Source: an uncultured Candidatus Saccharibacteria bacterium (GTDB lineage Bacteria > Patescibacteriota > Minisyncoccia > Phycocordibacterales > Phycocordibacteraceae). Taken from it: a stretch of DNA of 64,000 bases. Location of the stretch: NCBI GenBank assembly GCA_964650475.1, contig CAZYRK010000002.1:12087-76086 (forward strand), in the 5' to 3' direction. The position numbers were made by a program, and so were the translations under genes. Below, piece by piece: positions 1 through 64,000 of this stretch; positions within the stretch are counted from its first letter, which is position 1, and the number at the start of each line of letters is the position of its first letter. Under the pieces are notes generated by a model. The model worked only from the letters and a program-made list of their open reading frames with translations. It made no database searches and was not told the origin of the DNA.

Positions 1-122
1 ACTGTTGGGTGAATTGTACGGGTTATTGTTCCAAGAGGACCCTTGACGGAAAGTGTCTGCACATCGGCAGAAACTTCGACTTTAGGTAGTTGGATAATTG
101 GCTTTTTTGCAAAACGTGACAT
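1..122 (-). CDS. rplF: 50S ribosomal protein L6 (N-terminal part; gene runs off window)
   Basis: Minus-strand translation from ATG at 122-120 gives MSRFAKKPIIQLPKVEVSADVQTLSVKGPLGTITR, a typical L6 N-terminus, and it sits directly after rpsH. Confidence 0.8.
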   Translation of the reverse strand, partial: MSRFAKKPIIQLPKVEVSADVQTLSVKGPLGTITRTIHPT

Positions 123-130
123 ATATAAAT

Positions 131-517
131 TTACCAGATTTCAAATAGTGATTCACCTCCCACACGCTCTCGACGTGCTTCGGAATCCGACAAAATTCCT
201 TTAGGTGTCGAGATAATTCGTGCTCCCATACCGCCGGCTACCGTATGTGCTTCGCGATGCGAAACATAGAGACGGCGACCTGGCTTGCTAACACGTCGCA
301 CGTCATGTATCTTGCCTACTCCTTTATCGTCATATGCAAGTTCCACGAGAAGCGTCCGTGCGTCTTTTTTCTCAACCTCTCCGACAAACCCGAGAGTACG
401 AAGCTTTTTGGCTATCGACTCAAGGTATGCGGAATACGGCAACGAAACATCGTCGTGCTTAACAGCAGTTGCATTCTTAAGACGGATTATGAAGTCTCCT
501 ACGCAATCGGTTACCAT
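131..517 (-). CDS. rpsH: 30S ribosomal protein S8
   Basis: 128-aa ORF with S8 signature (MVTD..IIRLKNA...) in conserved spc-operon order. Confidence 0.9.
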
Positions 518-780
518 GATGATTTTTTTACTCCAGGAACTTTACCCTCACGGGCAAGCTCACGGAAAGTTATACGGGACAAACCAAATGCGCGCAAATA
601 TCCATGAGCGCGTCCTGAGACTACGCAACGATTCTTCACGCGTACGGGAGAAGAGTTCTTTGGAAGTTTTTGCAAAGCATCCCAGTCGCCAGAAGCCTTA
701 AGCTCGGCGCGTCTCTCTGCGTACTTAGCAACGAGTCTTACTCGCTTTGCATTTCGTGCTATTTGTGAAGTTTTTGCCAT
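511..780 (-). CDS. rpsN: 30S ribosomal protein S14 (long, non-zinc form)
   Basis: The ORF contains [13 protein letters not shown]...[20 protein letters not shown], a typical S14, and the start is taken at the internal MAKTS (780). Confidence 0.85.
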
Positions 781-831
781 AGTGTTGAGAAATAATAAAA
801 AAGACGCGTGTTGCGTCACGATTGCATCCTA

Positions 832-1383
832 TCAGTGTTTAGGCGTTTGGTCAACGCACATCGGCAAACCGATGTGGCGCAAGAACGCTTCAGCCTCTGC
901 ACGTGTATTTGCGGTGGTTACAATAGTAATAGCAAGCCCGAAAATGTCCCTTAAGTCCTCGTCTGCGACCTCCGGAAAGATGGTGTGCTCACGTATGCCG
1001 ATTGTCATATTGCCCATTTCATCAATCGCTCCGGCAGAGAGACCTCTAAAGTCACGGGCTCGCGGAAGTGAAATATGAATGAGTTTATCGATGAAATCAA
1101 ACATGCGTGCTCCACGCAGTGTGACCTGCAGACCTACAGCGTCTCCTTCTCGCAACTTAAACGCCGCGATAGACTGTTTTGCAACACGAGACGATGGTTT
1201 CTGTCCGGTAATAAGACCAAGACGATCTGCGATAAGCGCAACTTGTTTTGCATCTTTCTTTTTTCCGGTTCCTGTTGAAACAACCACCTTCAAAATGCGC
1301 GGAGCAGCCATCCGGCTTGTGTAGCCGAACTCTTCGGAAAGCGCCTCGAAGGCTGTTTGCTGTTTTTCTTTTGTAAGCATCAT
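832..1383 (-). CDS. rplE: 50S ribosomal protein L5
   Basis: 183-aa ORF, L5-like sequence (..LKVVVSTGTGKK..), operon position between L24 and S14. Confidence 0.9.
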   Translation of the reverse strand: MMLTKEKQQTAFEALSEEFGYTSRMAAPRILKVVVSTGTGKKKDAKQVALIADRLGLITGQKPSSRVAKQSIAAFKLREGDAVGLQVTLRGARMFDFIDKLIHISLPRARDFRGLSAGAIDEMGNMTIGIREHTIFPEVADEDLRDIFGLAITIVTTANTRAEAEAFLRHIGLPMCVDQTPKH

Positions 1384-1397
1384 AAGTATATAAAGTA

Positions 1398-1703
1398 TTA
1401 GCCTAAGTCCTCACCACTTTTAACAGAAATACGCGTTCGCTTGCCATCTTTCTTTTCAAGACGAATACGTGTCGGCTTTTTGGTTTTTGGGTCAATAATC
1501 ATCACGTTTGAAGCGTGGATTGGCAAAGGACGCTCGACGATACGCCCGACCTCACCACGAGCACCTTTAATGTGCCGTTTTGCAACAGCGACACCTTCCA
1601 CTACCACGCGATCCTTTTGCGGGAATACGCGTAGCACGGTACCGGTTTTACCTTTGTCTTTACCGGATATTATTTGCACATTGTCGTTTTTCTTGATTTT
1701 CAT
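1398..1703 (-). CDS. rplX: 50S ribosomal protein L24
   Basis: 101 aa, KOW-type motif MKIKKNDNVQIISGKDKGKTGTVLRV. Confidence 0.9.
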   Translation of the reverse strand: MKIKKNDNVQIISGKDKGKTGTVLRVFPQKDRVVVEGVAVAKRHIKGARGEVGRIVERPLPIHASNVMIIDPKTKKPTRIRLEKKDGKRTRISVKSGEDLG

Positions 1704-1711
1704 AATTTTAT

Positions 1712-2089
1712 TTATACAACTTCAGGAGCTGCTGATGCTATTGCTTGCCACCCCATTTCGGTTAGCTCTCTCGGAACAGGGCCGAAAACACGATTACCGC
1801 GCGGAGCCATCTCTTTACCCCTCTTTTCTACCAAAACAACTGCGTTGTCGTCAAATGAGATATACGAGCCATCTTTACGGCGCATAGGTTTCTTTGTGCG
1901 TACAACAACAGCACGTACGATATCTTTCTTTTTAACTTGTTTGCGCGGCTCTGCTGTTTGGATTGATGCCACGACAGTATCTCCGATACGAGCGTAACGA
2001 CGCTTGTGTCCTCCGAGCACCTTGAACACTCGGGCAATCTTGCCTCCGGAGTTGTCGGTGATATTAACGATGGTTTGCGATTGAATCAT
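1712..2089 (-). CDS. rplN: 50S ribosomal protein L14
   Basis: 125 aa, MIQSQTIVNITDNSGGK... is the canonical L14 N-terminus. Confidence 0.92.
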   Translation of the reverse strand: MIQSQTIVNITDNSGGKIARVFKVLGGHKRRYARIGDTVVASIQTAEPRKQVKKKDIVRAVVVRTKKPMRRKDGSYISFDDNAVVLVEKRGKEMAPRGNRVFGPVPRELTEMGWQAIASAAPEVV

Positions 2090-2091
2090 AC

Positions 2092-2334
2092 TTATTTTAA
2101 AAGTCTAAAGCGTTTTAGTTTCGACACAGGTCGGCATGCTACGATAGTAACTTTCTCACCAACCTTGGCTGTGTTTTCAGGATCGTGTACAAGAAACTTT
2201 TTCGTACGAACCTGATACTTCTTATACTTAGGATGCTTTACGTATCGCGATACTGAGACCACGGCGGTGTCTTTCGAAGCCGTTTTAACAACGGTTCCTT
2301 GAAATGTTTGCGGTTTTGTTTCGGTAGTAGTCAT
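2092..2334 (-). CDS. rpsQ: 30S ribosomal protein S17
   Basis: 80 aa, GTVVKTASKDTAVVSV...ACRPVSKLKRF is S17-like. Confidence 0.88.
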   Translation of the reverse strand: MTTTETKPQTFQGTVVKTASKDTAVVSVSRYVKHPKYKKYQVRTKKFLVHDPENTAKVGEKVTIVACRPVSKLKRFRLLK

Positions 2335-2337
2335 ATT

Positions 2338-2541
2338 TTATTTTTTTACGGTATTCGCGCGTGAAGAAAACTCGGTCATAATGCGTGCAATCTCTTTACG
2401 AATCTTGCGCGGTTCGCTCGTATCTTTCGGGCGGGAGCCTGCAGAAGTAAAACGAACAACTCGAAGCTCTTCGCGTTTTTGCGAAAGAATCTTTGAAAGT
2501 TCCGTATTGGTTTTATCCGTGTATTTTGTGTTTTTTTCCAT
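2338..2541 (-). CDS. rpmC: 50S ribosomal protein L29
   Basis: 67 aa, TELSKILSQKREELRVVRF is an L29 helix signature. Confidence 0.85.
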   Translation of the reverse strand: MEKNTKYTDKTNTELSKILSQKREELRVVRFTSAGSRPKDTSEPRKIRKEIARIMTEFSSRANTVKK

Positions 2542-2545
2542 AATA

Positions 2546-2965
2546 TTATCGAGAAATGAAGACTGTCTTCATCGGGAGTTTCGAGCCCGCGCGACGCATA
2601 GCGTCGCGCGCCAAGGTCTCTTCGATACCGTCGATTTCAAACAGTATACGACCGGGGCGAACTTCGAATACGAAGTATTTCGGATCTCCTTTACCATGAC
2701 CCATACCGACCTCGGCAGGCTTGTTGGTGATAGGACGATCCGGGAACACGCGAATCCAGACCTTACCACTTTTTCCGGTTGCGCGCGAGAGAACCTTACG
2801 AGCCGCCTCAATCTGGTTGCTTGTAAGACGTGACGGGGTTATGGCTTTTAACCCATAGTTACCAAACGTGAGTACAGTACCTCGGGTATCTGGACGTGCT
2901 CGGCGTGCTAGACTTTTACGCCCTATTTGCCACTTGCGGTGTTTTACTTTTTTAGGAAACAACAT
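2546..2965 (-). CDS. rplP: 50S ribosomal protein L16
   Basis: 139 aa, MLFPKKVKHRKWQ..GNYGLKA.. is L16-like. Confidence 0.92.
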   Translation of the reverse strand: MLFPKKVKHRKWQIGRKSLARRARPDTRGTVLTFGNYGLKAITPSRLTSNQIEAARKVLSRATGKSGKVWIRVFPDRPITNKPAEVGMGHGKGDPKYFVFEVRPGRILFEIDGIEETLARDAMRRAGSKLPMKTVFISR

Positions 2966-2976
2966 ACGTATATATA

Positions 2977-3663
2977 TTACATTCTACGGTGAGCCGTGTT
3001 TTGATCGGTTGTGTGCTTGTCGCCTCGATAAATCCAAACCTTAATACCGAGAACACCGTACGGAAGGTGTGCTTGCACACTTGCGTAGTCAATGTCTGCA
3101 CGAAAAGTCTGCAAAGGAATACGTCCTCGCTTTACCTCTTCCTTGCGTGACATGTCGGCTCCTCCGAGACGCCCCGCCAAAGCGATACGAACTCCAGAAA
3201 CCTCTCGTACTGCTATAACCTTTTCTGCGGTCTGTTTTAGAACGCGACGAAATGGCATTCTCTTTTCAAGACCTTCCGCAATCATATATGCCACAACAGT
3301 AGCATCAGTCTCTGGCTGACGAATTTCCGTGATGTCAATCTTGATTACATGATTGTGTGCAGGAGCTGTCTTGTGCACGAGACGAGTAACCTCCGCGCGT
3401 ATTTTTGTAGCGTTCTCACCTGAACGACCGATAACAAGCCCCGGACGTGCTGTGTGTATGAAAATACGCAATTCAGTTTCCGTGCGCTCTATATCGACAC
3501 CGCTTGTGTGAGTACCGCGCAATCGTTTTGTAAGGAAATCACGGACAACAGCATCAACTTGGATATTTTCTCGATACTGTTTTTTATCAAGCGCGAACCA
3601 GCGACTTTTCCAGTCACGGATAATGCCGAGGCGATGTGCGTAAGGATGGACAATGTGTGTCAT
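2977..3663 (-). CDS. rpsC: 30S ribosomal protein S3
   Basis: 228 aa, HPYAHRLGI..DWKSRWFA.. with KH domain, S3-like. Confidence 0.92.
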   Translation of the reverse strand: MTHIVHPYAHRLGIIRDWKSRWFALDKKQYRENIQVDAVVRDFLTKRLRGTHTSGVDIERTETELRIFIHTARPGLVIGRSGENATKIRAEVTRLVHKTAPAHNHVIKIDITEIRQPETDATVVAYMIAEGLEKRMPFRRVLKQTAEKVIAVREVSGVRIALAGRLGGADMSRKEEVKRGRIPLQTFRADIDYASVQAHLPYGVLGIKVWIYRGDKHTTDQNTAHRRM

Positions 3664-3678
3664 GATATGTATGAAAAA

Positions 3679-4011
3679 TTATACGGACTTTTCTTCCGTA
3701 AGAGTAACCGCCATGCGACTTTTGCGATGACGAATAGTTGAAGCGCGACCAAATGCTCGTGCGCGGAAACGCTTAAGCATTCCGGAGCTATCGACCGTTA
3801 TGTTTGCAATACGCAGGTCTTCCGGTTTCGCACCCTTCTGTGTTGCGTTTGCAACAGCAGAGCGGATTAGTTTAGAAACAGGCTGTGCAGCGCGTTTGTT
3901 GAGGAAATCGAGCTCCGCAAGAGCGAGCGCGACTTTCTTGCCTTTTACAAGGTTCGTAACGAGGCGCACTTTACGCGGGGACTGATTATATCCTTTTAGT
4001 TCAGCTTTCAT
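3679..4011 (-). CDS. rplV: 50S ribosomal protein L22
   Basis: 110 aa, MKAELKGYNQSPRKVRLV is an L22 N-terminus. Confidence 0.9.
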   Translation of the reverse strand: MKAELKGYNQSPRKVRLVTNLVKGKKVALALAELDFLNKRAAQPVSKLIRSAVANATQKGAKPEDLRIANITVDSSGMLKRFRARAFGRASTIRHRKSRMAVTLTEEKSV

Positions 4012-4014
4012 ATG

Positions 4015-4356
4015 TTATTTCTTTGCAGAGCTAGACTCTTTTGCCGCCTTTGCCGCAGCTATTTCCGATTGCTGGCGCTTCTGTTCGAGCTCCTTCTGCA
4101 TTTTACCGCCGTGACGTACAAATTTCTTTGTTGGCGAAAACTCTCCCAATCGATGACCGACCATGTCCTCGGTAACTCGCACTTCAACATGCTGTTTGCC
4201 GTTGTGAACGCCAAAAGTAAAGCCCACCATTTCCGGAGCAATCTGACTTCCGCGAGCCCACGTTTTGATAACAGAAGCATCAGCCGGTTTTTTGCCGGAG
4301 ATTTTCTTCATGAGCTTCACGTCCACGTATGGACCTTTTTTTAGTGATCGAGACAT
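4015..4356 (-). CDS. rpsS: 30S ribosomal protein S19 with K/A-rich C-terminal tail
   Basis: Internal [12 protein letters not shown]...[17 protein letters not shown] is S19-like, so the start is set at 4356. The ~25-aa tail [26 protein letters not shown] is atypical. Confidence 0.88.
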
Positions 4357-4670
4357 AATGAAATTAAAACCCGCGATGCGGGATAAAGCTACGATACAGG
4401 AAACAGCCACGAGAGTCAACACATTGTGCCTTGTAGTGTTACAAAACATTGACCATCGAGTATGAAAACTTTTTATACAGAGATTGCGAACGCCTTAAAC
4501 AGACTTTATATTAAACAAATTTTATACGTTTGTAGCATAATCCAGCGCATCTCCGTTAATAACAGATATAATTTGCTTTTTAACGCGCGATTAAATTCTG
4601 CGGAGCTTTTTAAGTTGGTAAATACGACAACACTACTAAAAAGCAAACACTTTATCTACGGTGTGCCGCG

Positions 4671-4706
4671 AAAAAACGCGCGACCTTTCGGTCGCGCGTT
4701 TTTTCG
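4671..4706 (-). terminator. Intrinsic terminator hairpin between rplB and rpsS
   Basis: Perfect palindrome AAAAAACGCGCGACC-TTTC-GGTCGCGCGTTTTTT has a U-run on the minus-strand transcript, 20 nt after the rplB stop. Confidence 0.6.
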
Positions 4707-4726
4707 CGTGTTGGTTTCTAAAATAA

Positions 4727-5569
4727 CTACCGCCTCTTTCCAACTTTACGTCGAGATACAATAAATGTATTCGAGTACTTCTTCGGTCGGCGCGTCTTCT
4801 GCCCCTTTCCGGTCGGCTTGCCCCATTTGCTCTTTGCACGACGAGTACCTCGTCCTTGTCTACCTTCACCACCTCCGTGTGGATGATCGACAGGGTTCAT
4901 AGCATTACCACGCACAGTAGGTCGTTTACCCATCCAACGAGAACGCCCCGCCTTACCGATTTTTACGAGCATGTGCTCCTCGTTACCAACAGCACCGACA
5001 GATGCCCAACATAGATCGGAAATCTTACGCACCTCGGTCGACGGAAGCTTTATTTGAGCGTATCCGGCATCATGTGCGATTACCTGCGCGTAGTTTCCAG
5101 CAGAACGTGCCAGACGCGAACCTGCCCCAACCTGAAGCTCTATATTGTATACAAAAGTACCTACAGGAATCTTTCCGAGAGGAAGACGGTTGCCTGTCTT
5201 TACCGGAGCATCTTCCGAAACGATAAACGAATCGCCCACCTCCATGTTTTTAGGAGCGAGCACATAGCGACGCTCTCCATCTGCGTAAAGTGCGATAGCA
5301 ATGTTTGCTGATCGGTACGGATCGTACTCGATTGTAGTGAACTTTGCCGGAACACCCCTCTTGTCGTACTTGAAATCAAGCTTACGGTACCTGCGTTTGT
5401 GTCCCCCACCTTGGTGACGGGTTGTAATACGTCCAAAGGCATTGCGTCCAGCTTGACGTTTCTTGCTGGAAAGCAAGCTCTTGGTTGGTTTATCGCCAGA
5501 AAGATTTTCTCGATATGGCAATGTCGACATGTGACGACGACTCTTGGTTGTTGGTTTGTAAGTTTTCAT
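4727..5569 (-). CDS. rplB: 50S ribosomal protein L2
   Basis: 280 aa with ..NPVDHPHGGGEGR.. L2 signature. Confidence 0.95.
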   Translation of the reverse strand: MKTYKPTTKSRRHMSTLPYRENLSGDKPTKSLLSSKKRQAGRNAFGRITTRHQGGGHKRRYRKLDFKYDKRGVPAKFTTIEYDPYRSANIAIALYADGERRYVLAPKNMEVGDSFIVSEDAPVKTGNRLPLGKIPVGTFVYNIELQVGAGSRLARSAGNYAQVIAHDAGYAQIKLPSTEVRKISDLCWASVGAVGNEEHMLVKIGKAGRSRWMGKRPTVRGNAMNPVDHPHGGGEGRQGRGTRRAKSKWGKPTGKGQKTRRPKKYSNTFIVSRRKVGKRR

Positions 5570-5578
5570 ATACTCGTT

Positions 5579-5968
5579 CTAAGCAAATTGAATAGTGTCC
5601 CCTTTATTGAGGTAAACGTACGCCTTGCGACGACGTGGGCGAATAGCAACACCTGCACGGGCACGCTTTGAAACGCGCTTGCCCGGAAGATTTACAATAC
5701 GCACACTGCGCGGTACTACGTTATAGATTGTTTCTACAGCGCGCGCAACATCTTTTTTCGTTGCAGATCGCGGAATTGCAAATACATAAATACCGTTGTC
5801 TGTTCCGATAAGTGCTTTTTCGGAAATCCACGGAGCGGTAAGGACGACAGCAGCGCGGGCGCGAAGCGCAGTTGTAGCTTCACGTGCTTTTTTTGCAGGT
5901 GCTTTTGCTACTGCGGTTTTTTTCGCTTTTGCGTCTTTTGTAGTTGTGTCTTTAGAGAAGAGAGCCAT
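5579..5968 (-). CDS. rplW: 50S ribosomal protein L23 with K/A-rich N-terminal extension
   Basis: C-terminal 95 aa are L23-like (..IYVFAIPRSATKKDVARAVE..). The N-terminal ~30 aa are K/A-rich. Confidence 0.85.
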   Translation of the reverse strand: MALFSKDTTTKDAKAKKTAVAKAPAKKAREATTALRARAAVVLTAPWISEKALIGTDNGIYVFAIPRSATKKDVARAVETIYNVVPRSVRIVNLPGKRVSKRARAGVAIRPRRRKAYVYLNKGDTIQFA

Positions 5969-5982
5969 AAGTCAAAATATAA

Positions 5983-6729
5983 TTATGCACGTTTTGAGCG
6001 AGCTACTCGCTCTTTAAGAACTCCAAACGCTTCGGTCGGTTTCTCGATGATTAAGTAACGGTATCCAAGTATATCAACCGGGTTTAGGTTTCGTACTTCT
6101 TCTGTAAAGATGTTACCGAAGTTGCTGAAACTTTTTTTAACAAATGAGTCTTTTCCAGAAAGTGCGATGATTGTTGCGTTATTGCGACGCTCTGCAAGCA
6201 TCGGTGTACCGGAAGCTTTCGCAATAGCTGTAATCGCAGATTTCGCGTCTTTACTCTTCGGGGCATCAAATGATAGCGAGTCTACAAAGAAGACTTCTCC
6301 TTCCGCAAACTTTTTAGAGAGTACGGACACGAGGGCTCCTATGCGCATCTTGCGATTTGCTTTTTGTGTATAGTCGCGCTCCGGACGAGGTCCGTGAGTT
6401 GTTCCACCTCCACGCCATATAGGTGAACGGCGTGAACCATGGCGTGCACGACCTGTGCCTTTCTGTTTCCATGGCTTTTTTCCACCACCACGCACCTCAC
6501 TACGGTCTTTTGTACTTGCTACCGTTGGGCGAGCATTGGCTTGCATAGCAAGCACAACTTGATGTACGAGCTCCGCTTTCCATGAGACACCGAACAGCTC
6601 TTCCGGAAGATCTATCTTGCCAGACTCTTTGCCGTCCATTGTATAAACAGGAGCAGAAAGCTTCACGGCAACTTTTTTTGCCGTAGTATTTTCTTTCTTT
6701 ATTATATCTTTCTTTGTTGTAGTAGCCAT
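5983..6729 (-). CDS. rplD: 50S ribosomal protein L4
   Basis: 248 aa, ..GGGKKPWKQKGTGRARHGS.. is an L4 signature. An N-terminal K-rich extension is possible. Confidence 0.9.
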   Translation of the reverse strand: MATTTKKDIIKKENTTAKKVAVKLSAPVYTMDGKESGKIDLPEELFGVSWKAELVHQVVLAMQANARPTVASTKDRSEVRGGGKKPWKQKGTGRARHGSRRSPIWRGGGTTHGPRPERDYTQKANRKMRIGALVSVLSKKFAEGEVFFVDSLSFDAPKSKDAKSAITAIAKASGTPMLAERRNNATIIALSGKDSFVKKSFSNFGNIFTEEVRNLNPVDILGYRYLIIEKPTEAFGVLKERVARSKRA

Positions 6730-6740
6730 ATTTAAATATT

Positions 6741-7358
6741 TTAGGCAGAGATTATCTCTACCAACGAACCACGTCTTCCCGGAATTGCTCCGGAAATTAT
6801 GATTTCTCCGGTCTTTGAATCGACCGCGAGCACTTTGAGACCTTTTACAGTAACTCGTGTATTTCCCATGCGTCCGCCCATGCGCATACCTTTTGCAACG
6901 CGACCTCCGGCACGACCTCCCGAACCGCCGATTGAACCTGGCTCACGCTCGGAATGTTTCTGACCATGCGAGCGAGGACCTCCATGGAAACCATGACGTC
7001 TCACAACACCTGCAAAGCCTTTTCCTTTCATTGTGCCGGAAACCTGTACCTTGTCGCCTTCTGCAAAATCATCAACCGTTATCTCCATACCTACATTGTA
7101 TTCGGCATGGTTATCGATACGAAACTCTTTCAAGACCTTAAAAGCTTTGCCTTTGAGGTGTCCGAGCACTGGTTTGCTGAGCCTCTCTTTTTTCTGATCG
7201 TCAAAACCAACTTGTACAGCTGAATAGCCATCGTCTGCTGGAGTTTTAACTTGAGTCACGGTAACAGGTCCCGCTTTAAGGATTGTACCTGCAAACGACC
7301 GACCTTCGTCGGTAAAAATCTGCGTCATGCGCTCTTTGCGGGCAAGAATAAATTTCAT
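6741..7358 (-). CDS. rplC: 50S ribosomal protein L3
   Basis: Internal MKFILARKERMTQIFTDEG is the L3 N-terminus, so the start is set at ATG 7358 rather than the longer ORF. Confidence 0.9.
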   Translation of the reverse strand: MKFILARKERMTQIFTDEGRSFAGTILKAGPVTVTQVKTPADDGYSAVQVGFDDQKKERLSKPVLGHLKGKAFKVLKEFRIDNHAEYNVGMEITVDDFAEGDKVQVSGTMKGKGFAGVVRRHGFHGGPRSHGQKHSEREPGSIGGSGGRAGGRVAKGMRMGGRMGNTRVTVKGLKVLAVDSKTGEIIISGAIPGRRGSLVEIISA

Positions 7359-7613
7359 GAGTATAAAGCAAAACGCGCAGCGGCATATCGCACTGCGCGA
7401 TGTACCATTGGTCCGTATCATGTTCCGAAATTGGAAAACAGATACGTACGTAGCGTTATAGAGAGCACTCTACACGAACAAAACAAGAAATGCAACCGTT
7501 TGCGCCTGTAATTCAAGAAACACACTCCGTCTCTACACGACAATACCCCACCACAGGCACTGTTTTTAATAATACGAAGCAAAAGCACTCGAGTTTGGTA
7601 GTAAATGCAAAGA

Positions 7614-7650
7614 AAAACACGGCGCCGTTGCCGGCGCCGTGTTTTTCTTT
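7614..7650 (-). terminator. Intrinsic terminator after rpsJ
   Basis: AAAAACACGGCGCCG-TTGC-CGGCGCCGTGTTTTTC hairpin with U-run sits 27 nt after the rpsJ stop on the minus strand. Confidence 0.6.
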
Positions 7651-7676
7651 GTTTTGTGCGATATTGCGCGAGAACG

Positions 7677-8042
7677 CTATATCATTTTCACATCAATCGT
7701 AACCCCTGAAGGGAGTGTAAGATTTGTGAGAGCCTCAACAACTTTCGGTGATGGTGAAAGAATATCGATTAGTCGTTTGTGGATACGCATTTCGAACTGT
7801 TCGCGAGCGTTCTTGTGAACGAATGTAGATCGGTTTACAGTCCAACGTTTAAGCTCAGTCGGAAGAGGCACGGGTCCGATTATCTTTGCGTCAAAACGCT
7901 GTGCCGTGTCCACAATCTGCTTAACCGAGAGGTCGAGCACTTTGTGCTCGTAGGCGCGCACTCGGATACGCAGCTTCGGCTCAGATGCGACCGCGGACGC
8001 TCCTTTTGCTTTTGCTATTTTGTCTTTTGCGGTCGTTGCCAT
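7677..8042 (-). CDS. rpsJ: 30S ribosomal protein S10 with N-terminal extension
   Basis: C-terminal 100 aa are S10-like ([15 protein letters not shown]...). The N-terminal 20 aa are K/A-rich. Confidence 0.88.
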
Positions 8043-8063
8043 AATGATTCAATTAGTACAACA

Positions 8064-9260
8064 CTAGGCGCTAACTTTTGTAACAACACCAGCACCAACA
8101 GTCTTGCCTCCTTCGCGAATAGCAAAGTGCTGTTGCGCTTCAAGTGCTACAGGAGCTGTAAGCTTAACCTTGAAAGTAACTGTGTCTCCTGGCATAACCA
8201 TCTCCTTTCCTTCCGGAAGAGTAACCTCGCCTGTTACGTCCGTAGTACGGATGTAGAACTGAGGTTTGTAACCGGTGAAGAATGGTGTGTGACGACCACC
8301 CTCGTCTTTACCGAGGATATATACCTCTGCTTCAAAGTCTGTGTGTGGTGTTACCGTACCTGGCTTCACAAGAACCTGACCACGGTGCACGTCTTCTTTC
8401 TTTGTGCCTCGCAAGAGGATACCTGCGTTGTCGCCTGCCTGACCTTCTTGAAGCTGTTTGTTGAACATTTCAATACCGGTAACGGTCGTCTTTGTTGTTT
8501 CTTTGATACCAACAATCTCAACTTCCTCACCAACTTTGACTTGTCCTCGCTCTATACGGCCTGTTACAACAGTACCGCGACCTTCAATGGAGAAGATGTC
8601 TTCAATCGGCATAAGGAACGGCTTCTCAAGATCACGTACAGGATCCGGGAAGAACTCGTCCATTGTGTCGACAAGTTTCTTAACATTCTGTGCCTGTTCG
8701 TCATCTGCTGAAGTTGCTTCAAGTGCTTTCAAAGCGGAACCGCGAATAAATGGTGAGTCCTTGAAGCCCTGCTTCTCAAGGAGCTCTTTGATTTCTTCTT
8801 CCACGAGATCAATCATGTCTGCGTCGTCTACCATATCGGTCTTGTTAAGGAATACGATAATGTTTGGTACGCCAACTTGCTTTGCGAGAAGGATATGCTC
8901 ACGAGTTTGTGGCATAGCCCCGTCGGTTGCTGCGACCACGAGAACAGCTCCGTCCATTTGGGCGGCACCTGTAATCATGTTCTTAATGTAGTCTGCGTGA
9001 CCCGGAGCATCGATGTGCGCGTAATGGCGTTTCGGTGTCTCGTATTCCGAGTGGTGAAGAGCGATAGTAATACCGCGCGCCTTTTCTTCGGGCGCGTTGT
9101 CGATGTTCTCAACTTTTTCGCTACGAGCTTTATAGCCCGCTGATTCGTTGAGAGTAAGTACGTTTAGTATAGCCGCTGTGAGTGTTGTCTTACCATGGTC
9201 GACATGACCGATAGTACCAACGTTCACATGAGGCTTACTGCGATCAAATTCTGCTGCCAT
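8064..9260 (-). CDS. tuf: Elongation factor Tu
   Basis: 398 aa, [14 protein letters not shown] and DCPGHADY motifs. Confidence 0.97.
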
Positions 9261-9466
9261 AAGTCTTGTAAATTAAAATTAAAAGAATCGAAATAATAGA
9301 TAACGCGCCGCGCCTCGCGCCGACGGTGATACCGTCGAGTTCAAACACGACGCCCGAAAGTGTCGCGAACGAACAATTGCGTTAGTGCAAAGGTTACCCG
9401 ACCTGAGAGAAAAGGTCAAGAAAAATATACCCTGCCTCTCTATTTTACCGGTGTTGTTGCTACACC

Positions 9467-9510
9467 AAAACCCAAACGCGCGCAAACAAAGTTTGCGCGC
9501 GTTTGGGTTT
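9467..9510 (-). terminator. Hairpin terminator after fusA
   Basis: AAAACCCAAACGCGCGCAAAC-AAA-GTTTGCGCGCGTTTGGGTTT sits 17 nt after the fusA stop. Confidence 0.5.
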
Positions 9511-9526
9511 AACACATACTTAAATT

Positions 9527-11674
9527 TTACTTGCGTGATGCGATAATATCCAGCGCCACGTTCTGAGGCACGGTCTCGTAGTGATCGAATTCCATAGTCA
9601 TAGAACCTCGACCTTCCGTCATAGAACGCAAAATCGTTGTGTATCCAAACATTTCCGCAAGCGGTACCTTTGCATGAATCGCTTTGTTTATACCTCGGTC
9701 TTCCATTCCTTCTATCGCTCCGCGCTTCCCTGAAAGGTTTCCGGTGATGTCACCCATAAACTCCTCCGGAACAATAACCTCAACCTCCATTACAGGCTCG
9801 AGCAGTACCGGCTTTGCTTTTTGCACAGCCTCGTGGAAAGCCTGTGACGCTGCGATTTTGAAAGCAATCTCAGACGAGTCCACTTCATGGTATGAACCGT
9901 CGTACAGCTCAACAGAAACGTCAACAATCGGGTAACCTGCGAGCACACCCCTGTCCAAACCTTCACGAATTCCTTTTTCTACAGCCGGAATATATTCCTG
10001 CGGAATAACACCTCCCTTAATACTGTTGATGAATTCGAAATGGTCTTCGCGTTTAATATTTTTCGGAACCTTTGCACCTTCTTCAATCGGCTCAAGCGGT
10101 TTAATGCGAATTTTCACATGCCCGTACTGGCCACGCCCACCGGTCTGTTTGATGTATTTATTTTCAACTTCCGCAGAAGTCTTGATAGCTTCACGGTACG
10201 CTACCTGTGGCTTGCCAACATTTGCTTCAACATTAAACTCTCGCTTCATACGGTCAACAAGAATGTCGAGGTGAAGCTCGCCCATACCTGCGATAATAGT
10301 CTCCATAGTTTCATCATCTGTTGAAACACGGAACGTCGGATCTTCATCGGATAGTTTGTGAAGAGCGATTCCAAGCTTTTCCTGATCGGCTTTGGTCTTC
10401 GGCTCAATACGCAAAGAAACAACCGGCTCCGGAAAGATTATCTCTTCCAAAACAATCGGGTGCGCTTCGTCACAAAGAGTATGAGATGTTTTTGTATCTT
10501 TCAGTCCAACCGCCGCCGCAATCTCACCGGCAAAAACCTTTTTTACTTCCTCACGCTTGTCCGCTTGAAGTCGCACGATACGCCCGATGCGCTCTTTGGT
10601 TCCCGTATTTGCATTGTATACATACGAACCAGCCTCAAGCGTCCCTGCGTAGACACGAAAGAAAGTAAGTGTCCCAACGAAAGGGTCGGTTTGGATTTTG
10701 AATGCGAGCGCTGTGAACGGTTCGTCATCTGATGGTTTACGCTCGATTTCTTCACCGCTCTTCGGGTCTATACCTTTAACTGGTGGCAAGTCTACAGGCG
10801 ATGGAAGATAGTCCGCAACAGCATCGAGCACCGGCTGTACACCTTTGTTTTTCAAAGCAGAGCCCGTAAACACAGGAAAGATTTCATTTGAAATTACAGC
10901 TTTACGAAGAGCGCTCTTAAGCTCTTCAAGAGAAGGCTCGTTTCCTTCAAGATAAGCGCTCATAAGATTTTCGTCTTGCTCTACAATACGCTCAACCAAT
11001 TCTGCTCGGTACTTCTTTGCATCTTCTTTTAGATTTTCCGGCACCTCAATAATCACAACTTCTTCACCCATGTTTCCTTCGAAATGAAAAGCCTTCATTG
11101 TGAGCAGATCTACAGCTCCTTCATGTTCGCCTTCCTCACCTATCGGTATTTGCATACGCACCGCTTTTTTGGAAAGACGGTCTTCAATGCTTTTATATGA
11201 ACGCTCGAACGACGCTCCAGTACGATCGAGTTTATTTATGAAACACAATCGAGGAACATTTGCATCGTCTGCGTAGCGCCAGTTTGTTTCTGTTTGCGGT
11301 TCAACACCTGAAACACCGTCGAAAACAACGACAGCACCATCGAGTACACGCATAGAACGCTGAACCTCTGCGGTAAAGTCGATGTGCCCTGGGGTGTCAA
11401 TAATATTAAAACGGAACTTCTTGGACATATCTTTTTTATCCATTTCATCTGTCTTGCTCCAGAAGCATGTAATGGCAGCGGAGGTTATTGTGATACCTCG
11501 CTCACGTTCCTGCTCCATCCAGTCTGTTGTTGTTTCTCCTTCATGAACTTCACCAATTTTGTGTTGGCTACCTGTATAGAAAAGAACACGTTCAGATGTA
11601 GTTGTTTTACCGGCGTCAATATGTGCAATGATGCCGAAGTTGCGTACTTTTTCAAGCGGATAATCTCGATTCAT
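9527..11674 (-). CDS. fusA: Elongation factor G
   Basis: 715 aa, [13 protein letters not shown].. G-domain, full-length EF-G architecture. Confidence 0.97.
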
Positions 11675-11876
11675 AGATAATTGTTACAAAAAATAAGATG
11701 CTCCGACGGTTTTACCAAAACGCTTACACATATGAAAACATATTATCTTTCCATACAACAAGCGAGTGGCTAAAAAGACCGCCAAAAGCGTTGCTTAGAG
11801 GATAACCTAACTACCATAAAATGCAATCTTATATACAAAAATTGTCCGAAGCAACCGAAACGCATACTGTTTTCCT

Positions 11877-12281
11877 TTAGTGATTTAGCTTCCCGCTAGG
11901 GTCAATATGTGTAATACAGAAAAATTGTTGTTTTTGATAACCAAACACGCGAAACAGCTTGTCTGACTCGACACGAAAATGAAAATAATACTGTTCCATA
12001 AGATTACCCTCATAAGTGCTCTGCGTACTTATTAAATTGAAGTTTGGAGCTCCTTGTTTTTCAAACGTTAGCCCCTTTTTTCTTGAGAGATTCGCAAACT
12101 GCTTCCATGTTAATTTTTCCACATATTGCAGTTTGTGTAAAAAAATTTTTGCTTGCTCCTTATTTAAGGGCCAGAACGAATACTTTTTATCAAGCGAGCA
12201 GTCACTTATGGAAAAACAAATTTTTTCTTCTGCGTATTCAAGATTAATTTTTGTTGATACGTCGTGTTCGTCCATAGGCAA
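11877..12281 (-). CDS. Hypothetical protein; candidate toxin partner of the upstream Panacea-domain gene
   Basis: 134-aa ORF 13 nt downstream of the DUF4065 gene on the same strand. The C-terminus YYFHFRVESDKLFRVFGYQKQQFFCITHID loosely resembles RelE/ParE/HigB-type toxin C-termini. No confident family call. Confidence 0.35.
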   Translation of the reverse strand: MPMDEHDVSTKINLEYAEEKICFSISDCSLDKKYSFWPLNKEQAKIFLHKLQYVEKLTWKQFANLSRKKGLTFEKQGAPNFNLISTQSTYEGNLMEQYYFHFRVESDKLFRVFGYQKQQFFCITHIDPSGKLNH

Positions 12282-12294
12282 GGAAAAACCCGAC

Positions 12295-12759
12295 CTATTT
12301 ATTCAATAACGGGCTGTAATACTCTTTAAGGGCTTTGTTTGAAATGATTTGACTCGATGTTTTGTTTGCTTCTTTCCATGGAGTATGAGCATGGGTAATA
12401 TTAACGAGCTTGCTTGCGGAATAACCACCGAAAGTGTTCCAGATTATTTGAACAACTTTTTTATCCTCTTCGGAAAGCGATGACTTGCCGTCATCAATAA
12501 TCGGATTACTGCCATTACTTCGATATTTTTTATAAACACGCGAAACAACCGGTCCGTACTCCCACGCTTCAATATCATCAGAAAAAAGTGCCCTACCTAA
12601 TTTTGCAATATAATATGCCTGCGCAAAATATAATATCTTTTGTAATTTAAGATTTGTGATTCCTTCGCGTTCCTGATTATCGCCGACAAGCTCTTTTGAA
12701 GCGAGATGGATGAAATATTTTGCAACATTGTCGGCTGTGTAAGTTATTTTTTTAGCCAT
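12295..12759 (-). CDS. Panacea-domain (DUF4065/SocA-like) antitoxin-family protein
   Basis: ..NLKLQKILYFAQAYYIAKLGRALFSDDIEAWEYGPVVSRVY.. matches the DUF4065 core. The likely start is the internal MAKKITYT (12759); the ORF extends to 12822. Confidence 0.65.
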   Translation of the reverse strand: MAKKITYTADNVAKYFIHLASKELVGDNQEREGITNLKLQKILYFAQAYYIAKLGRALFSDDIEAWEYGPVVSRVYKKYRSNGSNPIIDDGKSSLSEEDKKVVQIIWNTFGGYSASKLVNITHAHTPWKEANKTSSQIISNKALKEYYSPLLNK

Positions 12760-12858
12760 ATATAAACTATATCTTGCTGAGTAACAAAAGCCAACAAAAT
12801 CCCGGCAATCATCATTGTGCATAAGTAAAGCGCGCGTAGTTATATATTGTTCAGCACA

Positions 12859-12898
12859 CCGGGCTACTTAGGGGTCGCCCCCCCCTAAGTAGCCCGGG
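12859..12898. repeat. 40-bp hairpin element, copy 1 (flanks hicAB)
   Basis: CCGGGCTACTTAGGGGTCGCCCCCCCCTAAGTAGCCCGGG. The same core is repeated at 13363-13400 in the same orientation. Confidence 0.7.
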
Positions 12899-12905
12899 AT
12901 GTTTA

Positions 12906-13100
12906 CTATTTTTTACTTATGCCTATTATACCGAGGTCATTACAAATTTTTTTCGCAAGAAAGTTATTTATCTCATTATGTCTTGGAACGGTGGATAATT
13001 TTTTAATGGTTGGATTGAGATACACGCTATGCTTTGCACCCTCCCGCAAAAATATACACCCACATTTTATAAGATGTTTTATGAGGTCAGTCCTTTTCAT
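12906..13100 (-). CDS. hicA: HicA-family mRNA interferase toxin
   Basis: 64 aa, MKRTDLIKHLIKCGCIFLREGAKHSVYLNPTIKKLSTVPRH is close to the HicA consensus (..GSHhxF.hP....tVP.H). Confidence 0.8.
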   Translation of the reverse strand: MKRTDLIKHLIKCGCIFLREGAKHSVYLNPTIKKLSTVPRHNEINNFLAKKICNDLGIIGISKK

Positions 13101-13360
13101 TAGATGGAGACAATGAGATTCTCTTTTATAATTTTTTGCTTGCTATTTGACTTATACATCAAACGGTTTGTCTCCAGCACCAAAAAAAGTGCGTCTTTAA
13201 GATTTTCTTTTGTCTCACTCAGTGTGGCACCTTGAGTATTCACGCCGGGGACTTCTTCAATCCACCCAGAGTACCACTTTCCATCTTTTTTATAGTTTGC
13301 TGTAAATTGTCTTTTCATATACATAGTATACATTACATTAATATATAGATGCGAGCCCAC
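13100..13360 (-). CDS. hicB: HicB-family antitoxin
   Basis: 86 aa, ..YKKDGKWYSGWIEEVPGVNTQGATLSETKENLKDALFLVLE is the HicB/UPF0150 fold signature. The stop overlaps the hicA start. Confidence 0.7.
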   Translation of the reverse strand: MGSHLYINVMYTMYMKRQFTANYKKDGKWYSGWIEEVPGVNTQGATLSETKENLKDALFLVLETNRLMYKSNSKQKIIKENLIVSI

Positions 13361-13362
13361 GG

Positions 13363-13400
13363 GGGTTACTTAGGGGTCGCCCCCCCCTAAGTAACCCGGG
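13363..13400. repeat. 40-bp hairpin element, copy 2 (flanks hicAB)
   Basis: GGGGTTACTTAGGGGTCGCCCCCCCCTAAGTAACCCGGGG has an identical loop and core, with compensatory stem changes versus copy 1. Confidence 0.7.
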
Positions 13401-13406
13401 GTGTGA

Positions 13407-13709
13407 TTATTGTCTGGCGTAGCACCCCATAAGCTCCGCGACTGTGATTATGTGCCCCTGCATTTCTGAAAGTACAGTGTCTTTTGTTACCCTTTCTTTA
13501 AGAGAAAGATTTGTATCAAGTGCGTACAGGCTGAAAAAATAACGATGCTCTTTCGGCTCATACTGCGGTGGCGGGCAATGTCCGGTATAGCCATTTTTGC
13601 CGGAACCGTTTGCCCCTTGTGTTCCAAGAATGGTGCCTACGGACAATTGAAAGCGGTGGAGATATGTTTTCACCATCGCACGTGTAGCGCTCGGGGATAT
13701 AATCACCAT
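13407..13709 (-). pseudogene. PEBP/YbhB-YbcL family protein, 5'-truncated remnant
   Basis: ..GYTGHCPPPQYEPKEHRYFFSLYALDTNLSL...GHIITVAELMGCY matches the C-terminal two-thirds of YbhB-type PEBP. The N-terminal ~60 aa are missing, and only 112 nt separate it from the rpsG stop. Confidence 0.5.
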
Positions 13710-13763
13710 TTGAGAATGCGGTTGAGACGAGTGCCGTTTGTATATGTTTATGTTAGCCCAACG

Positions 13764-13797
13764 AAAGGGGCGCGCGACAAAGTCGCGCGCCCCTTTC
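13764..13797 (-). terminator. Hairpin after rpsG
   Basis: AAAGGGGCGCGCGAC-AAA-GTCGCGCGCCCCTTTC. Confidence 0.45.
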
Positions 13798-13821
13798 CCT
13801 TTTTAGTGCCTTTCACTTACT

Positions 13822-14301
13822 CTACCAAGCAAAGTGCGCAAAAGCCTTGTTTGACTCCGCCATGCGGTGCATGTCGTCTTTCTTTTTAACTGCGTCTCCT
13901 TCACCTTTAGCCGCGAGCAGAAGCTCTTCTGCGAGTTTTTCAGACATTGGTCGTCCTTTTTTGTTGCGTGCTCCGTTTATTATCCAACGAAAAGCCAGTG
14001 CGAGTCTGCGCTGTTGCGGAACTTCGCGAGGAACCTGATAGTTTGCACCACCTACACGACGAGAACGAACCTCCATAAGAGGAGAAACATTGCGTATCGC
14101 CATTTCAAAAGTTTCAAGCGCGTCAATCTTTGTTCCCTCTTCGTTTTTAAAGTCGAGACTTCCAAGAGCATCGTACACAACCTTGCGTGCGATATCTTTC
14201 TTTCCGTCCAACATAACAGCGTTAATGAAACGGGTAAGCGTTTCAGAACCGTATTTAAGATCGGGGTTCCATGTGCGGGGATTTTTAATTGGGTGTCTCA
14301 T
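13822..14301 (-). CDS. rpsG: 30S ribosomal protein S7
   Basis: 159 aa, S7-like (..FINAVMLDGKK..ARKVVY.A..), follows rpsL. Confidence 0.9.
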   Translation of the reverse strand: MRHPIKNPRTWNPDLKYGSETLTRFINAVMLDGKKDIARKVVYDALGSLDFKNEEGTKIDALETFEMAIRNVSPLMEVRSRRVGGANYQVPREVPQQRRLALAFRWIINGARNKKGRPMSEKLAEELLLAAKGEGDAVKKKDDMHRMAESNKAFAHFAW

Positions 14302-14310
14302 ATTAAAATA

Positions 14311-14718
14311 TTAGTTCGGTTTTTTAGCTCCGTATCGTGAGCGTCCGCGACGGCGCTTGTCTACACCAGCAGCGTCGAGTTTACCTCGAACGATAGTGTA
14401 TTGCACGCCGATGTCTTTAACGCGACCACCGCGAAGAAGCACAACGGAGTGTTCCTGAAGGTTGTGACCTTCTCCCGGTACATACGCGGTAACTTCCATA
14501 CCGTTTGTAAGACGTACACGTGCGATTTTTCGAATAGCAGAGTTCGGTTTGCGAGGAGTCTTTGTGGTTACTTTTGTACACACACCTCTTTTAAAAGGAG
14601 ATGGGTAATTCGTCGGTCGGTTTTTAAGAGCATTGAAACCACGCGAAAGCGCAACGACTTTTGTCTTGCGGGTTTTGTTTTTGCGTGGCTTGTGTGAAAG
14701 CTGATTGATTGTTGACAT
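14311..14718 (-). CDS. rpsL: 30S ribosomal protein S12
   Basis: 135 aa, [13 protein letters not shown]...[16 protein letters not shown] is S12-like. Confidence 0.93.
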
Positions 14719-14753
14719 TTCGAATATAAAAACCCCACAAAGGGCTTGCGAGC

Positions 14754-14782
14754 ACTATATATGATATGCGAAGGAATTGCAA
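14754..14782 (-). promoter_or_regulatory. Candidate sigma70-type promoter for rpsL-rpsG
   Basis: Minus strand reads TTGCAA-N17-TATAGT, about 35 nt upstream of the rpsL ATG. Confidence 0.3.
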
Positions 14783-15039
14783 CGTCACGGCTTGCCGACA
14801 CTACAAAACCCGATAGTCAGTTAGGATTTAATATTAAAACTATTACAATTTTTTGTCACTATATCTGCCACGCAACTAAGGTGTGTAACTTAATTGCCAG
14901 CACGAAACAGAAACAAAACATATTGTGGATAATCACACTACTTTTATTGACTAAAAAATATCATTAATATAATATTCAAGATACGAAATGCCGGGGAGCG
15001 AGCGTGATGCCGCGATCCGGTTTTTCTATTTGTTTTTGC

Positions 15040-15828
15040 TCAAGGTAATACTTTTATTGCCTCGACCTTATCAAGGAACCTCTTTTTTAAAACTTTGGCA
15101 TTTCTGGGCGCACGAAATATTTTTTTATTAAGTATTCGCAACATAATTTCTTCATAAGAGTTTTTCTTAATTTTCTTTTTAAGATATTTACATTTAATCG
15201 CATATGCGAACAAATCCGCAATTTGCTCCTCTATATCATGATTCTTTTTTGAAACAAAGGATATTGAAGTTATTGTCTCTTGAACTTTTTTATATGATAC
15301 TTTTGGTACAGTGAGTCCCTCTGATAGAAAATACCCGAGTGCGCGATGAAAATAAAAATCTTTTTCTGCTGTCGCGCTTTCAATAACAACCTCTCCGCGT
15401 GAATCATGAGAAAGCAATATCAATATGAAATTGCGAATCATTGATTTTGCCGTTTCTTTGTAGATTTTTGTTTCGTCCCAACCTAATTTTTTGGTTTTCT
15501 CCTTATCAACAATTGCAAAAAACATTTTGAATTTCGAGTCGATCAAAAGAGCCTCGAGATCATGCAAGAAGTTTTTGTGAATATCCTTGCCTCTTAAAAT
15601 TGCAAATTCGCCATCTCTACGTCCAATTTCACGTGAGTGAAAAATTATATCTGTGTGTCCCCAATATTTAAACTTAATTTAATCTGCGAATATTTTTATG
15701 CGCGCTCGCTCAGAATCACTAACCGAGCAGCAAGACAAAACATACAAAGGGGAAGGATGTTTATAGCTTGCATGTCCGAGCTCATCTATAAATAGTTTGT
15801 ATGCGATTTTGTCAAAATGGTTTGTCAT
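15040..15828 (-). pseudogene. DUF3800-family protein interrupted by in-frame TAA
   Basis: N-part (15682-15828) reads MTNHFDKIAYKLFIDELGHASYKHPSPLYVLSCCSV.., then TAA at 15679-15681, then the same frame continues ..KYWGHTDIIFHSREIGRRDGEF...FAIVDKEK...VVIESATAEKD...ADLFAYAI, which is a DUF3800 architecture. The downstream part alone starts at TTG. Confidence 0.55.
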
Positions 15829-16066
15829 AACAAGACAATATATATAATATCAGCAGTATCCAAACATCTCTAATTTAAGTCTAGAAATATAAATATTGGT
15901 AGCTGGTAGAAAACTGCGACAAAAAAACAATGCTATTTTAGCCCTTTATTGAAAGGGCTTTTCTCGCGGTTTTTGAAACAGCCATTGCTTCATATTATCC
16001 TTATATAATCAATTTTACTCATATTGGCTGAAAGATTATCCACCTATGTTCTAAAAAGGGTGTCGC

Positions 16067-18835
16067 ATGTACACCATAAAGATATTAAAATGTAAACCAA
16101 TGCGCGCACATAAGCCCCTACTCTTTTCACTCGCAGTTTTTATCTTTGCTGTTTTGGTAGGCGTGCCTCAAGTCTCTCGGGCAGATACAAATCCAAATAT
16201 TCCACAATGCCCAAGATTCGAAAAAACCGGGCTGCGCTGGACAAATCCAGACCCGCATCGAAACACTTTCAATCAGACTTTTCCTAAAATAGATATGACT
16301 GGGGATATTTTTATATCTAATTATCCTGGTATTTTTATGCAGGACGGTGGCACGTACTCTTTTCCTTTTCATATACCCAGTTTTGGTTATGTGGTTATTG
16401 CAGGTACAAACTGTTCCAAAACAAAAGGCGACCTGTACTTTCTTCCGAAAGATTCCAGCGCACGCCAATTCGTAACGAGCTTCCATGGAGCCGGAGATAT
16501 TTTTGGGGGTTCACCTTACAGCCCACCGGACATTACTTATTTCCAATGGAAAAAATCCGGGCAATACGAGCTTGATATCCAAGAAAAGAATTCTGACACC
16601 GGCACATATGCGCTTACAAAAACCATTCACTTTACAGCAATAAACACCGACAACCCTTGCTCTGCCCCCAATTCCTGTTTTGACAATGTTCTTTTTATCC
16701 CGGGCACCGAAGCGAGCAGACTGTACTACAAAGACGGTTTTGGTGAACACCAAGTATGGGAACCGGATTTTTATACCGATATACCGTACCTAGAAATGAA
16801 CCAAGACGGCACGAGCAAACACACGCTGTACACGAAAGACATTATCGGGAGTTTGTATGGGAACACTACGGTCGAGAAAAAGATTGCTCTGCAATACTTA
16901 AACCAGGACGGAGTACAGGTCTACGGAAACTTCGAAAAGTTTATGAACGGGCTCGTAGCTTCAAGCACAATTAAGCAATGGTCTGCTTACCCCTACGACT
17001 GGCGCTACAGCGCGGACGACATTGTAAACAACGGAACTCTCACAGAAATGCCAAACGGCACCTTAAAACGCGTTTATATTGAAAAAGAGATCGAAAACCT
17101 TGCGTCAAGCTCCCCGACGGGGAAAGTAATGATTGTGGCACATTCAAATGGTGGTTTGGTTGCAAAAGAGCTTTTACAGAAACTCTCCAACGACGGCAAG
17201 CTAAAGCTTGTTGACAAGTTCGTTATGGTTGCCACTCCGCAATGGGGTACACCGGAAGCTATCGGCGTACTATTGCATGGAGACGGACAGACTCAAGCGC
17301 ACGGGCTTCTTATGAGCAGTGCCGAGACCCGAAGAGTAACAAAAACAATGCCCGGAGCTTACGACCTTTTGCCATCCTGGGAATATTTTCAGCAAATTAC
17401 TATTCCGGTTATCACTATCGATGCAAACGGCTCCGCCACAAACGACCTTGCAAAAGCTTTCGGAACAAAAATATCTTATTTCACAGAATTCGCAAATTTT
17501 CTTGAACACGGGTTTGGATATTTCCCCGCCCCGCAAGACACGGACACAGCACTGCGCACACCTATAGCTCTTTCCAAAAAACTCATCGATAAAGCAAAAG
17601 ACATGCATTTTCTTATAGACGTAGCGACCAGATGGTCGGATCTTTACGGTATCGACGTAACAGCGATAGCAGGCTGGGGGCAAAACACAGTAAAAACACT
17701 GGCGTACTCTACCGGGCAAAAAACAATCTGCACAAACCTCACCGCCGATGTTATAAACGCTTTTGAACCTCCGTGCCATACCTACTATTATCTCGAACAC
17801 ACACCGGTAACAACCCAAGGTGGAGACGGCACCGTCGTTTATCAAAGTGCTGTTGGAAATATTATTCACGAGTTGTTTTTTGATTCTTTTCTTTTCAAGA
17901 AAATCTTCCACGAGAAAATAGTCCACCAAAACATAACCTCCGCACCGCCAATACAAAATGTAATTAAAGACATTCTTACAAACAAAAAAGTACAGAAAAC
18001 AAACTACATAACAAAAACAAAACCTTCTTCCGGTGAAACTTTCCACGAAATCCGTATAAGCTCTCATTCTCCGGTAAATATTCTTATAACTTCCGCAAAC
18101 GGGGAACAGAGCGGTGTTGTCCATATTCCCGGCACAGACTTCTCTGGAACAAAAATGGATATTCTAGGAAGCTCCGTGCAGGTTTTCGATACAGAAGAGT
18201 ATGTAAGCCTTCCAAAAAATGGAAACTATAAAGTGGTTGCGCGGGGTCACGGAAACGGCACAGCAACAATACTTATTGAAACGATAGCCCAAGACGGAAC
18301 TGCGAGCACTACAAATACGTTTGCGGAAATTCCGACCACGGCAAGCTCCACCATTACTTTCTCCGTATCAAAAGGACAGCCTACAGCACCTATAATAGAC
18401 CTCACAGGAACCGGCAAACACACTTTTACCATACCTGTTGGCAACGACCCGCTCGCATATGTTCTTTATATGAAAAACGCGATTAAAGAAATGAATCTCT
18501 CTCGCGGTGAGCACTTTGTTATCAATGCAAAGCTCTCCGTGATAGAAATGCAGATAAAAAGCTCCAAAGAAACATCGCGATTTTTCAGAAAGGTGTGGCG
18601 AGGACACAGACCATACGGCAAACTGAGCGCCTGGCGAAACAAACAGATTAAATTTGAGCTTGCTGTTCTTACTCGCTATATCAACCACCAGTTTTCTCTT
18701 TCTGCGCGTATCGATAAAAATAAAGACATGCGCTCGCATCGGCACTTCGCCCGATACAATATGCAACCACACATAAGTGCGACGCAAGCTGAAACCATTA
18801 TCGATATGATCAACCGCCTAAAAAACTTAATCTAA
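16067..18835 (+). CDS. Secreted alpha/beta-hydrolase (lipase/esterase-like, GHSxG-type nucleophile elbow) with large C-terminal region
   Basis: 922 aa with a signal peptide (MRAHKPLLFSLAVFIFAVLVGVPQVSRA) and IVAHSNGGLVAKELL nucleophile motif typical of PGAP1/lipase-class hydrolases. The last ~120 aa are unusually basic. Confidence 0.6.
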   Translation: MYTIKILKCKPMRAHKPLLFSLAVFIFAVLVGVPQVSRADTNPNIPQCPRFEKTGLRWTNPDPHRNTFNQTFPKIDMTGDIFISNYPGIFMQDGGTYSFPFHIPSFGYVVIAGTNCSKTKGDLYFLPKDSSARQFVTSFHGAGDIFGGSPYSPPDITYFQWKKSGQYELDIQEKNSDTGTYALTKTIHFTAINTDNPCSAPNSCFDNVLFIPGTEASRLYYKDGFGEHQVWEPDFYTDIPYLEMNQDGTSKHTLYTKDIIGSLYGNTTVEKKIALQYLNQDGVQVYGNFEKFMNGLVASSTIKQWSAYPYDWRYSADDIVNNGTLTEMPNGTLKRVYIEKEIENLASSSPTGKVMIVAHSNGGLVAKELLQKLSNDGKLKLVDKFVMVATPQWGTPEAIGVLLHGDGQTQAHGLLMSSAETRRVTKTMPGAYDLLPSWEYFQQITIPVITIDANGSATNDLAKAFGTKISYFTEFANFLEHGFGYFPAPQDTDTALRTPIALSKKLIDKAKDMHFLIDVATRWSDLYGIDVTAIAGWGQNTVKTLAYSTGQKTICTNLTADVINAFEPPCHTYYYLEHTPVTTQGGDGTVVYQSAVGNIIHELFFDSFLFKKIFHEKIVHQNITSAPPIQNVIKDILTNKKVQKTNYITKTKPSSGETFHEIRISSHSPVNILITSANGEQSGVVHIPGTDFSGTKMDILGSSVQVFDTEEYVSLPKNGNYKVVARGHGNGTATILIETIAQDGTASTTNTFAEIPTTASSTITFSVSKGQPTAPIIDLTGTGKHTFTIPVGNDPLAYVLYMKNAIKEMNLSRGEHFVINAKLSVIEMQIKSSKETSRFFRKVWRGHRPYGKLSAWRNKQIKFELAVLTRYINHQFSLSARIDKNKDMRSHRHFARYNMQPHISATQAETIIDMINRLKNLI

Positions 18836-19301
18836 CTTTATGAAACTCTGGTATAAAAAATCTAGCCTTTTCATACTCGCCGGCATTTCGTATCTTGTCG
18901 GGCAGTATTTTAGAGGAGAATGGTGGCCTTTTTTCACATGGCCATTCAAATGCAATATGATAACTTCAGGAACCGCCATGTACTGCGACCCTAAATATAT
19001 GGACACTCTCGGCTTTCCTCTCATCGTCCTCGGACAGACGCTCGCTATCGTTGCGCTCATACTTTTGCTTGCAAACGAAAGTGCTTTTCGCAAATGGCTT
19101 CACTTTAGTTATTGGTATGTGCCTGTTGCAACAATACTCTCGTTTATGATGTATCCCGCCCATACCCCTCTTGGCGGAGAGGTTTCTATTTCGCAAGGTG
19201 TTTATTTGTTTGGGAGACCGTATGTTCTCATCACCGCCGGGATTGTAATTCTATATATTCTAAAATTCCTAAAGAGACAACTTCGGGAAAGGAGACTCCG
19301 A
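18791..19301. repeat. 511-bp direct repeat, copy 1
   Basis: Identical ORFs on both strands and identical boundary sequence imply that 18791-19301 equals 19990-20500. It includes the last 45 nt of the hydrolase gene. Confidence 0.75.
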
Positions 19302-19316
19302 GTGAAGCGAGACTAG
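18840..19316 (+). CDS. Hypothetical polytopic membrane protein (copy 1)
   Basis: 158 aa, ~4 predicted TM helices. The first 153 aa are identical to ORF 20039-20536. Confidence 0.5.
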   Translation: MKLWYKKSSLFILAGISYLVGQYFRGEWWPFFTWPFKCNMITSGTAMYCDPKYMDTLGFPLIVLGQTLAIVALILLLANESAFRKWLHFSYWYVPVATILSFMMYPAHTPLGGEVSISQGVYLFGRPYVLITAGIVILYILKFLKRQLRERRLRVKRD

Positions 19317-19428
19317 CCGAGAGTTAACAGAAGCCCAAAACAGAAGTGTTTTAACACTGGCGAACACTTTGCACAGAAAAACATACGCTCGATTCAAGTT
19401 TCCACCTCCATATGATAGGGTTTGATAT

Positions 19429-19743
19429 ATGAAGAATACTTTCAAAAAAGGGGTTTCCAGAGTTTTGATTTTTTTCGATACTGCGGAAAAAGTTTGGTAT
19501 GGGGTTGCTTTGGATTTTAATCTTATCGTTGACGGAAACGAACCGGAGACGGTTCGGAAAGACCTCCGGAATTTAATGCTCGACTATATCGACTCTGCAA
19601 AAAAGCTGGGGGACGAAAAACTTTTGAATAGAAAAATCGATAGTGAGTATGAAAAGATATGGAAAGAACTAGAAAAAGGAAACTTGGAAAAGAAGCTTTT
19701 GTCTCCATATCGGTTCTACTCTGCGAGTAAAGAATATGTCTAA
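19429..19743 (+). CDS. hicB: HicB-like antitoxin (UPF0150 fold)
   Basis: 104 aa, ..VLIFFDTAEKVWYGVALDFNLIVDGNEPETVRKDLRNLMLDYIDSA is a HicB-like pattern. It overlaps downstream hicA by 8 nt. Confidence 0.5.
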   Translation: MKNTFKKGVSRVLIFFDTAEKVWYGVALDFNLIVDGNEPETVRKDLRNLMLDYIDSAKKLGDEKLLNRKIDSEYEKIWKELEKGNLEKKLLSPYRFYSASKEYV

Positions 19744-19975
19744 TTGTTATAAAAATTGGATTTTTATAGATATTAAAAAGTTTTTAGTTATAAACGATTT
19801 CAAATTGTTGAGACAAAAAGGAAGTCATGTTCATTTTTATAAAAAAGTACATGGAAAAACTTTTTTGGTTACGGTTCCATTCCATGGGAAGCAAAGCCTT
19901 AAAATAAAGACTATGAAAAATGTCATCGACAATTCACAAATTGATAAAGAAAAATGGTTTGAATTTAAAAAATAA
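19736..19975 (+). CDS. hicA: HicA-family toxin
   Basis: 79 aa, ..FKLLRQKGSHVHFYKKVHGKTFLVTVPFHGKQSLKIKTMKNVI matches HicA consensus. Confidence 0.65.
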   Translation: MSNCYKNWIFIDIKKFLVINDFKLLRQKGSHVHFYKKVHGKTFLVTVPFHGKQSLKIKTMKNVIDNSQIDKEKWFEFKK

Positions 19976-19989
19976 GTAATTGCTCTTAA

Positions 19990-20500
19990 GAAACCATTAT
20001 CGATATGATCAACCGCCTAAAAAACTTAATCTAACTTTATGAAACTCTGGTATAAAAAATCTAGCCTTTTCATACTCGCCGGCATTTCGTATCTTGTCGG
20101 GCAGTATTTTAGAGGAGAATGGTGGCCTTTTTTCACATGGCCATTCAAATGCAATATGATAACTTCAGGAACCGCCATGTACTGCGACCCTAAATATATG
20201 GACACTCTCGGCTTTCCTCTCATCGTCCTCGGACAGACGCTCGCTATCGTTGCGCTCATACTTTTGCTTGCAAACGAAAGTGCTTTTCGCAAATGGCTTC
20301 ACTTTAGTTATTGGTATGTGCCTGTTGCAACAATACTCTCGTTTATGATGTATCCCGCCCATACCCCTCTTGGCGGAGAGGTTTCTATTTCGCAAGGTGT
20401 TTATTTGTTTGGGAGACCGTATGTTCTCATCACCGCCGGGATTGTAATTCTATATATTCTAAAATTCCTAAAGAGACAACTTCGGGAAAGGAGACTCCGA
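19990..20500. repeat. 511-bp direct repeat, copy 2
   Basis: See copy 1. It starts with a duplicated fragment of the hydrolase 3' end (..ETIIDMINRLKNLI*). Confidence 0.75.
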
Positions 20501-20536
20501 AAAATAAAAGCACGCGAATCTACAGACACACACTAA
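20039..20536 (+). CDS. Hypothetical polytopic membrane protein (copy 2, different C-terminus)
   Basis: 165 aa. It diverges from copy 1 only after residue 153, where the repeat ends. Confidence 0.5.
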   Translation: MKLWYKKSSLFILAGISYLVGQYFRGEWWPFFTWPFKCNMITSGTAMYCDPKYMDTLGFPLIVLGQTLAIVALILLLANESAFRKWLHFSYWYVPVATILSFMMYPAHTPLGGEVSISQGVYLFGRPYVLITAGIVILYILKFLKRQLRERRLRKIKARESTDTH

Positions 20537-20699
20537 ACCAGCCAACGACTTTGTCGTTGGCTGTATTTTTTTATATATGTACTTTGCTAGTTTGCTTTTA
20601 TAAGCTGCGCAGTAAAACCGGCGCGCCGGTTTTACTCTTCACCGCCCCACTTTCCTACCTTCTCTTTAAGCTCCCTCTTATAGAAAAAACTATTCAGTG

Positions 20700-21413
20700 T
20701 CAGAAGAACGCTTCCGTACAGATTTTTTCTTCATCCACACCGATAGACTTAAGCCCTCTCCACATATCTCGCACAAACGATATCGAACCACATATGAAAA
20801 ACTCCGCTTCGGTTTTTCTATTAAGTTTATTTAAAACCGTTTCCGCAGACATTCTGCCATAAGTCATTTCAGTTGGGATATTTTCTTCTTGTGTGATGAA
20901 ATAATCCACTTTTATAAACAGGTGCTCAAGAGCCAGCTTGTCGAGTGTCTTATGAAAGACAATATCAGAAACTGTTTTGTTGCTGTAAAAAAGATGCATT
21001 TCCCTTTCCTGTTTTTTACCCACAGAATCGAGCATTACGCTCCGAAAAGGAGCTACGCCGATACCGCCCGCAAGCATTACAAGCATACTGGCTTTGGACT
21101 CGCTATAAAAATACCCGCTTGGAGCTGACGCTAAAAAAGTATCTCCCGGAGCAAGAGCGCACAGCCGGCGCGAAAAGTCTCCACGTGCACTTACCGTTAT
21201 GCTTATCGGCTCTGTCGGGGCACTTGAAATACTGTATGCCTTGCCTTCTGGTGTGCCGAGCTCCGGAAGATACACTGTTATAAATTGCCCGGGTACATAC
21301 TCTGCAGGCTCTCCTTCGCACGAAAGACGCAAGGTCGTAACACTTGGTGTCTCAATTTCAGTGCTTGTCACCGTATATATTTTTTTATTTGTTTTTTGCA
21401 TCATTTTTTTCAT
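20700..21413 (-). CDS. FAD/NAD(P)-binding oxidoreductase (ferredoxin-NADP reductase-like)
   Basis: 237 aa, FAD-binding ..KAYSISS.. and NAD-binding MLAGGIGVAPF motifs. Confidence 0.7.
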   Translation of the reverse strand: MKKMMQKTNKKIYTVTSTEIETPSVTTLRLSCEGEPAEYVPGQFITVYLPELGTPEGKAYSISSAPTEPISITVSARGDFSRRLCALAPGDTFLASAPSGYFYSESKASMLVMLAGGIGVAPFRSVMLDSVGKKQEREMHLFYSNKTVSDIVFHKTLDKLALEHLFIKVDYFITQEENIPTEMTYGRMSAETVLNKLNRKTEAEFFICGSISFVRDMWRGLKSIGVDEEKICTEAFF

Positions 21414-21825
21414 AGTCTTTTATTGCATCTTTAAGTGCCAAATGCCCCAGAACCGAACAATGGTATTTACGATCCGGAAGCCCCTCAAGTCTTTCGATAA
21501 TCGCCTCGGGCTGTATCTTTTTGGCGCGGGCAATAAGCATTCCACCATTTTCAGTCACCATCAAAGACAACATCGAGGTAGAAGCTATCGCTGACGCGCA
21601 ACCGAAAGTACGCCACTTGCACTCTGTTATTTTTTGATTTCCCTTATCAACTCGTATCCATATCGCCATCATGTCGCCACACGCAGGGCTTCCCACGACA
21701 CCGACACCGTCTGCCACATAGTTTTTTTCATCAAGCAATATGTTCCGCGGATTAAAGAAATGATCTTTCACCACTTCACTGTAAAGCCACCCTTCTACAT
21801 CGCATTTTTTTATTTCTGTTTTCAT
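21385..21825 (-). CDS. nifU: Fe-S cluster scaffold NifU/IscU-like
   Basis: ..GSPACGDMM...WRTFGCASAIASTS.. conserved Cys ligands of IscU/NifU N-domain. Confidence 0.85.
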   Translation of the reverse strand: MKTEIKKCDVEGWLYSEVVKDHFFNPRNILLDEKNYVADGVGVVGSPACGDMMAIWIRVDKGNQKITECKWRTFGCASAIASTSMLSLMVTENGGMLIARAKKIQPEAIIERLEGLPDRKYHCSVLGHLALKDAIKDYEKNDAKNK

Positions 21826-23021
21826 AAACATATCTCTAGCGCTGACAACGACCTTAATTTTTTAATAATTTCAGGCAAAACACCGAGTACGTATTTCAAT
21901 TCTTTTAGAGTTGTATACCTTCCTAACGAAAAGCGAATACTTCCGTGCGCAAGCTCCGCACTTTGCCCGATAGCCAAAAGCACATGCGAAGGTCGCAAGT
22001 CTCGCGCAGAGCACGCGGAACCGGTCGCAACCTCTACGCCCATGCTGTCCAGCATAAGCAGTATCGATTCCCCTTCTATATTTGGAAAAGAAAAATGCAC
22101 ATTGCCCGGAAGGCGTTTGGTAGGGTGTCCGTTAAGAATTGCCTCCGGAATTTCTTTCTTCACACGAGCGATAAAGTAGTCGCGGAGCTTGGCGAGGCGC
22201 GCCGGCTCTTTATCTCGCATCAAATCTGCAATGCGAAGAGCTTCGGCACACCCCACGATAAAAGGTACGCTCTGTGTGCCGGCGCGCACCCCGCCCTCTT
22301 GCCCACCACCAACAATGACGGGCTCTATTCGCACCCCGTTTCTTTTATATAAAAAGCCAATGCCTTTAGGTCCATACATTTTAGAACCATTGAGAGTCAT
22401 CAGGTCGACACCCGTTTCTAAAACGCTAAGCGACAAAAAACCCGGAGCCTGACAAGCATCGGTATGCAAAAGTGGAAATTGTTTTCCTCCACGAAAAGTT
22501 TGGATAAGTTTGGAGATTTCACGAATCGGCTCGACCGTCCCTATTTCATTATTTGCATACATTACAGAAACCAACACAGTGTCGTCACGCAACATCTCAG
22601 AAAGACGCTTCGTATCGATTATCCCGTTTGAAAGCACTGGTGCCACACTTACCTCAAATCCCTCGCGCTCCAAAAGATGCGCGCTCTCAAACACTGCTTT
22701 GTGTTCTATGGAAGAAATTATGATGTGTCGCCCGTTTGCTTTATTTGCTCGCGCAACGCCAAGCAGTGCAAGGTTGTCCGACTCAGTGCCGGAACCGGTA
22801 AAAATAATCTCCTCTGCGGAGCACTCGAGTACCTTCGCCACAACAGACTTTGCTTCTTTAATAGCGTGCATAGCCCTACGTCCGCTTGCATAAAGTGAAG
22901 ACGGATTACCATAACGCTTATCAAAATACAGCATCATCGCTTTAAGCACTCGCGGATCAAGCGGTGTTGTTGCGGAGTAGTCTAGATATACAGAGCTATC
23001 GGATTGCGCAGTAATCGACAT
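21822..23021 (-). CDS. nifS: Cysteine desulfurase (NifS/IscS, class V aminotransferase)
   Basis: 399 aa, ..IYLDYSATTPLD.. N-terminus, PLP-lysine region, catalytic loop ..GSACSA... Confidence 0.9.
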   Translation of the reverse strand: MSITAQSDSSVYLDYSATTPLDPRVLKAMMLYFDKRYGNPSSLYASGRRAMHAIKEAKSVVAKVLECSAEEIIFTGSGTESDNLALLGVARANKANGRHIIISSIEHKAVFESAHLLEREGFEVSVAPVLSNGIIDTKRLSEMLRDDTVLVSVMYANNEIGTVEPIREISKLIQTFRGGKQFPLLHTDACQAPGFLSLSVLETGVDLMTLNGSKMYGPKGIGFLYKRNGVRIEPVIVGGGQEGGVRAGTQSVPFIVGCAEALRIADLMRDKEPARLAKLRDYFIARVKKEIPEAILNGHPTKRLPGNVHFSFPNIEGESILLMLDSMGVEVATGSACSARDLRPSHVLLAIGQSAELAHGSIRFSLGRYTTLKELKYVLGVLPEIIKKLRSLSALEICL

Positions 23022-23682
23022 ATTTATTTAGCATTACCTTAAACTCCTCCATTTCCGCATCACTATAGCTAACCTTGTGCTTGAGCTGAGGGTTTAATAT
23101 TTTGGTCGAAACAAACTTCTGCAAAAAATACCGTTTTGCACCTTTTATTTCTTTCCCAATCTGCAAAATATCCTCTTTTGCAAGAATTCCTTTAACAAAG
23201 GTCGTGCGAAACTCATATTTTATCGACGAACCCATCAGAAGCTCCACACTCTTTCGTACCGCTTCAATATTTACAGGCATAGAAACAGTCTGAGGATACA
23301 ATGCGAAAGGTGATTTTATATCCATTGCGATATAGTCGACAACTCCTTTTTCTATCAAGTCGCGAAGCATTTCAGGACGCGTGCCGTTAGAATCCAGCTT
23401 AACAAGGAAGCCTCTATCTTTAATCTTTTTAATAACCTCTGGCAAACCGTCGTGCATTGTCGGCTCGCCTCCGGTGATAACAACACCGTCTAACATTCCT
23501 TTTCGCGTATCCAAAAACTCAAAAAAGCTGTCCTCGGAAATACGAGTTTCAACAGTCTCGTTTACCAGCTCCGGATTATGGCAATACGGGCAATGGAAAT
23601 TACAACCTATAGTGTAGACAACGCACGCAACCTTTCCGGGATAGTCTACAAGCGTAAATTTTTCCAATCCTCCAAACTCCAT
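22996..23682 (-). CDS. nrdG: Anaerobic ribonucleotide reductase activating protein (radical SAM)
   Basis: 228 aa, CNFHCPYC radical-SAM motif, directly downstream of nrdD. Confidence 0.85.
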   Translation of the reverse strand: MEFGGLEKFTLVDYPGKVACVVYTIGCNFHCPYCHNPELVNETVETRISEDSFFEFLDTRKGMLDGVVITGGEPTMHDGLPEVIKKIKDRGFLVKLDSNGTRPEMLRDLIEKGVVDYIAMDIKSPFALYPQTVSMPVNIEAVRKSVELLMGSSIKYEFRTTFVKGILAKEDILQIGKEIKGAKRYFLQKFVSTKILNPQLKHKVSYSDAEMEEFKVMLNKYVDYCAIR

Positions 23683-23686
23683 TTTA

Positions 23687-25855
23687 TTATTTTGTATTTA
23701 CAGCCTCCTCTGCAGAAACCTCAACATGCACAGAAAGAGGGTCGTATGTCTCGCGAGCTTCATACTCTGCTTGCTTCCCTATGTTCCACTGGCTAACCGG
23801 ACGCAAATACCCAACCACACGCGAATATACTTCGCATTCATTTTTGCAAGTCGGACACAGGTGGTGTTCTCCGGCGATATACCCATGAACAGAACACACG
23901 CTAAAGGTGGGGGTTATCGTAAAATATGGCAGTTTATAATTTTCGCAAATCTTTTTTACCAACGCGGGTACAGCTCCGGCATCTGCAATCCTCTCTCCTA
24001 AAAACAAGTGCATCACAGTACCTCCTGTATATTTTGTCTGAAGACCGTCTTGAATATCCATCGCTTCTATAATGTCGTTTGTGTATTGCACCGGAAGATG
24101 AGATGAGTTGGTGTAAAAAGGTGATGCTCCTTTTGCATACTCGCTCTCGTTCGCAACAATAATATCCGGAAACTGTTTTTTATCTTTTTCGGCTATTCGA
24201 TACGAAGTACCCTCTGCCGGAGTAGCCTCTAGGTTGTACAGGTTGCCTGTGTCTTTTTGATATCCGACAAGACGCTCTCTCATATAATCTAAGACTTTCG
24301 TAGCAAACGCATGCCCTTTTTCCGTACCGATATCTTCTCCCAAAAGATTAACCAGCGCTTCATTCATACCCAGCAAACCTATAGTTGAGAAATGGTTTTC
24401 CCAGTACGCACCGTACGATTCTTTTATTTTTCTTAAATAAAACTTTGTGTATGGATACAAATTTGCATCTGTAAGTTTCTCCAGTATTTTACGTTTAATC
24501 TCCAGACTCTCTTTCGCGATATCCATTTGGACAGACAGCAACGAAAAGAACACCTCTTCTGCCTTTTTCATATCACCATGGCTTTTTTGCTTTGCCAGAT
24601 ACCCCAAACGAGGCATGTTTATCGTTACCACGCCCACCGATCCGGTAAGAGCATTTGCACCAAAAAGCCCTCCCCCGCGTCTGTCGAGTGCTTCGAGGTC
24701 GAGTCTTAGCCTGCAACACATCGACCGCGTGTCTTCCGGCTTCATATCTGAATTTACAAAATTGCTAAAGTAAGGCACGCCGTACTTTGCGGTAATCTCC
24801 CACAAGCCACGCAGGTTTGGATTTTCCCAGTCAAAGTCGCTTGTAACATTTACAGTAGGGATTGGAAATGTAAACACGCGTCCGGAAGCGTCTCCCTCGC
24901 TCATCACTTCAAAAAACGCAGAGTTTAACATGTCCATTTCTTTCTGAAATTCGCCGTATGTTTCATCTTGCTCTTCCCCGCCGATGATAACTTTCTGATC
25001 CTTAAAATTCGGTGAGGGTGTGAGGTCGAGCGTAATGTTAGAGAACGGCGTCTGAAAACCAACACGAGTCGGCACATTCATATTGAAAATAAATTCCTGC
25101 ACAGACTGCTTTACCTCTTTTTGAGAAAGGTTGTCGTAGCGAACAAACGGAGCTAGCAATGTGTCGAAATTTGAAAAGGCGATAGCTCCGGCTGCTTCAC
25201 CCTGCAAGGTATACATAAAATTTACCATCTGCCCAAGCGCTACACGCAGATGCTTCGCCGGTGCCGACTCGATTTTACCGGAGACACCGCGAAAACCTTC
25301 TGTGAGCAGGTCCTGCAGATCCCAACCAACGCAATAGACTGCGAGAGTGCCGAGGTCGTGAATGTGAAGACTGCCTTTCTCGTGCGCATCTCTTATTTTT
25401 TTCGGATAGATTTTATTAAGCCAATACGTTTTACTTACTTCTGAAAAAATATGGTTATTCATTCCCTGAAGCGAATAACCCATATTGCTGTTTTCTTTTA
25501 CCTGCCAGTCTAGCTCGCTGAGATAGTTGTCGACCAACCCAAGCGAGACGGAAGTGGCGAAAGCTCGCATTTCTGCATGTTGTTCACGGTAAATTATGTA
25601 AGCCTTTGCCGTAGCGGGAAAATTATTAAGTATGAGCTGGTTTTCTACAATATCCTGCACATCTTCAATAGAAGGAATCTCTTTGGAAAAGTTTTTACTA
25701 ATATCTGAAACGATATTGTTTGTCATTGCAAAAAGAACACTATCTGAGATATTTTCACCTGAAGCTGAAAAAGCCTTTTTAAGCGCACTTGTAATTTTTT
25801 CTGCATCAAAAATAACAACGCTTCCGTTTCTTTTTTTAATTTCAAGTATGGGCAT
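23687..25855 (-). CDS. nrdD: Anaerobic ribonucleoside-triphosphate reductase (class III)
   Basis: 722 aa, N-terminal ATP-cone, C-terminal glycyl-radical motif SRVVGYLRP and CPTC zinc site. Confidence 0.92.
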   Translation of the reverse strand: MPILEIKKRNGSVVIFDAEKITSALKKAFSASGENISDSVLFAMTNNIVSDISKNFSKEIPSIEDVQDIVENQLILNNFPATAKAYIIYREQHAEMRAFATSVSLGLVDNYLSELDWQVKENSNMGYSLQGMNNHIFSEVSKTYWLNKIYPKKIRDAHEKGSLHIHDLGTLAVYCVGWDLQDLLTEGFRGVSGKIESAPAKHLRVALGQMVNFMYTLQGEAAGAIAFSNFDTLLAPFVRYDNLSQKEVKQSVQEFIFNMNVPTRVGFQTPFSNITLDLTPSPNFKDQKVIIGGEEQDETYGEFQKEMDMLNSAFFEVMSEGDASGRVFTFPIPTVNVTSDFDWENPNLRGLWEITAKYGVPYFSNFVNSDMKPEDTRSMCCRLRLDLEALDRRGGGLFGANALTGSVGVVTINMPRLGYLAKQKSHGDMKKAEEVFFSLLSVQMDIAKESLEIKRKILEKLTDANLYPYTKFYLRKIKESYGAYWENHFSTIGLLGMNEALVNLLGEDIGTEKGHAFATKVLDYMRERLVGYQKDTGNLYNLEATPAEGTSYRIAEKDKKQFPDIIVANESEYAKGASPFYTNSSHLPVQYTNDIIEAMDIQDGLQTKYTGGTVMHLFLGERIADAGAVPALVKKICENYKLPYFTITPTFSVCSVHGYIAGEHHLCPTCKNECEVYSRVVGYLRPVSQWNIGKQAEYEARETYDPLSVHVEVSAEEAVNTK

Positions 25856-25875
25856 AATAAATATCGTGATATTAA

Positions 25876-25918
25876 TAAAAAACAGCCGGCGCTCCGCGCC
25901 GGCTGTTTTTTATTTTTT
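25876..25918 (-). terminator. Intrinsic terminator between the riboswitch-like element and the nrdD start (putative expression platform)
   Basis: CAGCCGGCGC-TCC-GCGCCGGCTG stem, followed on the minus strand by TTTTTT, 20 nt upstream of the nrdD ATG. Confidence 0.55.
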
Positions 25919-25939
25919 CTGTAATATAAAAATTCAAAC

Positions 25940-26110
25940 AAAATACCTTACGCGGGCATAAGCATTAGACTTTACGTCTATGTTTTGGATGGTCTGACTT
26001 CTCATACGAGTTACAGTTGCGCGACAGTACCGGACTTGCACCGGTTTCACTCCAAAACTACTTTTAGGCTGTAAACGAACTGCCCTCATCATACCTCATG
26101 CCGGCACATA
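25940..26110 (-). ncRNA. Candidate cobalamin (B12) riboswitch aptamer upstream of nrdDG
   Basis: Minus strand reads ..GGAGTGAAACCGGTGCAAGTCCGGTACTGTCGCGCAACTGTAAC...GAGAAGTCAGACCATCC.., resembling the cobalamin-riboswitch core (GGUG.AA.UCC...CCCGC.ACUGUAA) and B12-box-like AGUCAGACC. It lies in the 5' leader of nrdD. Not verified by a covariance model. Confidence 0.5.
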
Positions 26111-26150
26111 TTGCTCGTGGATAATGCAGATATTTATTTATACCAACGCG

Positions 26151-26184
26151 AAAAACCGGCGCGCCTTCGGCGCGCCGGTTTTTC
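26151..26184 (-). terminator. Hairpin terminator after the cohesin-like gene
   Basis: AAAAACCGGCGCGCC-TTC-GGCGCGCCGGTTTTT. Confidence 0.55.
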
Positions 26185-26228
26185 TCTTCACTGCCCTACT
26201 TTCCTACCTTTTTCTTAAAAGCTCCCGC

Positions 26229-26990
26229 TTATCGAAAGAGTCGTTTGCGGTTTGTCCAAAGCACAATACCAAGAACTATCACAAGCGCCACAATCGCCCA
26301 AAAAGTGGTTGTGAAAGGAGTGCTACCTTGTATCGGAGCACTCGCCGCCGCCTGAAGAGGCATCTGCGTTACAGTGCCGGAAGCCATTGCGGTACTCGTA
26401 GCGGTGCTTGTCGCCTCTACGGCAACAACAGTTGCTACAGGAACCGTTTTCTTTACGGTCTTTTTAGTATACGTTTTGTGCACCACTTTTTTTGGAGCTT
26501 TCTTTACCACTTTGTGAGGAGCAGAAACAGCAACGACAGCGACCCCTTGCGTACCGGAAATCGTGTTTTTGCTATTTTCATCGAGCACGAGCGAATTGCC
26601 CGTAACACTGATATTTGCCGTACCGGAAGCAACCGCTGTAAAGGTTATGGTTCCAAAAAGTATCGGCGAGGAAATACCACCAGGGTACCCTGCTGTTTTT
26701 ATAATCAAACCGTTTGTGTTGTCTGTTAGGTCGTATCCACTCGTAGAAAGCGCGAGCCATTTTGGAGCGAAAGTAAAACTTGTTACATGCACGAGCTTCG
26801 GGTTAAAAGAAACGTTTGCCCGCACAGTATAGACCTTTTCACCGACAGGGTTTGCTGTCACGTTTATCGTGAATACTTTGCCCGGGGTTACAGAAACCGC
26901 CGTAGGCGAAAGCGTTACGTTTGAAGCGAGAGCAGACGCTGGGAGCACTACAGAGAGTGCAACGATTAGAGTTAAAAGAAATCTTTTCAT
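26229..26990 (-). CDS. Secreted cohesin-like domain protein with K-rich linker and C-terminal TM anchor
   Basis: 253 aa with a signal peptide. The beta-sandwich region (VTLSPTAVSVTPGKVFTINVTANPVGEKVYTVRANVSFNPKLVHVTS...) has a cohesin-like pattern, followed by a KK/VV-rich linker and a hydrophobic C-terminus + RKRLFR. Confidence 0.5.
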   Translation of the reverse strand: MKRFLLTLIVALSVVLPASALASNVTLSPTAVSVTPGKVFTINVTANPVGEKVYTVRANVSFNPKLVHVTSFTFAPKWLALSTSGYDLTDNTNGLIIKTAGYPGGISSPILFGTITFTAVASGTANISVTGNSLVLDENSKNTISGTQGVAVVAVSAPHKVVKKAPKKVVHKTYTKKTVKKTVPVATVVAVEATSTATSTAMASGTVTQMPLQAAASAPIQGSTPFTTTFWAIVALVIVLGIVLWTNRKRLFR

Positions 26991-26998
26991 ATATTATA

Positions 26999-27628
26999 TT
27001 ATGTTTGCCAATTAACGATAAGAATATTGAAGTCGAGGATACCGACAACATCGTTGCCATTTAGATCGGCATCAATATTGCTTCCTTTCTGACCCCAGTG
27101 AACCAAAAGAGCATTGAAGTCGAGAATATCTACCTTTCCATCGTGATTTATATCACCGGCGGGGTAGGTTGTACTGACTGGTGTGTAGCTTCCGCCTCCG
27201 CCACCGCCTCCGCCTGAAGAAGGTGCTGGTGAATCGTTCTCGTTAATAACATACGTGAACGAAGCAAGCGGTGAGGTTTTCGATCCGTAACACGCGACAG
27301 CTCGCAATAATGCGGAACCTGTAACCTGAACAGGTTCTGCTGTGTCATAAACCATACCATTATTACAGGAAAGTTCAAGGTCTCTCGTGTTAATCATGTA
27401 GTGAATAGACGAGGCACCGGAAGCCGACAAAGCAACGCTCTGCGCTTCATCGTATGTACCACCTGTCGGTGTGGCTGTTGGTTTTGCCATAACAAACCCT
27501 GTTACTCCTGTGCTCACATTACCTGCGTTTGACCCTTCGCCAGGGGCAATCGTCTGCCAACCTGTCGTAGAAGCAAATGCTGGTGTCGCAAGAGCTAAAG
27601 AAAATATAACTGCAAAGATGTATTTCAT
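26999..27628 (-). CDS. Secreted protein with C-terminal dockerin-type module (two Ca-binding repeats)
   Basis: 209 aa with a signal peptide, poly-Gly linker, then GDINHDGKVDILDFNALLVHW and DLNGNDVVGILDFNILIVNW, which are tandem dockerin-like EF-hand repeats. Confidence 0.6.
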   Translation of the reverse strand: MKYIFAVIFSLALATPAFASTTGWQTIAPGEGSNAGNVSTGVTGFVMAKPTATPTGGTYDEAQSVALSASGASSIHYMINTRDLELSCNNGMVYDTAEPVQVTGSALLRAVACYGSKTSPLASFTYVINENDSPAPSSGGGGGGGGSYTPVSTTYPAGDINHDGKVDILDFNALLVHWGQKGSNIDADLNGNDVVGILDFNILIVNWQT

Positions 27629-27648
27629 AATGATATTTTCTAATCAGT

Positions 27649-30600
27649 TTATAATGTAGGGGCTTCTGACTTAAATGCGTACGACGATGAGTACGACAAT
27701 CCTTCAGCACTATCTGTCGGTACTTTCATCTCTACAACAACCTGCACTTGCCTTCCCGGAACAGTAGGATACATATCTGCATTTGCGTTTAATGTAATCG
27801 GTCCTGCAAACGTATTTGCTGAATCAATCATCATTGCGGTGCTTGCACTGTTTGCATCCGATGATTGCGGACTATAGAAACGAATGTTTCCATCTGCAGG
27901 AATTATATTTACGCCATCACTCGTTTTGAAATCTTTAAACTTCATTGATAGATCCGTTTCGTTCGTCGGTACCGTTACGTCAAACACCCAGCTCCATCCG
28001 TTTTCAAACGTACTGCCGACTGTCGCCATGGTGCTACTTGCGGTAACTCTAGTAACACCGAGCGAAGCAATATCATTAAACACGATATACATAACCGGAA
28101 CATTCACAGTATCTCCTGTTGATGAAGTTACTATCACATTGTAGGCATGGTAACCAAGCGCAGATGCATCTGTTGGTGTCGCTACCGTTAGCGTTGTTCC
28201 GTCTGTGTCAACGCTTGTTGCTACACCGTTTACAGTAGTGCTCTCTACACCGGTAGTTTCAAACTGCAAACCATTTACAAAGCGAGCAGACGCCTGTGTA
28301 GAGGTGTACGCCGTAAGTAGCGGGTCTCCATTTAGGATAAGTGTCGGGATTATAGGGGTAATTGTATTTGCATTTACGTTGTACGCTACTGTAATATTTG
28401 TGAAGTTACCTGTTGGTGAAGTTACAACAACATTATACACATGAAGCCCAAGAGTGGTTGCGCCTGCAATAGTTGTTGTGGCGGCATTGGCGTCTCCAAC
28501 CAAAGTTGCACTTATTCCGTTGACAGTAACACTCGCTGCACCAGTCAATGTGAATTGCAATCCGTCAGTAAAGCGAGCTCCTGCTTCCGTTGCTGTATAT
28601 GGAGAAGCAATTGCATCTCCATACAGTGCGATAGTTGGTGTTATAGGAGTAACAGTATTTGCATTTACTTGATACCCAACTGTTTTGGTTACGGTATTTC
28701 CTGTTGAGGAAGTAACTTTTACTGTGTACAAGTGCAATCCGAGAGTTACGGCACCCGTAGATGTCACTGCGGTTAGTGCTCCATTTCCACTTGTCGGTAC
28801 AGTTACGCTCGTTCCGTTAACAGTAGCGCTTATGGCGTTTGTGACATCAAACTGCAATCCGTTAGTAAACCTGCTTGTCGCCTGATCAACCGTGTATGGT
28901 GATGCGATTGCATCGCCATCAAGTATAAGGGTCGGTTGTACGACGGGGGTTGCGGTGAATTCAATTGTATTGGCTCCAGTAGCTGTTCCACCCACTTCTG
29001 TGGCAGTCACATTGACCCACCCGGCAATAGTATTGGTTATCGTAGTGGCTGTGCTACCGAGCGCTCCCATAGTGAGAAGATTTAAACCAAATGAAGCCCC
29101 GTTGTCTCCGATAAGTGTGAGCTTGGTTGAACTATCATTTACTACTGTGTAGTCACTCGCGTCTTTTGCCGTAACAGTAAGAGTTGAATCATGATTTACC
29201 TCTTGTGGATTCGTGCCAAAGCTCAGGTCAAACGAAGCGATCGGGTCGATTGAAACTAATGTACAAGTAAATGTGTTTGTTCCATTACCATCATTAACAG
29301 GAACATCCGTACAGAATGGGCTGAAATCTATGTTATCTGATGCAGATGATCCGATTCCTGATGGGTTAAGAGCGTCATTTTCAGGTCCTGTTTTATCACC
29401 CCACCAGTTTTTCTCTGCGTTGAATGAGCTATTGCTCCACGCGCCATTAAGAACGTTACCTGCTATATTATTTTCGCTCGCCGTGATAGAAGGCTCTGTA
29501 GTATTCCCTGTTGTGTAATCTCTTACTAAGATACCGTAATCGTTTGAGTTAATTGTGTTGTTGTTAATAGAACCTGTTGTTCCAAATTCGTTATAGCCAA
29601 AATAACTAAACCATTGGTCTGCACTCCATACGGCAATTCCTGTTGGATATGCGTTTCCTGTATGAGCAAGACCTGTAATATCATTGTTGTGAATATTTAC
29701 AGCATTAGATCCTACAGACCAAACGCCAAACTGGTTATTGGTAAGAGTGTTACCTGATACTTCAACAGTGCCAGAAGTGTGATACAAAAGGATTCCCGCT
29801 GCTCCATCTGCCGTTGTATCTGTTGTTGGATTATTATCAGTAGAATATGTGTAAATACCAGTCCAAACATTGTCTTTAACTGTATTGTTTTTGACCTTCC
29901 CAGTGGCGCCAAAACCAATTTGAATACCGTTTTGAGCGATTGAAGTAGTTGGACCCATGCCTGTTACTGTGTTGTCGTGGATATTTGCTGTCATGTCGGG
30001 ATAATTCGCAGTAATACCATTTTTTAGATAGTCAGAAACAACGTTGTCTTTAACTTCCAATGAAACCGATGTGGCATCATGCCCAACCAAATACATTCCT
30101 CCGCCATTATGGATATTGATACCGCTAATATCCATATTAGCAATTACACCACTAGTGTCTCGATAAAAGATGCCAACGAGTTCCGCACTAGAAGGTGTCG
30201 ATGTAATAAGAGAGCCATCTATTTTGAATCCGTGAATGTTAACAGTTTCTCCGTTTGTATTTACTCCGATAATAGGAGCTGTGTCTTTATTACTGCTATC
30301 AGTTCCTCTCGCAAAAAGTTGAAATGCACTAGCTGTTGCTTGAGATGGTTTAATAATAGTTGTGTTCCCTGCACCTTGAAGCGTTAAGGATTTGTTAATT
30401 ACAACTTGTTCGTCATAAGTTCCAGCGGCGACATCAATCGTTGTAATTCCATCAACAGAAGCATCGATTGCCCCTTGAATTGTTGCAAAATCTGGTGTTC
30501 CTGTTTTTGCCACGGTCAAGATTCCGTCAATATCGTATACAAACGATACTGACCTTGAAACTGTGTTCCCTGCCTCATCTGTGACAGTAAGGTTAATAAT

Positions 30601-32235
30601 ATGTCGTCCATCAGTAAGGTTTGAAATTGTATTACTCACTTCCCCACCCGATGTACAACTAACAAGTACCGAGCTTCCGCTATCTATCGTGTAAGAACAT
30701 GTGAGCAGGCTTGCATCAGTCGGAGTAAATATAAGTGTTGGGTTCGAATTGTGGTAGACAACATTCTCACCTGGCGAGAGAAAATCGGGGATCGTCGGAT
30801 TCGTGGTATCAATAACAAAAGTGTGTGTGCCATTAGATACCATTACGTTACCCGCAGCATCTGCTCCGTCAGTCAAAGTTATCGTAGCTGTACCATCTGA
30901 GCTGGGTTGGGTAATTGTGTAATCATAAGTCCATGTATCAGTTGGGGCTGTACCTAACATAGGTGTTGCTGAAACAGTATCAATGGTTCCAGCCGTATCA
31001 ATCGCGATTTGCGGTGCTGTTGTTAATGGCTCGCTGAATTTTACAGTGATTGTATGTGTTCCGGCATTGAAGTATTGTCCATCACTACTTACAGCATCGG
31101 TTGCAGTTGAGACCGTCGGCTTCGTTTTATCAAAAGTAACAGTACTACTATCAGTTGTATTCGTTACTTGTATACCTGAATTACCAGCCACGTCACTAAA
31201 ATCAATCGCGAAAGGAACTACCCTCTCGGAGTCACTTGATTGCATCGTATAAGTAGCTGCCCAAGAAGCTCCCGAACCAGTTACTAACGCTGAATTTCCA
31301 CCAATAGTTACTGTCAGGGTTTGAATATCCTCATCGGCAGTGATGTTCACTGTAATCTTGTCACCAACCTTAGCAAAACTTGAATTAGAATTTTCCGAAG
31401 TTATACCTACAGTACTTAATGTAGGTGCTGTTTGATCAACATAAATAGTACCATCGCTTGGAGTACCTGTTGTAGAATTGCCGGCATTGTCTGTAATGAC
31501 TGCTCCAAGTGTAATATTTTTACCGTCAGCAAAACCAGTCAATGCTTCAAAGGTTGATGCTTGGATACTTATCGTGGTTGTGTTTCCAGTACTATTGTCA
31601 ATATTTACCGATGAACCCAAGTCCACAAAACTACCGCTGCCAATCTGTGCCTGAAGTTGAATATTCCCACCTATTAGTGAGCTGTCACTGGAGTCTACAG
31701 GAACGACAACCTTCAATGCCGTGTTAGTAGAGTTCCATTTACCAGAAACAACATTTCCACCTGACGCAGTAACACCTCCAACCGTAAAGCTAGCTGGTGC
31801 TGTGGTGTCAATAACAAATTTATGTGAACTATCAGATGCCATCACATTGCCAGCAACATCTGTTCCATCAGTCAGAGTTATCGTAGCTGTACCATCTGAG
31901 CTGGGTTGGGTAATTGTGTAATCATAAGTCCATGTATCAGTTGGGGCTGTACCTAACATAGGTGTTGCTGAAACAGTATCAATGGTTCCAGCCGTATCAA
32001 TCGCGATTTGCGGTGCTGTTGTTAATGGCTCGCTGAATTTTACAGTGATTGTATGTGTTCCGGCATTGAAGTATTGTCCATCACTACTTACAGCATCGGT
32101 TGCAGTTGAGACCGTTGGGATTTGTGTATCTACTTTTACTTCTTTTGAACTTCCGACAACTTCAACATTTCCTGCATTGTCTGTTGATTTCCATACTATG
32201 AAGTTAGTACCGTCAGGAACCGCAAACGGATCCAA
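27649..32235 (-). CDS. Giant surface protein (beta-helix/PbH1 repeats, Big-like repeats), C-terminal 1528 codons
   Basis: Parallel beta-helix repeat stretch (..NNTIIKP..NIHNNDITG..), duplicated ~100-aa module, and three ~95-aa C-terminal repeats. The same frame continues upstream through a TAG into ORF 32362-32826. Confidence 0.7.
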   Translation of the reverse strand: MDPFAVPDGTNFIVWKSTDNAGNVEVVGSSKEVKVDTQIPTVSTATDAVSSDGQYFNAGTHTITVKFSEPLTTAPQIAIDTAGTIDTVSATPMLGTAPTDTWTYDYTITQPSSDGTATITLTDGTDVAGNVMASDSSHKFVIDTTAPASFTVGGVTASGGNVVSGKWNSTNTALKVVVPVDSSDSSLIGGNIQLQAQIGSGSFVDLGSSVNIDNSTGNTTTISIQASTFEALTGFADGKNITLGAVITDNAGNSTTGTPSDGTIYVDQTAPTLSTVGITSENSNSSFAKVGDKITVNITADEDIQTLTVTIGGNSALVTGSGASWAATYTMQSSDSERVVPFAIDFSDVAGNSGIQVTNTTDSSTVTFDKTKPTVSTATDAVSSDGQYFNAGTHTITVKFSEPLTTAPQIAIDTAGTIDTVSATPMLGTAPTDTWTYDYTITQPSSDGTATITLTDGADAAGNVMVSNGTHTFVIDTTNPTIPDFLSPGENVVYHNSNPTLIFTPTDASLLTCSYTIDSGSSVLVSCTSGGEVSNTISNLTDGRHIINLTVTDEAGNTVSRSVSFVYDIDGILTVAKTGTPDFATIQGAIDASVDGITTIDVAAGTYDEQVVINKSLTLQGAGNTTIIKPSQATASAFQLFARGTDSSNKDTAPIIGVNTNGETVNIHGFKIDGSLITSTPSSAELVGIFYRDTSGVIANMDISGINIHNGGGMYLVGHDATSVSLEVKDNVVSDYLKNGITANYPDMTANIHDNTVTGMGPTTSIAQNGIQIGFGATGKVKNNTVKDNVWTGIYTYSTDNNPTTDTTADGAAGILLYHTSGTVEVSGNTLTNNQFGVWSVGSNAVNIHNNDITGLAHTGNAYPTGIAVWSADQWFSYFGYNEFGTTGSINNNTINSNDYGILVRDYTTGNTTEPSITASENNIAGNVLNGAWSNSSFNAEKNWWGDKTGPENDALNPSGIGSSASDNIDFSPFCTDVPVNDGNGTNTFTCTLVSIDPIASFDLSFGTNPQEVNHDSTLTVTAKDASDYTVVNDSSTKLTLIGDNGASFGLNLLTMGALGSTATTITNTIAGWVNVTATEVGGTATGANTIEFTATPVVQPTLILDGDAIASPYTVDQATSRFTNGLQFDVTNAISATVNGTSVTVPTSGNGALTAVTSTGAVTLGLHLYTVKVTSSTGNTVTKTVGYQVNANTVTPITPTIALYGDAIASPYTATEAGARFTDGLQFTLTGAASVTVNGISATLVGDANAATTTIAGATTLGLHVYNVVVTSPTGNFTNITVAYNVNANTITPIIPTLILNGDPLLTAYTSTQASARFVNGLQFETTGVESTTVNGVATSVDTDGTTLTVATPTDASALGYHAYNVIVTSSTGDTVNVPVMYIVFNDIASLGVTRVTASSTMATVGSTFENGWSWVFDVTVPTNETDLSMKFKDFKTSDGVNIIPADGNIRFYSPQSSDANSASTAMMIDSANTFAGPITLNANADMYPTVPGRQVQVVVEMKVPTDSAEGLSYSSSYAFKSEAPTL

Positions 32236-32361
32236 ATACGCAGACCAATGCGTTCCGTCGTCAAGACTATAGCTTGTTGAGGAACATCCGCTTCCTGTAA
32301 CTCCGCTAACGATATTGTCATTACATGTAAGTGTAACTGTTGGTGCTGACGTTGACGTATA

Positions 32362-32826
32362 CTATCCTGTAGAACTTGGATTTTCAGGAGAAATAGAATA
32401 TGTAGTTTCAGGTGCGGTGTTATCTATGGTGAAAGTTTTAGAAAAACCGGACCCTCCATTCGCTCCAGTAACACGCACCTTGTATGTACCGTCATCAACA
32501 TTAATCGTATTCCATAAATAAGATTCCGTACTAATTGAATTTGCACCAGTTATTGGTACCGGTGTTACCCCATTAGAGAAATCGGAAGAGTATACTAAAG
32601 TATACGGAGATGAGGTGTTTGCATTATTTATAGAACTCCATGTAATGTTTTTACTGCCACGCACATATAATATATTTGATACTGTAGTACCTGATACACT
32701 TACTTCATAAGATGCTGATGTAGCACGTACCTGACCGATGAAGAACCCGCCCATTATGACCGTGATAATTGAGAACATTGCAATGAAGGTCGCTTTGCGT
32801 CCAAAGCGAGAATACAAATTATTCAT
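32362..32826 (-). CDS. N-terminal signal-anchor segment of the giant surface protein (separated from the rest by in-frame TAG at 32362-32364)
   Basis: MNNLYSRFGRKATFIAMFSIITVIMGGFFIG is a signal anchor. It ends ..SISPENPSSTG-TAG-YTSTSAPTV.., in frame with 27649-32235. Confidence 0.6.
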   Translation of the reverse strand: MNNLYSRFGRKATFIAMFSIITVIMGGFFIGQVRATSASYEVSVSGTTVSNILYVRGSKNITWSSINNANTSSPYTLVYSSDFSNGVTPVPITGANSISTESYLWNTINVDDGTYKVRVTGANGGSGFSKTFTIDNTAPETTYSISPENPSSTG

Positions 32827-33037
32827 ACATTTAAGTGTTAGTGGTATTAAAAGGTACCTTTTTTATTTTCTTTCACGTTCGGTTTTTCACGGGTTTTTCA
32901 CAGATACAAATCGCCCAAGCGTTTTGTATCTACATCCTCCTCTTTACGGCGTAGTAAGTCAATATTGTGTTTTTTGAGAAATACTTGATAATTTGTGGCG
33001 GTTTTTTGGGAAGGTGCGGGTGGGTTGGAGATTCGGG

Positions 33038-33092
33038 AGCACACACAAAGCGCCGCGCGGGCTTCGCCCGCGCGGCGCTTTGTGTGTGCTCC
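33038..33092. terminator. Long GC-rich hairpin (27-bp stem)
   Basis: GGGAGCACACACAAAGCGCCGCGCGGGC-TTC-GCCCGCGCGGCGCTTTGTGTGTGCTCCC lies downstream of gene 33130-33606. Confidence 0.45.
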
Positions 33093-33129
33093 CGTTATAA
33101 CTATATATAAAGGAGTGTTTTTTTGAAAA

Positions 33130-33606
33130 CTATGCCGGACTAAGAGGGCTCTTCACAGCCTGGTGCACGAAACGCACTGAAATAGCGACTGTGTTTACAA
33201 TCTCTTTGCCAAAAGTCTTTTCCGGCTCAAGACTAATAATCTCATAATGATACGTGCCTTCGCTTGTTACCGGAAAGCCGTTAAATTGTGCTCGGAAACG
33301 TGCGCGTTTGTGTTCGGCTTGCAAGGCTACCTCTGCTTTGTTTTCGTGTAGTATCTTTCCGCTAGGGTCGCGCAAAAGAACCTTAAACTTTAGAGAAAGA
33401 GGCGTGCCTGTTTCTTCACGCACCCACATACTCACCATATGGTGGTTTACCGGGATTACGGAATTATCGGGGACAGCCCCTGAAACCTGAAGTGTAAGCT
33501 CTTCCAGAATGTCAAAAAGCGAGACAGTGTTATTGTCACGATCGATAGAGGAAGAAAGCGAAACTATCGCCCACGCGTTTTGTAGTGTTTCTTTATTCAT
33601 AGTCAA
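33130..33606 (-). CDS. Hypothetical protein
   Basis: 158-aa ORF, no recognisable family. Confidence 0.4.
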   Translation of the reverse strand: MTMNKETLQNAWAIVSLSSSIDRDNNTVSLFDILEELTLQVSGAVPDNSVIPVNHHMVSMWVREETGTPLSLKFKVLLRDPSGKILHENKAEVALQAEHKRARFRAQFNGFPVTSEGTYHYEIISLEPEKTFGKEIVNTVAISVRFVHQAVKSPLSPA

Positions 33607-33625
33607 TATTCAGTTAATTTTTAAA

Positions 33626-34270
33626 CTAGCCACCGACGAGTAGCCGAAAAATAAAAAGTACGAGAGCGTAGAAAGGTCCAGAGAGTACTGTTACAAAAAC
33701 AAAAAGCACCGCGAGAAGCCCTATTGGCCCTAAGGCGCGTATGCGCTGTTCAAAAGCACGCACGGATACGGAATAGCGATACGGCAAAGCACTGGCAAGA
33801 ATGGTGTACCCGTCAAAAGGAGGAATAGGTATAAGATTAAACAACCCGAGAAACAGGTTTGTGATAACAATAAGCTGTGCAAAAACTACAGCGGAAGCCG
33901 GAAGCCCTATTGAAAGAGCTACTCTGGCAACAAGAGCAAAGATAAGCGCTAAAAGAATGTTTGAAAGAGGTCCAGCCAAAGCTACCAGCGTCTCTCCCCA
34001 CCGCTGATGCTTCAAGTTATACGGATTATAAGGAACGGGTTTTGCCCAACCAAAGAGAATACTCGAGTGCGTAAAGATTAAAAATGCCGGAATAAGTATG
34101 GAACCGATTATGTCGATATGAGGAATCGGGTTCAGTGTGAGGCGTCCTGCCATGCGTGCGGTTGGGTCGCCAAGAGCGTTCGCGGAAAAGCCATGAGCGA
34201 CCTCGTGCACGATAACCGAAAACACTAGTATTATGATTGCAAAAATGGATGTGTCCAACGTGAGTTGCAT
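33626..34270 (-). CDS. Site-2 protease family (M50) membrane metalloprotease
   Basis: HEVAHG zinc motif, multiple TM helices. The start is chosen at MQLTLD to avoid overlap with rpmB. Confidence 0.75.
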   Translation of the reverse strand: MQLTLDTSIFAIIILVFSVIVHEVAHGFSANALGDPTARMAGRLTLNPIPHIDIIGSILIPAFLIFTHSSILFGWAKPVPYNPYNLKHQRWGETLVALAGPLSNILLALIFALVARVALSIGLPASAVVFAQLIVITNLFLGLFNLIPIPPFDGYTILASALPYRYSVSVRAFEQRIRALGPIGLLAVLFVFVTVLSGPFYALVLFIFRLLVGG

Positions 34271-34305
34271 AATAAGGTATTTGCATGGTACCATGCCTCG
34301 TACAT

Positions 34306-34548
34306 ATGGCACGCATTTGCGAAATCACAGGAAAGACATCCCAAGTAGGCGGGCGGTACTCAAACCGTACGCGTGCTACGCAATATAACCCGACAGGCAA
34401 AACACGCCGTCAGCCGAATCTTCAGAAGCGTCGTATCTTCGTTCCGGAGATAAATAAGACCGTTATTGTAAACATTTCAGTAAAAGCAATGCGTATTATT
34501 AAAAAGAACGGAGCTTTTGCCACTCTTAAAAAGGCGGGGTTGGTGTAG
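34306..34548 (+). CDS. rpmB: 50S ribosomal protein L28
   Basis: MARICEITGKTSQVGGRYSNRTRATQYNPTGKTRRQPNLQKRRIF... is L28-like. The start is at the internal MARICE. Confidence 0.85.
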   Translation: MARICEITGKTSQVGGRYSNRTRATQYNPTGKTRRQPNLQKRRIFVPEINKTVIVNISVKAMRIIKKNGAFATLKKAGLV

Positions 34549-34564
34549 ATTGGTAGAGAAAAGT

Positions 34565-34603
34565 AAAAGCGCGGGTCGCAAAGCGACCCGCGCTTTTACT
34601 TTT
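34565..34603. terminator. Bidirectional hairpin terminator
   Basis: AGTAAAAGCGCGGGTCGC-AAA-GCGACCCGCGCTTTTACT lies between convergent rpmB and the comEC MBL gene. Confidence 0.5.
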
Positions 34604-35450
34604 TCACCCACACGCTGTACCCGTCACTTGCAAAGGCAATGCTGTGCGTACGAGTTGTGTACACCGAAATATTTTGCGATGTGAGCATTTTTAATGTGCT
34701 CGGCGCCGGATACCCGTATTTATTTTCTCCTACTGAAATAACAGCGTAGCGCGGGTGCACCGAAAGAAGCCATTTTAGGTCTATAGAGTTTCGTGCTCCA
34801 AAATGCCCAATGGAAAGAACATCGCTTGAGAGTTTCTCTCCACTATTAAAAGCTACCAGCCGGAGCTCTATTTTACGCGAGACATCGCTGGGCAAAAGAA
34901 ATGACGTTTTCCCATACACCACGCGCAAAACAACAGAGTTGTTTTGCGCGTTTGTTTTAGAGGCACCATGTTCCGGAGAGAGTACTTTTATGTACGCTCC
35001 TTTGCCGATATCAAAACGCATTCCGCGCACGGCTCGCAAGTGCAACAAGTGCGGTACGCGCCCTGCAAATTCTGCCGTCAAACGTGAGGAGGTGGTTTGG
35101 TTTGGTGCACCCGAAGTTATAAAAGCTCCAACATGATACCTACTTAAAATTTTTGCCAGTCCTCCGGTGTTACCGGCACTCGGGTTGGTTTCAATAACAA
35201 CAGAAATATTTCTATCGAGCGGATTAAGCACGGAGGAGAGCGCGCGAAGCGTTGCGGAGTCACGCCCTCCGTCGATAAGTATATTTGCACCGGTGGGGCT
35301 ACGCACAAGTACCGCGCGAGCGTTTCCGACTTTAAGAAAAGAAACTGTTAAATTTTCCTTACCGAAAGAAATTTGCGCGCGCATTATAAAAAACAACATA
35401 AAGAGGAGTGCGGTTATCAGAAAATACGATACTTTGCGTTTTGCGTTCAT
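34596..35450 (-). CDS. comEC: ComEC-type metallo-beta-lactamase-fold domain protein (separate ORF with own N-terminal TM)
   Basis: 284 aa, ..ILIDGGRDS.. MBL-fold pattern typical of the ComEC C-terminal nuclease domain. An N-terminal hydrophobic anchor is present. Confidence 0.65.
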   Translation of the reverse strand: MNAKRKVSYFLITALLFMLFFIMRAQISFGKENLTVSFLKVGNARAVLVRSPTGANILIDGGRDSATLRALSSVLNPLDRNISVVIETNPSAGNTGGLAKILSRYHVGAFITSGAPNQTTSSRLTAEFAGRVPHLLHLRAVRGMRFDIGKGAYIKVLSPEHGASKTNAQNNSVVLRVVYGKTSFLLPSDVSRKIELRLVAFNSGEKLSSDVLSIGHFGARNSIDLKWLLSVHPRYAVISVGENKYGYPAPSTLKMLTSQNISVYTTRTHSIAFASDGYSVWVKK

Positions 35451-35504
35451 TACTTATGAGGATACCGTATGGCGGTTTCTTGTTCAGTTCCAAATGCGTA
35501 TTTT

Positions 35505-37049
35505 TCAAAAAGAGATAGGCGGTGCCTGCGTATCGTCTCGCGGAGAAGTGGAGGTTTCCAAAGCTAGTGCGGGCTCGGGAAGTGCGTATAAAGTTTTACG
35601 AAAAGAAAGTCTGCGGGCAAAAAGAAATAAACTTATATAAGTAACTACGACCCACGCAAAAGAAAACGAGGGAACCGAAAATGCGGAGAAAGGAATGTTT
35701 GCAACAAAATGCACGACAGCGATTATGTAATGCAAAAGAATATATGCGGGAAGCCCCACAAGCGGAGCGAGCGCTGGGGAGAAAAAAGCAAAGAAGCCTG
35801 CGAAAGCGGATGTAGCCATCGCAAGAGGCACGAGGGGTAAAACAAGAAAGTTTGCAGGAAGTGCCACAACCGAAAAAAGTCCGTTCACATAAAGCAAAAG
35901 TGGCAAAACTGCAATCTGTGCAGAAGTGGTCGACGCCACAATCTCGCGAAGAAAGGTGCTTTTAATAAAACCGAGTTTCGGCTCCAAAAGTGGCACGCCT
36001 AAAATAAGCCCAAGAGTTGCTATCACGGACAAGTCAAAACCAAAACTGAAAGCGAGCAAGAGCGGGTTCCACAAAACCATAAGGAGCACTGCAAATACAA
36101 GCGCGCGAGTTACGTCATATGTGCGACCTGTTGAAAGAGCTGTTAGAGCAAAGAGTGCCATAAGTCCGGCGCGAACACTCGAGGCTCCCGCTCCGGAGGC
36201 AAGTACAAACATTCCTATTATAAAACCAGCACATAGCGAAGCCTTTCTGCGCGAAAGAAACGAGAGCAATAAAAGTACAGCCTCTGCGACAATCATCACG
36301 TTGTATCCGGAAAGTACTATTACATGTACAAGTCCCGAGCGCACAAAGTCTTTAAGCAAACCCGCTCCAAGCCCTTGCGTGCCTCCGGCAACTATCCCTC
36401 CGGCAAGAGATGCTTCCGGCTCGGGAAGAGCAAACCCAAGAGCGTATAGAAATTTTTGTTTCAAGCCGATAAGCCAGCCATACACATGGGGAAAAATATT
36501 TGTCGGTGGTTTTATTTTTGTAAGCGAGGCGTGTTGCATCAAAGAAAAAACTCCCTTCACAGCGAGGTACCTGTCGTATCGAAATGTTCGCCCGTACTCT
36601 GTTGCAAAAGGTTTCGGTTTTTTTAATTCTCCAGAAATTGAAACTTTCTCTCCATATGAAATATTTACTCCGCGCGACAAAGAGACAAGCACGTTCGTGC
36701 TTGTCTCTTTGTCGCGCACGGAAACGATGACGTTTTGTTTTGTATCTCGTATATCCGGAGAGCCGACAACAGTTCCAAACAAAACCACTTTCTTGCCGAT
36801 ATCTTTTGCAAAAGTTTTTGGAAGAGAAAAAGGGGTTATTGAAACGCGAGCAATCCCCGCAAGCGATGCGAAAAATATAATTCCGATTAGTGCGTACAAG
36901 GGTCTGCGTGTAAAAAACCACCCGGCGATAAAAACAAATGCGATTACCGCAAGAAACCCCAGCGCTTGGTTTGAAAAAATATAAAATGACCGTGCAAAAA
37001 CTCCGAGTAAAAAACCTGCGACGATAAAGAAAAATCGTCGGCTTCGCAT
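35505..37049 (-). CDS. comEC: ComEC/Rec2 DNA-uptake channel (membrane competence domain)
   Basis: 514 aa polytopic membrane protein with DUF4131 + competence-domain architecture. It overlaps the rnhA stop by 4 nt. Confidence 0.75.
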   Translation of the reverse strand: MRSRRFFFIVAGFLLGVFARSFYIFSNQALGFLAVIAFVFIAGWFFTRRPLYALIGIIFFASLAGIARVSITPFSLPKTFAKDIGKKVVLFGTVVGSPDIRDTKQNVIVSVRDKETSTNVLVSLSRGVNISYGEKVSISGELKKPKPFATEYGRTFRYDRYLAVKGVFSLMQHASLTKIKPPTNIFPHVYGWLIGLKQKFLYALGFALPEPEASLAGGIVAGGTQGLGAGLLKDFVRSGLVHVIVLSGYNVMIVAEAVLLLLSFLSRRKASLCAGFIIGMFVLASGAGASSVRAGLMALFALTALSTGRTYDVTRALVFAVLLMVLWNPLLLAFSFGFDLSVIATLGLILGVPLLEPKLGFIKSTFLREIVASTTSAQIAVLPLLLYVNGLFSVVALPANFLVLPLVPLAMATSAFAGFFAFFSPALAPLVGLPAYILLHYIIAVVHFVANIPFSAFSVPSFSFAWVVVTYISLFLFARRLSFRKTLYALPEPALALETSTSPRDDTQAPPISF

Positions 37050-37052
37050 GCA

Positions 37053-37472
37053 CTACTCTTTACTATCCATCGCTTCGTTTGCCAGAAGGTCTGCGTCTTT
37101 ATTTTGTTCGCGTGGGATATGAGTAAACTCCACATTGCCAAATACAGACATCGCTTCTTTAAGTTTCATTTGCTGTGTGCGCAATACCGGATGCTTCACG
37201 CGGTATATTCCTTTCATCTGTTTTACAACAAGCTCGCTGTCCATCTTCACAAACACTTCGGTATCGGGAAGAGACTTCTCCGGAACAATTGATGCGAGTT
37301 TTTGTATGGCGAGAATAATCGCTTCGTACTCTGCAAAATTATTTGTGCGCGTTCCGAGAAACTTTGAGACCGACGCTACTGTGTTTCCTTTCTCGTCACG
37401 AATAACGGCTCCGGCTCCGGCGGGTCCGGGGTTTCCTCTCGAACCGCCGTCTGTGTGGATTGTGTAATGCAT
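37053..37472 (-). CDS. rnhA: Ribonuclease HI
   Basis: 139 aa, ..IHTDGGSRGNPGPAGAGAVI....DADLLAN.. RNase H catalytic residues. Confidence 0.88.
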   Translation of the reverse strand: MHYTIHTDGGSRGNPGPAGAGAVIRDEKGNTVASVSKFLGTRTNNFAEYEAIILAIQKLASIVPEKSLPDTEVFVKMDSELVVKQMKGIYRVKHPVLRTQQMKLKEAMSVFGNVEFTHIPREQNKDADLLANEAMDSKE

Positions 37473-37504
37473 AATATTTTATTTCAAAATAACCTATCCA
37501 GAAA

Positions 37505-37545
37505 AAAACTCAACCGCGCGGAGCGCGCGGTTGAGTTTTTTTCTA
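37505..37545. terminator. Hairpin terminator
   Basis: AAAAAAACTCAACCGCGCG-GAG-CGCGCGGTTGAGTTTTTTTC lies between recJ and rnhA. Confidence 0.5.
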
Positions 37546-37598
37546 AAAATAAATTTCATTTATTACTACGTTGTACATAAAAAAATAATCTCGCGCGT

Positions 37599-39314
37599 CT
37601 AAATAATTTTTAACAAACGGAAACGCAAAGTGTTTTTGTACAAAAAAGTATCGCGTTCCAAGTGCGCGAGTATCGTAATGCGCGAGGAAATCTCTATATT
37701 TTTAACTCTAGTTCGTAAATCGTGCTTCGCGAAGAAAGCAATCGCCTCAAGGGTTCCACGAGCTCCATTTAGCGATAATTTAATGTGCTCCTCATTTTTA
37801 CCAAACGATGAAACTTTTTTGACCTCTATTTCACGCAATATCCAAGCCGGTTTTTTGTTGCCTTCGCCAAAAGGTGCGAGCTGTTCCAAGCGAGAAAGAA
37901 AATCGAAAGTTGCATCTGCAATCAAAAGTTCTGCGTCCGCATAAACAGGCAACACGCCGTCTTTATTTTTATCGAGTGTTTCAAAAGTTTTATTTAATCT
38001 CTCTTCAAGAAAAAAGATGGAGTCATCGCGTACGGAAAAACCTCCTGCCGGAGCGTGCCCTCCACACCTCGTAAAAGTTTCCGGCGTCGCACTCATAAGT
38101 TCAAAAACATCGGTAACACCTTCACTGCGACACGAGCCTTTTATTGTTCCATCCTCTTCGCGACCCCAAACAAAAGTCGGACGTCCATACTCCTCTGCAA
38201 CGCTCCCCGCCACAAGCCCAAGAAGTGACGGGCGCCACTGCGGGTCGCCGATAGCAATCACGCTCGGCAAATTTTCTGAAGCCTTGCGTTCTTTAAGACG
38301 TGCATAAACATTTCTCGTGATACTCGCCACCGCACTTTTCCTACGACGGTTTGCAGACTCGAGTTTCTTTGCGAGAGTGTTTGCTTCATCAGTATCGTCT
38401 GTGGCAAAAAGACGAAAAGCGTCCACTGGGTCGCCCATTCTAGACGCTGCATTTATTCGCGGAGCAATCATAAAACCAACATCGTCTTCTGTAATAGTGC
38501 GTGCATTAACACGCATAACATTGCATAGAGCGGAGAGACCTTTTCGAGGAGATTTCCTAAGCACAAGCAAACCGTATTTTGCGAGAACTCGATTCTCTCC
38601 GACAAGAGGAACCATGTCTGCGATTGTTGCAATACCGACCATATCAAGAAGCCATTTTTCCCACCCCTCGTGGATACTCTCCCGTTTTTCAAAACCAGTA
38701 GCGAGGGTTGCCACGACCAGTTTCCATGCAAGTGCCGCTCCGCACAAATCGCGAAAAGGATACGTCTCGCCCGATTGTTTTGGGTCCACTATGGCGTATG
38801 CGTCCGGAATATTTTCACCGACTTCGTGATGGTCTGTGACAATAACATCGATGCCGAGCTCTTTCGCGCGGGCGATAGGCTCCACATCTGTGATGCCAGA
38901 ATCGACAGTAACAACCAGCGTCACACCCTCGCTCGCTAGCTTTTCAATGCCGTCGATATTTACTCCGTACCCTTCCAAATTTCTGTGCGGAATATAGTTT
39001 GTAAAACGCACCCCTGCTTTTTTTAGAAAGTCGTGCATCACGACTGCCCCCGGAATACCGTCTGCATCGTAGTCGCTCCACACCGCTACGTGCTCATCAT
39101 TATCAATCGCCTTGGCGAGACGCGCAGAAGCGCGTGGCATGTTTTTCATCAGCATCGGATTGTGTACGTTCTCGTCATATGATGGGTGCAAAAAAACTTC
39201 CGCCTCGACGGCGTTTGCAACACCGCGCCGAGAAAGAAGCATCGCCGTTAGCTCATCGTATTCGGAAAGTTTTTCGCGAAGATCGGCGTCAATCGGAGTA
39301 TGAAACGGAACCAT
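37599..39314 (-). CDS. recJ: Single-stranded-DNA-specific exonuclease RecJ (DHH family)
   Basis: 571 aa, DHH and DHHA1 motifs (..VTDHHEV..). Confidence 0.88.
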   Translation of the reverse strand: MVPFHTPIDADLREKLSEYDELTAMLLSRRGVANAVEAEVFLHPSYDENVHNPMLMKNMPRASARLAKAIDNDEHVAVWSDYDADGIPGAVVMHDFLKKAGVRFTNYIPHRNLEGYGVNIDGIEKLASEGVTLVVTVDSGITDVEPIARAKELGIDVIVTDHHEVGENIPDAYAIVDPKQSGETYPFRDLCGAALAWKLVVATLATGFEKRESIHEGWEKWLLDMVGIATIADMVPLVGENRVLAKYGLLVLRKSPRKGLSALCNVMRVNARTITEDDVGFMIAPRINAASRMGDPVDAFRLFATDDTDEANTLAKKLESANRRRKSAVASITRNVYARLKERKASENLPSVIAIGDPQWRPSLLGLVAGSVAEEYGRPTFVWGREEDGTIKGSCRSEGVTDVFELMSATPETFTRCGGHAPAGGFSVRDDSIFFLEERLNKTFETLDKNKDGVLPVYADAELLIADATFDFLSRLEQLAPFGEGNKKPAWILREIEVKKVSSFGKNEEHIKLSLNGARGTLEAIAFFAKHDLRTRVKNIEISSRITILAHLERDTFLYKNTLRFRLLKII

Positions 39315-39468
39315 GCGTACTACTATGCTCTAAAAAAACAAACTTGTCGATATAAAAAACCGAGAGTTTTTCTCGTAAACACTGGTTATTGGAAAAAGTA
39401 AAACAGTGGTTGGGGAATAGAAAATCGGCACCAACCCGTAGGGTTGGTGCCGATGCTTTGCCGATGCT

Positions 39469-39984
39469 TTACAGAAAGCCTTCGAACCATCTATCCGGTG
39501 GTTTTTCTACAACCTCCGGAAAATGGTGGTGGAGGACCGCCTGAAGTAAAACGACATTCCTCTCAGAGAGGTCTACATAGCCGTAAGCTATACGCACACC
39601 CTTCTCCCCTTCCAAAAGAAATTTGGCGGAAGAAAGGTACTCCAGTTCAGCAAGATGGTTTTCCGTGATTGAGTTGCAATAGGCGCAAAAATTGCCATAG
39701 AGCTGTACAAGCTCAGTATTGCGTCTGTTGCAAAGAGCTTTTTCCATACTTAGATTATATGGAGTAACTCTTGCAAAGGACACTTCTTTATATGTCGGGA
39801 GCCCGACAATTCGTAAGTAGGTCTCTTTTCTTTTCGGGTTTTCCAAGCTCTCTACCGACACGCACACCAAAATAAGAACTGTTAAGATGTGTTTCTTTTC
39901 ATCTTTTTTGGTGATTATACCAATACAAAACCTTGAGCTATCAACATAAACAATACAAAAACAACTCACCTTTCTGTTGTCCAT
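39469..39984 (-). CDS. Hypothetical protein (Cys-rich segment)
   Basis: 171-aa ORF, terminator-like hairpin downstream (39425-39452), no family assignment. Confidence 0.35.
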   Translation of the reverse strand: MDNRKVSCFCIVYVDSSRFCIGIITKKDEKKHILTVLILVCVSVESLENPKRKETYLRIVGLPTYKEVSFARVTPYNLSMEKALCNRRNTELVQLYGNFCAYCNSITENHLAELEYLSSAKFLLEGEKGVRIAYGYVDLSERNVVLLQAVLHHHFPEVVEKPPDRWFEGFL

Positions 39985-40127
39985 AACAAAGAACCTCCTT
40001 TCGGAACTCGGGGCACCTCGCTAATGAGGTTTCTTATTTCCCGGTACCAATGGCGACACACTACCATATTAAAACAACAACGCCAAATTTCCCAGCTAAT
40101 GTGCTATGTTGTCAAGTTCTTATTTTT

Positions 40128-41273
40128 TTACTTCCCGTGTTCAAGAGCTTCGATACCCACGAGAGTGCCGTCTGTAAGAAAATCGAGCATCGCTCCACCT
40201 CCGGTTGAAACAAAAGAAAATTTATCACTAATGCCAAGCGACTCTATCGCGGAAACGGTATCTCCACCACCAACTATCGACTGTGCGGAACTCTTTGCAA
40301 TAGCAAAAGCGAGTTTTGTATCTCCGTCCGTAAAGCCTTTTTCATAATTCCCGAGAGGTCCGTTCCATAGCACGGTTTTTGCTTCTTTGACCAAAGAAGC
40401 AAAAACCGTGCTAGTCTCTTCCCCAACATCAAAAGCCGACTCGTCTTCGCCGATATTGTCTAGTGCGCGCGGTATTTTTTTTGTAGCGTCTTCATCGGCT
40501 TTTGCCACGACGACGTCTACCGGCAAAACCAAATTTTCATTTTTAAGAAGTGCGCGCACGCTGTCTTGGTTTGCTCCCGAAACCCGAGAAGTACCCATCT
40601 TATAGCCCTTTGCGAGCAGAAAGTCATTTGCAAGTGCTCCACCTACAGCAACATGTTCATACGAGTTAAGAAGAGTTTTTATGACAGGCTCTTTTGTATC
40701 AAATTTTGCTCCACCGATAACAGCGAGAGAGGGGTGTTCCGGAGTGCGCGCTTCGGACAAGTTTTTTACTTCCTCTGCAAGCAAAAGACCTGCGTACGAA
40801 GGCAAGAACTTTGGCACCCCAACGATGGAAGCGTGTTCACGATGGCACGTATCAAAAGCGTCTTGCACAAAAACATCTGCAAGGCTCGCCAGAGCGCGGG
40901 CGAAGCCCGCGTCATTTCCCACTTCACCGGGGTTCTGCCTTAAATTTTCAAGCAACAGCACTTCCCCACCCTTAAGCGATTGCTTCATCGCCACCGCCAA
41001 AGGACCGATAGATTCAGATGAAAATCTGACCCTTCTCAGCTTGGAAGCGAGTGCTCGGTACACAGGCATTAATGTTTCTGTTGGAGACCTTCCGATGTGT
41101 CCGCAGACAATCACTTTTGCTCCGGCGTTTGTAAGAAATTTAATAGTCGGTATCGTGCTACGTAAACGAAAATCACTTGTTATGTCTCCGTTTAGCACCG
41201 GCTCGTTTAGTGGAGCGCGAACAAGCACGATCGCTCCGGCAAGAGAAGGAATATTTCGAACGGTTTTCATCAT
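40128..41273 (-). CDS. pgk: Phosphoglycerate kinase
   Basis: 381 aa, typical PGK N- and C-domain signatures. Confidence 0.92.
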   Translation of the reverse strand: MMKTVRNIPSLAGAIVLVRAPLNEPVLNGDITSDFRLRSTIPTIKFLTNAGAKVIVCGHIGRSPTETLMPVYRALASKLRRVRFSSESIGPLAVAMKQSLKGGEVLLLENLRQNPGEVGNDAGFARALASLADVFVQDAFDTCHREHASIVGVPKFLPSYAGLLLAEEVKNLSEARTPEHPSLAVIGGAKFDTKEPVIKTLLNSYEHVAVGGALANDFLLAKGYKMGTSRVSGANQDSVRALLKNENLVLPVDVVVAKADEDATKKIPRALDNIGEDESAFDVGEETSTVFASLVKEAKTVLWNGPLGNYEKGFTDGDTKLAFAIAKSSAQSIVGGGDTVSAIESLGISDKFSFVSTGGGAMLDFLTDGTLVGIEALEHGK

Positions 41274-42016
41274 ACACTTACAGCACCGACAAGAGCCTTA
41301 AATGAATCTGGCTCAACAGCGGAGTGCCCTATGAGAAACCCGTCCACACCACTTCCCTCCGCAAGCACTCGAATATTGTCCGGCTCTACAGAACCTCCGT
41401 AAAGTATTTTTGTGCGCAAAGAGCCCCTACCAGGCAGAAATTCCGAAAGAGCTTTTCGAATATAAAGTATCATCTCAGTGAGATCTGCTGTTGTTATCGA
41501 TTCGGACGATGTCTTTCCTATAGCCCAAACAGGTTCATAGGCTATCAATATTTTAATACGTTCTTTTTGTGAAAGAGGTTCAAAAGCGGAGGATATTTCT
41601 TCTCGTAGAAAGGAGAGGTATCCTCCATTGTCGTCGCGCGAGCGCTCACCTACGCACAAGATAGGAGAAAGCCCCTGCGCGAGCGCGCGCTCAAGCTTTT
41701 GTGATATCTCAGAATTAGTCTCTCCTCTTGCTCTGCGCTCCGAGTGCCCGACAATAGCATACGTCGCTCCAGCCTCGCGAGCGGAGCCTGCGGTCACCTC
41801 GCCTGTTTGCGCGCCACCAGATATAGTAGAAATATCTTGCACAGCAAAAGCAAGTTTTGAATTGTTTTTTTCCGCAAGCAAACCCAAAAAGACGGTCGGC
41901 GGGGCGATGATAAAATCGTGCTCGGTGCTTCCCGCTAGCCTCTTTGCAACGGATACAAGCTTTTTTGCTTTTTCCAAAGACTCGACATACGCTTTCCAGT
42001 TCGTAGCAATAATCAT
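41270..42016 (-). CDS. tpiA: Triosephosphate isomerase
   Basis: 248 aa, MIIATNWKAY.. and ..AYEPVWAIGTG.. TIM signatures. Confidence 0.93.
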   Translation of the reverse strand: MIIATNWKAYVESLEKAKKLVSVAKRLAGSTEHDFIIAPPTVFLGLLAEKNNSKLAFAVQDISTISGGAQTGEVTAGSAREAGATYAIVGHSERRARGETNSEISQKLERALAQGLSPILCVGERSRDDNGGYLSFLREEISSAFEPLSQKERIKILIAYEPVWAIGKTSSESITTADLTEMILYIRKALSEFLPGRGSLRTKILYGGSVEPDNIRVLAEGSGVDGFLIGHSAVEPDSFKALVGAVSV

Positions 42017-42092
42017 TGGTCGTATTGTATCATTTTACCTGCCAAGTTTTTTGGTCTAAGATATCGTTTGAACAGATTATCCGTATTTTTGG

Positions 42093-43583
42093 TTACTCTT
42101 GTCTCCAGTCAATGAATTTGTACGTGGAGGAAGTGGTCGGAGTAAATGGCGGGGGGTTAATAAACTGAGACCTGTCAAAAGAGTTGGTACGAGTTGCGTA
42201 TCCAGAGAAAAACGTATTTCCGCATGCTGGAGTTCCGCTCCACTGTGTACCTGTTCTCTTTTGTGAAACAACTGTTCCGTACATAGAAAGAGAATTTTTT
42301 TGACTGTATTCCAAATATCCTTGCACAAAAGTCCGCGTCTCCCAATCCCAAAAAGAAGTGCAAGCATATCCGTTACGTCCGAAAGCACCGTTTTGAGCTA
42401 CGAAGATACCATACAAAGTCATATCCTCCGGTGAATCTGCGCCGATAAGAACATCGTTTTGCGCCATAAGAGTAAGCCCTGCGCTCGGTGAATTGTAGGT
42501 GATACTATTTTTAAGAACAGCGTCGGTCTCTATTCCTGCAGTATCAATATTTGCAGAAACAAGAGTGACCTTTCGACTAAGCACCCCCTCGACCCATATA
42601 TTGTCTTCTACAAAAATAAGTGCGCAATCTGCTGGGATTGTGTATGTACCCATCAAAGTATCGGACGCAATTACGGTATGGTCGTTCCACCCAAAATCGC
42701 TTGTAGCATCGACTGGAAGTGCATCAAGAGTATATGTTCTCGTTACTTTATATACAGTTATAGTTCCGTTGCCGTTAAAATCAAGCAAGTACCCACGGTG
42801 ACTCGCTCTACTGCTACCAGTGCTATATCGTGGAAAATAAAGACCTTGTGTCTGTGCGATAGACCTAAGTGAGGAGAAGTTAGCGGAGATAGCATTAAAA
42901 TCTATCTGCGGAGTAGGGTATTTCCACAAATTCTGATTATCTCCGGAACCAAACACACCATTTACCCATTGGTCCGGAACACAGCCAAAATTACGTGTAC
43001 AATCCCAGCTTGAAACAGAGCTTGTAACAGGGGCGTTCGCTGTTCCGTCCATACGTATGCCTCCGTTTGAGTGATATGGTCCGTTAATTATTCTGTCCGG
43101 ACCTGCCCAAACGCTTCCGTTAATAACATACGAATACTGCGCGACTGTGGGTTGCGCATAATGGGCGACAATCGTACGAGATATGTTTGGATAAGCTTCA
43201 GGAACTCCGGTCGACTTTATATCAATAGAAGTAGTCTTTCCGCATGATTGGGTTCCGGAAATATCGAGAGTGTACGTTCCTATAACACCGCCTTCTGGAT
43301 CGTTATAATCGATAGTGTACGGGCCCGGCAAACCTGTACCATTTTGCAGATCGTTGGGAAAATGCGCGAGATGCCACCGGTAATATTCGACGCCAGCTTC
43401 GGCAATAGATAGGGCGTTGCTTTTTGCACGGTTTGCTATCTCGAAATTGTTTTCTGAAAGAACGTAACCAGAGAGACCAGAGAAGACCGTAAAAAAGATT
43501 GCTCCAAAAACGAGCGCGAGCAACATAATGGAACCGGATTTATGATTATAGGGCGTACGTTGCATAAAAATATAATACCGCAT
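42093..43583 (-). CDS. PilX-like type IV pilus minor pilin/assembly protein
   Basis: 496 aa, N-terminal TM helix then ..NRAKSNALSIAEAGVEYYRWHL.. (PilX N-terminal-domain-like). Confidence 0.5.
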   Translation of the reverse strand: MRYYIFMQRTPYNHKSGSIMLLALVFGAIFFTVFSGLSGYVLSENNFEIANRAKSNALSIAEAGVEYYRWHLAHFPNDLQNGTGLPGPYTIDYNDPEGGVIGTYTLDISGTQSCGKTTSIDIKSTGVPEAYPNISRTIVAHYAQPTVAQYSYVINGSVWAGPDRIINGPYHSNGGIRMDGTANAPVTSSVSSWDCTRNFGCVPDQWVNGVFGSGDNQNLWKYPTPQIDFNAISANFSSLRSIAQTQGLYFPRYSTGSSRASHRGYLLDFNGNGTITVYKVTRTYTLDALPVDATSDFGWNDHTVIASDTLMGTYTIPADCALIFVEDNIWVEGVLSRKVTLVSANIDTAGIETDAVLKNSITYNSPSAGLTLMAQNDVLIGADSPEDMTLYGIFVAQNGAFGRNGYACTSFWDWETRTFVQGYLEYSQKNSLSMYGTVVSQKRTGTQWSGTPACGNTFFSGYATRTNSFDRSQFINPPPFTPTTSSTYKFIDWRQE

Positions 43584-44167
43584 TATTGTGCGCTAATGTT
43601 GCGTAATTTTGCACCCGCGGAAAGAGTAAAGTCTTCCGGGGCGCGTGCGGGGTTTAAGTTTACGGTTATTGTCGTGTTTATGGACGTAATATCCGTAATG
43701 TTAACAGGTGAATAAAGTTCCGTTCCCGCAGAATCGTAATAACGGAAAATCGGTGTGCTTGTATCTGTGCGTACATACGTTGCAACAGTATCCGTAATAT
43801 CCGGCGTGTCCGAGTACACCGGAGGAACACCGGTCGGGATAGTTATACTTCGATAAAGAGTAGTGCCACTTAAATAATATTGAACTCTATCTACCACATC
43901 GTCGCCTTTCAAATCGACATAAAAAGTAACACTCGAATCTGTAGCGCTAACGATAGGGTACGCCCCGTCTTCTCCGTATGAGGCTTCGCGCAAATCACGC
44001 ATCGAGTTAATAATCCCGATGTGAGCACTTTCTACAGCTTTTGTTTGCTCAAAAACATACGCGTTTGTTCTGTAGAAATACTGTATAACAAACATCATCG
44101 CACTAAAGACAATGGCAAACATTGTCACTGTTACGATTGTTTCAATGAGAGTAAAACCGCGCGTCAT
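43583..44167 (-). CDS. Prepilin-type N-terminal cleavage/methylation domain pseudopilin
   Basis: MTRGFTLIETIVTVTMFAIV is a class III signal. The start is set at this Met; the ORF extends to 44257. Confidence 0.65.
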   Translation of the reverse strand: MTRGFTLIETIVTVTMFAIVFSAMMFVIQYFYRTNAYVFEQTKAVESAHIGIINSMRDLREASYGEDGAYPIVSATDSSVTFYVDLKGDDVVDRVQYYLSGTTLYRSITIPTGVPPVYSDTPDITDTVATYVRTDTSTPIFRYYDSAGTELYSPVNITDITSINTTITVNLNPARAPEDFTLSAGAKLRNISAQ

Positions 44168-44222
44168 GTCTTTATGATAGCACTGGGCTCGGCTACGCCG
44201 AGCCCAGTGCACACATTTAAGG

Positions 44223-45932
44223 TTAAGGGAAAGATGCAACATAGAAAACTTGTCCATCTACTTCGACATTTGAAAACGTTGTTGTTGTATAACCTGTCTT
44301 GGATATATCAACTGAATAATCAGTACTTGTGGCCAGATTTCCAAAGTACGCGGTTCCACATAAAGAAGTATCAACTGTTTTTGAGTATCCTTTTGCCGTT
44401 TCCGAGAGGCTTACACTTGCGTCTTGTACCGGGAAATTACTCGCGTCTGTCACTGTTACAAGCAATTGGTTTGTTGTTTTATCTCCTAGTATAAACGAGT
44501 TCGTACGGAAATCTCCCGGTCCCATAAAATACGGCGGGGTGGCGCAAGCGTCCAGTACATCATACCCACCAAATACAATAGAGTATTTATCTCCTTCGAG
44601 AGACATTTCTCGAACACCAAGAGCATCTGTTGTGGTTGATATTACAGTTTTATAAATAGGAGCTCCAGCACCCGTTGTACCTATCTCTTTAGTGCCCGTT
44701 AGTGTGAAGCCAGCATCTGCCAAAGGAGTCGGCGCGGTTTTGTAGCTGACCGTCCAATCAAAAAGCTTTGGCACTATCGAGGAGTTGCTTGTGGTTGCAA
44801 TAACACCAAGCACCAGTGTCGAGTATGTGCTGGTTGCAACATTTGAAAGGCTTACTGGGAAGCTACTAAACCCCTCGCTATTTCCAGAAAGCACTGTGTC
44901 TGGCAAAAGCGCTCCAGAAGAATCATATACACGAACACGCATGCCAGAACCTGATGATATTCCGGTATCCGCAGAAAGGCTTGTCCACGAATACAAATTG
45001 CTCGGGGCTATATTTGTAGATGTCGCATACCCCAAAAGTGCTCCGTCGACAAGCTCGAGATCTCCCAAAACAGCATCCATACTTGAAGTTGCGGAAAGTA
45101 GAGATTCATCTGCAAAAGTATCGCTGAACTCCGCTGAAGCTGGCGGAGAGTAAGTAAGTAGAGTTAGTGATGAGAGCAAGTCAATCGGAAAAGTGTACGC
45201 TGTCGTTTCATCTTTCACGACGGTTAGATACCCCGGATTTGGATTTTGGTTAAAAGAATCGCGAACATAAGTTTGAGCGGAAGAATAATCATCTTTCGAT
45301 ACATAAACCTGATACTCGGTAGAAGTCGGAGCGCCACCGAGCAAAACCTCTCCAGAAGTATCTGAAAATGTAGAGAGGTCGATTGCCGGAGCTGTACTAG
45401 CGTTTACAATACGAACCGTTGCCCCTGCAATCGGTGTGCCTGAGAAATTTACAACGTGTATTAAAAGAGTACCTCCACCATTTGTCGTTTCTATCCCTAC
45501 CGGTGAAAAGTTTGAAAGCAGAGTAACTTCTCTTGTAGCCCCCGCCGAAACATATGACACAACTATTTTGGCAAGTTTATAATCGGTCGTGATGCCGTTT
45601 GTGTCGTCTGCACCAAGCCCGTCTGCTGGATCGTCAATATACTGAATGTATGTCCGAACAGTATATGTAACGCCGTCGAGCACTATCGTTTTGTTTTGCG
45701 GTATGTTACCTGCCGGAATACCGCCGATAGTGCCAAGAGCGTCGTACGACAAGCCGCGCAAATATTCCATCTGAGATCCTGCAAGCGATGAAGCCCCCGC
45801 GCGCGCCTTTGCAAGACTCGACACGAGTATCGATGCTCGCAAGATTCCCAAAAGCGATACGAATATTATAAGAACCAGCGCCGAGCCGACGATAACATCG
45901 ATAAGTGTCATACCCCGTGCGCGAATATACAT
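44223..45932 (-). CDS. Large PilV-like pilin-family protein
   Basis: ..ARGMTLIDVIVGSALVLIIFVSLLGIL.. prepilin-like N-terminus followed by ~550-aa Ser/Thr-rich domain. The ORF in the track runs to 46121 through the repeat region, so the start is chosen at MYIRARGM. Confidence 0.55.
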   Translation of the reverse strand: MYIRARGMTLIDVIVGSALVLIIFVSLLGILRASILVSSLAKARAGASSLAGSQMEYLRGLSYDALGTIGGIPAGNIPQNKTIVLDGVTYTVRTYIQYIDDPADGLGADDTNGITTDYKLAKIVVSYVSAGATREVTLLSNFSPVGIETTNGGGTLLIHVVNFSGTPIAGATVRIVNASTAPAIDLSTFSDTSGEVLLGGAPTSTEYQVYVSKDDYSSAQTYVRDSFNQNPNPGYLTVVKDETTAYTFPIDLLSSLTLLTYSPPASAEFSDTFADESLLSATSSMDAVLGDLELVDGALLGYATSTNIAPSNLYSWTSLSADTGISSGSGMRVRVYDSSGALLPDTVLSGNSEGFSSFPVSLSNVATSTYSTLVLGVIATTSNSSIVPKLFDWTVSYKTAPTPLADAGFTLTGTKEIGTTGAGAPIYKTVISTTTDALGVREMSLEGDKYSIVFGGYDVLDACATPPYFMGPGDFRTNSFILGDKTTNQLLVTVTDASNFPVQDASVSLSETAKGYSKTVDTSLCGTAYFGNLATSTDYSVDISKTGYTTTTFSNVEVDGQVFYVASFP

Positions 45933-45996
45933 ATTATTTACATAATACAACACGTTCACCAAACGTACACAAAAACTTTTGCGTATCCTTCTTTGT

Positions 45997-46524
45997 TTGG
46001 GAAGGTTAGACCTTCCCAACTTCCCAAGAACCATCTTTGGCACTTTTTGGGAAGGTCTAACCTTCCCAACTTTCCACAAATAAAAACCTAAGCGGTATGC
46101 CGACACTCGTTTTGCGGACACTAAGTGTCCGCAAGTGGGCTAGAAATCGTAATCGGAGAGTATGTCGAGTTTGTGTTCCATGCGCTCGCGAGCGAACTCT
46201 TTAAAAGACCCGGGCTCATTGAAGATTTCTCCGAGGAGCTCAGTGTCTAAAATCGGTGATACATTTTTCGAATTCTCGACAGGAGCACTCGTTTTGCGGA
46301 CACTAAGTGTCCGCAAGTGGGAAAGAAAGTGTTTGCGTAGCATGTTTTGCGGACACTTAGTGTCCGCAAAACAAGTGTTTGCGTTTCGTCCGTGCCATAT
46401 TGTTTTGTAATGTAGCGTGTGGTTTTTCATCAGGAGAGACCAGCTAACATTTTGGGAAGGTCTAACCTTCCCAACTTCCCGAGAACCATCTTTGGCACTT
46501 TTTGGGAAGGTTAGACCTTCCCAA
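45997..46524. repeat. Cluster A of 23-bp perfect-palindrome repeats R1 (TTGCGGACAC-T[A/T]A-GTGTCCGCAA) and R2 (TTGGGAAGGT-[TAG/CTA]-ACCTTCCCAA) with shared flanks
   Basis: R2 is at 45997, 46047, 46452 and 46502. R1 is at 46112, 46294 and 46347. Connector segments are shared (GAACCATCTTTGGCACTTT; CCACAAATAAAAACCTAAGCGGTA). Confidence 0.85.
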
Positions 46525-46570
46525 CTTGAGTGGGTGTAATTCATGTGAAAATTGCGGTAAACAAAAAGCC

Positions 46571-46618
46571 CTGCGACATTAAAACTTTTTAAAAAGTTTT
46601 AATGTCGCAGGGCTAAAC
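46571..46618 (-). terminator. 48-bp perfect palindrome terminator after pilB-pilC-orf139
   Basis: AGCCCTGCGACATTAAAACTTTTT|AAAAAGTTTTAATGTCGCAGGGCT is followed on the minus strand by TTTTTG. Confidence 0.5.
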
Positions 46619-46638
46619 TCAAACAATTGAAACTACCT

Positions 46639-47058
46639 CTAATTTGGTATCGCACTTGTCTTCGCGACAATCAGAACGCTCTTTTTACGAGTTGCCGAAC
46701 AAAAACCGTTCGTTCCCCACTCATTAACACGGAGATACGCCGCGCAAAAATCAAGCAGTGTCAATTTCTTATCAATCTCAACCAAAACAACTTTTGGCGT
46801 GTATATCGGAAATCCGCACTTCTGAGCAAGTGCTGACAAGCTACCAATCTTCGCAAGAGGAATAGCAATGTTTGAGTCGAAAGCTTTCTGTTCAAGCACT
46901 TCTTTCGGAGTAAACCTCGATACCAAAAGCATTCTCGCAAAACACTCGTGAAGCGTTGCTTCTCTTGAGGGCACGAGCATCGTCAACAAAACCTCATCTG
47001 ACAACTCTACTGTTTTAACAGTACTAAAAACCAATGTATCTCTTTTACACTCACACAT
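46639..47058 (-). CDS. Hypothetical protein in pilus locus
   Basis: 139-aa ORF between pilC and the repeat cluster, no family call. Confidence 0.4.
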   Translation of the reverse strand: MCECKRDTLVFSTVKTVELSDEVLLTMLVPSREATLHECFARMLLVSRFTPKEVLEQKAFDSNIAIPLAKIGSLSALAQKCGFPIYTPKVVLVEIDKKLTLLDFCAAYLRVNEWGTNGFCSATRKKSVLIVAKTSAIPN

Positions 47059-47192
47059 TACACTACCTCCTTACCTTTAAGGTTACTTTTTGTTCTCCTC
47101 AATCAGCAGGAGAACTATACCAAATTACAAACTTCTACTATTAAAAATACCATGCTACTTTCAATAAAACCACCGAGTATCCTCTCGAGAAA

Positions 47193-48404
47193 CTACATTG
47201 CTGAGGATAGCGAATAGATAGGTGAAATAATAGCCACGGCAAAGATACCGACACCCGTACCGATAAGAAGCATTAGCACCGGCTCTATTATTGTGGAAAG
47301 GTCTTTTGTCCTTCTCTCAACATCTTCTTCATAATAATCTGCGACTTGTTTTAGCATTCCTGCGACCTGCCCTGTCTCTTCGCCGACCTCAATCATGTCG
47401 GAAAACATAGTCGGGTACCTTTTCTCGTGCTCAAGAAACGCAGAGGAAAGAGTGTCGCCTTTGCGCACACGGTCTTCGGCTTCTTTTATTATTGAAGCAA
47501 ATTCTTTTGCACTGACGACTTCACGAGTTATCGCAAGAGCGTCGAGCATATCGACACCGGAAGAAAGTAGCGAGGAAAGAGTTCGTGATGTACGCGCCGC
47601 GTATGTCTCTTTTACCAAGTCACCAATAACCGGAATAACTAGCGCTACTCGAAACAAGAAATTACCTCCAAACTCAGATTTTGCAAAAGCCATAACAGCG
47701 GAAACAAATGCTCCGACACCAAAAAGGAAAAGTATCGTGTGGTTGATGAGGAAGTTTGATATCGCTACAATAACGCGCGTAGCAAGAGGAAGTTTCACTC
47801 CGAGCTGTGAAAAGGTTGCCGTAAGTGTCGGCACCACGAACATAAGCATAAGTACAAAAATAATCGCCATGGCGATGATGATTATGCTTGGATAAATCAT
47901 CGCTCCGCGTACTTTTTTCGTGAGGTTTCGTGCGCGTTCCATTTGCTTGCCGACAATAGCGAGCGACTCTGCCAAAGTACCGCCCTCTTCACCTGCATGT
48001 GCCATTGCCACGAAAAGTTTTGGGAATAGCTTAGGGTGTTCCGCTAAAGATTCGTGAAAAGCTGAACCTTTTTTGATAGATTCACTGACAGAAACAAGCA
48101 CCGCTTTCAAGTGCCTATTGCGAGTTTGTCTTTCTACAACAGCAACCGAACGCGAAAGAGTGAGCCCTGCGTGAAGCATAGAGCCCAGGTTTCTTGTCAT
48201 AAGAACAATATCGTCTGCGGACACGCCCGTGCCAAAAGTAATGTTAAGCCATGAAGGCATGGAAAGTCCGGCACCTTCTTTAAGCGAAGTAACCTGAGAA
48301 CCTTCTTTTTCAATTTGTTCGTAAACAGCAAAACGAGAAGTCGCTTCAACGACGCGTTTCTCTTCGTTTCCGCTTTTGTTTTTGATTGTAATGCTGTATT
48401 TCAT
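47193..48404 (-). CDS. pilC: Type IV pilus assembly platform protein PilC (GspF family)
   Basis: 403 aa, duplicated GspF domains with TM segments. Confidence 0.85.
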   Translation of the reverse strand: MKYSITIKNKSGNEEKRVVEATSRFAVYEQIEKEGSQVTSLKEGAGLSMPSWLNITFGTGVSADDIVLMTRNLGSMLHAGLTLSRSVAVVERQTRNRHLKAVLVSVSESIKKGSAFHESLAEHPKLFPKLFVAMAHAGEEGGTLAESLAIVGKQMERARNLTKKVRGAMIYPSIIIIAMAIIFVLMLMFVVPTLTATFSQLGVKLPLATRVIVAISNFLINHTILFLFGVGAFVSAVMAFAKSEFGGNFLFRVALVIPVIGDLVKETYAARTSRTLSSLLSSGVDMLDALAITREVVSAKEFASIIKEAEDRVRKGDTLSSAFLEHEKRYPTMFSDMIEVGEETGQVAGMLKQVADYYEEDVERRTKDLSTIIEPVLMLLIGTGVGIFAVAIISPIYSLSSAM

Positions 48405-48433
48405 ATTCGGGGGGTTATGGCTTAGCTAAATCA

Positions 48434-50185
48434 TTAATCAGATATTGCCCGTAAGACTTCCTCAAGCGAAGTAATACCGCGTGCTGCTTTATAAAGACCA
48501 TCCTCAAGCATTGTGAGCATGCCTTCTTTGCGAGCCTGCTCCTCGATAACGTCGATAGTGCCTTCATGCAAAATCTTTTCACGTATGGCGGGCGATACTG
48601 AAAGAATCTCGTGAATACCTATACGACTATGGTACCCGTCTTCGCACTCTGTTGACGGTTTTGGTCGATAAAAAGGAACTTCATCAAGAGAGGTGCCGGG
48701 TTTAATCATCTTTTCATTCAGAAGAGACTGCAATGCAACGTCAAAATGCTCCGGCGCCGTAACTTTGGCGCGTTCTTCTTCCGTAAGGGTGTACTGTTCT
48801 TTTTCCGTACATAGTTGTCGAACAAGTCTTTGCCCGACAATAACCCGCAGAGTTGAAACAAGCAAAAACGGCTCAATACCCATGTCGATTAAACGAGGTA
48901 CTGCCCCTGCAGCGCTGTTTGTGTGGATTGTGGAAAGAACAAGGTGCCCGGTAAGTGCGGCGTTTATAGCGAGACTCGCCGTCTCGCCGTCTCGAATCTC
49001 ACCAACCATAATAATATTCGGATCTTGGCGCATAAGCGAGCGCAACCCGGTTGCAAAAGTAAACCCGATGGAAGGATTAACCTGTGTTTGGTTTACGCGC
49101 TTCATCTGGTACTCGATAGGATCCTCGATGGTTGAAATATTTACATCCGGAGTGTTTAAAAGGTCGAGAACCGTATAAAGAGTTGTTGTTTTACCACTTC
49201 CGGTTGGTCCTGAGATAAGGATAATGCCGGTCGTTTGTCGTGTAGCACGATGAATATGCTCCATTGTTTCGCCATGGAAACCCAAAGTTTCCAAAGTAAG
49301 AAAGCCCCCTGTTTCGCGAAGTAGACGCATTACGACCTTTTCACCATAGAAAACAGGTAGGAGCGAGACACGAAACGACACTTTTTCTGTCTCTGTTTCC
49401 ATTTTGAAACGCCCGTCTTGCGGGAGACGTTTCTCGTCTAGTTTTAGGTTTGAAAGAACTTTAATACGCGCAACAATCCCCGGACCGGCCTGCTTTGGGA
49501 GAGTCATTGCGTCGTGCAATATTCCGTCGATGCGGTATCGCACGAGCACTTCGTCTTCCATCGGCTCGATGTGAATATCGGAAGCTTCCTGCACAATAGC
49601 GTGACGAAGCAAAGAATCCACGATTCGCACAATCGGCAAATCCTCCGCCATCTTTTTCAAATCCTCACCGGACGCGTTTCCTTTTTCATCACCCTGAACA
49701 ACCTTGATACGCCCTGCTTCTTTGGCGATGATATCTCCAAACTCTTCTTTTAGGGATTTTTGGTATTGCAAAAGAGCGTGTTTGAGCGAATCCTCATCTG
49801 TTAGGCGCGGGAGAATTCTTAGCCCTGTTTTTTTACGCACAGAGTCTATAGCTGCGAGGTCTTGCGTATCGAGCATTGCCACTTCGAGCCCTTTCTCGGT
49901 TTTCTTGTACGCAATAATCGAGTTCGTTCGCGCAATCGGTTCCGGAATAAGCGCCAAAACATCTTCTGAGATTTTCAAATCTTTCAAGCTTACGAAAGGT
50001 ATCCCGAGAACATACGCTTTAATGCGCCGAAGCGCATCCGAGGTTAAAAGCCCCCGGCTTACCAACACGTCGCCTACGGATTGTTTGCTTTTCTTTGATT
50101 CTTCAACTGCGGAATCTATATCTTTACGAGCAACCAAGCCCGAATCGATTATGAATTTCTTTAGATCGCTTTCTATAATCTGCAT
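48434..50185 (-). CDS. pilB: Type IV pilus assembly ATPase PilB (GspE family)
   Basis: 583 aa, Walker A GPTGSGKTTT, GspE N-domain. Confidence 0.9.
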   Translation of the reverse strand: MQIIESDLKKFIIDSGLVARKDIDSAVEESKKSKQSVGDVLVSRGLLTSDALRRIKAYVLGIPFVSLKDLKISEDVLALIPEPIARTNSIIAYKKTEKGLEVAMLDTQDLAAIDSVRKKTGLRILPRLTDEDSLKHALLQYQKSLKEEFGDIIAKEAGRIKVVQGDEKGNASGEDLKKMAEDLPIVRIVDSLLRHAIVQEASDIHIEPMEDEVLVRYRIDGILHDAMTLPKQAGPGIVARIKVLSNLKLDEKRLPQDGRFKMETETEKVSFRVSLLPVFYGEKVVMRLLRETGGFLTLETLGFHGETMEHIHRATRQTTGIILISGPTGSGKTTTLYTVLDLLNTPDVNISTIEDPIEYQMKRVNQTQVNPSIGFTFATGLRSLMRQDPNIIMVGEIRDGETASLAINAALTGHLVLSTIHTNSAAGAVPRLIDMGIEPFLLVSTLRVIVGQRLVRQLCTEKEQYTLTEEERAKVTAPEHFDVALQSLLNEKMIKPGTSLDEVPFYRPKPSTECEDGYHSRIGIHEILSVSPAIREKILHEGTIDVIEEQARKEGMLTMLEDGLYKAARGITSLEEVLRAISD

Positions 50186-50306
50186 ATGTATGTAAAGTAT
50201 AACGCGCCAAAGCTTCGCTTTGGCGCGTTATACCCGTATCGCACGTGGAAAACCCACGTTCGTATAAAAAAACGAAGGCTTTACCTTCGTTTTTTTATTT
50301 TTGGTT

Positions 50307-50921
50307 CTATTTTGTTTTATATACTTTATCTACGATACCGTATTTCTTCGCTTCGTCTGCTGTCATAAAGAAGTCGCGGTCAACATCTTTTTCTATCTGC
50401 GATACAGGCTTGCCGGTGTTTTTCGCCATAAGTTTATTAAGACGATCGCGAGTGGCGAGAATATGCTTTGCAGTAATTTCAATATCTGATGCCTGACCTT
50501 CAGCTCCGCCAAGAGGCTGGTGAATCATAATCTCTGCATTTGGAAGAGCAAAACGCTTGCCTTTTTTTCCTGAGGAAAGTAGCCATGCTCCACCGGAGGC
50601 GGCAAGACCCACGACAACAGTAGCCACATCAGGAGCCACATGATTCATAGTATCTATCATTGCCATCGTTGCGGAAACAGACCCTCCCGGAGAATTAACA
50701 TACAGGTAAATGTCTTTCTTGGGATCTTCCGCTTCCAAGAAAAGAAGCTGTGCGATTATGAGGTTTGCCGTCTCGCTTTCTATCACTCCGCCAAGGAAAA
50801 TAACTCTTTCTTTTAGAAGTCGCGAGTAAATATCGTAAGCCCGCTCACCAAACTGGGATTTTTCTACGACCATCGGAACCATAAAAGATGCCCGCGGTTG
50901 TCTTGTGTTGAAGTCTTGCAT
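50307..50921 (-). CDS. clpP: ATP-dependent Clp protease proteolytic subunit
   Basis: 204 aa, ..[17 protein letters not shown].. ClpP signatures. Confidence 0.93.
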
Positions 50922-50984
50922 ATGCTTTGCATACTATCTATCTTTTGTGTTGCTTGCAAGTTTTTTTATTTTTGCGCGCACTGT

Positions 50985-51048
50985 CAAAACAAAGCGCACC
51001 GCGGGAAAGTTTCTAAAGAAACTTTCCCGCGGTGCGCTTTGTTTTACG
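50985..51048. terminator. Long bidirectional hairpin terminator (24-bp stem)
   Basis: AAAACAAAGCGCACCGCGGGAAAGTTTC-TAAA-GAAACTTTCCCGCGGTGCGCTTTGTTTT. Confidence 0.5.
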
Positions 51049-51060
51049 AAAACAGACTTA

Positions 51061-51294
51061 TTATTTTGTAGTCGAAGAGGCTTCCAAGCTTCCAACTACA
51101 GATGCTGTCTGAGGATTTTGGTTGTATTTCTTTACACGCTTATTCCATGCGTAAATAGCCCCGACCACTATCATGGAGATGATAAGCATTATTGCGAGAA
51201 AGGCTCCCCACGATTGCTGTCGAGCAGTCGATACCGGTGGCATAGACATATTTGTTTTTTCATCTGTTGTTTCAGTATCTTTTTCTATTTCCAT
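51061..51294 (-). CDS. Small single-pass membrane protein
   Basis: The ORF is trimmed to MEIEKD.. (77 aa) so it starts after the terminator at 51335-51365. One TM helix. Confidence 0.3.
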   Translation of the reverse strand: MEIEKDTETTDEKTNMSMPPVSTARQQSWGAFLAIMLIISMIVVGAIYAWNKRVKKYNQNPQTASVVGSLEASSTTK

Positions 51295-51385
51295 ATTATT
51301 TTTAGTATAGCAAAACATGACCGATACATGCAAAAACCGCGCGCCTACGGCGCGCGGTTTTATAAAACTCACCTTACAATAAGGT

Positions 51386-52771
51386 CTACTCGTCCGAAGC
51401 CACTTTGTCTCGCGACTCTTCTTCATCTACAATCGATGCTCCCGCGTCTTCTGTAAGCTCTTCTTCCGCAGAAAGTTCTGTCGGTGCATTTTTCACACCT
51501 TCAGGAATAACTTCTTCAGAAGCTGTTGGTTCTACTCCGGCTTCTTCAGCTGGAGTTTCAGTATTCGTTGCGACATCTTCTTCCGGTGATATATCTACAG
51601 AATCACCGTCTGTTTGCGCAACATCTGCACCTCCTGTCGACATTATGTCGATATTCCATCCGGTAAGCTTCGCAGAAAGACGTACGTTTTGCCCCCCGCG
51701 ACCAATGGCAAGCGACTGTTGGTCTTCCGTCACAGTTACCGTCGCACGATGCTCCGAGCTATCGAGTACCACGTCAATCGCAGTCGCCGGCGAAAGAGCG
51801 TCTTTGATGTAAGTCTCTATATCATCAGACCACTCGATAATATCGATACGCTCACCACCGAGCTCACCCATTACGGTCGAAACACGCACACCGCGCTGTC
51901 CTACGAGCGAACCTACAGGATCGATACTCGGATCAGTCGATACAACAGCGAGCTTTGTACGGCTCCCCGCTTCGCGTACGATTTCTTTAATTTCAATGGA
52001 GCCTGAAGCGAGCTCCGGTACTTCCATCTCAAAAAGCTTTACCACAAAGCGCGGATGCGCGCGGGAAAGACGTAAGTACACCCCACGGAAACCTTCATCT
52101 ACATTATAAAGGTATGCACGGATTCGCTCGCCTGGTCGATACCTCTCTCCGGGAATCTGCTCTTCATAAGGAATGATACCCGTAGTGCGTCCGAGGTCGA
52201 TATATAAAGCTCCGCGTTCTACCCTTTGCACAACACCTGAGACAATCTCTTCCTTCTTGCTTGCAAACTCTTCAAGGATAGAGAGTTTTTCCGCTTCGCG
52301 AATTTTTTGAATAATAACCTGCTTGGCGGTTTGCGCTGCAATCCTACCGAAATCGTCTTGCGGTTCCAGTGGAAAAACAAGCTCTTCACCAACTACAACA
52401 TCACGCTTCATCAGCTTCGCGTTTTCAAGGAGAATATGCTTCTCAGTATCAAAACGAGGAAGTTCCTCCTCGTCTGAAGTTTCTTCACCTTCTTGCGTTG
52501 GGAGTGTTTTTGCTTTTTCAGGTTCCTCGTCTTCCTGTTCTTCTGTAGCAAAACGCACAGTTGTGTCATCAACAACTGTTTTTATCTGCTCGAAACTTAC
52601 TGTTCCACTATCTAAATCAAGTTTTGCGCGCACTACCTGCCCGCGTTTTCCGTACTCTTTTTTGTATGCTGTGGCCATTGCCGTTTCAATGGCATCGACC
52701 ATAGTCTCGCGGGAAATACCGCGATCTTCAAACTCCCCTAGCACCAGCTTAATGGTTTTGAGATCAATCAT
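51386..52771 (-). CDS. nusA: Transcription termination/antitermination factor NusA with acidic C-terminal tail
   Basis: MIDLKTIKLVLGEF.. NusA N-terminus, S1/KH domains, and a long E/D/T-rich C-terminus. The start is set at the internal Met 52771. Confidence 0.88.
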   Translation of the reverse strand: MIDLKTIKLVLGEFEDRGISRETMVDAIETAMATAYKKEYGKRGQVVRAKLDLDSGTVSFEQIKTVVDDTTVRFATEEQEDEEPEKAKTLPTQEGEETSDEEELPRFDTEKHILLENAKLMKRDVVVGEELVFPLEPQDDFGRIAAQTAKQVIIQKIREAEKLSILEEFASKKEEIVSGVVQRVERGALYIDLGRTTGIIPYEEQIPGERYRPGERIRAYLYNVDEGFRGVYLRLSRAHPRFVVKLFEMEVPELASGSIEIKEIVREAGSRTKLAVVSTDPSIDPVGSLVGQRGVRVSTVMGELGGERIDIIEWSDDIETYIKDALSPATAIDVVLDSSEHRATVTVTEDQQSLAIGRGGQNVRLSAKLTGWNIDIMSTGGADVAQTDGDSVDISPEEDVATNTETPAEEAGVEPTASEEVIPEGVKNAPTELSAEEELTEDAGASIVDEEESRDKVASDE

Positions 52772-52847
52772 AATAAAATATTTTAGAAATATGTACCGCT
52801 TCACTATAACAAGAAATGCCCGCATTGCGGACATTTCAGGGTAAAAA

Positions 52848-52877
52848 CATATTACCAAGTTAGAGAGTATGCGTCAA
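52848..52877 (-). promoter_or_regulatory. Candidate sigma70 promoter for nusA
   Basis: Minus strand reads TTGACG-N18-TAATAT, ~75 nt upstream of the nusA ATG. Confidence 0.35.
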
Positions 52878-52894
52878 CCCGCAGAGAACTGCGC

Positions 52895-53092
52895 TTACCA
52901 CGCGTAGCGCATGCCACGAGAAGACGTCTTTAACACAATGTTTCCTCGGCAGATGCTACGCACCAATTTTTTTGGGTCCCTGTGCCCAGCTTGGCGAGTT
53001 AATACGAACACGGCTTGCTGTAAATCTTCTCTTGAGATTTCTTCAATCTCAGACATCATCTCCCTCTTTTCTATACTACTATTATTACCCAT
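52895..53092 (-). CDS. Small hypothetical ORF
   Basis: 65 aa, no homolog recognised. It may be non-coding. Confidence 0.2.
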   Translation of the reverse strand: MGNNSSIEKREMMSEIEEISREDLQQAVFVLTRQAGHRDPKKLVRSICRGNIVLKTSSRGMRYAW

Positions 53093-53164
53093 GACCTAAC
53101 CTCCTTTAAAAAAGTTATTGTCTGTACTTCATTCCGTGCAAAATATACTTTGTCTAAAGCAAAA

Positions 53165-53210
53165 AAGCAACAGCGGGGCGCCTTCGGCGCCCCGCTGTTG
53201 CTTTTTTGCC
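53165..53210. terminator. Hairpin terminator after cfa
   Basis: AAAAAAGCAACAGCGGGGCGCC-TTC-GGCGCCCCGCTGTTGCTTTTTT. Confidence 0.55.
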
Positions 53211-53220
53211 CCGCATACAT

Positions 53221-54354
53221 TTACCGCACAGAAATATACCCACCCAACACACCTTTTTTAGACAAAACGATTTGCCAAAGTTGCGCTTCGCGTGCGCGAA
53301 ACAACCCTGCGCACGAGAGCAGATAGTATTTCCACATTCTGTAAAACTCTTCACCGTACTCCTTTATAACTTCTGTCCGATATTTTTCTACATTTTCAAA
53401 CCATGCCATCAGAGTTTTGTCATAGTCCGTACCAAAGTTATGCCAGTCCTCCATTACAAACACCTTTTCTATAGAATCCCCGATTTGTTTTATTGACGGG
53501 AGCATGGAGTTTGGAAAAATGTATTTATTTATCCATGGGTCTGTTGCGTGAACAGACCAATTTCCTCCTATAGTGTGGAGCAAAAACAGTCCATCATCTT
53601 TAAGAAGTTTCCGAACCGCTTTCATGTACGTTTTATAATTTTTATATCCGACATGTTCAAACATTCCTATGGAAACGATGCGATCAAAAGAACCTTCGGT
53701 GTCGCGATAGTCTTCAACACGAATCTCAATCGGCAACCCTTTACACTTTTCTCGAGCAAGCTTTGCTTGCTCTTTGGAAACAGTAATACCAACAGCGGAA
53801 ACTCCGTATTTCTCTACTGCATACTTAACAAAACTTCCCCATCCGCACCCGATATCGAGAATTTTCATACCGGGTTTCAAACCGATTTTCTTGCAAACCA
53901 GATCGAGTTTCGCTTCCTGTGCTTCTTCAAGATTTTTTGCATCTTTCCAATAACCGCATGTGTATGTTAAACGCGAATCAAGCATTTTCTCAAACAGACT
54001 ATTTCCTGCATCGTAATGTGTTTTGCCCACCTGAAAAGCGCGTTTTTTCGAGCTCTTATTAAAAACGAAAGCTCCTGCCAGATACAAAAGAGTCTTAACA
54101 TCTTTAAGACGAAGCATTTTCAACAATTCCGTGTCCAAACGCGTCCTGAAAATTTTATAAAAGAACTCATCAAGTTTTTCTGCGCCCCACCAACCCGCAA
54201 CATACGACTCTCCAAGACCGAGCGAACCACGAGTAAACACTTGGTCGTATACACCCTCATTCTTAACCTGCATATCCCATGGATTAGAACCATTGATATG
54301 CACTCCGGATTTCTCCAGTAATAACTCCGCCAGTTTTTTTGTCTTTTTACTCAT
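53221..54354 (-). CDS. cfa: Cyclopropane-fatty-acyl-phospholipid synthase (SAM-dependent methyltransferase)
   Basis: 377 aa, ..ILDIGCGWG.. SAM-binding motif and CFA-synthase N-domain. Confidence 0.85.
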   Translation of the reverse strand: MSKKTKKLAELLLEKSGVHINGSNPWDMQVKNEGVYDQVFTRGSLGLGESYVAGWWGAEKLDEFFYKIFRTRLDTELLKMLRLKDVKTLLYLAGAFVFNKSSKKRAFQVGKTHYDAGNSLFEKMLDSRLTYTCGYWKDAKNLEEAQEAKLDLVCKKIGLKPGMKILDIGCGWGSFVKYAVEKYGVSAVGITVSKEQAKLAREKCKGLPIEIRVEDYRDTEGSFDRIVSIGMFEHVGYKNYKTYMKAVRKLLKDDGLFLLHTIGGNWSVHATDPWINKYIFPNSMLPSIKQIGDSIEKVFVMEDWHNFGTDYDKTLMAWFENVEKYRTEVIKEYGEEFYRMWKYYLLSCAGLFRAREAQLWQIVLSKKGVLGGYISVR

Positions 54355-54549
54355 GGTATTTATATAAAAACTATACTACAGCTCTACTTAAAGTACATGC
54401 GCATTTCTACGGTAGCCCAATAACGCGGGCAAAAGACCTCCGGTCTTTTGCCCGCGTTATCCCCACCCACACACAAACAACCTGCCCCGCACAACACATC
54501 TGATATACAATCAAGACATTAACTTAATATTAATATCCACTTTTCTTTT

Positions 54550-55512
54550 ATGTCTCGCAGACTAATTTCACAAATAGGGCTTCTGGTCGCAGTGTTCTTC
54601 CTCTCTGTTGCGGTACAGGGTTATGCTTCCTTTAGGGAACCAAACACAACCCCACCAAACGCAAATGTAAACGCCCCACTAAACACCGGCTCGTCTGCGC
54701 AAACGAAGTCCGGGGATCTTACTGTTAAGAACCTTACCTCTGTTGGAAGCATCTGGTCCACAGATGTTGTTTCTTCCGGTAATGTATTTGCAAAAAATGT
54801 CACCGCAACAGGAAATGTATATGCCAATGGCGATATTTATACTAACGGTGGCAGAATATACGCAGCAAAAGGCGTCTACATTAAAGAAGCCGGGCACTGG
54901 AAAAAGCTCGCGATGGGCAACACTGTGAACAATACGAATACAGTTGCTTACCTATACAAATCCCAACACACAACAAAACAATGTACGAACCTTGGCGGAA
55001 CCGTTGTTACCGACGGCTCGACAAAGTTCTGTAAGTTCATGGAGAACTACGATTTAGGTGCTGTAACTCACACAAATCCTAGTATTGGTGGTACACCCGT
55101 CAACAATCCACCTTCACAACAACAACGTAATTTCTGTACCTCACTGGGTGGAAAAGTTACGGCTACACAAACCAAAGCGTGGGGTTTTATACTCGCCGGA
55201 ACATATTATAAATGCGTTTTCCCTCACGGTTATTCAAACACATCAAACAACCAAGTCCCTGCTGGGTGGGCAATATATAGACACTACCCAAGAACGGCTC
55301 GGGTCAACGGGTCTACTGGTGGATGGTCGATTACAGTACCAGAAACTTGTCACGGACATGACAATCCGAGTTCTCAATGCACGACAAAATCACACTCAAC
55401 ACTACAAAACAAAGGCCGAGAAACTTGCTCTTTCTATTCGTACATTGCATACCAAGGTAGAGGATTTACCGATACTTGCCAGGCAGCAGTAGTTGCTGTT
55501 GGAGCGTACTAG
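54550..55512 (+). CDS. Secreted Cys-rich hypothetical protein
   Basis: 320 aa, signal peptide, multiple Cys pairs, N/T-rich. Confidence 0.5.
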   Translation: MSRRLISQIGLLVAVFFLSVAVQGYASFREPNTTPPNANVNAPLNTGSSAQTKSGDLTVKNLTSVGSIWSTDVVSSGNVFAKNVTATGNVYANGDIYTNGGRIYAAKGVYIKEAGHWKKLAMGNTVNNTNTVAYLYKSQHTTKQCTNLGGTVVTDGSTKFCKFMENYDLGAVTHTNPSIGGTPVNNPPSQQQRNFCTSLGGKVTATQTKAWGFILAGTYYKCVFPHGYSNTSNNQVPAGWAIYRHYPRTARVNGSTGGWSITVPETCHGHDNPSSQCTTKSHSTLQNKGRETCSFYSYIAYQGRGFTDTCQAAVVAVGAY

Positions 55513-55526
55513 AAAGGTAACCCCCC

Positions 55527-55578
55527 ACCCACACACACAACAGCCCCGACCTTAAAAGGTCGGGGCTGTTGTGTGTGT
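55527..55578 (+). terminator. Hairpin terminator
   Basis: ACACACAACAGCCCCGACC-TTAAAA-GGTCGGGGCTGTTGTGTGTG. Confidence 0.5.
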
Positions 55579-55617
55579 GGGTTTTGGGTGACAAACAGGT
55601 AAATGGTTTGGTGTCTG

Positions 55618-55955
55618 TTTTGCGGACACTTTTGCGGACACTAAGTGTCCGCAAACCGATGTTTGCGTTTCGTCCGCGTCATATTGTTTTTTTTGCGGAC
55701 ACTAAGTGTCCGCAAACCGAGACCTTCCCAACTTTTTTCCACAAATAAAAACCTAAGCGGTACGTTGCGATGGATAGGGTAAGACATGTCCGAGCGGCCC
55801 GGAGCATGTTTTGCCGACACTTTTGCGGACACTTAGTGTCCGCAAAACATGCTCCGCAAAAACTCTCTGCCGCTTAGTGTCGGCAGAGAGTTTCGCGTGT
55901 GGTTTTGGGGTTTAGATAGACCGGCTAACATTTTGTGAAGGTTAGCCCTCCCCAA
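55618..55955. repeat. Cluster B of R1/R2 palindrome repeat family
   Basis: R1 is at 55632, 55693 and 55823, with partial copies and a related hairpin CTCTCTGCCG-CTTAGTGT-CGGCAGAGAG. There is a half R2 at 55722, a degenerate R2 at 55933, and the same connector CCACAAATAAAAACCTAAGCGGTA as cluster A. Confidence 0.8.
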
Positions 55956-56322
55956 ATCTATACAATGTTAAATTGTGTAAGAAGCATTGTCTTTACGGTC
56001 TTAAATTTTAACAAAAGGAAACAGCACCGCGGGGATATAAAAAACATTGTCTTTTTCAAGACAAAAAATCTATTTCACACTGGTTTTTATCCTACTCAAG
56101 TATTTCGAACATACGTTGATAAAAAATCAAGGTATTTTTATCAACGTATGTGGGAAAATAGGCGGTTGGAAGTCTTTATTTTGCAAAAAAAAACCGGCAA
56201 AACCTTTTCTCAAAGAAGGCTTAAAGAAAAAGCCTAGTGCGGTTTTCGTGCTCTCGCAAAGCACCGCCCAATTAAAAAAGCCCCGACCTTTTTAAGGTCG
56301 GGGCTTTGGCTCGCAGATATTG

Positions 56323-57375
56323 TTATTTATCATATGAGTCCCGTGACGGGAGCTGACGTTTGAAGTCTCCGTACTGCGGAAACATCTTTACAAACTCCTC
56401 ACATAAAGGAACCATAACTTCTCTCATCGAGGGTTCCGCTCCTCCGGAAGTGCGGAGCGCCATCATGTGCATCCACTCAACCAGATTCGCATAAACGATA
56501 ATTTCCGTTTTGCATGAATTCGGGAGAACGGTTCGAGCCGCTTGTGGCGAAACCTTCTTTCCGTCCGGTCCCAAACTCCCCAAAAGTTTCAGATAAGTCT
56601 GCTCCGCTTGAAGAACAGACTTTTCCCAAAGGGAGTAAAGCTCCGTACCTTCTTTGAAAAACATGGGTTTGATGTACGTAACCCTGTTTCCAAAGCGGTC
56701 GATATTGTACCGGCAATACCTCTGGCTTTCCTGCAGATACGAGCATGGGCGGTGACGCACAATCTCGTGCGTTACGGCACGGTTTACAATAAACTTCACC
56801 GCAATGTGCCGATGCCGAGCGCGCATGTCCGGAGGAAGTTCATTAACCTCGATCAAAGGCACTTGCTTCACTTCAATACCCAAAGAAAAACCGTGCTCCG
56901 GATACTGCAGGTCATCGAAGAAACATGGGTGTTCAAACCACATATCGCCAACAATTGCTGTGGTTATCTCGCACTCCGGGTGAAATATGTACATTTCCCG
57001 AAAAGCTCGTACGCTCCCGGTGATAAGAAGCTGGTAGTACCACGGGTTTTGCATATCTCTTTGCAAACCATAGAGACTGTCCACAAACAAATACTTTGGT
57101 ATCGTTTCGTAAAAATTTTTCAGCTTTTTTACGTCTTGAAACGAAACGCGGTAGCTAACAACAGCCATCTCCAAAACCGAGTTGTGCCCTCTCTTCACCG
57201 TATTACGGCAAAAAGGCTCTGCCGTAATACGACCCACTTTGTGCTCGCTTTTATAGCAAATTCTGCCACACTCTTCTATTCTTTTCTCAAGACCTTGACT
57301 ATCCAACCCCGTTAAAATCTCGAACGAAGGCGAAACCACTTTTGCTTTTGTGAAATCTGTTTCCTGCGTTCTCAT
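56323..57375 (-). CDS. thyX: Flavin-dependent thymidylate synthase ThyX (long form)
   Basis: RHRPCSYLQESQRY ThyX motif. 350 aa, RBS AAAGGAGGA upstream. Confidence 0.85.
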   Translation of the reverse strand: MRTQETDFTKAKVVSPSFEILTGLDSQGLEKRIEECGRICYKSEHKVGRITAEPFCRNTVKRGHNSVLEMAVVSYRVSFQDVKKLKNFYETIPKYLFVDSLYGLQRDMQNPWYYQLLITGSVRAFREMYIFHPECEITTAIVGDMWFEHPCFFDDLQYPEHGFSLGIEVKQVPLIEVNELPPDMRARHRHIAVKFIVNRAVTHEIVRHRPCSYLQESQRYCRYNIDRFGNRVTYIKPMFFKEGTELYSLWEKSVLQAEQTYLKLLGSLGPDGKKVSPQAARTVLPNSCKTEIIVYANLVEWMHMMALRTSGGAEPSMREVMVPLCEEFVKMFPQYGDFKRQLPSRDSYDK

Positions 57376-57554
57376 AACATCCTCCTTTTTGTTTTTCAGT
57401 CACATTCGCTCATAAGTGAGCTTTTCAAAATACAATACTATCTAAAGCCAAAGTACATTTACACAATGCCAATGTCAACAAACGCGCAAACATCATTTCA
57501 TTGCCGTGCTGTTTGTTTTCAGTAGCATATGTATCCAAAACTCTGTATAAAAAC

Positions 57555-57608
57555 CGCATATCAGACTTAATAGTAACCGGTACCGGTTACTATTAAGTCT
57601 GATATGCG
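57555..57608. repeat. 54-bp perfect palindrome (27+27, no spacer)
   Basis: CGCATATCAGACTTAATAGTAACCGGT|ACCGGTTACTATTAAGTCTGATATGCG lies in the divergent thyX-rny intergenic region. Confidence 0.85.
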
Positions 57609-58139
57609 AAACATAGCTAAAAAGTATTAAGACTGACTTCTTTGAAAAAGATTGTTTTCACTACAAATAATCTGATATTTGTTTGAGACCCCCCTCCATA
57701 AATAAGGAGGTTTTTCTGAAGATAAGCGCTTCAAGGCGAAAATTAAGCGGAGAATACGAAAAACCAAACAACACCGCACCGAAAACTGTGTTGAGAAATA
57801 AAGGTGCCACAAGTATCGCGCCCCAGTGTCAAAACATATTGACACTGGGGCGCGATACTAAAAAAGCTGAGGATTTGGAATATAACGAGACGGAAAACAT
57901 AATTAAAATTCCATTGAAACACTTTTTACTGGCAATAGGGTGAAAATAAAGTATTGAATGTCTTTTTATTTTGGCTACTTTTTGTTTTTGAATTTCGCTT
58001 TCCGCGTGCTAAAGTGCTCGCACCGTTAGAAAACAGCGGACTTATCATTTATTCCGTTCTCGACAGTCCTCGCACACCACCTCCGGACACGATTTGCATA
58101 GAAAAGACTTGAGGAACTGCCGAGCGGTAATCCCTATCT

Positions 58140-59669
58140 ATGTCGTTAAAATTTCTCTTTATTTTACTTGCGCTTTCGGGCGCCGCCGGCATCGCGCTCG
58201 GCTATGTTTTGCGATGGCTCATCGCACTCGGACAGCGCGGTTCACTTGAGCTGGATATAAAACAAAAAATGCTCGAGGCAAAGGAGCGGGCTTCAGTAAT
58301 ACTCAAAGAAGCAGAAAAACAAAGTGCGAAAATCTCTGATGAGCTTCTCGCAGATGTGCGCGAGCGTGAAGAGAAACTCGAAAAAAACCTCGCACGCCTT
58401 ACCAAAAAAGAAGATTTTTTAGATGCTCGTGAGCGCACTATCGTCGACGAATCAGAAATAATACGTTCCAGAGAAAATGAACTCTCACAACTAAAAAAGG
58501 AATCCGAGGAGGTTCTTGTAAAGCGCCGTTTGGAGCTTGAGCGCATTACTCACCTTTCAGAAGAAAAAGCGCTCGAAGAGATGTTTAAAGATATCGAGAA
58601 AACAAACGAAGAAGCTATTTTGGGCAGATTGCAAAAACTTGAAGCGCACGGGAAAGAAAGACTTGAAGAAGTTGCCAAAAATATACTTACCGCGTCAATA
58701 CATCGTCTCGGAAACGCAGTAAATACAGATGTAATGTCGCTTTCTATTCCCATAACTTCCGAGGAAGTAAAAGGGAAAATAATCGGAAAAGAAGGGCGTA
58801 ATATTAAAACTTTTGAACGCGCAACCGGCACGGACGTTATTGTGGACGATGCTCCGGATCGTATTACACTTTCATCTTTTGATCCTTTTAGACGCTACAT
58901 AGCAAAAATAGCACTTGAGCGTCTTCTTGCAGACGGGCGTATTCAACCAACAAAGATAGAGGAAGTTGTAGCTCGTGCAAAAAAAGAAGCGGAGGAGCTC
59001 CTGCGACAAAAAGGCGAGCAAGCGACATATGAAGCCGGTGTTGTGGGGCTTGATCCGAAGCTGATATCACTGCTCGGGCGACTTTATTTCCGCACGAGTT
59101 ACGGACAAAGCGTTCTACGCCACTCCATAGAAATGGCACACATCGCAAACATACTTGCGGAAGAGCTTGGAGCAGATCCTGTTATTGCCCGCACAGGGGC
59201 TCTTTTGCACGACATAGGGAAAGCTGTCGACCACGAAGTTAAAGGAACCCATGTCGAGATAGGACGCCGTATTCTTGAGCGTTTCGGTGTCGACAAGAAA
59301 GTTATTCAAGCAATGCAGGCACATCATGACGAATATGCTTATGAAACAACGGAATCGGTTATCGTACAGGTTGCAGATGCTATTTCCGGAGGACGCCCAG
59401 GGGCGCGCCGTGACTCTGTAGAGAAATACCTAACACGACTTAACGACCTTGAGCGCCTTGCGAAAAACTTTACTGGGGTCGAAAAAGTATATGCTGTACA
59501 GGCAGGGCGCGAGATTAGGATTTTTGTGAACCCAGGAAAGGTGTCTGATTTGGCAATGCATAAAATGGCTCGCGATATCGCAACACGCATACAAGACGAA
59601 TTGCGCTATCCGGGAGAAATAAAAGTAAATATTATTCGCGAAAATCGCGTTGTAGAGTTTGCAAGGTAG
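58140..59669 (+). CDS. rny: Ribonuclease Y
   Basis: 509 aa, N-terminal TM, coiled coil, KH domain and HD domain (..LHDIGKA..). Confidence 0.92.
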   Translation: MSLKFLFILLALSGAAGIALGYVLRWLIALGQRGSLELDIKQKMLEAKERASVILKEAEKQSAKISDELLADVREREEKLEKNLARLTKKEDFLDARERTIVDESEIIRSRENELSQLKKESEEVLVKRRLELERITHLSEEKALEEMFKDIEKTNEEAILGRLQKLEAHGKERLEEVAKNILTASIHRLGNAVNTDVMSLSIPITSEEVKGKIIGKEGRNIKTFERATGTDVIVDDAPDRITLSSFDPFRRYIAKIALERLLADGRIQPTKIEEVVARAKKEAEELLRQKGEQATYEAGVVGLDPKLISLLGRLYFRTSYGQSVLRHSIEMAHIANILAEELGADPVIARTGALLHDIGKAVDHEVKGTHVEIGRRILERFGVDKKVIQAMQAHHDEYAYETTESVIVQVADAISGGRPGARRDSVEKYLTRLNDLERLAKNFTGVEKVYAVQAGREIRIFVNPGKVSDLAMHKMARDIATRIQDELRYPGEIKVNIIRENRVVEFAR

Positions 59670-59682
59670 TGAAAAACCGTCG

Positions 59683-59716
59683 TGGGGTGCGGGCGCGTAG
59701 CGCCCGCACCCCACTA
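59683..59716 (+). terminator. Hairpin after rny
   Basis: GTGGGGTGCGGGCGC-GTA-GCGCCCGCACCCCAC. Confidence 0.45.
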
Positions 59717-59863
59717 GCTTATGCGTTTGCAACACACCGATTGCTTTGTGTCAAAAAATATCGCTATCCACCGTTTTGTCGCTTCGCACTTGCAGGAAAC
59801 GCTTTATTCCCTATACTTTTTAGCATACCCCTCTATACGAGGTATTAACCATAGTAGATTCCT

Positions 59864-60136
59864 ATGAATAAAGCGGAAATTATTGAAAAAGTTCACGAGG
59901 TGCTCGGTTCAACAAAAGCAGACGCAGATCGCGCCGTAGAAACAATTATCGAGTCAATTACAAATACACTTAAGTCCGGTGAGGAAGTATCCATTGCCGG
60001 TCTCGGCATCTTCTCAGCGAAAGTTCGTCCTGCACGTATGGGACGCAACCCTCGCACAGGTGAGCCGGTTCAGATTCAAGCAATGCGCGTACCGAAGTTC
60101 CGTGCATCCAAAGCTCTTAAAGACGCTGTTAAATAA
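59864..60136 (+). CDS. hup: DNA-binding protein HU
   Basis: 90 aa, ..GLGIFSAKVRPARMGRNPRTGEPVQI.. HU arm. Confidence 0.92.
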   Translation: MNKAEIIEKVHEVLGSTKADADRAVETIIESITNTLKSGEEVSIAGLGIFSAKVRPARMGRNPRTGEPVQIQAMRVPKFRASKALKDAVK

Positions 60137-60159
60137 AACGTAGTTTAGAGTGCTTTAAA

Positions 60160-60196
60160 AGCGCGCGCCGTCCTACGGACGGCGCGCGCTTTTTGT
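60160..60196. terminator. Bidirectional hairpin terminator
   Basis: AAAGCGCGCGCCGTCC-TAC-GGACGGCGCGCGCTTTTT. Confidence 0.55.
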
Positions 60197-60201
60197 TTAC
60201 C

Positions 60202-61326
60202 TTATAAATACTTTTTATTTTTAAGTTTTTTCGGCAGGTAACTTTTTGTATCATATTTCTCGTAACCTTCTCCGCGTCCTATTTCTTTCATAAGCTTTGT
60301 GGGAGCGTTTAAAATATTTTTAGGAATGGGTAAGTTTCCAAAAGTACGTATATCTTTTTGCGCTTCGCGCAGAGCATCATACGCGGAACGATTTTTCTTA
60401 CATTGCGCAAGATACGTAGCACCGTGCGCAAGGTTTATTGCACACTCCGGATACCCCACCGTCTCACATGCCCGAAAAACAGCATTTGCAACAACAAGTG
60501 CCGTCGGTTGCGCAAGACCAATATCCTCACTAGCAAAAACAACCATGCGCCTCGCGATAAAAAGAGGGTCCTCACCTCCTTCAACCATACGGGCGAGATA
60601 GTAAACAACAGCGTCTACCTGTGATGCTCGCATACTTTTAATAAAAGCCGATACAGTATCAAAATGTTCTTCGCCCTGCTTATCGTAGCGTAAATGCGGT
60701 GACTCCAGCGCCCTGTTCAGTATTTCAACAGTAACATCACCATAAAGATGGTTTGTGCTCTCAATCAGCCCGAGCACTTTGCGGGCATCACCGTTTGCGT
60801 ATTCCACAAGCCACGCAAGTGCTTCCTCATCGACAGGCACTTCAGAACGCGCAATTATTGCTCGCAACGAATTTTCTGAGAGCGCCTCCAGTGTAAATAC
60901 CCTACAGCGTGAAAGAAGTGCTGAAATTATTTCAAAAGAAGGGTTCTCCGTAGTCGCTCCGACGAGCGTAAGCTCCCCGCTTTCGACAAACGGTAACAAA
61001 AAATCCTGTTGCGCTTTATTGAAACGATGTATTTCATCAATAAAAAGTACCTTGTTTTTTCCTTTTACATCTTCTTCAAGAATTTTCCGAATATCGCTTT
61101 TACCTGCGGAAACAGCGGAGCACTCGAAAAGAGCTGAGTCTAAGGCGCGCGCATAAATGCGCGCGATTGTTGTCTTCCCCGCCCCCGGCGGACCCCAGAG
61201 AATAAATGAAAAAATATGTTTTTTCTCGATTGCAACCTGTAACGGGGCACCCTCTCCAACCAGATGCTCTTGCCCGACAAATTCATCGAGAGACTTCGGT
61301 CTGATACGAGACGCCAGTGGTTCCAT
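60202..61326 (-). CDS. rarA: Replication-associated recombination protein A (AAA+ ATPase RarA/MgsA)
   Basis: ..ILWGPPGAGKTT.. Walker A and MgsA C-domain. The start is set at MEPLASRIRPKSL, after the upstream terminator. Confidence 0.85.
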   Translation of the reverse strand: MEPLASRIRPKSLDEFVGQEHLVGEGAPLQVAIEKKHIFSFILWGPPGAGKTTIARIYARALDSALFECSAVSAGKSDIRKILEEDVKGKNKVLFIDEIHRFNKAQQDFLLPFVESGELTLVGATTENPSFEIISALLSRCRVFTLEALSENSLRAIIARSEVPVDEEALAWLVEYANGDARKVLGLIESTNHLYGDVTVEILNRALESPHLRYDKQGEEHFDTVSAFIKSMRASQVDAVVYYLARMVEGGEDPLFIARRMVVFASEDIGLAQPTALVVANAVFRACETVGYPECAINLAHGATYLAQCKKNRSAYDALREAQKDIRTFGNLPIPKNILNAPTKLMKEIGRGEGYEKYDTKSYLPKKLKNKKYL

Positions 61327-61382
61327 ATACCTTTCATAGTACACCGCCAAACAAGCAGTGTCTGCGCTTGCTAAGCCCAAGC

Positions 61383-61430
61383 CCACACCAAAGCGCCGTG
61401 CCTTAAAAGGCACGGCGCTTTGGTGTGGGC
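61383..61430. terminator. Hairpin terminator
   Basis: CCCACACCAAAGCGCCGTGCC-TTAAAA-GGCACGGCGCTTTGGTGTGGG. Confidence 0.5.
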
Positions 61431-61449
61431 TTGGTCAAGTACAACAATG

Positions 61450-61520
61450 TGCGGGATAGGAGAATCGAACTCCTGCTCTCAGTTTGGAAAACTGATGTTC
61501 TACCATTAAACTAATCCCGC
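61450..61520 (-). tRNA. tRNA-Gly (anticodon UCC), CCA not encoded
   Basis: Minus strand GCGGGATTAGTTTAATGGTAGAACATCAGTTTTCCAAACTGAGAGCAGGAGTTCGATTCTCCTATCCCGCA folds into a cloverleaf. Anticodon loop is TTTCCAA, T-arm is AGGAG-TTCGATT-CTCCT. Confidence 0.8.
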
Positions 61521-61579
61521 TTCGAATATCAGCATACCAAAAACGAGACTTTATCGCACGTCTCGGGTAGCATAAGAAT

Positions 61580-62767
61580 ATGAAGTCGATAATATTCTTA
61601 TGGTTTGTACTTGTAATATCACTTGTTGATATGGCAATTTTAAAAAAACCATACGACTTTACATACATTTTTTCTAAACCTGCTACAAAACTTGTCGTAT
61701 CAAAACAAAACGAAACACCTGTAGTAAATATCAACAGAAAACAAAAGACATTTCTTCCTGAAAGTTCTCCGAAAAAATCCGAACGAATACATAAAACCTC
61801 TCAAACAAAAGAAAACACTTATACTTCAACCCCTGACACAACTCCACAAGCGCAAAAAACACCAGCAACAAAAAGCATACTCCCTGCCCAAAAAACTCTT
61901 ACTGCTCCGGATTCGGAAACTTTTTCCGAGGGAACACTGCGCCTGCGCAAGGCTCTTGTAAATATAATCTGCACCGTCTCTGCGGGAACCGTGCTTCGTT
62001 CCATATCCGGAAGTGGGGTTATCATCAGCTCAAAAGGAGTTGTTCTCACCAACGCACACATCGGACAATATTTTCTTCTTAGCGATTACCCAAGCAAAGG
62101 AAATACCTCTTGCGTAATTCGCACAGGAAGCCCCGCAAAAAAATCTTACTCTGCAGAGCTTATGTTCATATCACCGGCTTGGATAAAGGAGAATCCTGCG
62201 ACACTTACAAAATATGCACCGTCCGGCACGGGCGAACACGACATCGCGCTACTTTCCATTACAAAAAGTCTTACAAGCACACCCCTCCCAAACAAATTCC
62301 CTTTCGTGGAGCTTTCAAGAGAAACACCGAGGAAAGATAGCTCGGTCGTAATAGGATCGTATGCCGCCCAATTCCTAACAGTAAACGAAATAAGAGATGC
62401 TTTATACCCGACAATTGCATACGGCAAAGTTCACGAGGTGTTTACTTTCGGCACAAATACAATTGACCTTATATCGCTCGGAGGAAATGCCGCGGCACAA
62501 GAAGGGTCTTCTGGTGGCGGGGTTATAGACCTAAACGGAAAGCTCGAGGGATTGATTACCACCAGCACAACACAGGGAGCCACACAAACACGCGATTTGC
62601 ACGCAATTACAGCAATGTACATACGCCACGATTACGCAAAAGAGGCTACGACATCTCTCGACGCGATACTTGCAGAACAGCCCGAAACTGTAGTTACCGG
62701 GTTCGCTCCCGAGGCTAAAAAACTAACTGCGGTACTTGTAAAAATACTTTCTTCGGCATCGAATTAA
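61580..62767 (+). CDS. Secreted trypsin-like serine protease
   Basis: 395 aa, signal anchor, ..VLTNAHI.. (His) and ..GSSGGGV.. (Ser) motifs. Confidence 0.65.
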   Translation: MKSIIFLWFVLVISLVDMAILKKPYDFTYIFSKPATKLVVSKQNETPVVNINRKQKTFLPESSPKKSERIHKTSQTKENTYTSTPDTTPQAQKTPATKSILPAQKTLTAPDSETFSEGTLRLRKALVNIICTVSAGTVLRSISGSGVIISSKGVVLTNAHIGQYFLLSDYPSKGNTSCVIRTGSPAKKSYSAELMFISPAWIKENPATLTKYAPSGTGEHDIALLSITKSLTSTPLPNKFPFVELSRETPRKDSSVVIGSYAAQFLTVNEIRDALYPTIAYGKVHEVFTFGTNTIDLISLGGNAAAQEGSSGGGVIDLNGKLEGLITTSTTQGATQTRDLHAITAMYIRHDYAKEATTSLDAILAEQPETVVTGFAPEAKKLTAVLVKILSSASN

Positions 62768-62799
62768 AAACTGCGTTGGGCTAGCGACCCGACTTAAAT

Positions 62800-62988
62800 T
62801 AACTCTTAAAGTACACCCTCTTGAAAAACTTGTTGTGGCGTTAAATAGTTAAGACGTTTACGTGGTCGACTATTCAATTTATGAACAGCACGTTGGACAT
62901 CTTTATTTGTAATTGTGGCAAAAGACGAACCTTTGGGAAAATACTGTCTCAACAAACCATTAATATTTTCATTGGCTCCTCTTTGTTG
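62800..62988 (-). pseudogene. IS30-family transposase C-terminal remnant
   Basis: Minus strand translates ..RGANENINGLLRQYFPKGSSFATITNKDVQRAVHKLNSRPRKRLNYLTPQQVF.., the conserved C-terminus of IS30 transposases. The upstream frame is closed by a stop inside an adjacent palindrome, and no DDE core is present. Confidence 0.6.
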
Positions 62989-62994
62989 GGGGTT

Positions 62995-63036
62995 GCTGAA
63001 TTAACACCTGAAGTGCACTTCAGGTGTTAATTCAGC
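62995..63036. repeat. 42-bp near-perfect palindrome abutting the transposase remnant
   Basis: CTGAATTAACACCTGAAGTG|CACTTCAGGTGTTAATTCAG. Confidence 0.7.
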
Positions 63037-63101
63037 AGATCTGGTGGAAAAGCTTTAATTTAACGTACTTTATAATTTCTTTATTCTGGGTTTGCGACTA
63101 T

Positions 63102-63974
63102 CTATGAAGCCTTTGGTTGTGATGCAATATGTATCGTGCGCGTTGGATACGCAAATTCAACATTCTCAGAAGCAAACAAATTAAGAATTGCCATATTCAT
63201 TTCCTGCTGTCTGTCCATGTATTCTGTGTAGTCTCCGGAATTTACGTAATACACCAGATCAAAATCGAGCGAGGAATCTCCGAAACCTGAAAAATGCACT
63301 CTGTCTATTTTAATACCTGAAATCGGGTTCAGTACATCTTTTATCTTTTCCGGAAGGGCTGAAACCGTCTCGCTTGGTGTCTCATAGGCTATACCAATCT
63401 TCATTTCCACACGGCGATTTTGCATAGAGTGGAAATTTTGGATACGGGTGGAAGTAAGCTCGTGATTTGATATAACAATCTCCTCGCCTTGAAGTGCGCG
63501 AAGTCTCGTGGTTTTTATACCAATATTTTCCACTGTGCCCATATTCTTGCCAACAATAATAAAGTCTCCTTGCACAAACGGCTTGTCAAAATAAATAGCA
63601 AACGAGCTAAAAAGGTCTGTCAAAATGTTTTGCAGAGCGAAAGCTATGGCAACACCGCCTATCCCCAAGCCGGCAATGAGCGATGTGATGTTTACCCCGA
63701 GGTTCGACAAAAGCAAGAGCACCGCGATGCCCCACAGTACAGACTTCGCCATAGTTCCCAAGAAATGCCGTGCAACATGTTCACTTTTTTCACCTGAGGA
63801 ATGCGCGACAAACATATCTATCGCGATATTGAGAGCGCGGATGACATACCAAAGAACAAGCGCGAGCAAAACTACATTTAATACAGTAGCTACATTTTTC
63901 GAGAGCTCGAGCGTGTGCAGACCGATATATAACGAAAGATACCAATAAAACGCTGGTCGAACGCTTTGTATCAT
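63102..63974 (-). CDS. mscS: Mechanosensitive ion channel (MscS family)
   Basis: 290 aa, three N-terminal TM helices and an MscS beta-domain region. Confidence 0.8.
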   Translation of the reverse strand: MIQSVRPAFYWYLSLYIGLHTLELSKNVATVLNVVLLALVLWYVIRALNIAIDMFVAHSSGEKSEHVARHFLGTMAKSVLWGIAVLLLLSNLGVNITSLIAGLGIGGVAIAFALQNILTDLFSSFAIYFDKPFVQGDFIIVGKNMGTVENIGIKTTRLRALQGEEIVISNHELTSTRIQNFHSMQNRRVEMKIGIAYETPSETVSALPEKIKDVLNPISGIKIDRVHFSGFGDSSLDFDLVYYVNSGDYTEYMDRQQEMNMAILNLFASENVEFAYPTRTIHIASQPKAS

Positions 63975-64000
63975 CGCGACGATAGCATCGTCTATTTTAT

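Follow-up and report, generated by a model that had tools for sequence, protein, structure and literature searches.

The str operon of most bacteria consists of rpsL, rpsG, fusA and tuf, in that order, and the hicAB operon of E. coli has the toxin gene first. PanAT toxin-antitoxin (TA) pairs have been defined by two genes at most 100 nt apart, in an architecture that occurs in at least two species and does not belong to a longer conserved operon (Kurata et al. 2022, PMC8832971). RelE-superfamily (MqsR-like) and ParE proteins are among the partners of PanA already known, and 88 toxin clusters have been published (PMC8832971). The PB-BECR1 effector domain of NsnC (Menshen) has an H-R-H triad (PMC12065111). 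Our literature searches on rpsG/fusA and on RAYT in Patescibacteria returned nothing usable, and in papers on Mycoplasma agalactiae the name MAG6450, which designates a protein family matched below, stands only for a locus called "conserved hypothetical".

The window analyzed here, a 64-kb stretch of DNA, comes from a Patescibacterium of Paceibacteria/Kaiserbacteria-like type and carries rpsL-rpsG and fusA-tuf on the minus strand, with five ORFs between rpsG and fusA. With a probability of roughly 0.75, we consider this region to be a small, strain-variable site of gene flux, rather than one island that entered an otherwise intact str operon. All comparisons were made with metagenome assemblies, including L001, an island-free contig of the same species. 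The features of the region are:

9527–11674, minus strand: fusA, encoding EF-G (715 aa; Pfam EF-G domains)
11675–11850, minus strand: native fusA 5' region, a 176-nt leader, 92.7% identical to L001 8772–8949
11851–13763, minus strand: strain-variable segment of 1913 nt, delimited by a blastn comparison of the L001 spacer with the window
11877–12275, minus strand: panT candidate, 132 aa, RelE/YafQ-like (BECR) fold, starting 19 nt past the panA stop
12295–12759, minus strand: panA, Panacea-domain antitoxin gene, 154 aa, start at 12759 (PF13274)
12861–12902, no strand assigned: REP-like palindrome copy B, 16-bp stem (−37.5 kcal/mol, z −5.4)
12906–13100, minus strand: hicA toxin gene, 64 aa (PF07927, 36.8 bits against a cut-off of 27)
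13100–13333, minus strand: hicB-like antitoxin gene of UPF0150 type, 72–77 aa, likely start at 13318 (PF21748)
13363–13404, no strand assigned: REP-like palindrome copy A, 14-bp stem and 7-nt loop (−30.4 kcal/mol)
13407–13743, minus strand: PEBP/YbhB pseudogene with three lesions (PF01161, PBP; ORF 13709–13407)
13763–13797, no strand assigned: perfect 16-bp GC-rich hairpin just past rpsG, read as a terminator (−37.9 kcal/mol, z −7.1)
13822–14301, minus strand: rpsG, ribosomal protein S7, 159 aa, last gene of the rpsL-rpsG unit (PF00177, 184 bits)

The earlier note on this DNA had described an island of five ORFs, including two TA modules, at 11675–13821. All five ORFs are there, and both modules (hicBA and the Panacea pair) are borne out, but the toxin candidate is 132 aa long with a start at 12275, instead of 134 aa, and the segment that varies relative to L001 is bounded by 11851 and 13763. 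The GC content is 0.36–0.39 in hicBA and panAT, compared to 0.46–0.49 in the flanks, while the PEBP remnant is host-like at 0.49.

The S7 protein of the window occurs in identical form on nine other contigs, and that of L001 is identical to it; EF-G is 99.2% identical, and the divergence at four-fold sites is 6.4%. The rpsG-fusA spacer of L001 is 470 nt long, and 233 nt stand in for the 1913-nt segment of the window, between flanks that are 96.6% and 92.7% identical. Within this spacer are two collinear hicB fragments, 75–80% identical to hicB of the window. These fragments were rejected as a decayed orthologue of the window gene, since their divergence of 20–25% is far above the neutral level of 6–7% (P about 6e-8). 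The site has thus harbored at least two different hicB alleles. A third arrangement is found in L104, which is 99.85% identical to the window over 12.9 kb and lacks hicA.

Across 70 relatives, the gap between rpsG and fusA ranges from 13 to 4380 nt, with a median of 483 nt; it reaches at least 400 nt in 40 of them, and at least 1 kb, filled with diverse genes, in 17. The ORFs found there include Peptidase_M15 (four), NlpC/P60 (four), PGM (two), PBP (two) and others, as well as the TA-type families Panacea (two), HicA (one) and PIN (one). This comparison, which the earlier note had proposed, gives variable gaps with unrelated genes and not one conserved arrangement. The suggestion of a hotspot is upheld by variation both within one species and across the 70 related species, and by the arrival of a horizontally exchanged PEBP cassette (see below). 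Because the gap is routinely variable in the clade, the find is real but only moderately unusual: the placement stands out against textbook bacteria, but not against these relatives. The idea of one 2.1-kb island inserted once did not hold up. The PEBP gene is an older resident, hicBA and panAT form two distinct modules of low GC content, and even the "empty" L001 site holds hicB sequence, whose divergence is too great for it to represent the allele of the window.

The hairpin past rpsG forms the left boundary of the variable segment, as homology between the window and L001 stops at 13764. The corresponding hairpin in L001 is longer, at 26 bp (−48.5 kcal/mol), and includes an A-run and a T-run. 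Upstream of fusA, the promoter-like hexamers TTGCAT (11826–11821) and TATCCT (11804–11799) are separated by a 16-nt spacer. These hexamers match the sigma-70 consensus weakly, and surfaced only by comparison with relatives, in which a TTGCAT/TTGCAA-16/17-TATTCT/TATTGT element is followed by an AACGC...GCGG...TTTTATTTTT leader; the combined motif recurs in relatives, some of them with short gaps. On the minus strand of 11675–11876, a standard sigma-70 scan detected no consensus promoter, and an Rfam scan of 7000–16500 returned only sub-threshold matches on the terminator palindromes, with no known RNA family in either the island or the leader of fusA. The terminator hairpin and the promoter-like element are also present in island-free L001, and thus are not consequences of the island. 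It had been proposed that the insertion forced fusA to have its own promoter in 11675–11876; a promoter-like element does lie there, but the island is not its cause.

The PF01161 match of the PEBP gene is limited to profile positions 68–135 of 135, the C-terminal half, and no intact ORF covers the whole PBP domain in the window. This is not the 5' truncation originally described. Both ends of the gene are present, and the damage consists of a lost start codon (ATG to ATA at 13743–13741) and two internal deletions, called relative to L101 and L004: a frameshifting deletion of 112 nt between TTTCAATT repeats, and one of 21 nt between CACCATT repeats. The N-terminal residues FSNGDYIPERYTCDGENISPPLSI sit in a different reading frame. 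The gene is intact (156 aa) in L018 and L101, at the same place after the rpsG terminator, and less deleted in L004, which retains the ATG and the 21 nt. The PEBP gene plus hairpin is 94–95% identical to L018 and L101, whose rpsL, rpsG and fusA are only ≈75% identical to those of the window. These identities show that PEBP has been exchanged horizontally between lineages. It is the older resident gene of the site, and is now decaying.

The hicB and hicA genes overlap by 1 nt (TAATG). The hicB ORF (13360–13100) matches PF21748 (UPF0150/HicB-like) at 26.5 bits, just under the cut-off of 27.3, and PDB HicB chains match at E values of 0.02–0.05. Only residues 21–58 match any domain, and a C-terminal RHH/HTH DNA-binding domain was not detected. 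HicA, scoring above the gathering cut-off and carrying the conserved histidine, belongs with HicAB toxins and also matches phrog_353, annotated as "toxin". An exact-sequence look-up of HicA gave no match, though the gene is called on L002. It has 214 homologues, with named sources exclusively in Patescibacteria, and residues R19, H24 and H41 are invariant (H24 in 18 sequences). In each of the eight places shown, which belong to two genomic neighborhoods, the gene before the HicA homologue encodes a UPF0150 HicB-like protein of 57–73 aa. At six other loci, the hicBA homologues have their own TTGACA-type promoter and no hairpins, and the hairpins seen here were therefore rejected as an intrinsic part of hicBA cassettes. 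A second hicBA-like pair lies 6 kb away in another strain-specific insert; TA modules are thus not specific to the str operon. Another HicA homologue is located beside dnaG-rpoD.

The panA ORF (12822–12295) matches PF13274 (SocA_Panacea) at 86.6 bits against a gathering cut-off of 25.7, and phrog_1281 at 4e-48. Its score against the SocA equivalog NF047745, 76.6 bits, is far below the cut-off of 190, and the pair was not assigned to SocAB. A promoter-like TTGGCT-17-TATAGT is found upstream, at 12794–12766. The ORF of the partner (12281–11877) matches the NCBIfam MAG6450 family at 40.3 bits against a cut-off of 40, and the C-terminus of PADLOC NsnC with an E value of 7.7e-8; it matched nothing in Pfam, RelE/ParE included, and no PDB toxin by sequence. 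Its fold is that of RelE-type proteins, with α-helices packed on an antiparallel β-sheet. Across 46 sequences, H99 and R101 do not vary and at least 90% have H123, and these residues resemble the H-R-H triad of the NsnC domain in sequence. The family has 85 cluster representatives in 1.84 billion proteins. Full-length members are about 125–155 aa long, some members are shorter fragments, and the named sources are all Patescibacteria. The same panAT pair occurs in four unrelated neighborhoods (L090, L092, L094 and L096), and the 19-nt gap and this distribution agree with the published description of PanAT. In L034 and L068, a different PanA, paired with a protein of 124 or 125 aa, lies at the same rpsG-fusA junction; these partners were rejected as members of the 132-aa family, to which they are unrelated.

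We propose that the str cluster of this clade is split, such that rpsG would end in a strong terminator hairpin and fusA would have its own promoter-like element and leader, and that the space between them may take up and lose DNA with neither unit disturbed. In the window, this space holds three independent pieces: the PEBP pseudogene, a palindrome-bracketed hicBA type II pair and a mobile Panacea module of two genes. The predicted role of PanA is to bind the 132-aa candidate toxin of RelE/YafQ-type RNase fold and thereby neutralize it. Both toxins are predicted to cleave RNA, arresting translation once the antitoxin is lost, so that the modules may persist as selfish addiction elements, possibly with a role in phage defense. 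Such modules would presumably decay toxin-first.

The palindromes A and B, each 42 nt long, flank hicBA as direct repeats 502 nt apart. They are 93% identical, with one compensated pair that differs (T:A to C:G), and the repeat had a match in none of 100 shuffles of the window. Copy A is conserved at 94.7% jointly with PEBP in L018 and L101. The same palindrome flanks a different gene (orf262) in L101, and in L108 a Zeta_toxin gene is flanked by a pair with the same core, TACTTAGGGG-N-CCCCTAAGTA. Among 26 metagenome matches, this core lies near genes resembling Y1_Tnp/REP-associated tyrosine transposases at five loci (L102, L111, L115, L116 and L121), 10–25 nt upstream or 13–16 nt downstream of the gene, and at a sixth ≈0.9 kb off. 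The Y1 proteins adjoining the core share only 30–80% identity. In L015, a Y1-like gene with ACTTGGGGG palindromes is found immediately upstream of rpsL. An integron attC cassette, tested for by an imperfect attC, RYYYAAC and GTTRRRY core sites and an IntI integrase, was rejected: the palindrome is perfect, GTTACTT does not fit GTTRRRY by inspection, there are no core sites, and an integrase is absent from the 25 Pfam families listed for the window's other ORFs.

These observations raise the possibility that the palindromes act as REP-like or IS200-like hairpins, and that the cassettes bounded by them (hicBA here, orf262 in L101 and the zeta toxin in L108) are moved by a RAYT-type HUH (Y1) transposase whose gene lies elsewhere in the genome. 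The junction would then be a hairpin-guided cassette site and not a passive safe harbor. The compensated pair, the recurrence of the hairpins around other genes, the proximity of the core to Y1 genes and the L015 arrangement are all consistent with this, as is the fact that the L001 difference and the PEBP exchange each have their left junction at the rpsG hairpin. However, the 64-kb window contains no Y1 gene and only two copies of the palindrome, which lie in direct orientation, whereas those in L101 and L108 are inverted. The panAT end has no such hairpin, nor do the hicBA homologues elsewhere, and no cassette was found in two contexts with the same hairpins. The Y1 proteins score 56–63 bits, below the NCBIfam equivalog cut-off of 80, and part of the 26 core matches are probably due to chance. 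We therefore regard transposase-driven movement as a tentative and rather unlikely explanation. An extension of it, in which RAYT-recognized REP-like hairpins would bound small cassettes of TA pairs and other cargo in Paceibacteria, terminator-type hairpins like that past rpsG would be the entry points and the rpsG-fusA gap would be a site of exchange between lineages, is more doubtful still. If true, it would constitute a cassette system of ultra-small bacteria distinct from integrons.

The placement itself might instead have been selected: keeping translation-targeting toxins beside rpsL-rpsG and fusA-tuf would tie toxin expression to the translation apparatus. The expected target of HicA, as of the RelE/YafQ-like candidate, is mRNA or translation, the TA genes noted above recur in the gap of a few relatives (Panacea twice, HicA and PIN once each), and the HicA homologue adjoining dnaG-rpoD could be viewed in the same way. 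Against this, near-identical strains lack the island or hicA, the gap in most relatives contains unrelated genes or nothing, panAT recurs as the same pair in four unrelated neighborhoods, and the other hicBA-like pair lies in a non-ribosomal insert. The terminator hairpin and the separate promoter-like sites also speak against co-transcription, making selected placement improbable.

Even less credible is a remnant of a prophage or integrative element integrated at the 3' end of rpsG. The low GC content and the phage-family matches of PanA (strong, to phrog_1281) and HicA (to phrog_353) would fit, but the segment is just 1.9 kb long, its pieces are unlike in age and origin, and the modules stand alone elsewhere. 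We rejected this reading, since neither an integrase nor phage genes were detected and the single tRNA gene identified in the window (61449–61520) is ≈48 kb away; the window has no Y1 transposase gene, and neither integrases nor transposases are among the 25 Pfam families of its other ORFs.

Mis-assembly of reads of different organisms into a chimera, for which the metagenome origin, the GC step and palindromes able to mislead assemblers might be invoked, can be dismissed: independent assemblies of SRR14803397 and SRR6439371 (L002 and L003) give the full arrangement, with the same joins on both sides and all island proteins 100% identical, and the NCBI metagenome contigs L104 (contiguous fusA, panAT and hicB) and L004 (contiguous rpsG, PEBP and hicB, stopping precisely where the hicA-plus and hicA-minus alleles part) give part of it. 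Chimeric assembly, for which the earlier note had asked for a check, is thus excluded as far as assemblies alone permit.

A gene-flux site at the rpsG-fusA junction corrects the textbook expectation for one large uncultivated bacterial group, in which the str cluster is effectively two units. Since gain and loss are routine at this gap, synteny-based checks of annotation and binning should not call insertions there errors. A single species provides a natural allele series (full island, hicA-less and nearly empty) that illustrates the arrival, toxin loss and erosion of chromosomal TA modules. The analysis also identifies a compact, well-conserved and easily testable family of PanA partners with a RelE/YafQ-like fold, and raises the possibility that REP/RAYT-like elements in Patescibacteria drive turnover in the gap.

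Compared to the canonical str operon, the locus retains gene order and orientation, but has a terminator hairpin after rpsG and a separate promoter-like element before fusA, and in this clade the gap of at least 400 nt in 40 of 70 genomes holds assorted genes. The palindromes resemble REP/RAYT systems in being repeated, extragenic and perfect, in their location at gene ends, in having a core that occurs beside Y1/RAYT-like genes on other contigs, and in the compensated substitution that preserves stem pairing. They differ in that there are only two copies in the 64 kb, with no RAYT gene found in the window, and in that the copies bracket protein-coding cargo, unlike the classical REP or REPIN arrangement.

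The hicBA pair shares with HicAB type II systems the HicA domain with its invariant His24, the adjacent, co-oriented and overlapping genes, and a partner with a putative HicB-like N-terminal fold. The differences are that the antitoxin gene comes first, unlike in E. coli hicAB, and that HicB is only 72–77 aa long, with no RHH/HTH DNA-binding domain detected. The panT candidate differs from RelE/YafQ/HigB and from NsnC PB-BECR1 in having no sequence-level match to Pfam RelE/ParE or PDB toxins, in its ≈35 extra N-terminal residues, which have an invariant motif of their own (FSICDCSLDKKYSF), and in being paired with PanA and not with RelB, DinJ or NsnAB. Relative to the PanAT systems of Kurata et al. 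(2022, PMC8832971), the partner is a candidate toxin from a small stand-alone family without a Pfam domain, but the organization is the same: the Panacea gene comes first, the small partner follows 19 nt downstream, and the pair is kept across species in unrelated neighborhoods, outside any longer operon. The modules are therefore of known kinds, sitting in a clade-wide site of gene flux.

Five ORFs, all on the minus strand, separate rpsG from fusA in the window.

Gene order and family matches at the rpsG–fusA junction (window positions)
14718–14311, minus: rpsL
14301–13822, minus: rpsG
13763–13797: perfect 16-bp GC hairpin, 3' of rpsG
13709–13407, minus: PBP/YbhB (PEBP), profile match to C-terminal half of domain only
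13363–13404 and 12861–12902: 42-nt palindrome, two copies, either side of hicBA
13360–13100, minus: UPF0150/HicB-like, 26.5 bits, slightly below the cut-off of 27.3
13100–12906, minus: HicA, 36.8 bits (cut-off 27)
12822–12295, minus: SocA_Panacea (panA), 86.6 bits
12281–11877, minus: NCBIfam 'MAG6450 family' (panA partner), 40.3 bits (cut-off 40)
11674–9527, minus: fusA
9260–8064, minus: tuf
8042–7677, minus: rpsJ

The earlier note had described a toxin-antitoxin (TA) island at an integration hotspot within the str operon. Profile searches bore out its family labels and the island holds as an observation; the interpretation stands only in part and has to be read more narrowly. GC content is 0.36–0.39 in hicBA and the Panacea pair (panAT), 0.46–0.49 in the ribosomal genes and host-like in the PEBP remnant (0.49). 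As judged from independent assemblies, the island is not an artefact of chimeric assembly: all five ORFs, with identical joins, recur on contigs L002 (SRR14803397) and L003 (SRR6439371), where the proteins match at 100% identity. Contig L104, from an NCBI metagenome, matches window positions 1–12911 at 99.85% identity and then runs onward into hicB. The S7 protein of the window has exact copies on nine other contigs.

Gap sizes and the diverse gap ORFs among relatives show that the junction varies clade-wide, with TA genes as one kind of cargo among several. An S7 scan of species-representative genomes returned Patescibacteria alone (Paceibacteria, Kaiserbacteria, 'Parcubacteria'), with a top identity of 85%. 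At 70 loci with S7 and EF-G on one contig, the rpsG–fusA gap measured 13–4380 nt (median 483); it was at least 400 nt in 40, at least 1 kb in 17 and below 200 nt in 25. The 92 gap ORFs scanned against Pfam fell into many families with no relation to one another, including Peptidase_M15_4 (4), NlpC/P60 (4), phosphoglucomutase (2) and PBP (2). TA-type matches were SocA_Panacea (2), HicA (1) and PIN (1), and GcpE, CofD, OTCase, histidine kinase, response regulator and others were also found. Two relatives (L034, L068) have, directly 3' of rpsG, a Panacea gene and then a partner of 124/125 aa; the two partners share 77% identity and are not related to the 132-aa partner in the window.

Features at both ends of the gap suggest transcription boundaries at rpsG and fusA. 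The strong rpsG hairpin (−37.9 kcal/mol in the window) is a 26-bp bidirectional terminator-like palindrome in strain contig L001, and the 176-nt region preceding fusA is common to both (92.7% identity). This upstream region contains TTGCAT-16-TATCCT (11826–11799). Relatives have TTGCAT, TTGCAA or TTGCTT, a 16–17-nt spacer and TATTCT or TATTGT, with a leader motif, AACGC-N(2-9)-GCG(G/C)-TTTTATTTTT, 3' of this promoter-like element. The motif occurs between −33 and −39 relative to the start of fusA at 23 of 73 loci (L011–L074 and other S7 loci), which account for 23 of its 26 occurrences in 1.54 Mb, and is also found in genomes with short gaps; the window and L001 have a diverged form, possibly duplicated. 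With the leader common to L001 and present in short-gap genomes, the split between rpsG and fusA appears to be older than the island, and it probably explains the tolerance of insertions here. Such a split str cluster in Paceibacteria is of some interest.

L001 has an S7 identical to that of the window, a 99.2% identical EF-G and 6.4% divergence at four-fold degenerate sites (49/762), with an rpsG–fusA spacer of only 470 nt. Homology extends as far as 13764, where the rpsG hairpin ends, and restarts at 11850, which delimits the variable segment as 11851–13763. Two collinear stretches of the L001 spacer match hicB.

Matches of the L001 spacer to hicB
L001 8572–8611, window 13330–13290: 80% identity
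L001 8628–8709, window 13241–13159: 75% identity, E 2.5e-10

Divergence of this fragment is 3–4 times that at neutral sites (P about 6e-8), so it derives from a hicB allele other than that of the window. Either the site was filled on more than one occasion, or the hicB allele was replaced. L104, an allele from the same strain (99.85% identity over 12.9 kb), is without hicA: the equivalent of window 12912–13151 is absent (L104 14630–14805), and its hicB stops early (...LMYKTKQ*), directly followed by the palindrome. This looks like a toxin-first step of decay. Contig L004 ends at the exact point where the hicA-containing and hicA-less alleles diverge. An allele series displaying TA decay is of some interest.

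Set against L004 and the intact genes (156 aa) in L018 and L101, the PEBP gene has three lesions: a start codon change from ATG to ATA (13743–13741), a 112-nt deletion between TTTCAATT repeats and a 21-nt deletion between CACCATT repeats. The N-terminal residues FSNGDYIPERYTCDGENISPPLSI are present in a different reading frame. PEBP and the palindrome following it are 94–95% identical between L018/L101 and the window, whereas rpsL, rpsG and fusA are only about 75% identical, and the switch is located at the rpsG hairpin. L011, with the closest full-length EF-G among species representatives (89.5%), has a 61%-identical PEBP at the same position. Together, the lesions, the identity contrast and the L011 gene indicate that PEBP is an older resident of the gap, exchanged between co-occurring lineages and now decaying in the window strain.

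The palindrome core, TACTTAGGGG-N(3-9)-CCCCTAAGTA, was found at 26 loci in a metagenome scan. In L101, from a related lineage, the same extended palindrome lies 3' of PEBP, with a second copy 970 nt further; between them, just before fusA, is an unrelated lysine- and glutamate-rich ORF.

L101 7873–8661: 262-aa ORF between PEBP and fusA, no family in Pfam, NCBIfam, PADLOC or PHROGs

At L108 913–2090, two inverted core copies surround a 276-aa Zeta_toxin gene together with an ORF of 56 aa, and the bracketed segment adjoins a PD-(D/E)XK/Cas4-like gene. At six loci the core neighbours a Y1_Tnp gene (top NCBIfam match 'REP-associated tyrosine transposase'), lying 10–25 nt upstream of it in three, 13–16 nt downstream in two and about 0.9 kb away in one. 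A RAYT-like (Y1) ORF with ACTTGGGGG palindromes is found directly upstream of rpsL in a relative (L015 1672–2387); the ACTTGGGGG...CCCCCAAGT palindromes lie at 1672–1698 and, unexpectedly, within the ORF at 2173–2203. No Y1 gene is present in the 64-kb window. Its many other long palindromes 3' of genes, each unique in sequence, look like bidirectional terminators, unusually long and perfect. Examples lie at 4667–4708, 7608–7651, 9468–9510, 33034–33094, 50986–51045 and 61377–61434, with 16–29-bp arms, 2–4-nt loops and, in some, A-runs and T-runs; those examined (4667–9510) are just downstream of genes. Because of the Y1 neighbours elsewhere, and because only the 42-nt palindrome is repeated in the window, we call it REP-like, and hypothetically it could play a part in moving cassettes. 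REP/RAYT-like hairpins of this sort are of some interest.

TA genes in this strain are also carried by inserts other than the island. Relative to L001, the window has two more, 14813–16030 and 19302–19989.

ORFs of the two further inserts
15040–15567: 175-aa ORF, within 14813–16030; no family in Pfam, nothing in NCBIfam, PADLOC or PHROGs
15679–15828: 49-aa ORF, within 14813–16030; no family in Pfam
19429–19740, plus: 104-aa ORF, overlapping the next by about 5 nt; no Pfam match
19736–19972, plus: 79-aa HicA_toxin ORF, 43 bits

The first, low in GC (0.31–0.35) and directly upstream of rpsL, is replaced by 34 nt in L001. The second holds another HicA-type pair, strain-specific relative to L001, bordered by two paralogous ORFs, about 158 and 165 aa long (18840–19313, 20039–20533), both of which match a single 156-aa L001 gene.

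For the HicA of the island, 214 homologues were found (E up to 0.001), the named sources all being Patescibacteria; R19, H24 and H41 are invariant. A 57–73-aa UPF0150 gene precedes the homologue, abutting or overlapping by at most 4 nt, at each of the eight places shown, which fall into two genomic neighbourhoods. A profile search detected no DNA-binding domain in the window HicB. Immediately 3' of dnaG-rpoD and a GIY-YIG gene, a 79%-identical HicA is likewise found with its HicB (L127–L130, 2280–2695), a further TA pair near core information-processing genes in Patescibacteria.

A search with the 132-aa partner of PanA (start 12275) yielded 217 homologues (E up to 0.001), again with all named sources in Patescibacteria; the 120 listed are 55–77% identical and mostly 129–136 aa long. 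Only 85 cluster representatives came out of an exhaustive profile search; full-length members are small single-domain proteins, and some entries are shorter fragments. In four unrelated neighbourhoods, a homologue follows a Panacea gene 68–75% identical to panA at a distance of about 20 nt. This arrangement agrees with the operational definition published for PanAT loci (PMC8832971). With an AlphaFold model (pLDDT 83, from 46 sequences), Foldseek listed a RelE/YafQ-type family, not significantly. PADLOC matched residues 10–126 to the C-terminal part of NsnC (E 7.7e-8), a domain that has been described as an RNase of the BECR type with an H-R-H triad (PMC12065111); among 46 aligned sequences, H99 and R101 never vary and H123 occurs in at least 90%. 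We infer that the protein is an RNase toxin neutralised by PanA, and this partner family of candidate toxins is of some interest. The modules at rpsG–fusA are of known kinds: HicAB, and PanAT with a predicted RelE-type toxin.

Follow-up and report, generated by a model that had tools for sequence, protein, structure and literature searches.

A putative PanAT toxin-antitoxin cassette with a RelE-like toxin, lodged between rpsG and fusA in a Patescibacteria genome

Two small genes that follow each other on the minus strand, between the rpsG and fusA genes of a Patescibacteria contig, raise the question of whether they form a toxin-antitoxin pair and, if so, to which kind of toxin the second gene corresponds. 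A first-pass annotation of the window, that is the whole stretch of 64,000 nucleotides considered here, had recognized a Panacea domain in the product of the first gene and presented the product of the second as an unclassified protein and a candidate new toxin domain. The answer developed below proceeds from the two genes to their relatives in other genomes, then to the probable mode of action of the pair, and finally to the island in which it resides.

Genes, predicted fold and intergenic stem-loop of the cassette

The cassette and its candidate control elements comprise the following features:

12766-12794, minus strand: weak match to a sigma-70-like promoter (TTGGCT-17-TATAGT), whose end is 7 nt upstream of the panA ATG
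12295-12759, minus strand: panA, a stand-alone Panacea (DUF4065) antitoxin of 154 aa, assigned from Pfam, from PHROGs and from its conserved position upstream of the toxin
12275-12297, minus strand: stem-loop between panA and panT, a candidate translational-coupling or attenuation element, assigned from folding energy and covariation
11877-12275, minus strand: panT, a putative toxin of 132 aa with a predicted RelE/BECR fold, from the MAG6450 / PB-BECR1 / PanT-T1 superfamily (alternative TTG start at 12281)

The two open reading frames follow one another in the same orientation, both on the minus strand, and their translations contain the peptides that the first-pass annotation had cited. The DUF4065/Panacea core that it had read into ORF 12295-12759, for which it recommended a Pfam HMM search and regarded the lack of a DUF4065 hit as contrary evidence, is fully confirmed by that search, which returned a full-length PF13274 (SocA_Panacea) domain with an E value of 1.1e-24 (87.9 bits for a cut-off of 25.7, with all 113 profile positions covered, 1-113). 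In addition, residues 5-151 match phrog_1281 (E 4e-48). The Panacea/DUF4065 domain that characterizes the antitoxin of a PanAT pair (Kurata et al. 2022) is therefore present in PanA. Some gene callers adopt an alternative start, the ATG at 12822, which gives a protein of 175 aa; taking into account that the homologous antitoxins are 155-162 aa long, the start at 12759 is the likelier one.

As for the second gene, a co-directional frame had been described at 11877-12281, with a product of 134 aa and a gap of 13 nt. The ORF does exist, but its extent has to be slightly reduced. Nearly all of the approximately 200 homologues (54-77% identity) count 131-133 aa and possess an N-terminus of the MD or ME type, so that, judging from these sequences, the ATG at 12275 (132 aa, 19-nt spacer) is most likely the start, rather than the TTG at 12281 (134 aa, 13-nt spacer). 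No support was found for the plus-strand ORFs located within the panT gene (12016-12309 and 12044-12247).

The statement that the downstream protein has no obvious family holds true for Pfam, in which no family was retrieved at E values up to 1, but not for NCBIfam, PADLOC and PHROGs, all of which contain a match. PanT reaches NF046006, the so-called MAG6450 family of NCBIfam, with a borderline score of 40.3-40.4 bits for a curated cut-off of 40 (positions 3-100 of 103), the NsnC profile of PADLOC with an E value of 7e-8, restricted to the C-terminal part of the profile (positions 171-276 of 284), and phrog_8366 of PHROGs. When 1.84 billion cluster representatives were searched exhaustively with the profile, only 83 related clusters were obtained at E values up to 1e-3, all of them consisting of stand-alone proteins of about 125-155 aa. 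[quoted passage not shown] A tblastn search of phage and plasmid collections with the toxin gave no match.

The suggestion that the C-terminus of the protein recalls the RelE/ParE fold has gained support both from the match to PB-BECR1 and from an AlphaFold2 model built with 27 homologues (pLDDT 79.7, pTM 0.75). The predicted order of the elements is a strand followed by two helices, an inserted strand with two further helices, and then three antiparallel strands, and the helices packed on a sheet of three to four antiparallel strands, which define the RelE-type fold, are found in the model. A Foldseek comparison with the PDB and BFVD places RelE-fold families at the top, yet with E values above 0.1. 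With respect to sequences, no curated model of the RelE, ParE, HigB, YoeB or YafQ type matches PanT (Pfam at E values up to 1, and PDB sequences), a profile search of the PDB sequences with alignment A1 retrieved chance matches only, and hhalign of profile A2 against single HigB and YoeB sequences was not significant. Sequence similarity to the classical RelE/HigB/YoeB/YafQ toxins is thus undetectable by these three routes and, since no sequence model matches, PanT is placed in the RelE/ParE (BECR) superfamily through its predicted fold and its link to PB-BECR1. Compared to the classical RelE-type toxins, it contains about 40-50 extra residues, which correspond to an N-terminal strand and to an insertion (a strand and two helices) at positions 63-95. 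The antitoxins also differ, namely RelB, HigA, YefM and DinJ for the classical toxins and Panacea for PanT.

Five residues of PanT, H99, R101, R109, D125 and the last residue H132, are invariant in the close family of about 200 homologues; in the distant relatives, R109 and D125 are still invariant, and H99 and R101 are almost so. In RelE-type RNases, a catalytic residue occurs at the extreme C-terminus. As far as residue conservation can tell, the set found in PanT fits both these RNases and the H-R-H triad reported for PB-BECR1 (Li et al. 2025, PMC12065111). Considering the fold together with these residues, PanT is probably an endoribonuclease which would act on translating mRNA.

The spacer separating the two genes forms a stem-loop, in which the UAG stop codon of panA pairs with a CUA located just before the AUG of panT. 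The folding energy amounts to -8.7 kcal/mol in the window versus -2.3 for shuffled sequences, and most of the close relatives fold alike. In an alignment of 24 loci, 70% of the cells are paired (32-57% in slid controls), seven of the nine base pairs change on both sides, and the covariation score of 0.313 (0.186 when shuffled) is reached by 0 of 500 shuffles. Such a stem-loop could serve as a translational-coupling or attenuation device. Regarding the promoter match upstream of panA, sigma-70-like sites are no commoner in the region than in shuffled sequences, and the match is to be taken as a lead.

Distribution of the pair and relatives of the toxin

A scan of the GTDB genome collection, for which alignment A1 was used as a query that retrieves close Patescibacteria relatives only, identified 27 panT loci, all of them in Patescibacteria bins (Paceibacterota, Parcubacteria, Kaiserbacteria, Taylorbacteria, Vogelbacteria and Zambryskibacteria). 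A PanA homologue occurs directly upstream of the toxin in all 25 intact loci, where 6-26 nt separate its end from the toxin ATG, and the remaining two loci, devoid of PanA, contain toxin fragments only. Similarly, a Panacea gene precedes each of the distant toxin relatives P0151, P0163, P0145 and P0202, which display 23-38% identity, and it lies immediately 5' of the panT homologue on each of three contigs whose surroundings differ considerably. Pairwise identity of PanA is correlated with that of PanT (r = 0.87). The flanks of the panAT loci are mostly unrelated, and HicAB does not accompany panAT at the related loci elsewhere. The gene arrangement required for a PanAT pair (Kurata et al. 2022) is thus encountered in the window, with its 19-nt gap, as well as in the intact loci and the distant relatives. 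On a metagenomic contig of 1.73 Mb, two pairs associating a Panacea gene with a small protein (PanA of 161 aa with a protein of 138 aa, and PanA of 162 aa with a protein of 129 aa) occur inside 3 kb (L039:2422-5288), which suggests tandem paralogous PanAT cassettes.

The PanAT systems were defined by Kurata et al. (2022, PMC8832971), who listed 88 toxin clusters, several of them with HHpred matches to RelE, HigB-2 or YoeB, and others being MqsR-like or ParE partners. The first-listed cluster of this data set, T1, whose toxins are predicted and labelled as mRNases, originates from Mycoplasma (including M. agalactiae 5632), Spiroplasma, Firmicutes, Cyanobacteria, E. coli and the Salmonella phage Emek, and no Patescibacteria are included in the data set (PMC8832971). 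Three T1 toxins were assayed in E. coli: those from Emek and E. coli MOD1 showed no toxicity, and that from Clostridium cadaveris was toxic and could not be rescued by its own PanA (PMC8832971). In the PGAP annotation, the E. coli T1 toxin appears just as a hypothetical protein.

The pair of phage vB_SemP_Emek (YP_006560565/YP_006560566) was located by tblastn with PanA, and its toxin gene is the following:

L042:1643-2059: T1 PanT of phage Emek, reported to be non-toxic in E. coli

A profile-profile comparison, as recommended in the first-pass annotation for the downstream protein, aligned PanT profile A2 with YP_006560566 over 109 columns (hhalign probability 97.6%, E 3.8e-12); PanT is likened to T1 by this homology to the Emek toxin, T1 itself being a cluster from the FlaGs clustering of Kurata et al. 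[quoted passage not shown] The idea of an unclassified protein and candidate new toxin domain is not supported, since PanT reaches the NF046006 cut-off and matches both PB-BECR1 and the Emek T1 toxin.

The window cassette and the T1 pairs share the same organization, with a stand-alone Panacea gene in the first position, a toxin of about 130-140 aa in the second, and a short gap or overlap between them. In a joint alignment, PanT and the Emek toxin have in common F100-R101, D125 and the C-terminal His. However, the two toxins are only about 22% identical, the Emek toxin exhibits Ala at the positions occupied by H99 and R109 in the window family, and the Emek genes overlap by 62 nt, without any hairpin, whereas those of the window are separated by a hairpin spacer. 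Moreover, the toxin branch of the window is confined to Patescibacteria metagenome bins. According to the comparison with the Emek toxin, PanT belongs to a divergent branch, restricted to Patescibacteria, of a superfamily that has previously been recorded as a Panacea partner; the branch is new, and the kind of system is already known.

Because M. agalactiae possesses a T1 pair and NF046006 is named after a M. agalactiae protein, we infer that T1 and the MAG6450 family coincide. The protein which gave its name to the family, MAG6450 of M. agalactiae, is annotated in the literature merely as a conserved hypothetical protein, and PanT is a borderline and peripheral member of NF046006.

With NsnC, the effector of the Menshen system, PanT shares the BECR/RelE-YafQ-like fold of the PB-BECR1 domain and a residue set of the H-R-H type (PMC12065111). 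The whole 132-aa PanT aligns within the C-terminal domain of the NsnC profile (171-276/284), and the N-terminal inactive-PIN (inPIN) domain of NsnC has no counterpart in PanT. In Menshen, NsnA (ParB-DUF262) and NsnB (ABC ATPase) are encoded before NsnC, whereas panA and fusA are the neighbours of panT; unlike NsnC, PanT is paired with a Panacea antitoxin. [quoted passage not shown] The comparisons nevertheless join the PanT cluster T1, the MAG6450 family and the Menshen PB-BECR1, three labels left unlinked in the papers on PanAT and Menshen considered here. The T1 members behaved inconsistently in the E. coli tests. The Patescibacteria branch would offer a clean and catalytically complete representative, well suited for biochemistry because every conserved candidate catalytic residue has been kept.

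Proposed mode of action and competing explanations

The reading which we consider rather likely is that of a type II PanAT module, in which the RelE-like PanT would be held in check by the direct binding of PanA. Stand-alone Panacea proteins neutralize by direct binding, and the PanATs that have been tested act as type II systems whose partners associate in stable complexes (Kurata et al. 2022, PMC8832971). In the window, panA and panT would be made from a single transcript, on which the stem-loop covering the panA stop and panT AUG region would limit the translation of the toxin or couple it to that of the antitoxin. By analogy with the published stand-alone PanAs, PanA would bind PanT through its Panacea core and thereby mask the toxin. 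Once PanA is lost or triggered, the free PanT would cut RNA, most likely mRNA on the ribosome, and translation would stop. Cleavage would involve the conserved residues H99, R101, R109 and D125, together with the C-terminal H132. The module is a mobile cassette, sitting together with HicAB in a low-GC island inserted between rpsG and fusA. The 132-aa protein thereby gains a concrete assignment as a predicted RelE-fold protein and probable ribosome-dependent RNase, checked by a stand-alone Panacea antitoxin.

A main role in defence against phages by abortive infection, in which the Panacea domain would sense the trigger, would be layered on the same biochemistry and is no strict alternative to it; such a role is possible, although on balance the less probable case. 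It is suggested by the toxin domain that PanT has in common with the Menshen antiphage effector, by the sensory role proposed for Panacea by Ernits et al., and by the second toxin-antitoxin module which the cassette adjoins in the mobile island.

It seems unlikely that the 132-aa protein is not a toxin, in which case the pair would be a remnant that is decayed or devoid of toxicity, or the protein would assist PanA or have a regulatory role beside it. Two of the three T1 members tested are harmless in E. coli, and two homologous toxin genes (L029:3001-3394 and L030:2998-3391) are frameshifted downstream of an intact panA. However, the latter frameshifts occur in homopolymer runs and may reflect assembly errors as well as toxin decay, and the panT gene of the window is intact over its full length. 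None of the putative catalytic residues varies over some 200 homologues, and the tight co-inheritance with PanA over very different contexts points to selection on the pair. The non-toxic Emek protein, for its part, is devoid of the equivalents of H99 and R109, and the Ala residues aligned with them may explain why it is harmless in E. coli.

The fold of PanT and its pairing with PanA would also suit a ParE-like poison of DNA gyrase instead of an RNase. Possible on the fold alone, this activity is improbable in view of the ranking of the structural matches, in which the RNase members outscore the ParE members, and of the conserved residues.

Finally, a SocAB-like type VI system, with PanA as an adaptor that delivers the toxin to ClpXP for degradation rather than as a binding inhibitor, is very improbable: SocA is the protein in which the Panacea domain was originally noticed, and the only NCBIfam match of PanA is the SocA_antitoxin model NF047745, but the score of 77.3 bits falls far below the equivalog cut-off of 190, the partner is a RelE-fold protein rather than SocB, and the PanATs examined in the literature form stable complexes of type II behaviour.

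The low-GC island between rpsG and fusA

The surroundings of the type II PanAT candidate comprise the following features:

11600-13400: low-GC island containing hicBA and panAT (GC 36-39% versus 45-50% in the flanks), which splits rpsG from fusA in the str operon
13763-13797: perfect 16-bp GC-rich hairpin, terminator-like, right after the rpsG stop
13407-13712, minus strand: frameshifted remnant of a PEBP/YbhB-family gene, whose 100-aa ORF covers Pfam positions 68-135 only
13363-13397: twin palindromic hairpin, with a 27-nt core at 13367-13393
13100-13360, minus strand: hicB-like gene (UPF0150), with a Pfam match and a one-base overlap with hicA
12906-13100, minus strand: hicA, 64 aa (PF07927, E 4e-9)
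12859-12897: GC-rich palindrome forming a 16-bp hairpin, in the gap from the hicA stop to panA
9527-11674, minus strand: fusA
8064-9260, minus strand: tuf

On the minus strand, the order is rpsL (14311-14718), rpsG (13822-14301), hairpin, PEBP remnant, hicB-like gene, hicA, panA, panT, fusA and tuf, and the same local arrangement is found in other samples that contain an identical toxin. The hicBA genes (12906-13360) constitute a second toxin-antitoxin module located directly upstream of panA. The island is oriented like the rpsL-rpsG-fusA-tuf operon, which is otherwise conserved, and owing to this common orientation a read-through transcription of the toxin-antitoxin genes together with fusA is conceivable. 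Toxin-antitoxin cassettes have thus invaded a core ribosomal operon in a lineage with reduced genomes.

A broader reading, which we entertain only tentatively and regard as rather doubtful, would unite these elements. The Patescibacteria branch would stand for the form with a complete catalytic set (H-R-R-D-H) in one superfamily of RelE-like RNases comprising T1, the MAG6450 family and PB-BECR1, with a coupling hairpin of its own and a toxin supply tied to the operon. As parts of this same doubtful combination, T1 would correspond to the largest, uncharacterised cluster of Panacea partners, the covarying hairpin in the region of the antitoxin stop and toxin start would enforce translational coupling, and the position within rpsL-rpsG-fusA-tuf could link the supply of toxin to the expression of the translation machinery.

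The two hairpins that flank the hicBA cassette, 502 nt apart, contain an identical 27-nt core, TACTTAGGGGTCGCCCCCCCCTAAGTA, present in only two copies in the 64 kb, where none is expected by chance. None of the 40 related loci that were checked contains the motif. These twin hairpins may represent cassette boundaries or terminator-like elements; a reading as integron attC sites was dropped by eye, the conserved core sites being missing. For the hairpin at 13763-13797, the sole Rfam match, well under the threshold, concerns the terminator portion of CsrC, and the Rfam and tRNA scans of the island gave nothing relevant.

Just upstream of the PEBP remnant, an N-terminal-like stretch, FSNGDYIPERYTCDGENISPPLSI, occurs in a different frame, and the GC content of the remnant is host-like. 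A second stretch of low GC content (32-35%), located upstream of rpsL at 14800-16200, may be another inserted element; it contains an ORF of 175 aa (15040-15567) with only a weak match to DUF3800 (E 0.016).

Follow-up and report, generated by a model that had tools for sequence, protein, structure and literature searches.

Why should a small toxin-antitoxin module be bracketed by two copies of one hairpin, and what do these hairpins do in the genome? The question is raised by a 64,000-nucleotide stretch (hereafter the window) of contig CAZYRK010000002.1 from an uncultured Candidatus Saccharibacteria bacterium. The module is a hicB-hicA pair on the minus strand, consisting of hicA (12906..13100), whose 64-aa product matches the Pfam family HicA_toxin (4.3e-9), and hicB (13100..13333), whose 77-aa UPF0150/HicB-like product scores 26.5 bits (6.4e-6) against UPF0150, just below the Pfam cutoff of 27.3 bits, and has homologs annotated as HicB by NCBI and JGI. 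The two small genes are adjacent, the arrangement by which type II HicAB toxin-antitoxin systems are recognised. All genes at the locus lie on the minus strand, in the order rpsL, rpsG, a GC-rich hairpin 3' of rpsG (13763-13797, minus strand; 16-bp stem, 3-nt loop), a PEBP fragment, hairpin copy 2, hicB, hicA and hairpin copy 1, followed by a SocA/Panacea-domain gene (12295-12822), its 132-134-aa partner with no family assigned (11877-12281, here 134 aa) and fusA. The SocA gene and its partner form the next cassette (11877..12822) in the spacer between rpsG and fusA, while the PEBP (YbhB/YbcL-like) gene is a pseudogene (13407..13742, fragment at 13709-13407) that has lost its start codon and carries an internal deletion of ~140 bp and a frameshift. 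The relatives found with RpsG are all Patescibacteria (Paceibacterota, Kaiserbacteria, Minisyncoccia; best match 85%), in line with a Paceibacterota/Kaiserbacteria-like genome, and among ~65 of them the rpsG-fusA spacer ranges from ~10 bp to >4 kb, which marks it as an insertion hot spot.

Both hairpins are GC-rich, 40 nt long and in the same orientation. Copy 1, the distal one (12859-12898, minus strand; CCGGGCTACTTAGGGGTCGCCCCCCCCTAAGTAGCCCGGG), has a 16-bp stem and a 7-nt loop and follows the hicA stop codon at a distance of 7 nt, and copy 2, the proximal one (13362-13401, minus strand; GGGGTTACTTAGGGGTCGCCCCCCCCTAAGTAACCCGGGG), has a 14-bp core stem and the same loop, GGGGCGA on the gene-sense strand, and follows the PEBP pseudogene, 5 nt after its stop. 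The positions first given for copy 1 were exact, and those for copy 2 (13363-13400) were one base short at each end. Folding predicts perfect stems of 14-16 bp without bulges, with energies of -38 and -31 kcal/mol for the two copies; copy 1 has a z-score of -6 to -7, but copy 2 reaches only -1.6 to -2.1. Within the stem the copies differ by one compensated pair, C-G in copy 1 and T-A in copy 2, and copy 1 has two more outer pairs. The first-pass annotation had described two direct copies with the same loop that flank exactly the hicB-hicA pair, and both statements hold: a repeat finder recovers a direct repeat of 42 nt with 93% identity (12861-12902 and 13363-13404), spaced 502 nt apart and bounding the cassette. 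The repeats share an identical core of 26 nt, and a 25-nt core (ACTTAGGGGTCGCCCCCCCCTAAGT) occurs exactly twice in the 64-kb window against none expected from shuffles. Weaker similarity extends beyond the 42 nt in the alignment; read in the gene sense, it takes in a TAA stop and ACAY before the repeat and GTGKGCT after it. An assembly artefact is ruled out by the same two-hairpin layout, or variants of it, in at least four independent assemblies from other samples (L002, L003, L087 and L001/L097). The earlier comparison with a MITE did not hold, as the repeats are direct rather than terminal inverted repeats, target-site duplications are absent, the hairpin has only two copies, and the unit between them carries two genes.

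What these elements do on the transcript is suggested by their position. Each is a GC-rich stem-loop shortly 3' of a stop codon, as in an intrinsic terminator; the absence of a U-tract noted earlier was borne out, with no T-run 3' of either hairpin on the gene-sense strand, where the tails read GTGTGCTGAAC and CGTGGGCTCGC, and a terminator scan flagged copy 1 on the antisense (plus) strand alone, with a weak T tail. Hairpins are common in this DNA: counting perfect stems of 10 bp or longer, there are 48 in the window, most with loops of 2-4 nt, and by manual count the 3' end of a gene is no more than 75 nt away for about 27 of them. In structure, copies 1 and 2 fall within this general class of 3' hairpins, and what sets them apart is their shared sequence. 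An Rfam search with the hairpins gave no match at either threshold. It had also been claimed that paired substitutions preserve the stem, which is correct for one compensated pair in the window and for a second among strains, and that the structure is consequently under selection, which is weaker than claimed. In an alignment of eight sequences, 16 of the 18 pairs are invariant; one varying pair is C-G or U-A, with U.G in a recombinant described below, and the other, an outer pair, runs from C-G through C.A to U-A across strains. The covariation score was reached by 24 of 500 shuffles, so the support is weak and suggestive only, and compensated changes could also come from templated correction within the palindrome.

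The hairpin is not part of the toxin-antitoxin module itself. Homologous hicBA cassettes with 81% protein identity occur in unrelated loci (L084-L086), where they retain the motif ATGTATACT-TGT-TATG upstream of hicB, the probable promoter or operator, and have no such hairpin; the hairpin thus belongs to the locus and to a wider family rather than to hicBA. The same observation rules out the hairpin as the HicB operator, since the cassettes keep the ATGTATACT motif without it. Another relative (L089) has degraded hicB and hicA remnants in this position behind PEBP, and the hairpin that comes after them is a different one.

Natural variants of the locus indicate what happens at the hairpins. 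We surveyed all nine contigs of the collection that carry the 132-aa partner protein, of which seven were returned as loci, the other two being presumably L002 and L003. Contigs that reach the hairpin region show four states. The full cassette is present in L002 and L003. L087 and L097, of which the second is identical with contig L001, have lost hicA and carry a truncated hicB, the hicA deletion falling between short direct repeats. In L098 the outer stem of copy 1 is altered to CACTGGG...CCCAGTG. Finally, in L100, from run SRR6439372, hicBA is absent: the PEBP tail is followed by GGGTTACTTAGGGGGGGCGACCCCTAAGTAGCCC, AGTGTGCTGAAC and then socA, that is, by a single hairpin of the form GGGTTAC..core..GTAGCCC-AGTG. 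This hairpin is a hybrid: on the left, arm and flank match copy 2, and on the right they match copy 1 as found in an L087-type strain. The locus can therefore be followed from intact (the window, L002, L003) through loss of hicA (L087, L097) to a cassette that is gone (L100).

The hybrid empty-site allele exists in the natural population. The two polymorphic sites in the hybrid hairpin lie 28 nt apart, and since Logan contigs are built with k=31, the hybrid path needs real hybrid reads, although L100 could still be an in-vitro chimera. A full-cassette contig (L003) comes from SRR6439371, the run with the adjacent accession. The L100 sequence is what a crossover between the direct repeats, inside their identical 26 nt, should produce, and a hybrid hairpin without hicBA implies that the repeats recombine and delete the cassette. 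Reading L100 as the ancestral state instead would need two independent repairs of the T.G position in opposite directions and is also at odds with the C-G pair at this position in the ortholog of a related species (L012, see below). The hicBA module has been lost at the hairpins and was probably also gained there.

The empty site also bears on two kinds of mobile unit that the layout brings to mind. One is a non-autonomous element of the IS200/IS605 type (a PATE with cargo), in which the two hairpins would be the left and right subterminal ends of a segment mobilised as a single-stranded circle by a Y1 transposase acting in trans. Two similar hairpins in direct orientation around cargo would suit such an element, as would the related hairpins that bracket a Y1_Tnp gene in L009, with a spacing of 503 nt against 502 nt here. 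Peel-and-paste excision by the IS608 mechanism would remove both hairpins. The empty site of L100 and the L012 locus, however, each retain one hairpin; the stems are perfect, unlike the imperfect ends of IS200/IS605 elements, multiple copies of the unit were not found in any collection, and the Y1 family in question is single-copy with housekeeping-like conservation. We consider this reading improbable and reject a transposon of this type on the ground that L100 keeps a hairpin.

The other is an integron-like cassette array, in which the hairpins would be attC sites used by an IntI-type tyrosine recombinase, as the first-pass annotation had in part suggested. Toxin-antitoxin cargo is typical of chromosomal integrons and is present here, the layout is one of ORFs followed by a 3' hairpin in direct orientation, and excision leaves one hybrid site, as it would in an integron. 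Nevertheless, the attC resemblance did not survive comparison of the core sites. The arms GGGCTACTT / GGGTTACTT ... AAGTAGCCC / AAGTAACCC do not contain RYYYAAC...GTTRRRY, the corresponding sequence being GTTACTT, which departs from the RRR positions, or GCTACTT, copy 1 having no GTT at all, and the stems are perfect and have neither R and L boxes nor extrahelical bases nor an unpaired central spacer. The window ORFs scanned with Pfam yielded no integrase domain, the remaining ORFs being recognised by eye as housekeeping genes, and the neighbouring SocA cassette has no such hairpin. Lacking the defining sequence and structure, the hairpins were rejected as attC sites, and an integron is, in our assessment, highly improbable. 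The broader part of the initial proposal, that the hairpins are recombination sites bounding a cassette, fared well, given the loss of hicBA in L100 with one hybrid hairpin left behind and the exchange of PEBP together with its hairpin, with breakpoints at hairpins.

This exchange becomes visible in comparison with L012, which represents a separate species (RpsG identity 76%). L012 has a full-length PEBP gene after rpsG, no hicBA, and a hairpin, CCCCGGGCTACTTAGGGGT-GCG-ACCCCTAAGTAGCCCGGGG, 6 nt 3' of PEBP; copy 2 is the positional ortholog of this hairpin (7020-7060 in L012), which carries the same C-G stem pair as copy 1. Compared with L012, the window has a nucleotide identity of 0.65-0.80 over rpsL and rpsG, which rises to 0.92-1.00 at ~13742, just past the rpsG hairpin, and stays high to ~13397, at the start of copy 2; the values of 0.92-1.00 over the PEBP body exclude the ~140-bp deletion. 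In the block that holds copy 2 identity is ~0.68, and it is then lost (~13345). The rpsG hairpin at 13763-13797 thus forms the left boundary of the high-identity tract. L012 is by far the closest relative on PEBP and ranks among more distant relatives on core genes (RpsG, EF-G). The jump in identity and the incongruence between PEBP and RpsG/EF-G show that PEBP and its hairpin were exchanged horizontally, as a block whose ends coincide with hairpins.

If the hairpins are breakpoints, the next question is to which family of elements they belong. Their shared core can be written ACTT(A/G)GGGGT-loop-ACCCC(T/C)AAGT, extended in the window by an outer GGG/CCC stem. A search with the exact 21-nt core TTAGGGGTCGCCCCCCCCTAA, of the kind the first-pass annotation had proposed, was unproductive: there were no matches in genome contigs and none in viral contigs, and the single metagenome contig matched is from the same species; relaxed palindrome scans of viral contigs returned unrelated chance hairpins or nothing. 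A screen of all loci for sibling hairpins found two in L009, 503 nt apart, TCACTTGGGGGT-GAA-ACCCCCAAGTGA and ACCAACTTGGGGGT-GAA-ACCCCCAAGTTGGT, the first immediately before a 221-aa ORF and the second within it. The ORF product scores 31 bits against Pfam Y1_Tnp (cut-off 23) and 27.8 bits against the NCBIfam model for REP-associated tyrosine transposases, REP_Tyr_transpos, below its cut-off of 80. The protein has more than 3500 homologs; the best 120 are ~220 aa long with ~70-80% identity, and every one of these with an organism name is from Patescibacteria. Several homologs are named RayT by JGI. The family occurs in single copy and shows housekeeping-like conservation, and the HUH (HFH) and Y-V-N-L-N motifs (pattern Y-x-N-L-N) are invariant in the alignment. 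A PDB sequence search with the protein gave no match, and its AlphaFold model (pLDDT 44) is too poor to use.

In both L009 and L103-L108 the Y1_Tnp gene is flanked by and contains ACTTGGGGGT-GAA-ACCCCCAAGT. The gene in L103-L108, from another species, has four copies of ACTTGGGGGT-NNN-ACCCCCAAGT, namely one upstream in inverted orientation, two in the coding sequence with stems of 17-18 bp, and one 2 nt past the stop codon; apart from those at the Y1 gene, the surrounding 20 kb of L103 contain no copy of this palindrome. The palindromes within the gene are in frame and encode LGGETPK (CTT GGG GGT GAA ACC CCC AAG). Two L..xT.K sites are present in 97 of the 120 best homologs, and the two heptapeptides of a protein are identical in 74 of 100 homologs against 14.6 expected from shuffling, which indicates that each lineage keeps its own variant at both sites. 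The variant LRGETPK, if encoded as CTT AGG GGT GAA ACC CCT AAG, would have the arm sequence of L012 and the window. Within the library searched, no paper described a RAYT-like gene of Patescibacteria that has palindromes inside it.

To relate the window copies to this family, we used a covariance model (R1) built from six RAYT-linked copies, roughly calibrated and searched over 936 kb. With E-values up to 10, it returned only five sites outside the training set: L038 at 5292-5322 (28.7 bits, E 1.8e-4), the PEBP hairpin of L012 (25.9 bits, E 1e-3), window copy 1 (18.4 bits, E 0.16), window copy 2 (16.1 bits, E 0.8), and a second L012 hairpin with the same arms as the first (14.1 bits, E 3). The L038 site encodes an in-frame LRGETPK within a 233-aa ORF. 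The L012 ortholog is, by this score, significantly related to the RAYT-linked palindromes. The window copies, which score low because of their expanded G-run loop, match the model only marginally on their own; they clearly derive from an L012-type hairpin, and it is through the L012 ortholog that their link to the family runs.

These results have to be weighed against a simpler alternative, namely that the element is an ordinary terminator or stabiliser hairpin at a gene 3' end with no link to a transposase, that it was duplicated by general recombination when hicBA was inserted, that the module is lost by RecA-dependent recombination or slippage, and that the resemblance to RAYT palindromes is due to chance. 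The insertion might have proceeded by a single crossover with a circle, by homology-facilitated illegitimate recombination after DNA uptake, or by template switching. In keeping with this alternative, long perfect GC-rich hairpins lie near the 3' ends of many window genes, and the window copies themselves reach no better than E 0.16-0.8 on the RAYT-hairpin model. It does not readily account for the fact that the two L012 hairpins, L038 and the window copies are the sole non-training matches in 936 kb, for the second L012 hairpin with the same arms, for the occurrence of the arms CTTAGGGG/CCCCTAAG around a GAA loop in L038 and, as LRGETPK, in Y1 proteins, or for the lack of a U-tract on the sense strand. 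An ordinary hairpin is possible, in our judgement, though we are inclined to doubt it.

Part of the appeal of that alternative is that direct repeats around small cassettes can, to judge from other loci, arise here without this hairpin. A second hicA-containing pair in the window (19429-19975) is flanked not by a hairpin but by a perfect 511-bp direct repeat of the coding sequence of a membrane-protein gene; the Logan contigs L002 and L003 end at about the boundary of this repeat, and an exact-protein look-up found no records for the PEBP fragment, the 165-aa duplicated gene or the second HicA. In six relatives, small inserts after fusA, one of them an MNT/HepT toxin-antitoxin pair, are followed by a relic fusA tail that ends at the stop codon. 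In L057, L028 and L033 most differences between the relic tail and the functional one are synonymous (synonymous to other differences 14:2, 12:3 and 11:2), which implies that one of the two tails came from another lineage. The window also encodes ComEC and RecJ, together with what we take, by eye, to be type IV pilus proteins, and DNA uptake followed by one-sided homologous recombination is accordingly a realistic alternative source of the repeats.

Taking the evidence together, we lean, at somewhat better than an even chance, towards an explanation in which the hairpins are paralogous REP-like palindromes of a RAYT-like Y1 family that serve as breakpoints of hicBA module turnover on the DNA and as 3' stem-loops on the mRNA. 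One copy lies after PEBP and the second after hicA, giving a module of 0.5 kb bracketed by direct repeats. On the transcript, each copy forms a stable stem-loop just 3' of the stop codon that probably ends or protects the mRNA, and the hairpins presumably act as terminators or stabilisers in this way. On the DNA, the copies are the breakpoints of module loss and probably of gain, and recombination between them removes hicBA and leaves one hybrid hairpin. The machinery of this exchange may be a Y1 enzyme, RecA or replication slippage. We infer that the organism has such a Y1 enzyme, even though the 64-kb window contains no Y1 homolog and no recombinase gene was found in it, and that this enzyme, rather than RecA or slippage between the 26-nt repeats, catalyses the exchange; plain recombination between repeats accounts for L100 equally well. 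Several observations weigh against our preferred explanation. Besides the marginal scores of the window copies, the lack of a Y1 homolog in the window, the weak covariation and the flanking repeats that arise without this palindrome in relatives and elsewhere in the window, the palindrome is rare, with two copies in the 64-kb window and two related ones in 7.9 kb of L012, whereas classical REPs are far more numerous, and the junction of the hybrid lies inside the hairpin. The E. coli TnpA-REP enzyme reportedly cuts outside the hairpin.

A bolder version is also conceivable, although we think it unlikely: a phylum-wide domesticated Y1 enzyme with its 21-23-nt palindrome, in which pairs of palindromes are single-strand recombination sites bounding small exchangeable modules such as PEBP and hicBA in genomes that are otherwise streamlined. 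The palindrome would be kept twice in frame in the Y1 gene and sometimes be seeded after genes or in frame into other genes. If this were true, the arrangement would resemble an integron cassette system, with an HUH enzyme taking the place of the integrase.

Few mobile elements are recognisable in the tiny genomes of Patescibacteria, yet genes are gained and lost there at the strain level. Here a toxin-antitoxin module can be traced through three natural states (intact, toxin lost, module excised), and its breakpoints fall in a palindrome that seems akin to the ones surrounding a conserved Y1 transposase-like gene. If a Y1 enzyme acts on the hairpins, this would provide a concrete mechanism for the movement of small accessory modules in Patescibacteria and would extend REP/RAYT biology to a new phylum, with palindromes translated inside the enzyme gene. 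If it does not, the locus is a clean example of cassette turnover through duplicated hairpins at gene 3' ends.

Among known systems, several share parts of this arrangement. Integron cassettes have the same plan of ORFs with a 3' hairpin in direct orientation, toxin-antitoxin cargo, and a single recombinant site after loss, but the locus has no IntI, attI or Pc, and its perfect palindromes lack attC boxes and extrahelical bases. The ends of IS200/IS605 elements (LE and RE of IS608) and of PATEs are likewise two similar hairpins of the same orientation around a short segment, handled by Y1 transposase chemistry; here, however, one hybrid hairpin is left at the empty site, the stems are perfect, the unit contains no tnpA, and there are no repeated copies of it. 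Rho-independent terminators and 3' stabilisers resemble the window copies in having GC-rich stems 5-10 nt past stop codons, as do many hairpins in this genome, and differ in that the copies have no U-tract on the sense strand and share a sequence with each other and with a wider family. The Rickettsia palindromic elements (RPE), of 100-150 nt, are inserted in frame in protein genes, and the present family similarly occurs in frame in coding sequences, twice in the Y1 gene (LGGETPK) and once in the 233-aa ORF of L038 (LRGETPK); the element here, by contrast, is 21-23 nt long, and the window copies are intergenic.

A further comparison is with the REP/BIME palindromes of Enterobacteria and Pseudomonas and their RAYT (TnpA-REP) Y1 transposase (PMC3333891, PMC3116915, PMC5581495). 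In both cases short GC-rich palindromes lie just 3' of genes, both window copies being extragenic; a single-copy, vertically conserved Y1/HUH gene is flanked by the same palindrome, in our case in relatives (L009 and L103) rather than in the window; and each lineage has its own palindrome variant. The differences are that copy number is very low in the DNA seen here, that the copies enclose a gene cassette as direct repeats with a spacing of 502 nt instead of forming inverted REPIN doublets, that the palindrome also stands twice in frame inside the Patescibacteria Y1 gene, and that the Y1 protein, from a different phylum, does not reach the NCBIfam RAYT cut-off (27.8 bits against 80). The first-pass annotation had set its cassette reading against a generic REP element found ubiquitously at the 3' ends of unrelated genes. 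The hairpins do look REP-like, through their likeness to the palindromes of a RAYT-like gene, and they are far from ubiquitous, being rare and, at this locus, tied to the cassette.

The PEBP gene next to the hicBA cassette (13407-13742) is a pseudogene in the window, having lost its start codon and about 140 bp to a deletion. Its nucleotide identity to the full-length PEBP gene of L012 (6544-7060), a relative without hicBA, is 92-100%, as against only about 76% for rpsG, and this discrepancy indicates that the PEBP gene, now decaying, has been exchanged horizontally in recent time. In another relative, the interval between rpsG and PEBP carries a 79-nt tandem repeat (L088 3388-3687), consisting of two full copies and a 42-nt partial copy.

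The spacer that holds hicBA also varies between strains. In one strain variant (L087 1-375 and L097 1-270, the latter on the same contig as L001 14637-14805), hicA is deleted and hicB is cut to 64 amino acids, the deletion spanning the interval between short direct repeats (window 12902-12918 and 13125-13141); both hairpins in L087 have a run of G7 rather than G8. The same spacer contains a SocA/Panacea-domain gene and a 134-aa partner that belongs to no known family (window 11877-12822). These two genes are kept in all strain variants and probably represent a further toxin-antitoxin pair.

A second toxin-antitoxin-like pair in the window, composed of a 79-aa HicA_toxin protein and a 104-aa ORF with no match in Pfam (19429-19975), is enclosed by a perfect 511-bp direct repeat (18791-19301 and 19990-20500). 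The repeat is a near-complete duplication of a 158/165-aa membrane-protein gene, and its boundary lies approximately where two independent contigs with the full hicBA cassette, L002 and L003, break. Small inserts are also present downstream of fusA in six relatives (L018, L028, L033, L043, L057, and L064); among their cargo are an MNT/HepT pair in L064 and, in L028, a PaaX-like gene. Each insert is followed by a relic of the fusA 3′ end extending to the stop codon, two such relics being present in L057, and the differences between functional and relic tails are mostly synonymous.

The RAYT-like Y1 transposase genes (L009 1672-2387; L103 9953-10688) belong to a family of about 220 aa with more than 3500 homologs. 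The gene holds its own flanking palindrome twice in frame, translated as LGGETPK, and the two copies are identical to each other in 74 of 100 Y1 proteins. A 233-aa ORF of L038 also contains a member of this palindrome family, CTGAGGGGTGAAACCCCTAAG (5292-5322), which is read in frame as LRGETPK; the L009 homolog of this ORF is without it. Between convergent genes in L012 (3259-3374), an outer 10-bp stem, GCCCAAGCCC...GGGCTTGGGC, encloses three stacked hairpins, the middle one sharing the arms GCTACTTAGG with the L012 PEBP hairpin. A different species has long poly-G/poly-C palindromes close to its Y1 locus (L104 17345-17372, L106 17412-17437, and L107 6636-6656), in strain-variable intergenic stretches whose length differs by 150-280 bp from strain to strain.

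Another sibling hairpin pair in the window (55527-55582 and 56277-56307), with the common arm GCCCCGACCTT and a spacing of 695 nt, encloses a stretch without convincing genes that adjoins thyX. Two families of perfect 23-25-nt palindromes, neither with a match in Rfam, are concentrated in two apparently non-coding stretches (45996-46527 and 55616-55850). One, TTGCGGACAC-TAA/TTA-GTGTCCGCAA, has six copies; the other, TTGGGAAGGT-TAG/CTA-ACCTTCCCAA, has four, which sit as inverted doublets 50 nt apart and in this arrangement resemble REPINs.

Follow-up and report, generated by a model that had tools for sequence, protein, structure and literature searches.

A hicBA toxin-antitoxin cassette bracketed by a 511-bp direct repeat in a Saccharibacteria genome: a probable insertion with long target duplication

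Results

Gene content and the direct repeat

The window analysed here is a stretch of 64,000 nucleotides from an uncultured Candidatus Saccharibacteria bacterium, one of the ultra-small CPR bacteria. It contains a conserved two-gene operon, the first gene of which (16067..18835, + strand) encodes an LCAT-like alpha/beta hydrolase of 922 aa (PF02450, 1.9e-15) with a syntenic 922-aa orthologue in the related contig L001. The second gene encodes a 4-TM membrane protein and is present twice. In copy 1 (18840..19316, +; 158 aa) the native C-terminal tail is swapped for VKRD, which is read from the insert described below, and copy 2 (20039..20536, +; 165 aa) has the tail KIKARESTDTH and is followed by the terminator and flank of the single-copy locus in L001. 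The tails of copy 2 and of the L001 protein differ through a 2-bp indel, and this tail is variable among the homologues. The terminator, an intrinsic-terminator-like hairpin with a T run (20539..20572, +), is common to the L001 locus and lies outside the repeat. The neighbours of the insert are the hydrolase, the membrane protein and an oxidoreductase. Diversification of the membrane-protein loop of the DGR type was considered and dropped, as the alleles differ wholesale and not at adenines only.

Most of the membrane protein gene lies within a direct repeat, the two copies of which (R1, 18791..19301; R2, 19990..20500; no strand assigned) are identical at 511 of 511 bases in a direct comparison, just as the initial annotation had it. 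The identity stops sharply, with zero extra matching bases at either side, and no microhomology was found at the junctions between the repeat and the insert. Each copy holds the final 45 nt of the hydrolase gene (15 codons plus stop) and codons 1-154 of the membrane protein gene; the gene content had been recognized before, albeit with 153 aa for the membrane protein part. The 88-aa and 76-aa ORFs on the minus strand, antisense to the membrane protein gene, are indeed duplicated as well, although they are probably not genes. A chance origin of a perfect repeat of 511 nt can be excluded. In fact, only seven local direct-repeat families were detected in the whole 64-kb window at the thresholds used, two of which bracket its two hicBA modules.

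The hydrolase gene stays intact because its last 45 nt fall within R1. More generally, no host gene is broken, since the repeat spans the 3' end of the hydrolase gene and nearly the whole membrane protein gene: the hydrolase is complete in R1 and the flank upstream of it (X, collinear with L001), and one membrane protein gene is complete, including its native terminator, in R2 and the downstream flank (Z). In the other membrane protein gene, that of R1, only the variable C-terminal tail is altered.

The insert and its two genes

The DNA between the repeats (Y; 19302..19989, +; 688 bp) has a GC content of 34% versus 44% for the window, and consists of a 127-nt leader, a hicB-like gene, hicA and the 14 nt after the hicA stop codon. 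The leader contains the palindrome GTGTTTTAACAC at 19346-19357, and a search of this leader for a sigma-70-type promoter found none. No similarity was found between Y, leader included, and the flanks X and Z, and the nearest homologue of the hicB-like product (67% identical) is encoded in another genomic context in a Saccharibacteria MAG. Its base composition, its dissimilarity to the flanks and the context of this homologue mark Y as foreign DNA that was acquired horizontally. It encodes only the hicB-like protein and HicA: a transposase ORF is absent from it, and inverted repeats were looked for at its ends and not found. An IS or transposon insertion was rejected on these grounds, and because the duplication measures 511 bp and is not short and of fixed length. 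An integron cassette was rejected likewise, as the 14 nt between the hicA stop and R2 leave no room for attC and there is no integrase among the neighbouring ORFs.

The hicA gene (19736..19975, +) encodes a toxin of 79 aa that matches PF07927 (4.8e-11; 43.0 bits versus a cutoff of 27). Its KGSHVHF motif, which reads RQKGSHVHF when extended, contains the G-x-H signature of HicA, the histidine of which we take to be the catalytic residue as in the rest of the family. The gene overlaps by 8 nt with the hicB-like gene (19429..19743, +), in agreement with the overlapping pair that had been annotated in the 688-bp insert. The product of the latter gene, 104 aa, belongs to an unannotated family of ~100-aa proteins that occurs mainly in CPR bacteria. 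No HicB match was obtained for it in searches of Pfam, of PDB sequences and of Pfam with each family member, nor was a Pfam DNA-binding domain (RHH/HTH) found. A fold comparison did reveal the HicB N-terminal fold, and after residue 60 the model continues with helices and a terminal strand. The protein, whose gene is adjacent to hicA and co-oriented with it, is therefore a candidate HicB-like antitoxin by fold and not by sequence. The pairing is maintained in the family, considering that a hicA of 76-85 aa, overlapping or a few nt apart, comes after each of the members in L002, L018/L024, L025 and L027. The HicA Pfam domain with its G-S-H motif and the overlapping two-gene operon are in line with the known HicAB type II toxin-antitoxin systems (Makarova et al. 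2006; structures 6g1c, 5yrz, 4p78), whereas the order, with the antitoxin gene first, and an antitoxin that matches no HicB/UPF0150 sequence model and has no recognisable RHH/HTH domain set the present pair apart.

Exact-protein look-ups with the window's own ORFs returned nothing on record. Metagenome scans with a hicB pattern and a Y-start pattern gave no match in a collection that is incomplete, as JGI loci do contain the hicB pattern. A scan of viral contigs, a search of plasmid DNA and searches of phage and plasmid proteins were negative as well, and a scan of genome contigs yielded the Saccharibacteria locus only, plus a false positive, MotA in L013.

The empty site in L001 and a second haplotype

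The single-copy allele exists in L001, a contig 95-97.5% identical to the window. This relative has one membrane protein gene, no hicBA and a site that is precisely single-copy: positions 7192-10462 align with 16031-19301 of the window and positions 9952-17191 with 19990-27214, so that the left side of the empty site runs collinear with X and its right side with Z, Y being absent.

A second haplotype was reached only through cluster members. The independent NCBI contig VAPM010108248.1 (L016; 937 bp) comprises 71 nt of the end of R, Y and 178 nt of the start of R, and includes both novel junctions; as it spans just these 71 + 178 nt of the repeats, the complete duplication there is beyond its reach. 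Its Y differs from that of the window by 4 SNPs, and its R2 copy follows the window over 128 nt and L001 from there on, the downstream loop allele being of the L001 type. Since the same junctions occur in both sequences, the insertion predates the split of the two strains, and the very recent date that came with the initially proposed tandem duplication is not supported. That R1 and R2 are perfectly identical within the window is more likely due to gene conversion or to the history of the alleles than to extreme youth.

The contig also bears on the question whether the chromosome might simply read X-R-Z, with a separate molecule (e.g. a 1,199-bp circle of R and Y, or a strain variant) threaded in by the assembler. 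The perfectly identical copies and the apparent metagenomic derivation of the contig that holds the window would be in line with such an artefact, and the threading must have relied on pairing or long reads as 511 bp exceeds typical k-mer sizes. Nevertheless, both junctions are found in the independent and sequence-distinct L016, so that DNA across the junctions truly exists in two haplotypes or more. A single molecule with an R-end ahead of Y and an R-start behind it must either contain two (partial) copies or be a circle, and a 1.2-kb circle would be devoid of a replication function. In addition, the same architecture is present in independent assemblies of other lineages (see below). An assembly artefact as the origin of the structure is thus very unlikely, and the doubt that was raised on this point at the outset is largely removed.

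Tandem duplication, which had been put forward as well, does not fit in its simple form, as it would yield one novel junction and no foreign DNA, whereas two novel junctions and 688 bp unrelated to the flanks are observed. Alternatively, the hydrolase tail and the membrane protein gene could have been duplicated in tandem long ago, with hicBA entering the spacer later and gene conversion homogenising the 511 bp. There is a precedent in L014, another lineage, in which this gene pair is tandemly duplicated, again with a start within the hydrolase 3' tail. Moreover, given the 0.6% divergence of Y at the strain split some 3 differences would be expected in the 511 bp, as compared to the 0 observed (P ~0.05), which hints at conversion. 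Yet Y borders directly on R at either end and no trace of a spacer is left, and the leader of 127 nt resembles neither X nor Z to a significant degree. None of the 12 nt that precede R2 agrees with X (0 of 12 positions), and the 96%-identical L001 has one copy. We consider this older duplication improbable.

Recurrence of the architecture

Direct repeats of 29-110 nt were found at both sides of the cassette in three other lineages of the family and also around the unrelated first hicBA module of the window. They mostly represent the 3' end and/or the terminator of the upstream host gene. More specifically, a repeat of ~90-110 nt (the rplB 3' end plus terminator) surrounds a small ORF plus hicBA in L027, where all four coding differences between the copies are synonymous (P ~0.0013 under random changes) and a change in the terminator stem is compensatory. 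In L025 two cassettes are accompanied by three copies of the 3' end of a DegT gene (70 nt at 86%, 29 nt at 93%); most of the differences are synonymous, and the alternative C-terminus stays in frame and ends at a stop codon. A 48-nt repeat lies at both sides of rve plus hicBA in L018, and the first module of the window is bracketed by a 42-nt hairpin repeat that has only two copies in the window. No flanking repeat of at least 25 nt was found in L002, the closest hicBA relative.

Discussion

A known mode of insertion, probably with a toxin-antitoxin cargo

We conclude with considerable confidence that a 688-bp, horizontally acquired hicBA cassette was inserted at the end of the conserved operon of the LCAT-like hydrolase and the 4-TM membrane protein, with a target duplication of 511 bp (possibly 510 bp). 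The mode as such is known. Insertion with long target duplication has been described for restriction-modification (RM) systems and is mechanistically unexplained (Nobusato 2000, Gene 259:99; Furuta 2010, PMC2853133). In mostly naturally competent species, RM systems were found between target duplications of 46-423 bp that overlap gene 3' ends, with empty sites in sister strains (PMC2853133). The likeness is extensive: here too a small selfish 'addiction' gene pair of deviant GC content lies between direct repeats that are far longer than the target duplications of transposons, overlap the 3' end of a neighbouring gene and occur once in a sister genome. With respect to the definition of Furuta 2010, the direct repeats exceed 30 bp (511 bp, 100% identical), a related genome has one repeat copy, no insert and both flanks aligned (L001), there is no transposase, integrase or mobile-element gene in or beside the insert, and the latter is smaller than 20 kb (688 bp). 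The cargo is a toxin-antitoxin (TA) pair and not an RM system, and the locus is accordingly filed as a variant outside the RM set. With this type II TA cargo, the toxin of which is an RNase, the proposed link to DNA breaks made by a nuclease of the cargo itself does not hold. The CPR/Patescibacteria host, the duplication of nearly a whole gene, by which a paralogue is made, and the repeat copies in related loci, which resemble alleles of an orthologue more than duplicates in decay, are further differences.

Possible mechanisms

The Campbell-type integration that was suggested in the initial annotation fits the structure and draws indirect support from the copy differences that are all synonymous in L027 and mostly so in L025, without being proven by them. 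According to this model the cassette would travel together with a patch of a host gene end, and a circular molecule of patch and cassette would enter by one homologous crossover of the RecA type. The product, as in suicide-plasmid integrants, is a patch-insert-patch arrangement that leaves the target genes undestroyed if the patch spans a gene end, and that can be reversed by recombination between the repeats. In fact, the insert is bracketed by two direct copies of the patch and the single-copy allele is recoverable in L001. A pop-out between the repeats would restore the circle and the empty site, and homologous exchange between strains would give mosaic repeat alleles. The order in L016 (R-end, Y, R-start) is compatible with a circle. 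Its mosaic R2 and the copy patterns of L027 and L025 are compatible with Campbell integration though not exclusive to it, as the synonymous differences could also stem from later allelic replacement of one copy after duplication in situ. The window copies, being identical, carry no signature of donor and recipient. Unlike in suicide-plasmid integrants, no replicon, vector or circle is observed and the element is just 688 bp plus the patch; the model, moreover, needs an earlier illegitimate event that joined Y to R. Patches as short as 29-48 nt would be at the minimum that a RecA-type crossover requires. We judge the chances of this mechanism to be slightly below even.

The main competitor creates both junctions and the duplication in one event in situ. 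It would start from a pair of nicks, one in each strand and ~511 nt apart, or else from a fork that has stalled or reversed; the ends would be filled in and a linear foreign hicBA fragment ligated in between, after which allelic exchange between strains would produce the mosaic copies. No pre-formed molecule of patch and cassette is required, the repeat ends are sharp and without microhomology, and lengths that vary from 29 to 511 nt across loci fit a random stagger; survivorship in the gene-dense CPR genomes would account for repeats that cover gene ends. On the other hand, synonymous-only and compensatory differences such as those in L027 and L025 are unexpected for a decaying non-functional copy, unless additional recombination is invoked, and the cargo has no DNA-cleaving activity because HicA is an RNase. 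A staggered break seems rather unlikely to us. Insertion with long target duplication through Campbell integration is our best overall explanation, to which we assign an even chance.

Other small cassettes offer partial parallels. Integron cassettes with TA modules are likewise of 0.5-1 kb, bring their own promoter, stabilise arrays and have circular intermediates, whereas the present insert lacks attC (14 nt after hicA) and IntI/attI and its repeats are host coding sequence. The minimal mobile elements of Neisseria, which Saunders and Snyder are said to have put forward in 2002, are reportedly small cassettes without mobility genes that pass between strains by transformation, with homologous recombination taking place in the conserved genes at their flanks. 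They differ in being replaced by a double crossover in two different flanking genes, with no direct target repeats.

Implications

Little is understood of how TA modules move between genomes if they are not carried by plasmids, phages, transposons or integrons. The present locus combines a filled site with its empty counterpart and with another haplotype. Until now long target duplication was associated with RM systems, the DNA cleavage of which it was believed to require; the locus extends it to a TA cassette of the RNase type, and within a single cassette family of gene-dense CPR genomes it is seen in at least four lineages. Assuming addiction as known from the family, HicA and a labile HicB-like antitoxin would penalise loss of the cassette, and this penalty would stabilise an otherwise unstable duplicate of the membrane protein gene. 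The findings thereby suggest how selfish cassettes may give rise to gene duplicates and stabilise them while leaving operons unbroken.

More speculatively, and in our view doubtful, small CPR TA cassettes may have a recombinase-free life cycle, in which they are coupled to a copy of a host gene's 3' end (and terminator), are excised as a circle through recombination of the repeats at their sides, and re-enter by a single homologous crossover whichever genome has that gene end in common. If true, conserved gene ends such as that of rplB would be portable attachment sites across lineages. The toxin would then lock the flanking duplication, and the duplicated genes, here encoding a surface membrane protein whose Cys loop is hypervariable, would gain time to diverge into paralogues.

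Structure of the duplicated locus

Comparison of the window with itself confirmed base for base the direct repeats reported in the initial annotation: bases 18791-19301 recur at 19990-20500 without a single difference in 511 positions, and the ends of the identity are sharp, with no further matching base to the left or the right. The locus thus has the order X-R1-Y-R2-Z, in which two repeat copies (R) enclose an insert (Y) between the flanks X and Z. X (up to 18790) lies within the gene of a 922-aa LCAT-like alpha/beta hydrolase (16067-18835; PF02450). Each R runs from the hydrolase 3' end (45 nt) across a 4-nt spacer into a membrane-protein gene, of which it includes codons 1-154. Z opens with that gene's native tail, followed by a strong terminator-like hairpin (20539-20563). 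Copy 1 of the membrane ORF reads into Y and specifies 158 aa with the tail VKRD, copy 2 specifies 165 aa with the tail KIKARESTDTH. The two share 154 residues and not 153 as first annotated; the remaining details of that description were correct. The duplicated minus-strand ORFs of 88 and 76 aa run antisense to the membrane gene and probably do not represent genes.

The insert Y (19302-19989, 688 bp) has a GC content of 34%, versus 44% for the window, and its similarity to X and Z is no higher than in shuffled controls. Neither junction shows microhomology, and no transposase, inverted repeats or attC were found in Y. Its 79-aa ORF, which contains the KGSHVHF motif, is a HicA toxin (PF07927, 43 bits versus a cutoff of 27). 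The 104-aa ORF upstream, which overlaps hicA by 8 nt, has no match to Pfam or to PDB sequences. It belongs to a family of ~100-aa proteins with 87 representatives (E<=1e-3), mostly of CPR/Parcubacteria among the entries whose source names an organism. A small hicA follows the family member, overlapping or a few nt away, in every lineage inspected (a Saccharibacteria MAG, L002; Giovannonibacteria, L018/L024; and the loci L025 and L027). An AlphaFold model of the 104-aa protein, based on 39 sequences, reached a pLDDT of 87. The designation hicB-like is therefore supported by predicted fold and gene context, not by sequence family.

Empty site and second haplotype

A scaffold of a close relative in ENA (L001) is collinear with the window and 95-97.5% identical over ~17 kb. 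It carries a single membrane gene without hicBA in the order X-R-Z, its left flank corresponding to X and its right flank to Z including the terminator. This locus is either an empty site or a precise deletion allele. Within a stretch of 8 kb, three strain-specific insertions set the window apart from L001. The first, absent from L001, is an islet (11851-13763) that separates fusA from rpsG in the str operon and contains a 134-aa ORF, a Panacea/SocA antitoxin gene (PF13274, 12295-12822), the first hicBA of the window and a truncated PEBP gene (13407-13709). The second (14813-16030), likewise absent, has rpsL on one side and the hydrolase gene on the other and includes a 175-aa ORF on the minus strand (15040-15567) with a weak DUF3800 match; the third is Y plus R.

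Cluster look-ups retrieved near-identical HicB and HicA variants on the 937-bp contig VAPM010108248.1 (L016; assembly GCA_006243245.1), which consists of 71 nt of the R end, Y and 178 nt of the R start. Both junctions match those of the window except for the last base of R1 (G in L016, A in the window), so that the duplication may be 510 bp. The two versions of Y differ by 4 SNPs, and after 128 nt the R start changes to the L001-type allele of the membrane-protein loop region. Junction-spanning DNA is thus present in a second, distinct haplotype, on a contig too short for two full copies of R. This makes the assembler-generated duplication considered in the initial annotation unlikely, and more generally an artefact or a mis-threaded circle, largely excluded by the same two junctions, is very improbable.

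A tandem duplication creates a single novel junction and brings in no foreign DNA. A very recent tandem duplication, also offered in the initial annotation, is not supported: the locus has two novel junctions and 688 bp of foreign DNA dissimilar to X and Z, and the junctions recur in the L016 haplotype. Indeed, because the two haplotypes share these junctions and differ by 0.6% in Y, the insertion is older than their split. At this divergence ~3 differences between R1 and R2 would be expected, whereas none was seen (Poisson P ~0.05), and L016 and the window differ in their loop allele. Together these observations indicate that, since the insertion, the copies have undergone gene conversion and/or strains have exchanged alleles.

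The Cys-containing loop of the membrane protein is swapped wholesale between strains, with nearly identical flanks (~99%). This extracytoplasmic two-cysteine loop lies at 18919-19017 and 20118-20216 in the window, at ~10080-10180 in L001 and at 888-937 in L016; its alleles share ~50% nucleotide identity over ~100 bp, and in L016 a window-type 5' end is joined to an L001-type loop. The pattern suggests that alleles of a surface protein are exchanged in a cassette-like manner.

The pair of hydrolase and membrane gene is kept in two more distant relatives. One (L015) has a single membrane gene; the other (L014, 9916-11127) has two diverged tandem paralogues of 153 and 165 aa, and its duplicated unit also begins within the hydrolase 3' tail, so that duplication of the membrane gene is recurrent. 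Insertion of hicBA into a pre-existing tandem duplication, with conversion afterwards, is a minor alternative that we consider improbable. In L014 a 56-nt repeat with the motif ATAATRCAYAACCACACATCA follows each membrane-gene copy; L015 is without the downstream motif.

Recurrence of the repeat-cassette-repeat layout

Flanking direct repeats were sought at other loci of the hicBA family of Y. At L027, a direct repeat of ~90-110 nt surrounds a small ORF, hicB and hicA, and consists of the last 18 codons of rplB, the stop codon and the hairpin of the rplB terminator. In the downstream copy, four differences leave the peptide (KKYSNKFIVNRRRVGKRK, then stop) unchanged, all four being synonymous (P ~0.0013 if changes were random), and the hairpin stem shows a compensatory G:C to A:T change. 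At L025, a DegT-type aminotransferase gene has its 3' end in triplicate (70 nt at 86%, 29 nt at 93%), on either side of a DUF5678-containing cassette and then of hicBA; the second 3'-end copy forms an alternative C-terminus, in frame and stop-terminated, and its differences are mostly synonymous. At L018, a 48-nt repeat with a hairpin surrounds an rve transposase gene and hicBA. At L002, no flanking repeat of at least 25 nt was found.

In the Giovannonibacteria locus L018 (1870-3562; also in L019 and L024), hicBA lies 13 bp 3' of the 372-aa rve-family (PF00665) transposase gene, and from this arrangement the unit may be an IS with hicBA as passenger. At L002 (4653-7733), the closest hicBA homologue lies beside a UvrD-like helicase gene with an intein (PF14890 and Hint matches).

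The first hicBA of the window, of a different family (12906-13360, minus strand; HicA, PF07927, 12906-13100; UPF0150/HicB-like, 13100-13360), has a 42-nt GC-rich palindromic hairpin repeat exactly on both sides (12861-12902 and 13363-13404, 93% identical, the only two copies in the window). It has the same repeat-cassette-repeat layout as the Y locus, the repeat being a terminator-like hairpin. At the same thresholds the 64-kb window holds seven local direct-repeat families in all, two of which bracket the two hicBA modules.

Elsewhere in the window, REP-like palindromes (TTTTGCGGACACTAAGTGTCCGCAAA) form two clusters (45996-46527 and 55616-55846), and a 77-nt direct repeat (45996-46072 and 46451-46527, 91%) places GGGAAGGTTAGACCTTCCC hairpins around a small ORF region. 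The direct repeat at 30803-32101 (999-bp spacing, 94% identity, at least 300 nt compared) represents internal protein repeats within the gene of a 1528-aa beta-helix/Big-domain protein (27649-32235, minus strand).

Mechanism and implications

The analysis establishes that the site exists as a filled and an empty allele, that the two junctions recur in a second haplotype, that Y is foreign in composition and lacks a transposase, inverted repeats and attC, and that the architecture is found again at other loci. As to mechanism, we tentatively prefer, at somewhat less than an even chance, the Campbell-type integration proposed in the initial annotation. A hicBA cassette would travel with a patch of a host gene end, the circular patch and cassette would enter by a single homologous crossover, and the integrated cassette would be able to pop out again. 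This reading is plausible in view of the wholly synonymous changes and compensatory stem at L027 and the mostly synonymous changes at L025, a pattern expected of an imported orthologous patch and not of a decaying duplicate. However, the synonymous signature could also be imitated by later allelic replacement, a patch of 29-48 nt is barely long enough for RecA, and an illegitimate event is still required to explain how Y was first joined to R. The main rival, a one-step staggered-break or fork-associated insertion in which the target is duplicated in situ, is unlikely but has an appreciable probability.

The locus shows the pattern called "insertion with long target duplication". Nobusato et al. 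(2000) were the first to report it, for restriction-modification genes of H. pylori, and Furuta, Abe and Kobayashi (2010, PMC2853133) later extended it to many bacteria. In this mode, mobility genes are absent from the inserted addiction-type complex, the flanking direct repeats measure 46-423 bp and commonly overlap a neighbouring gene's 3' end, and a sister strain carries the empty site with a single repeat copy; naturally competent species account for most of the insertions (PMC2853133). The cycle proposed for it comprises insertion, amplification via the repeats and release (PMC2853133). The window locus agrees with this mode in every structural criterion and differs in the type of cargo. 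A literature search of incomplete coverage did not find the concept applied to toxin-antitoxin cassettes or CPR bacteria. The locus thus represents a new form of a recognised, though still unexplained, way of inserting genes.

Whatever the mechanism, the long duplication lets the cassette land in a gene-dense operon while both neighbours are left active. Addiction to HicA/HicB would select against recombinational loss of the cassette, and the duplicated membrane gene would thereby be stabilised as well. The recurrent, allele-like repeats might prove to reflect a general recombinase-free mobility mechanism for toxin-antitoxin cassettes.
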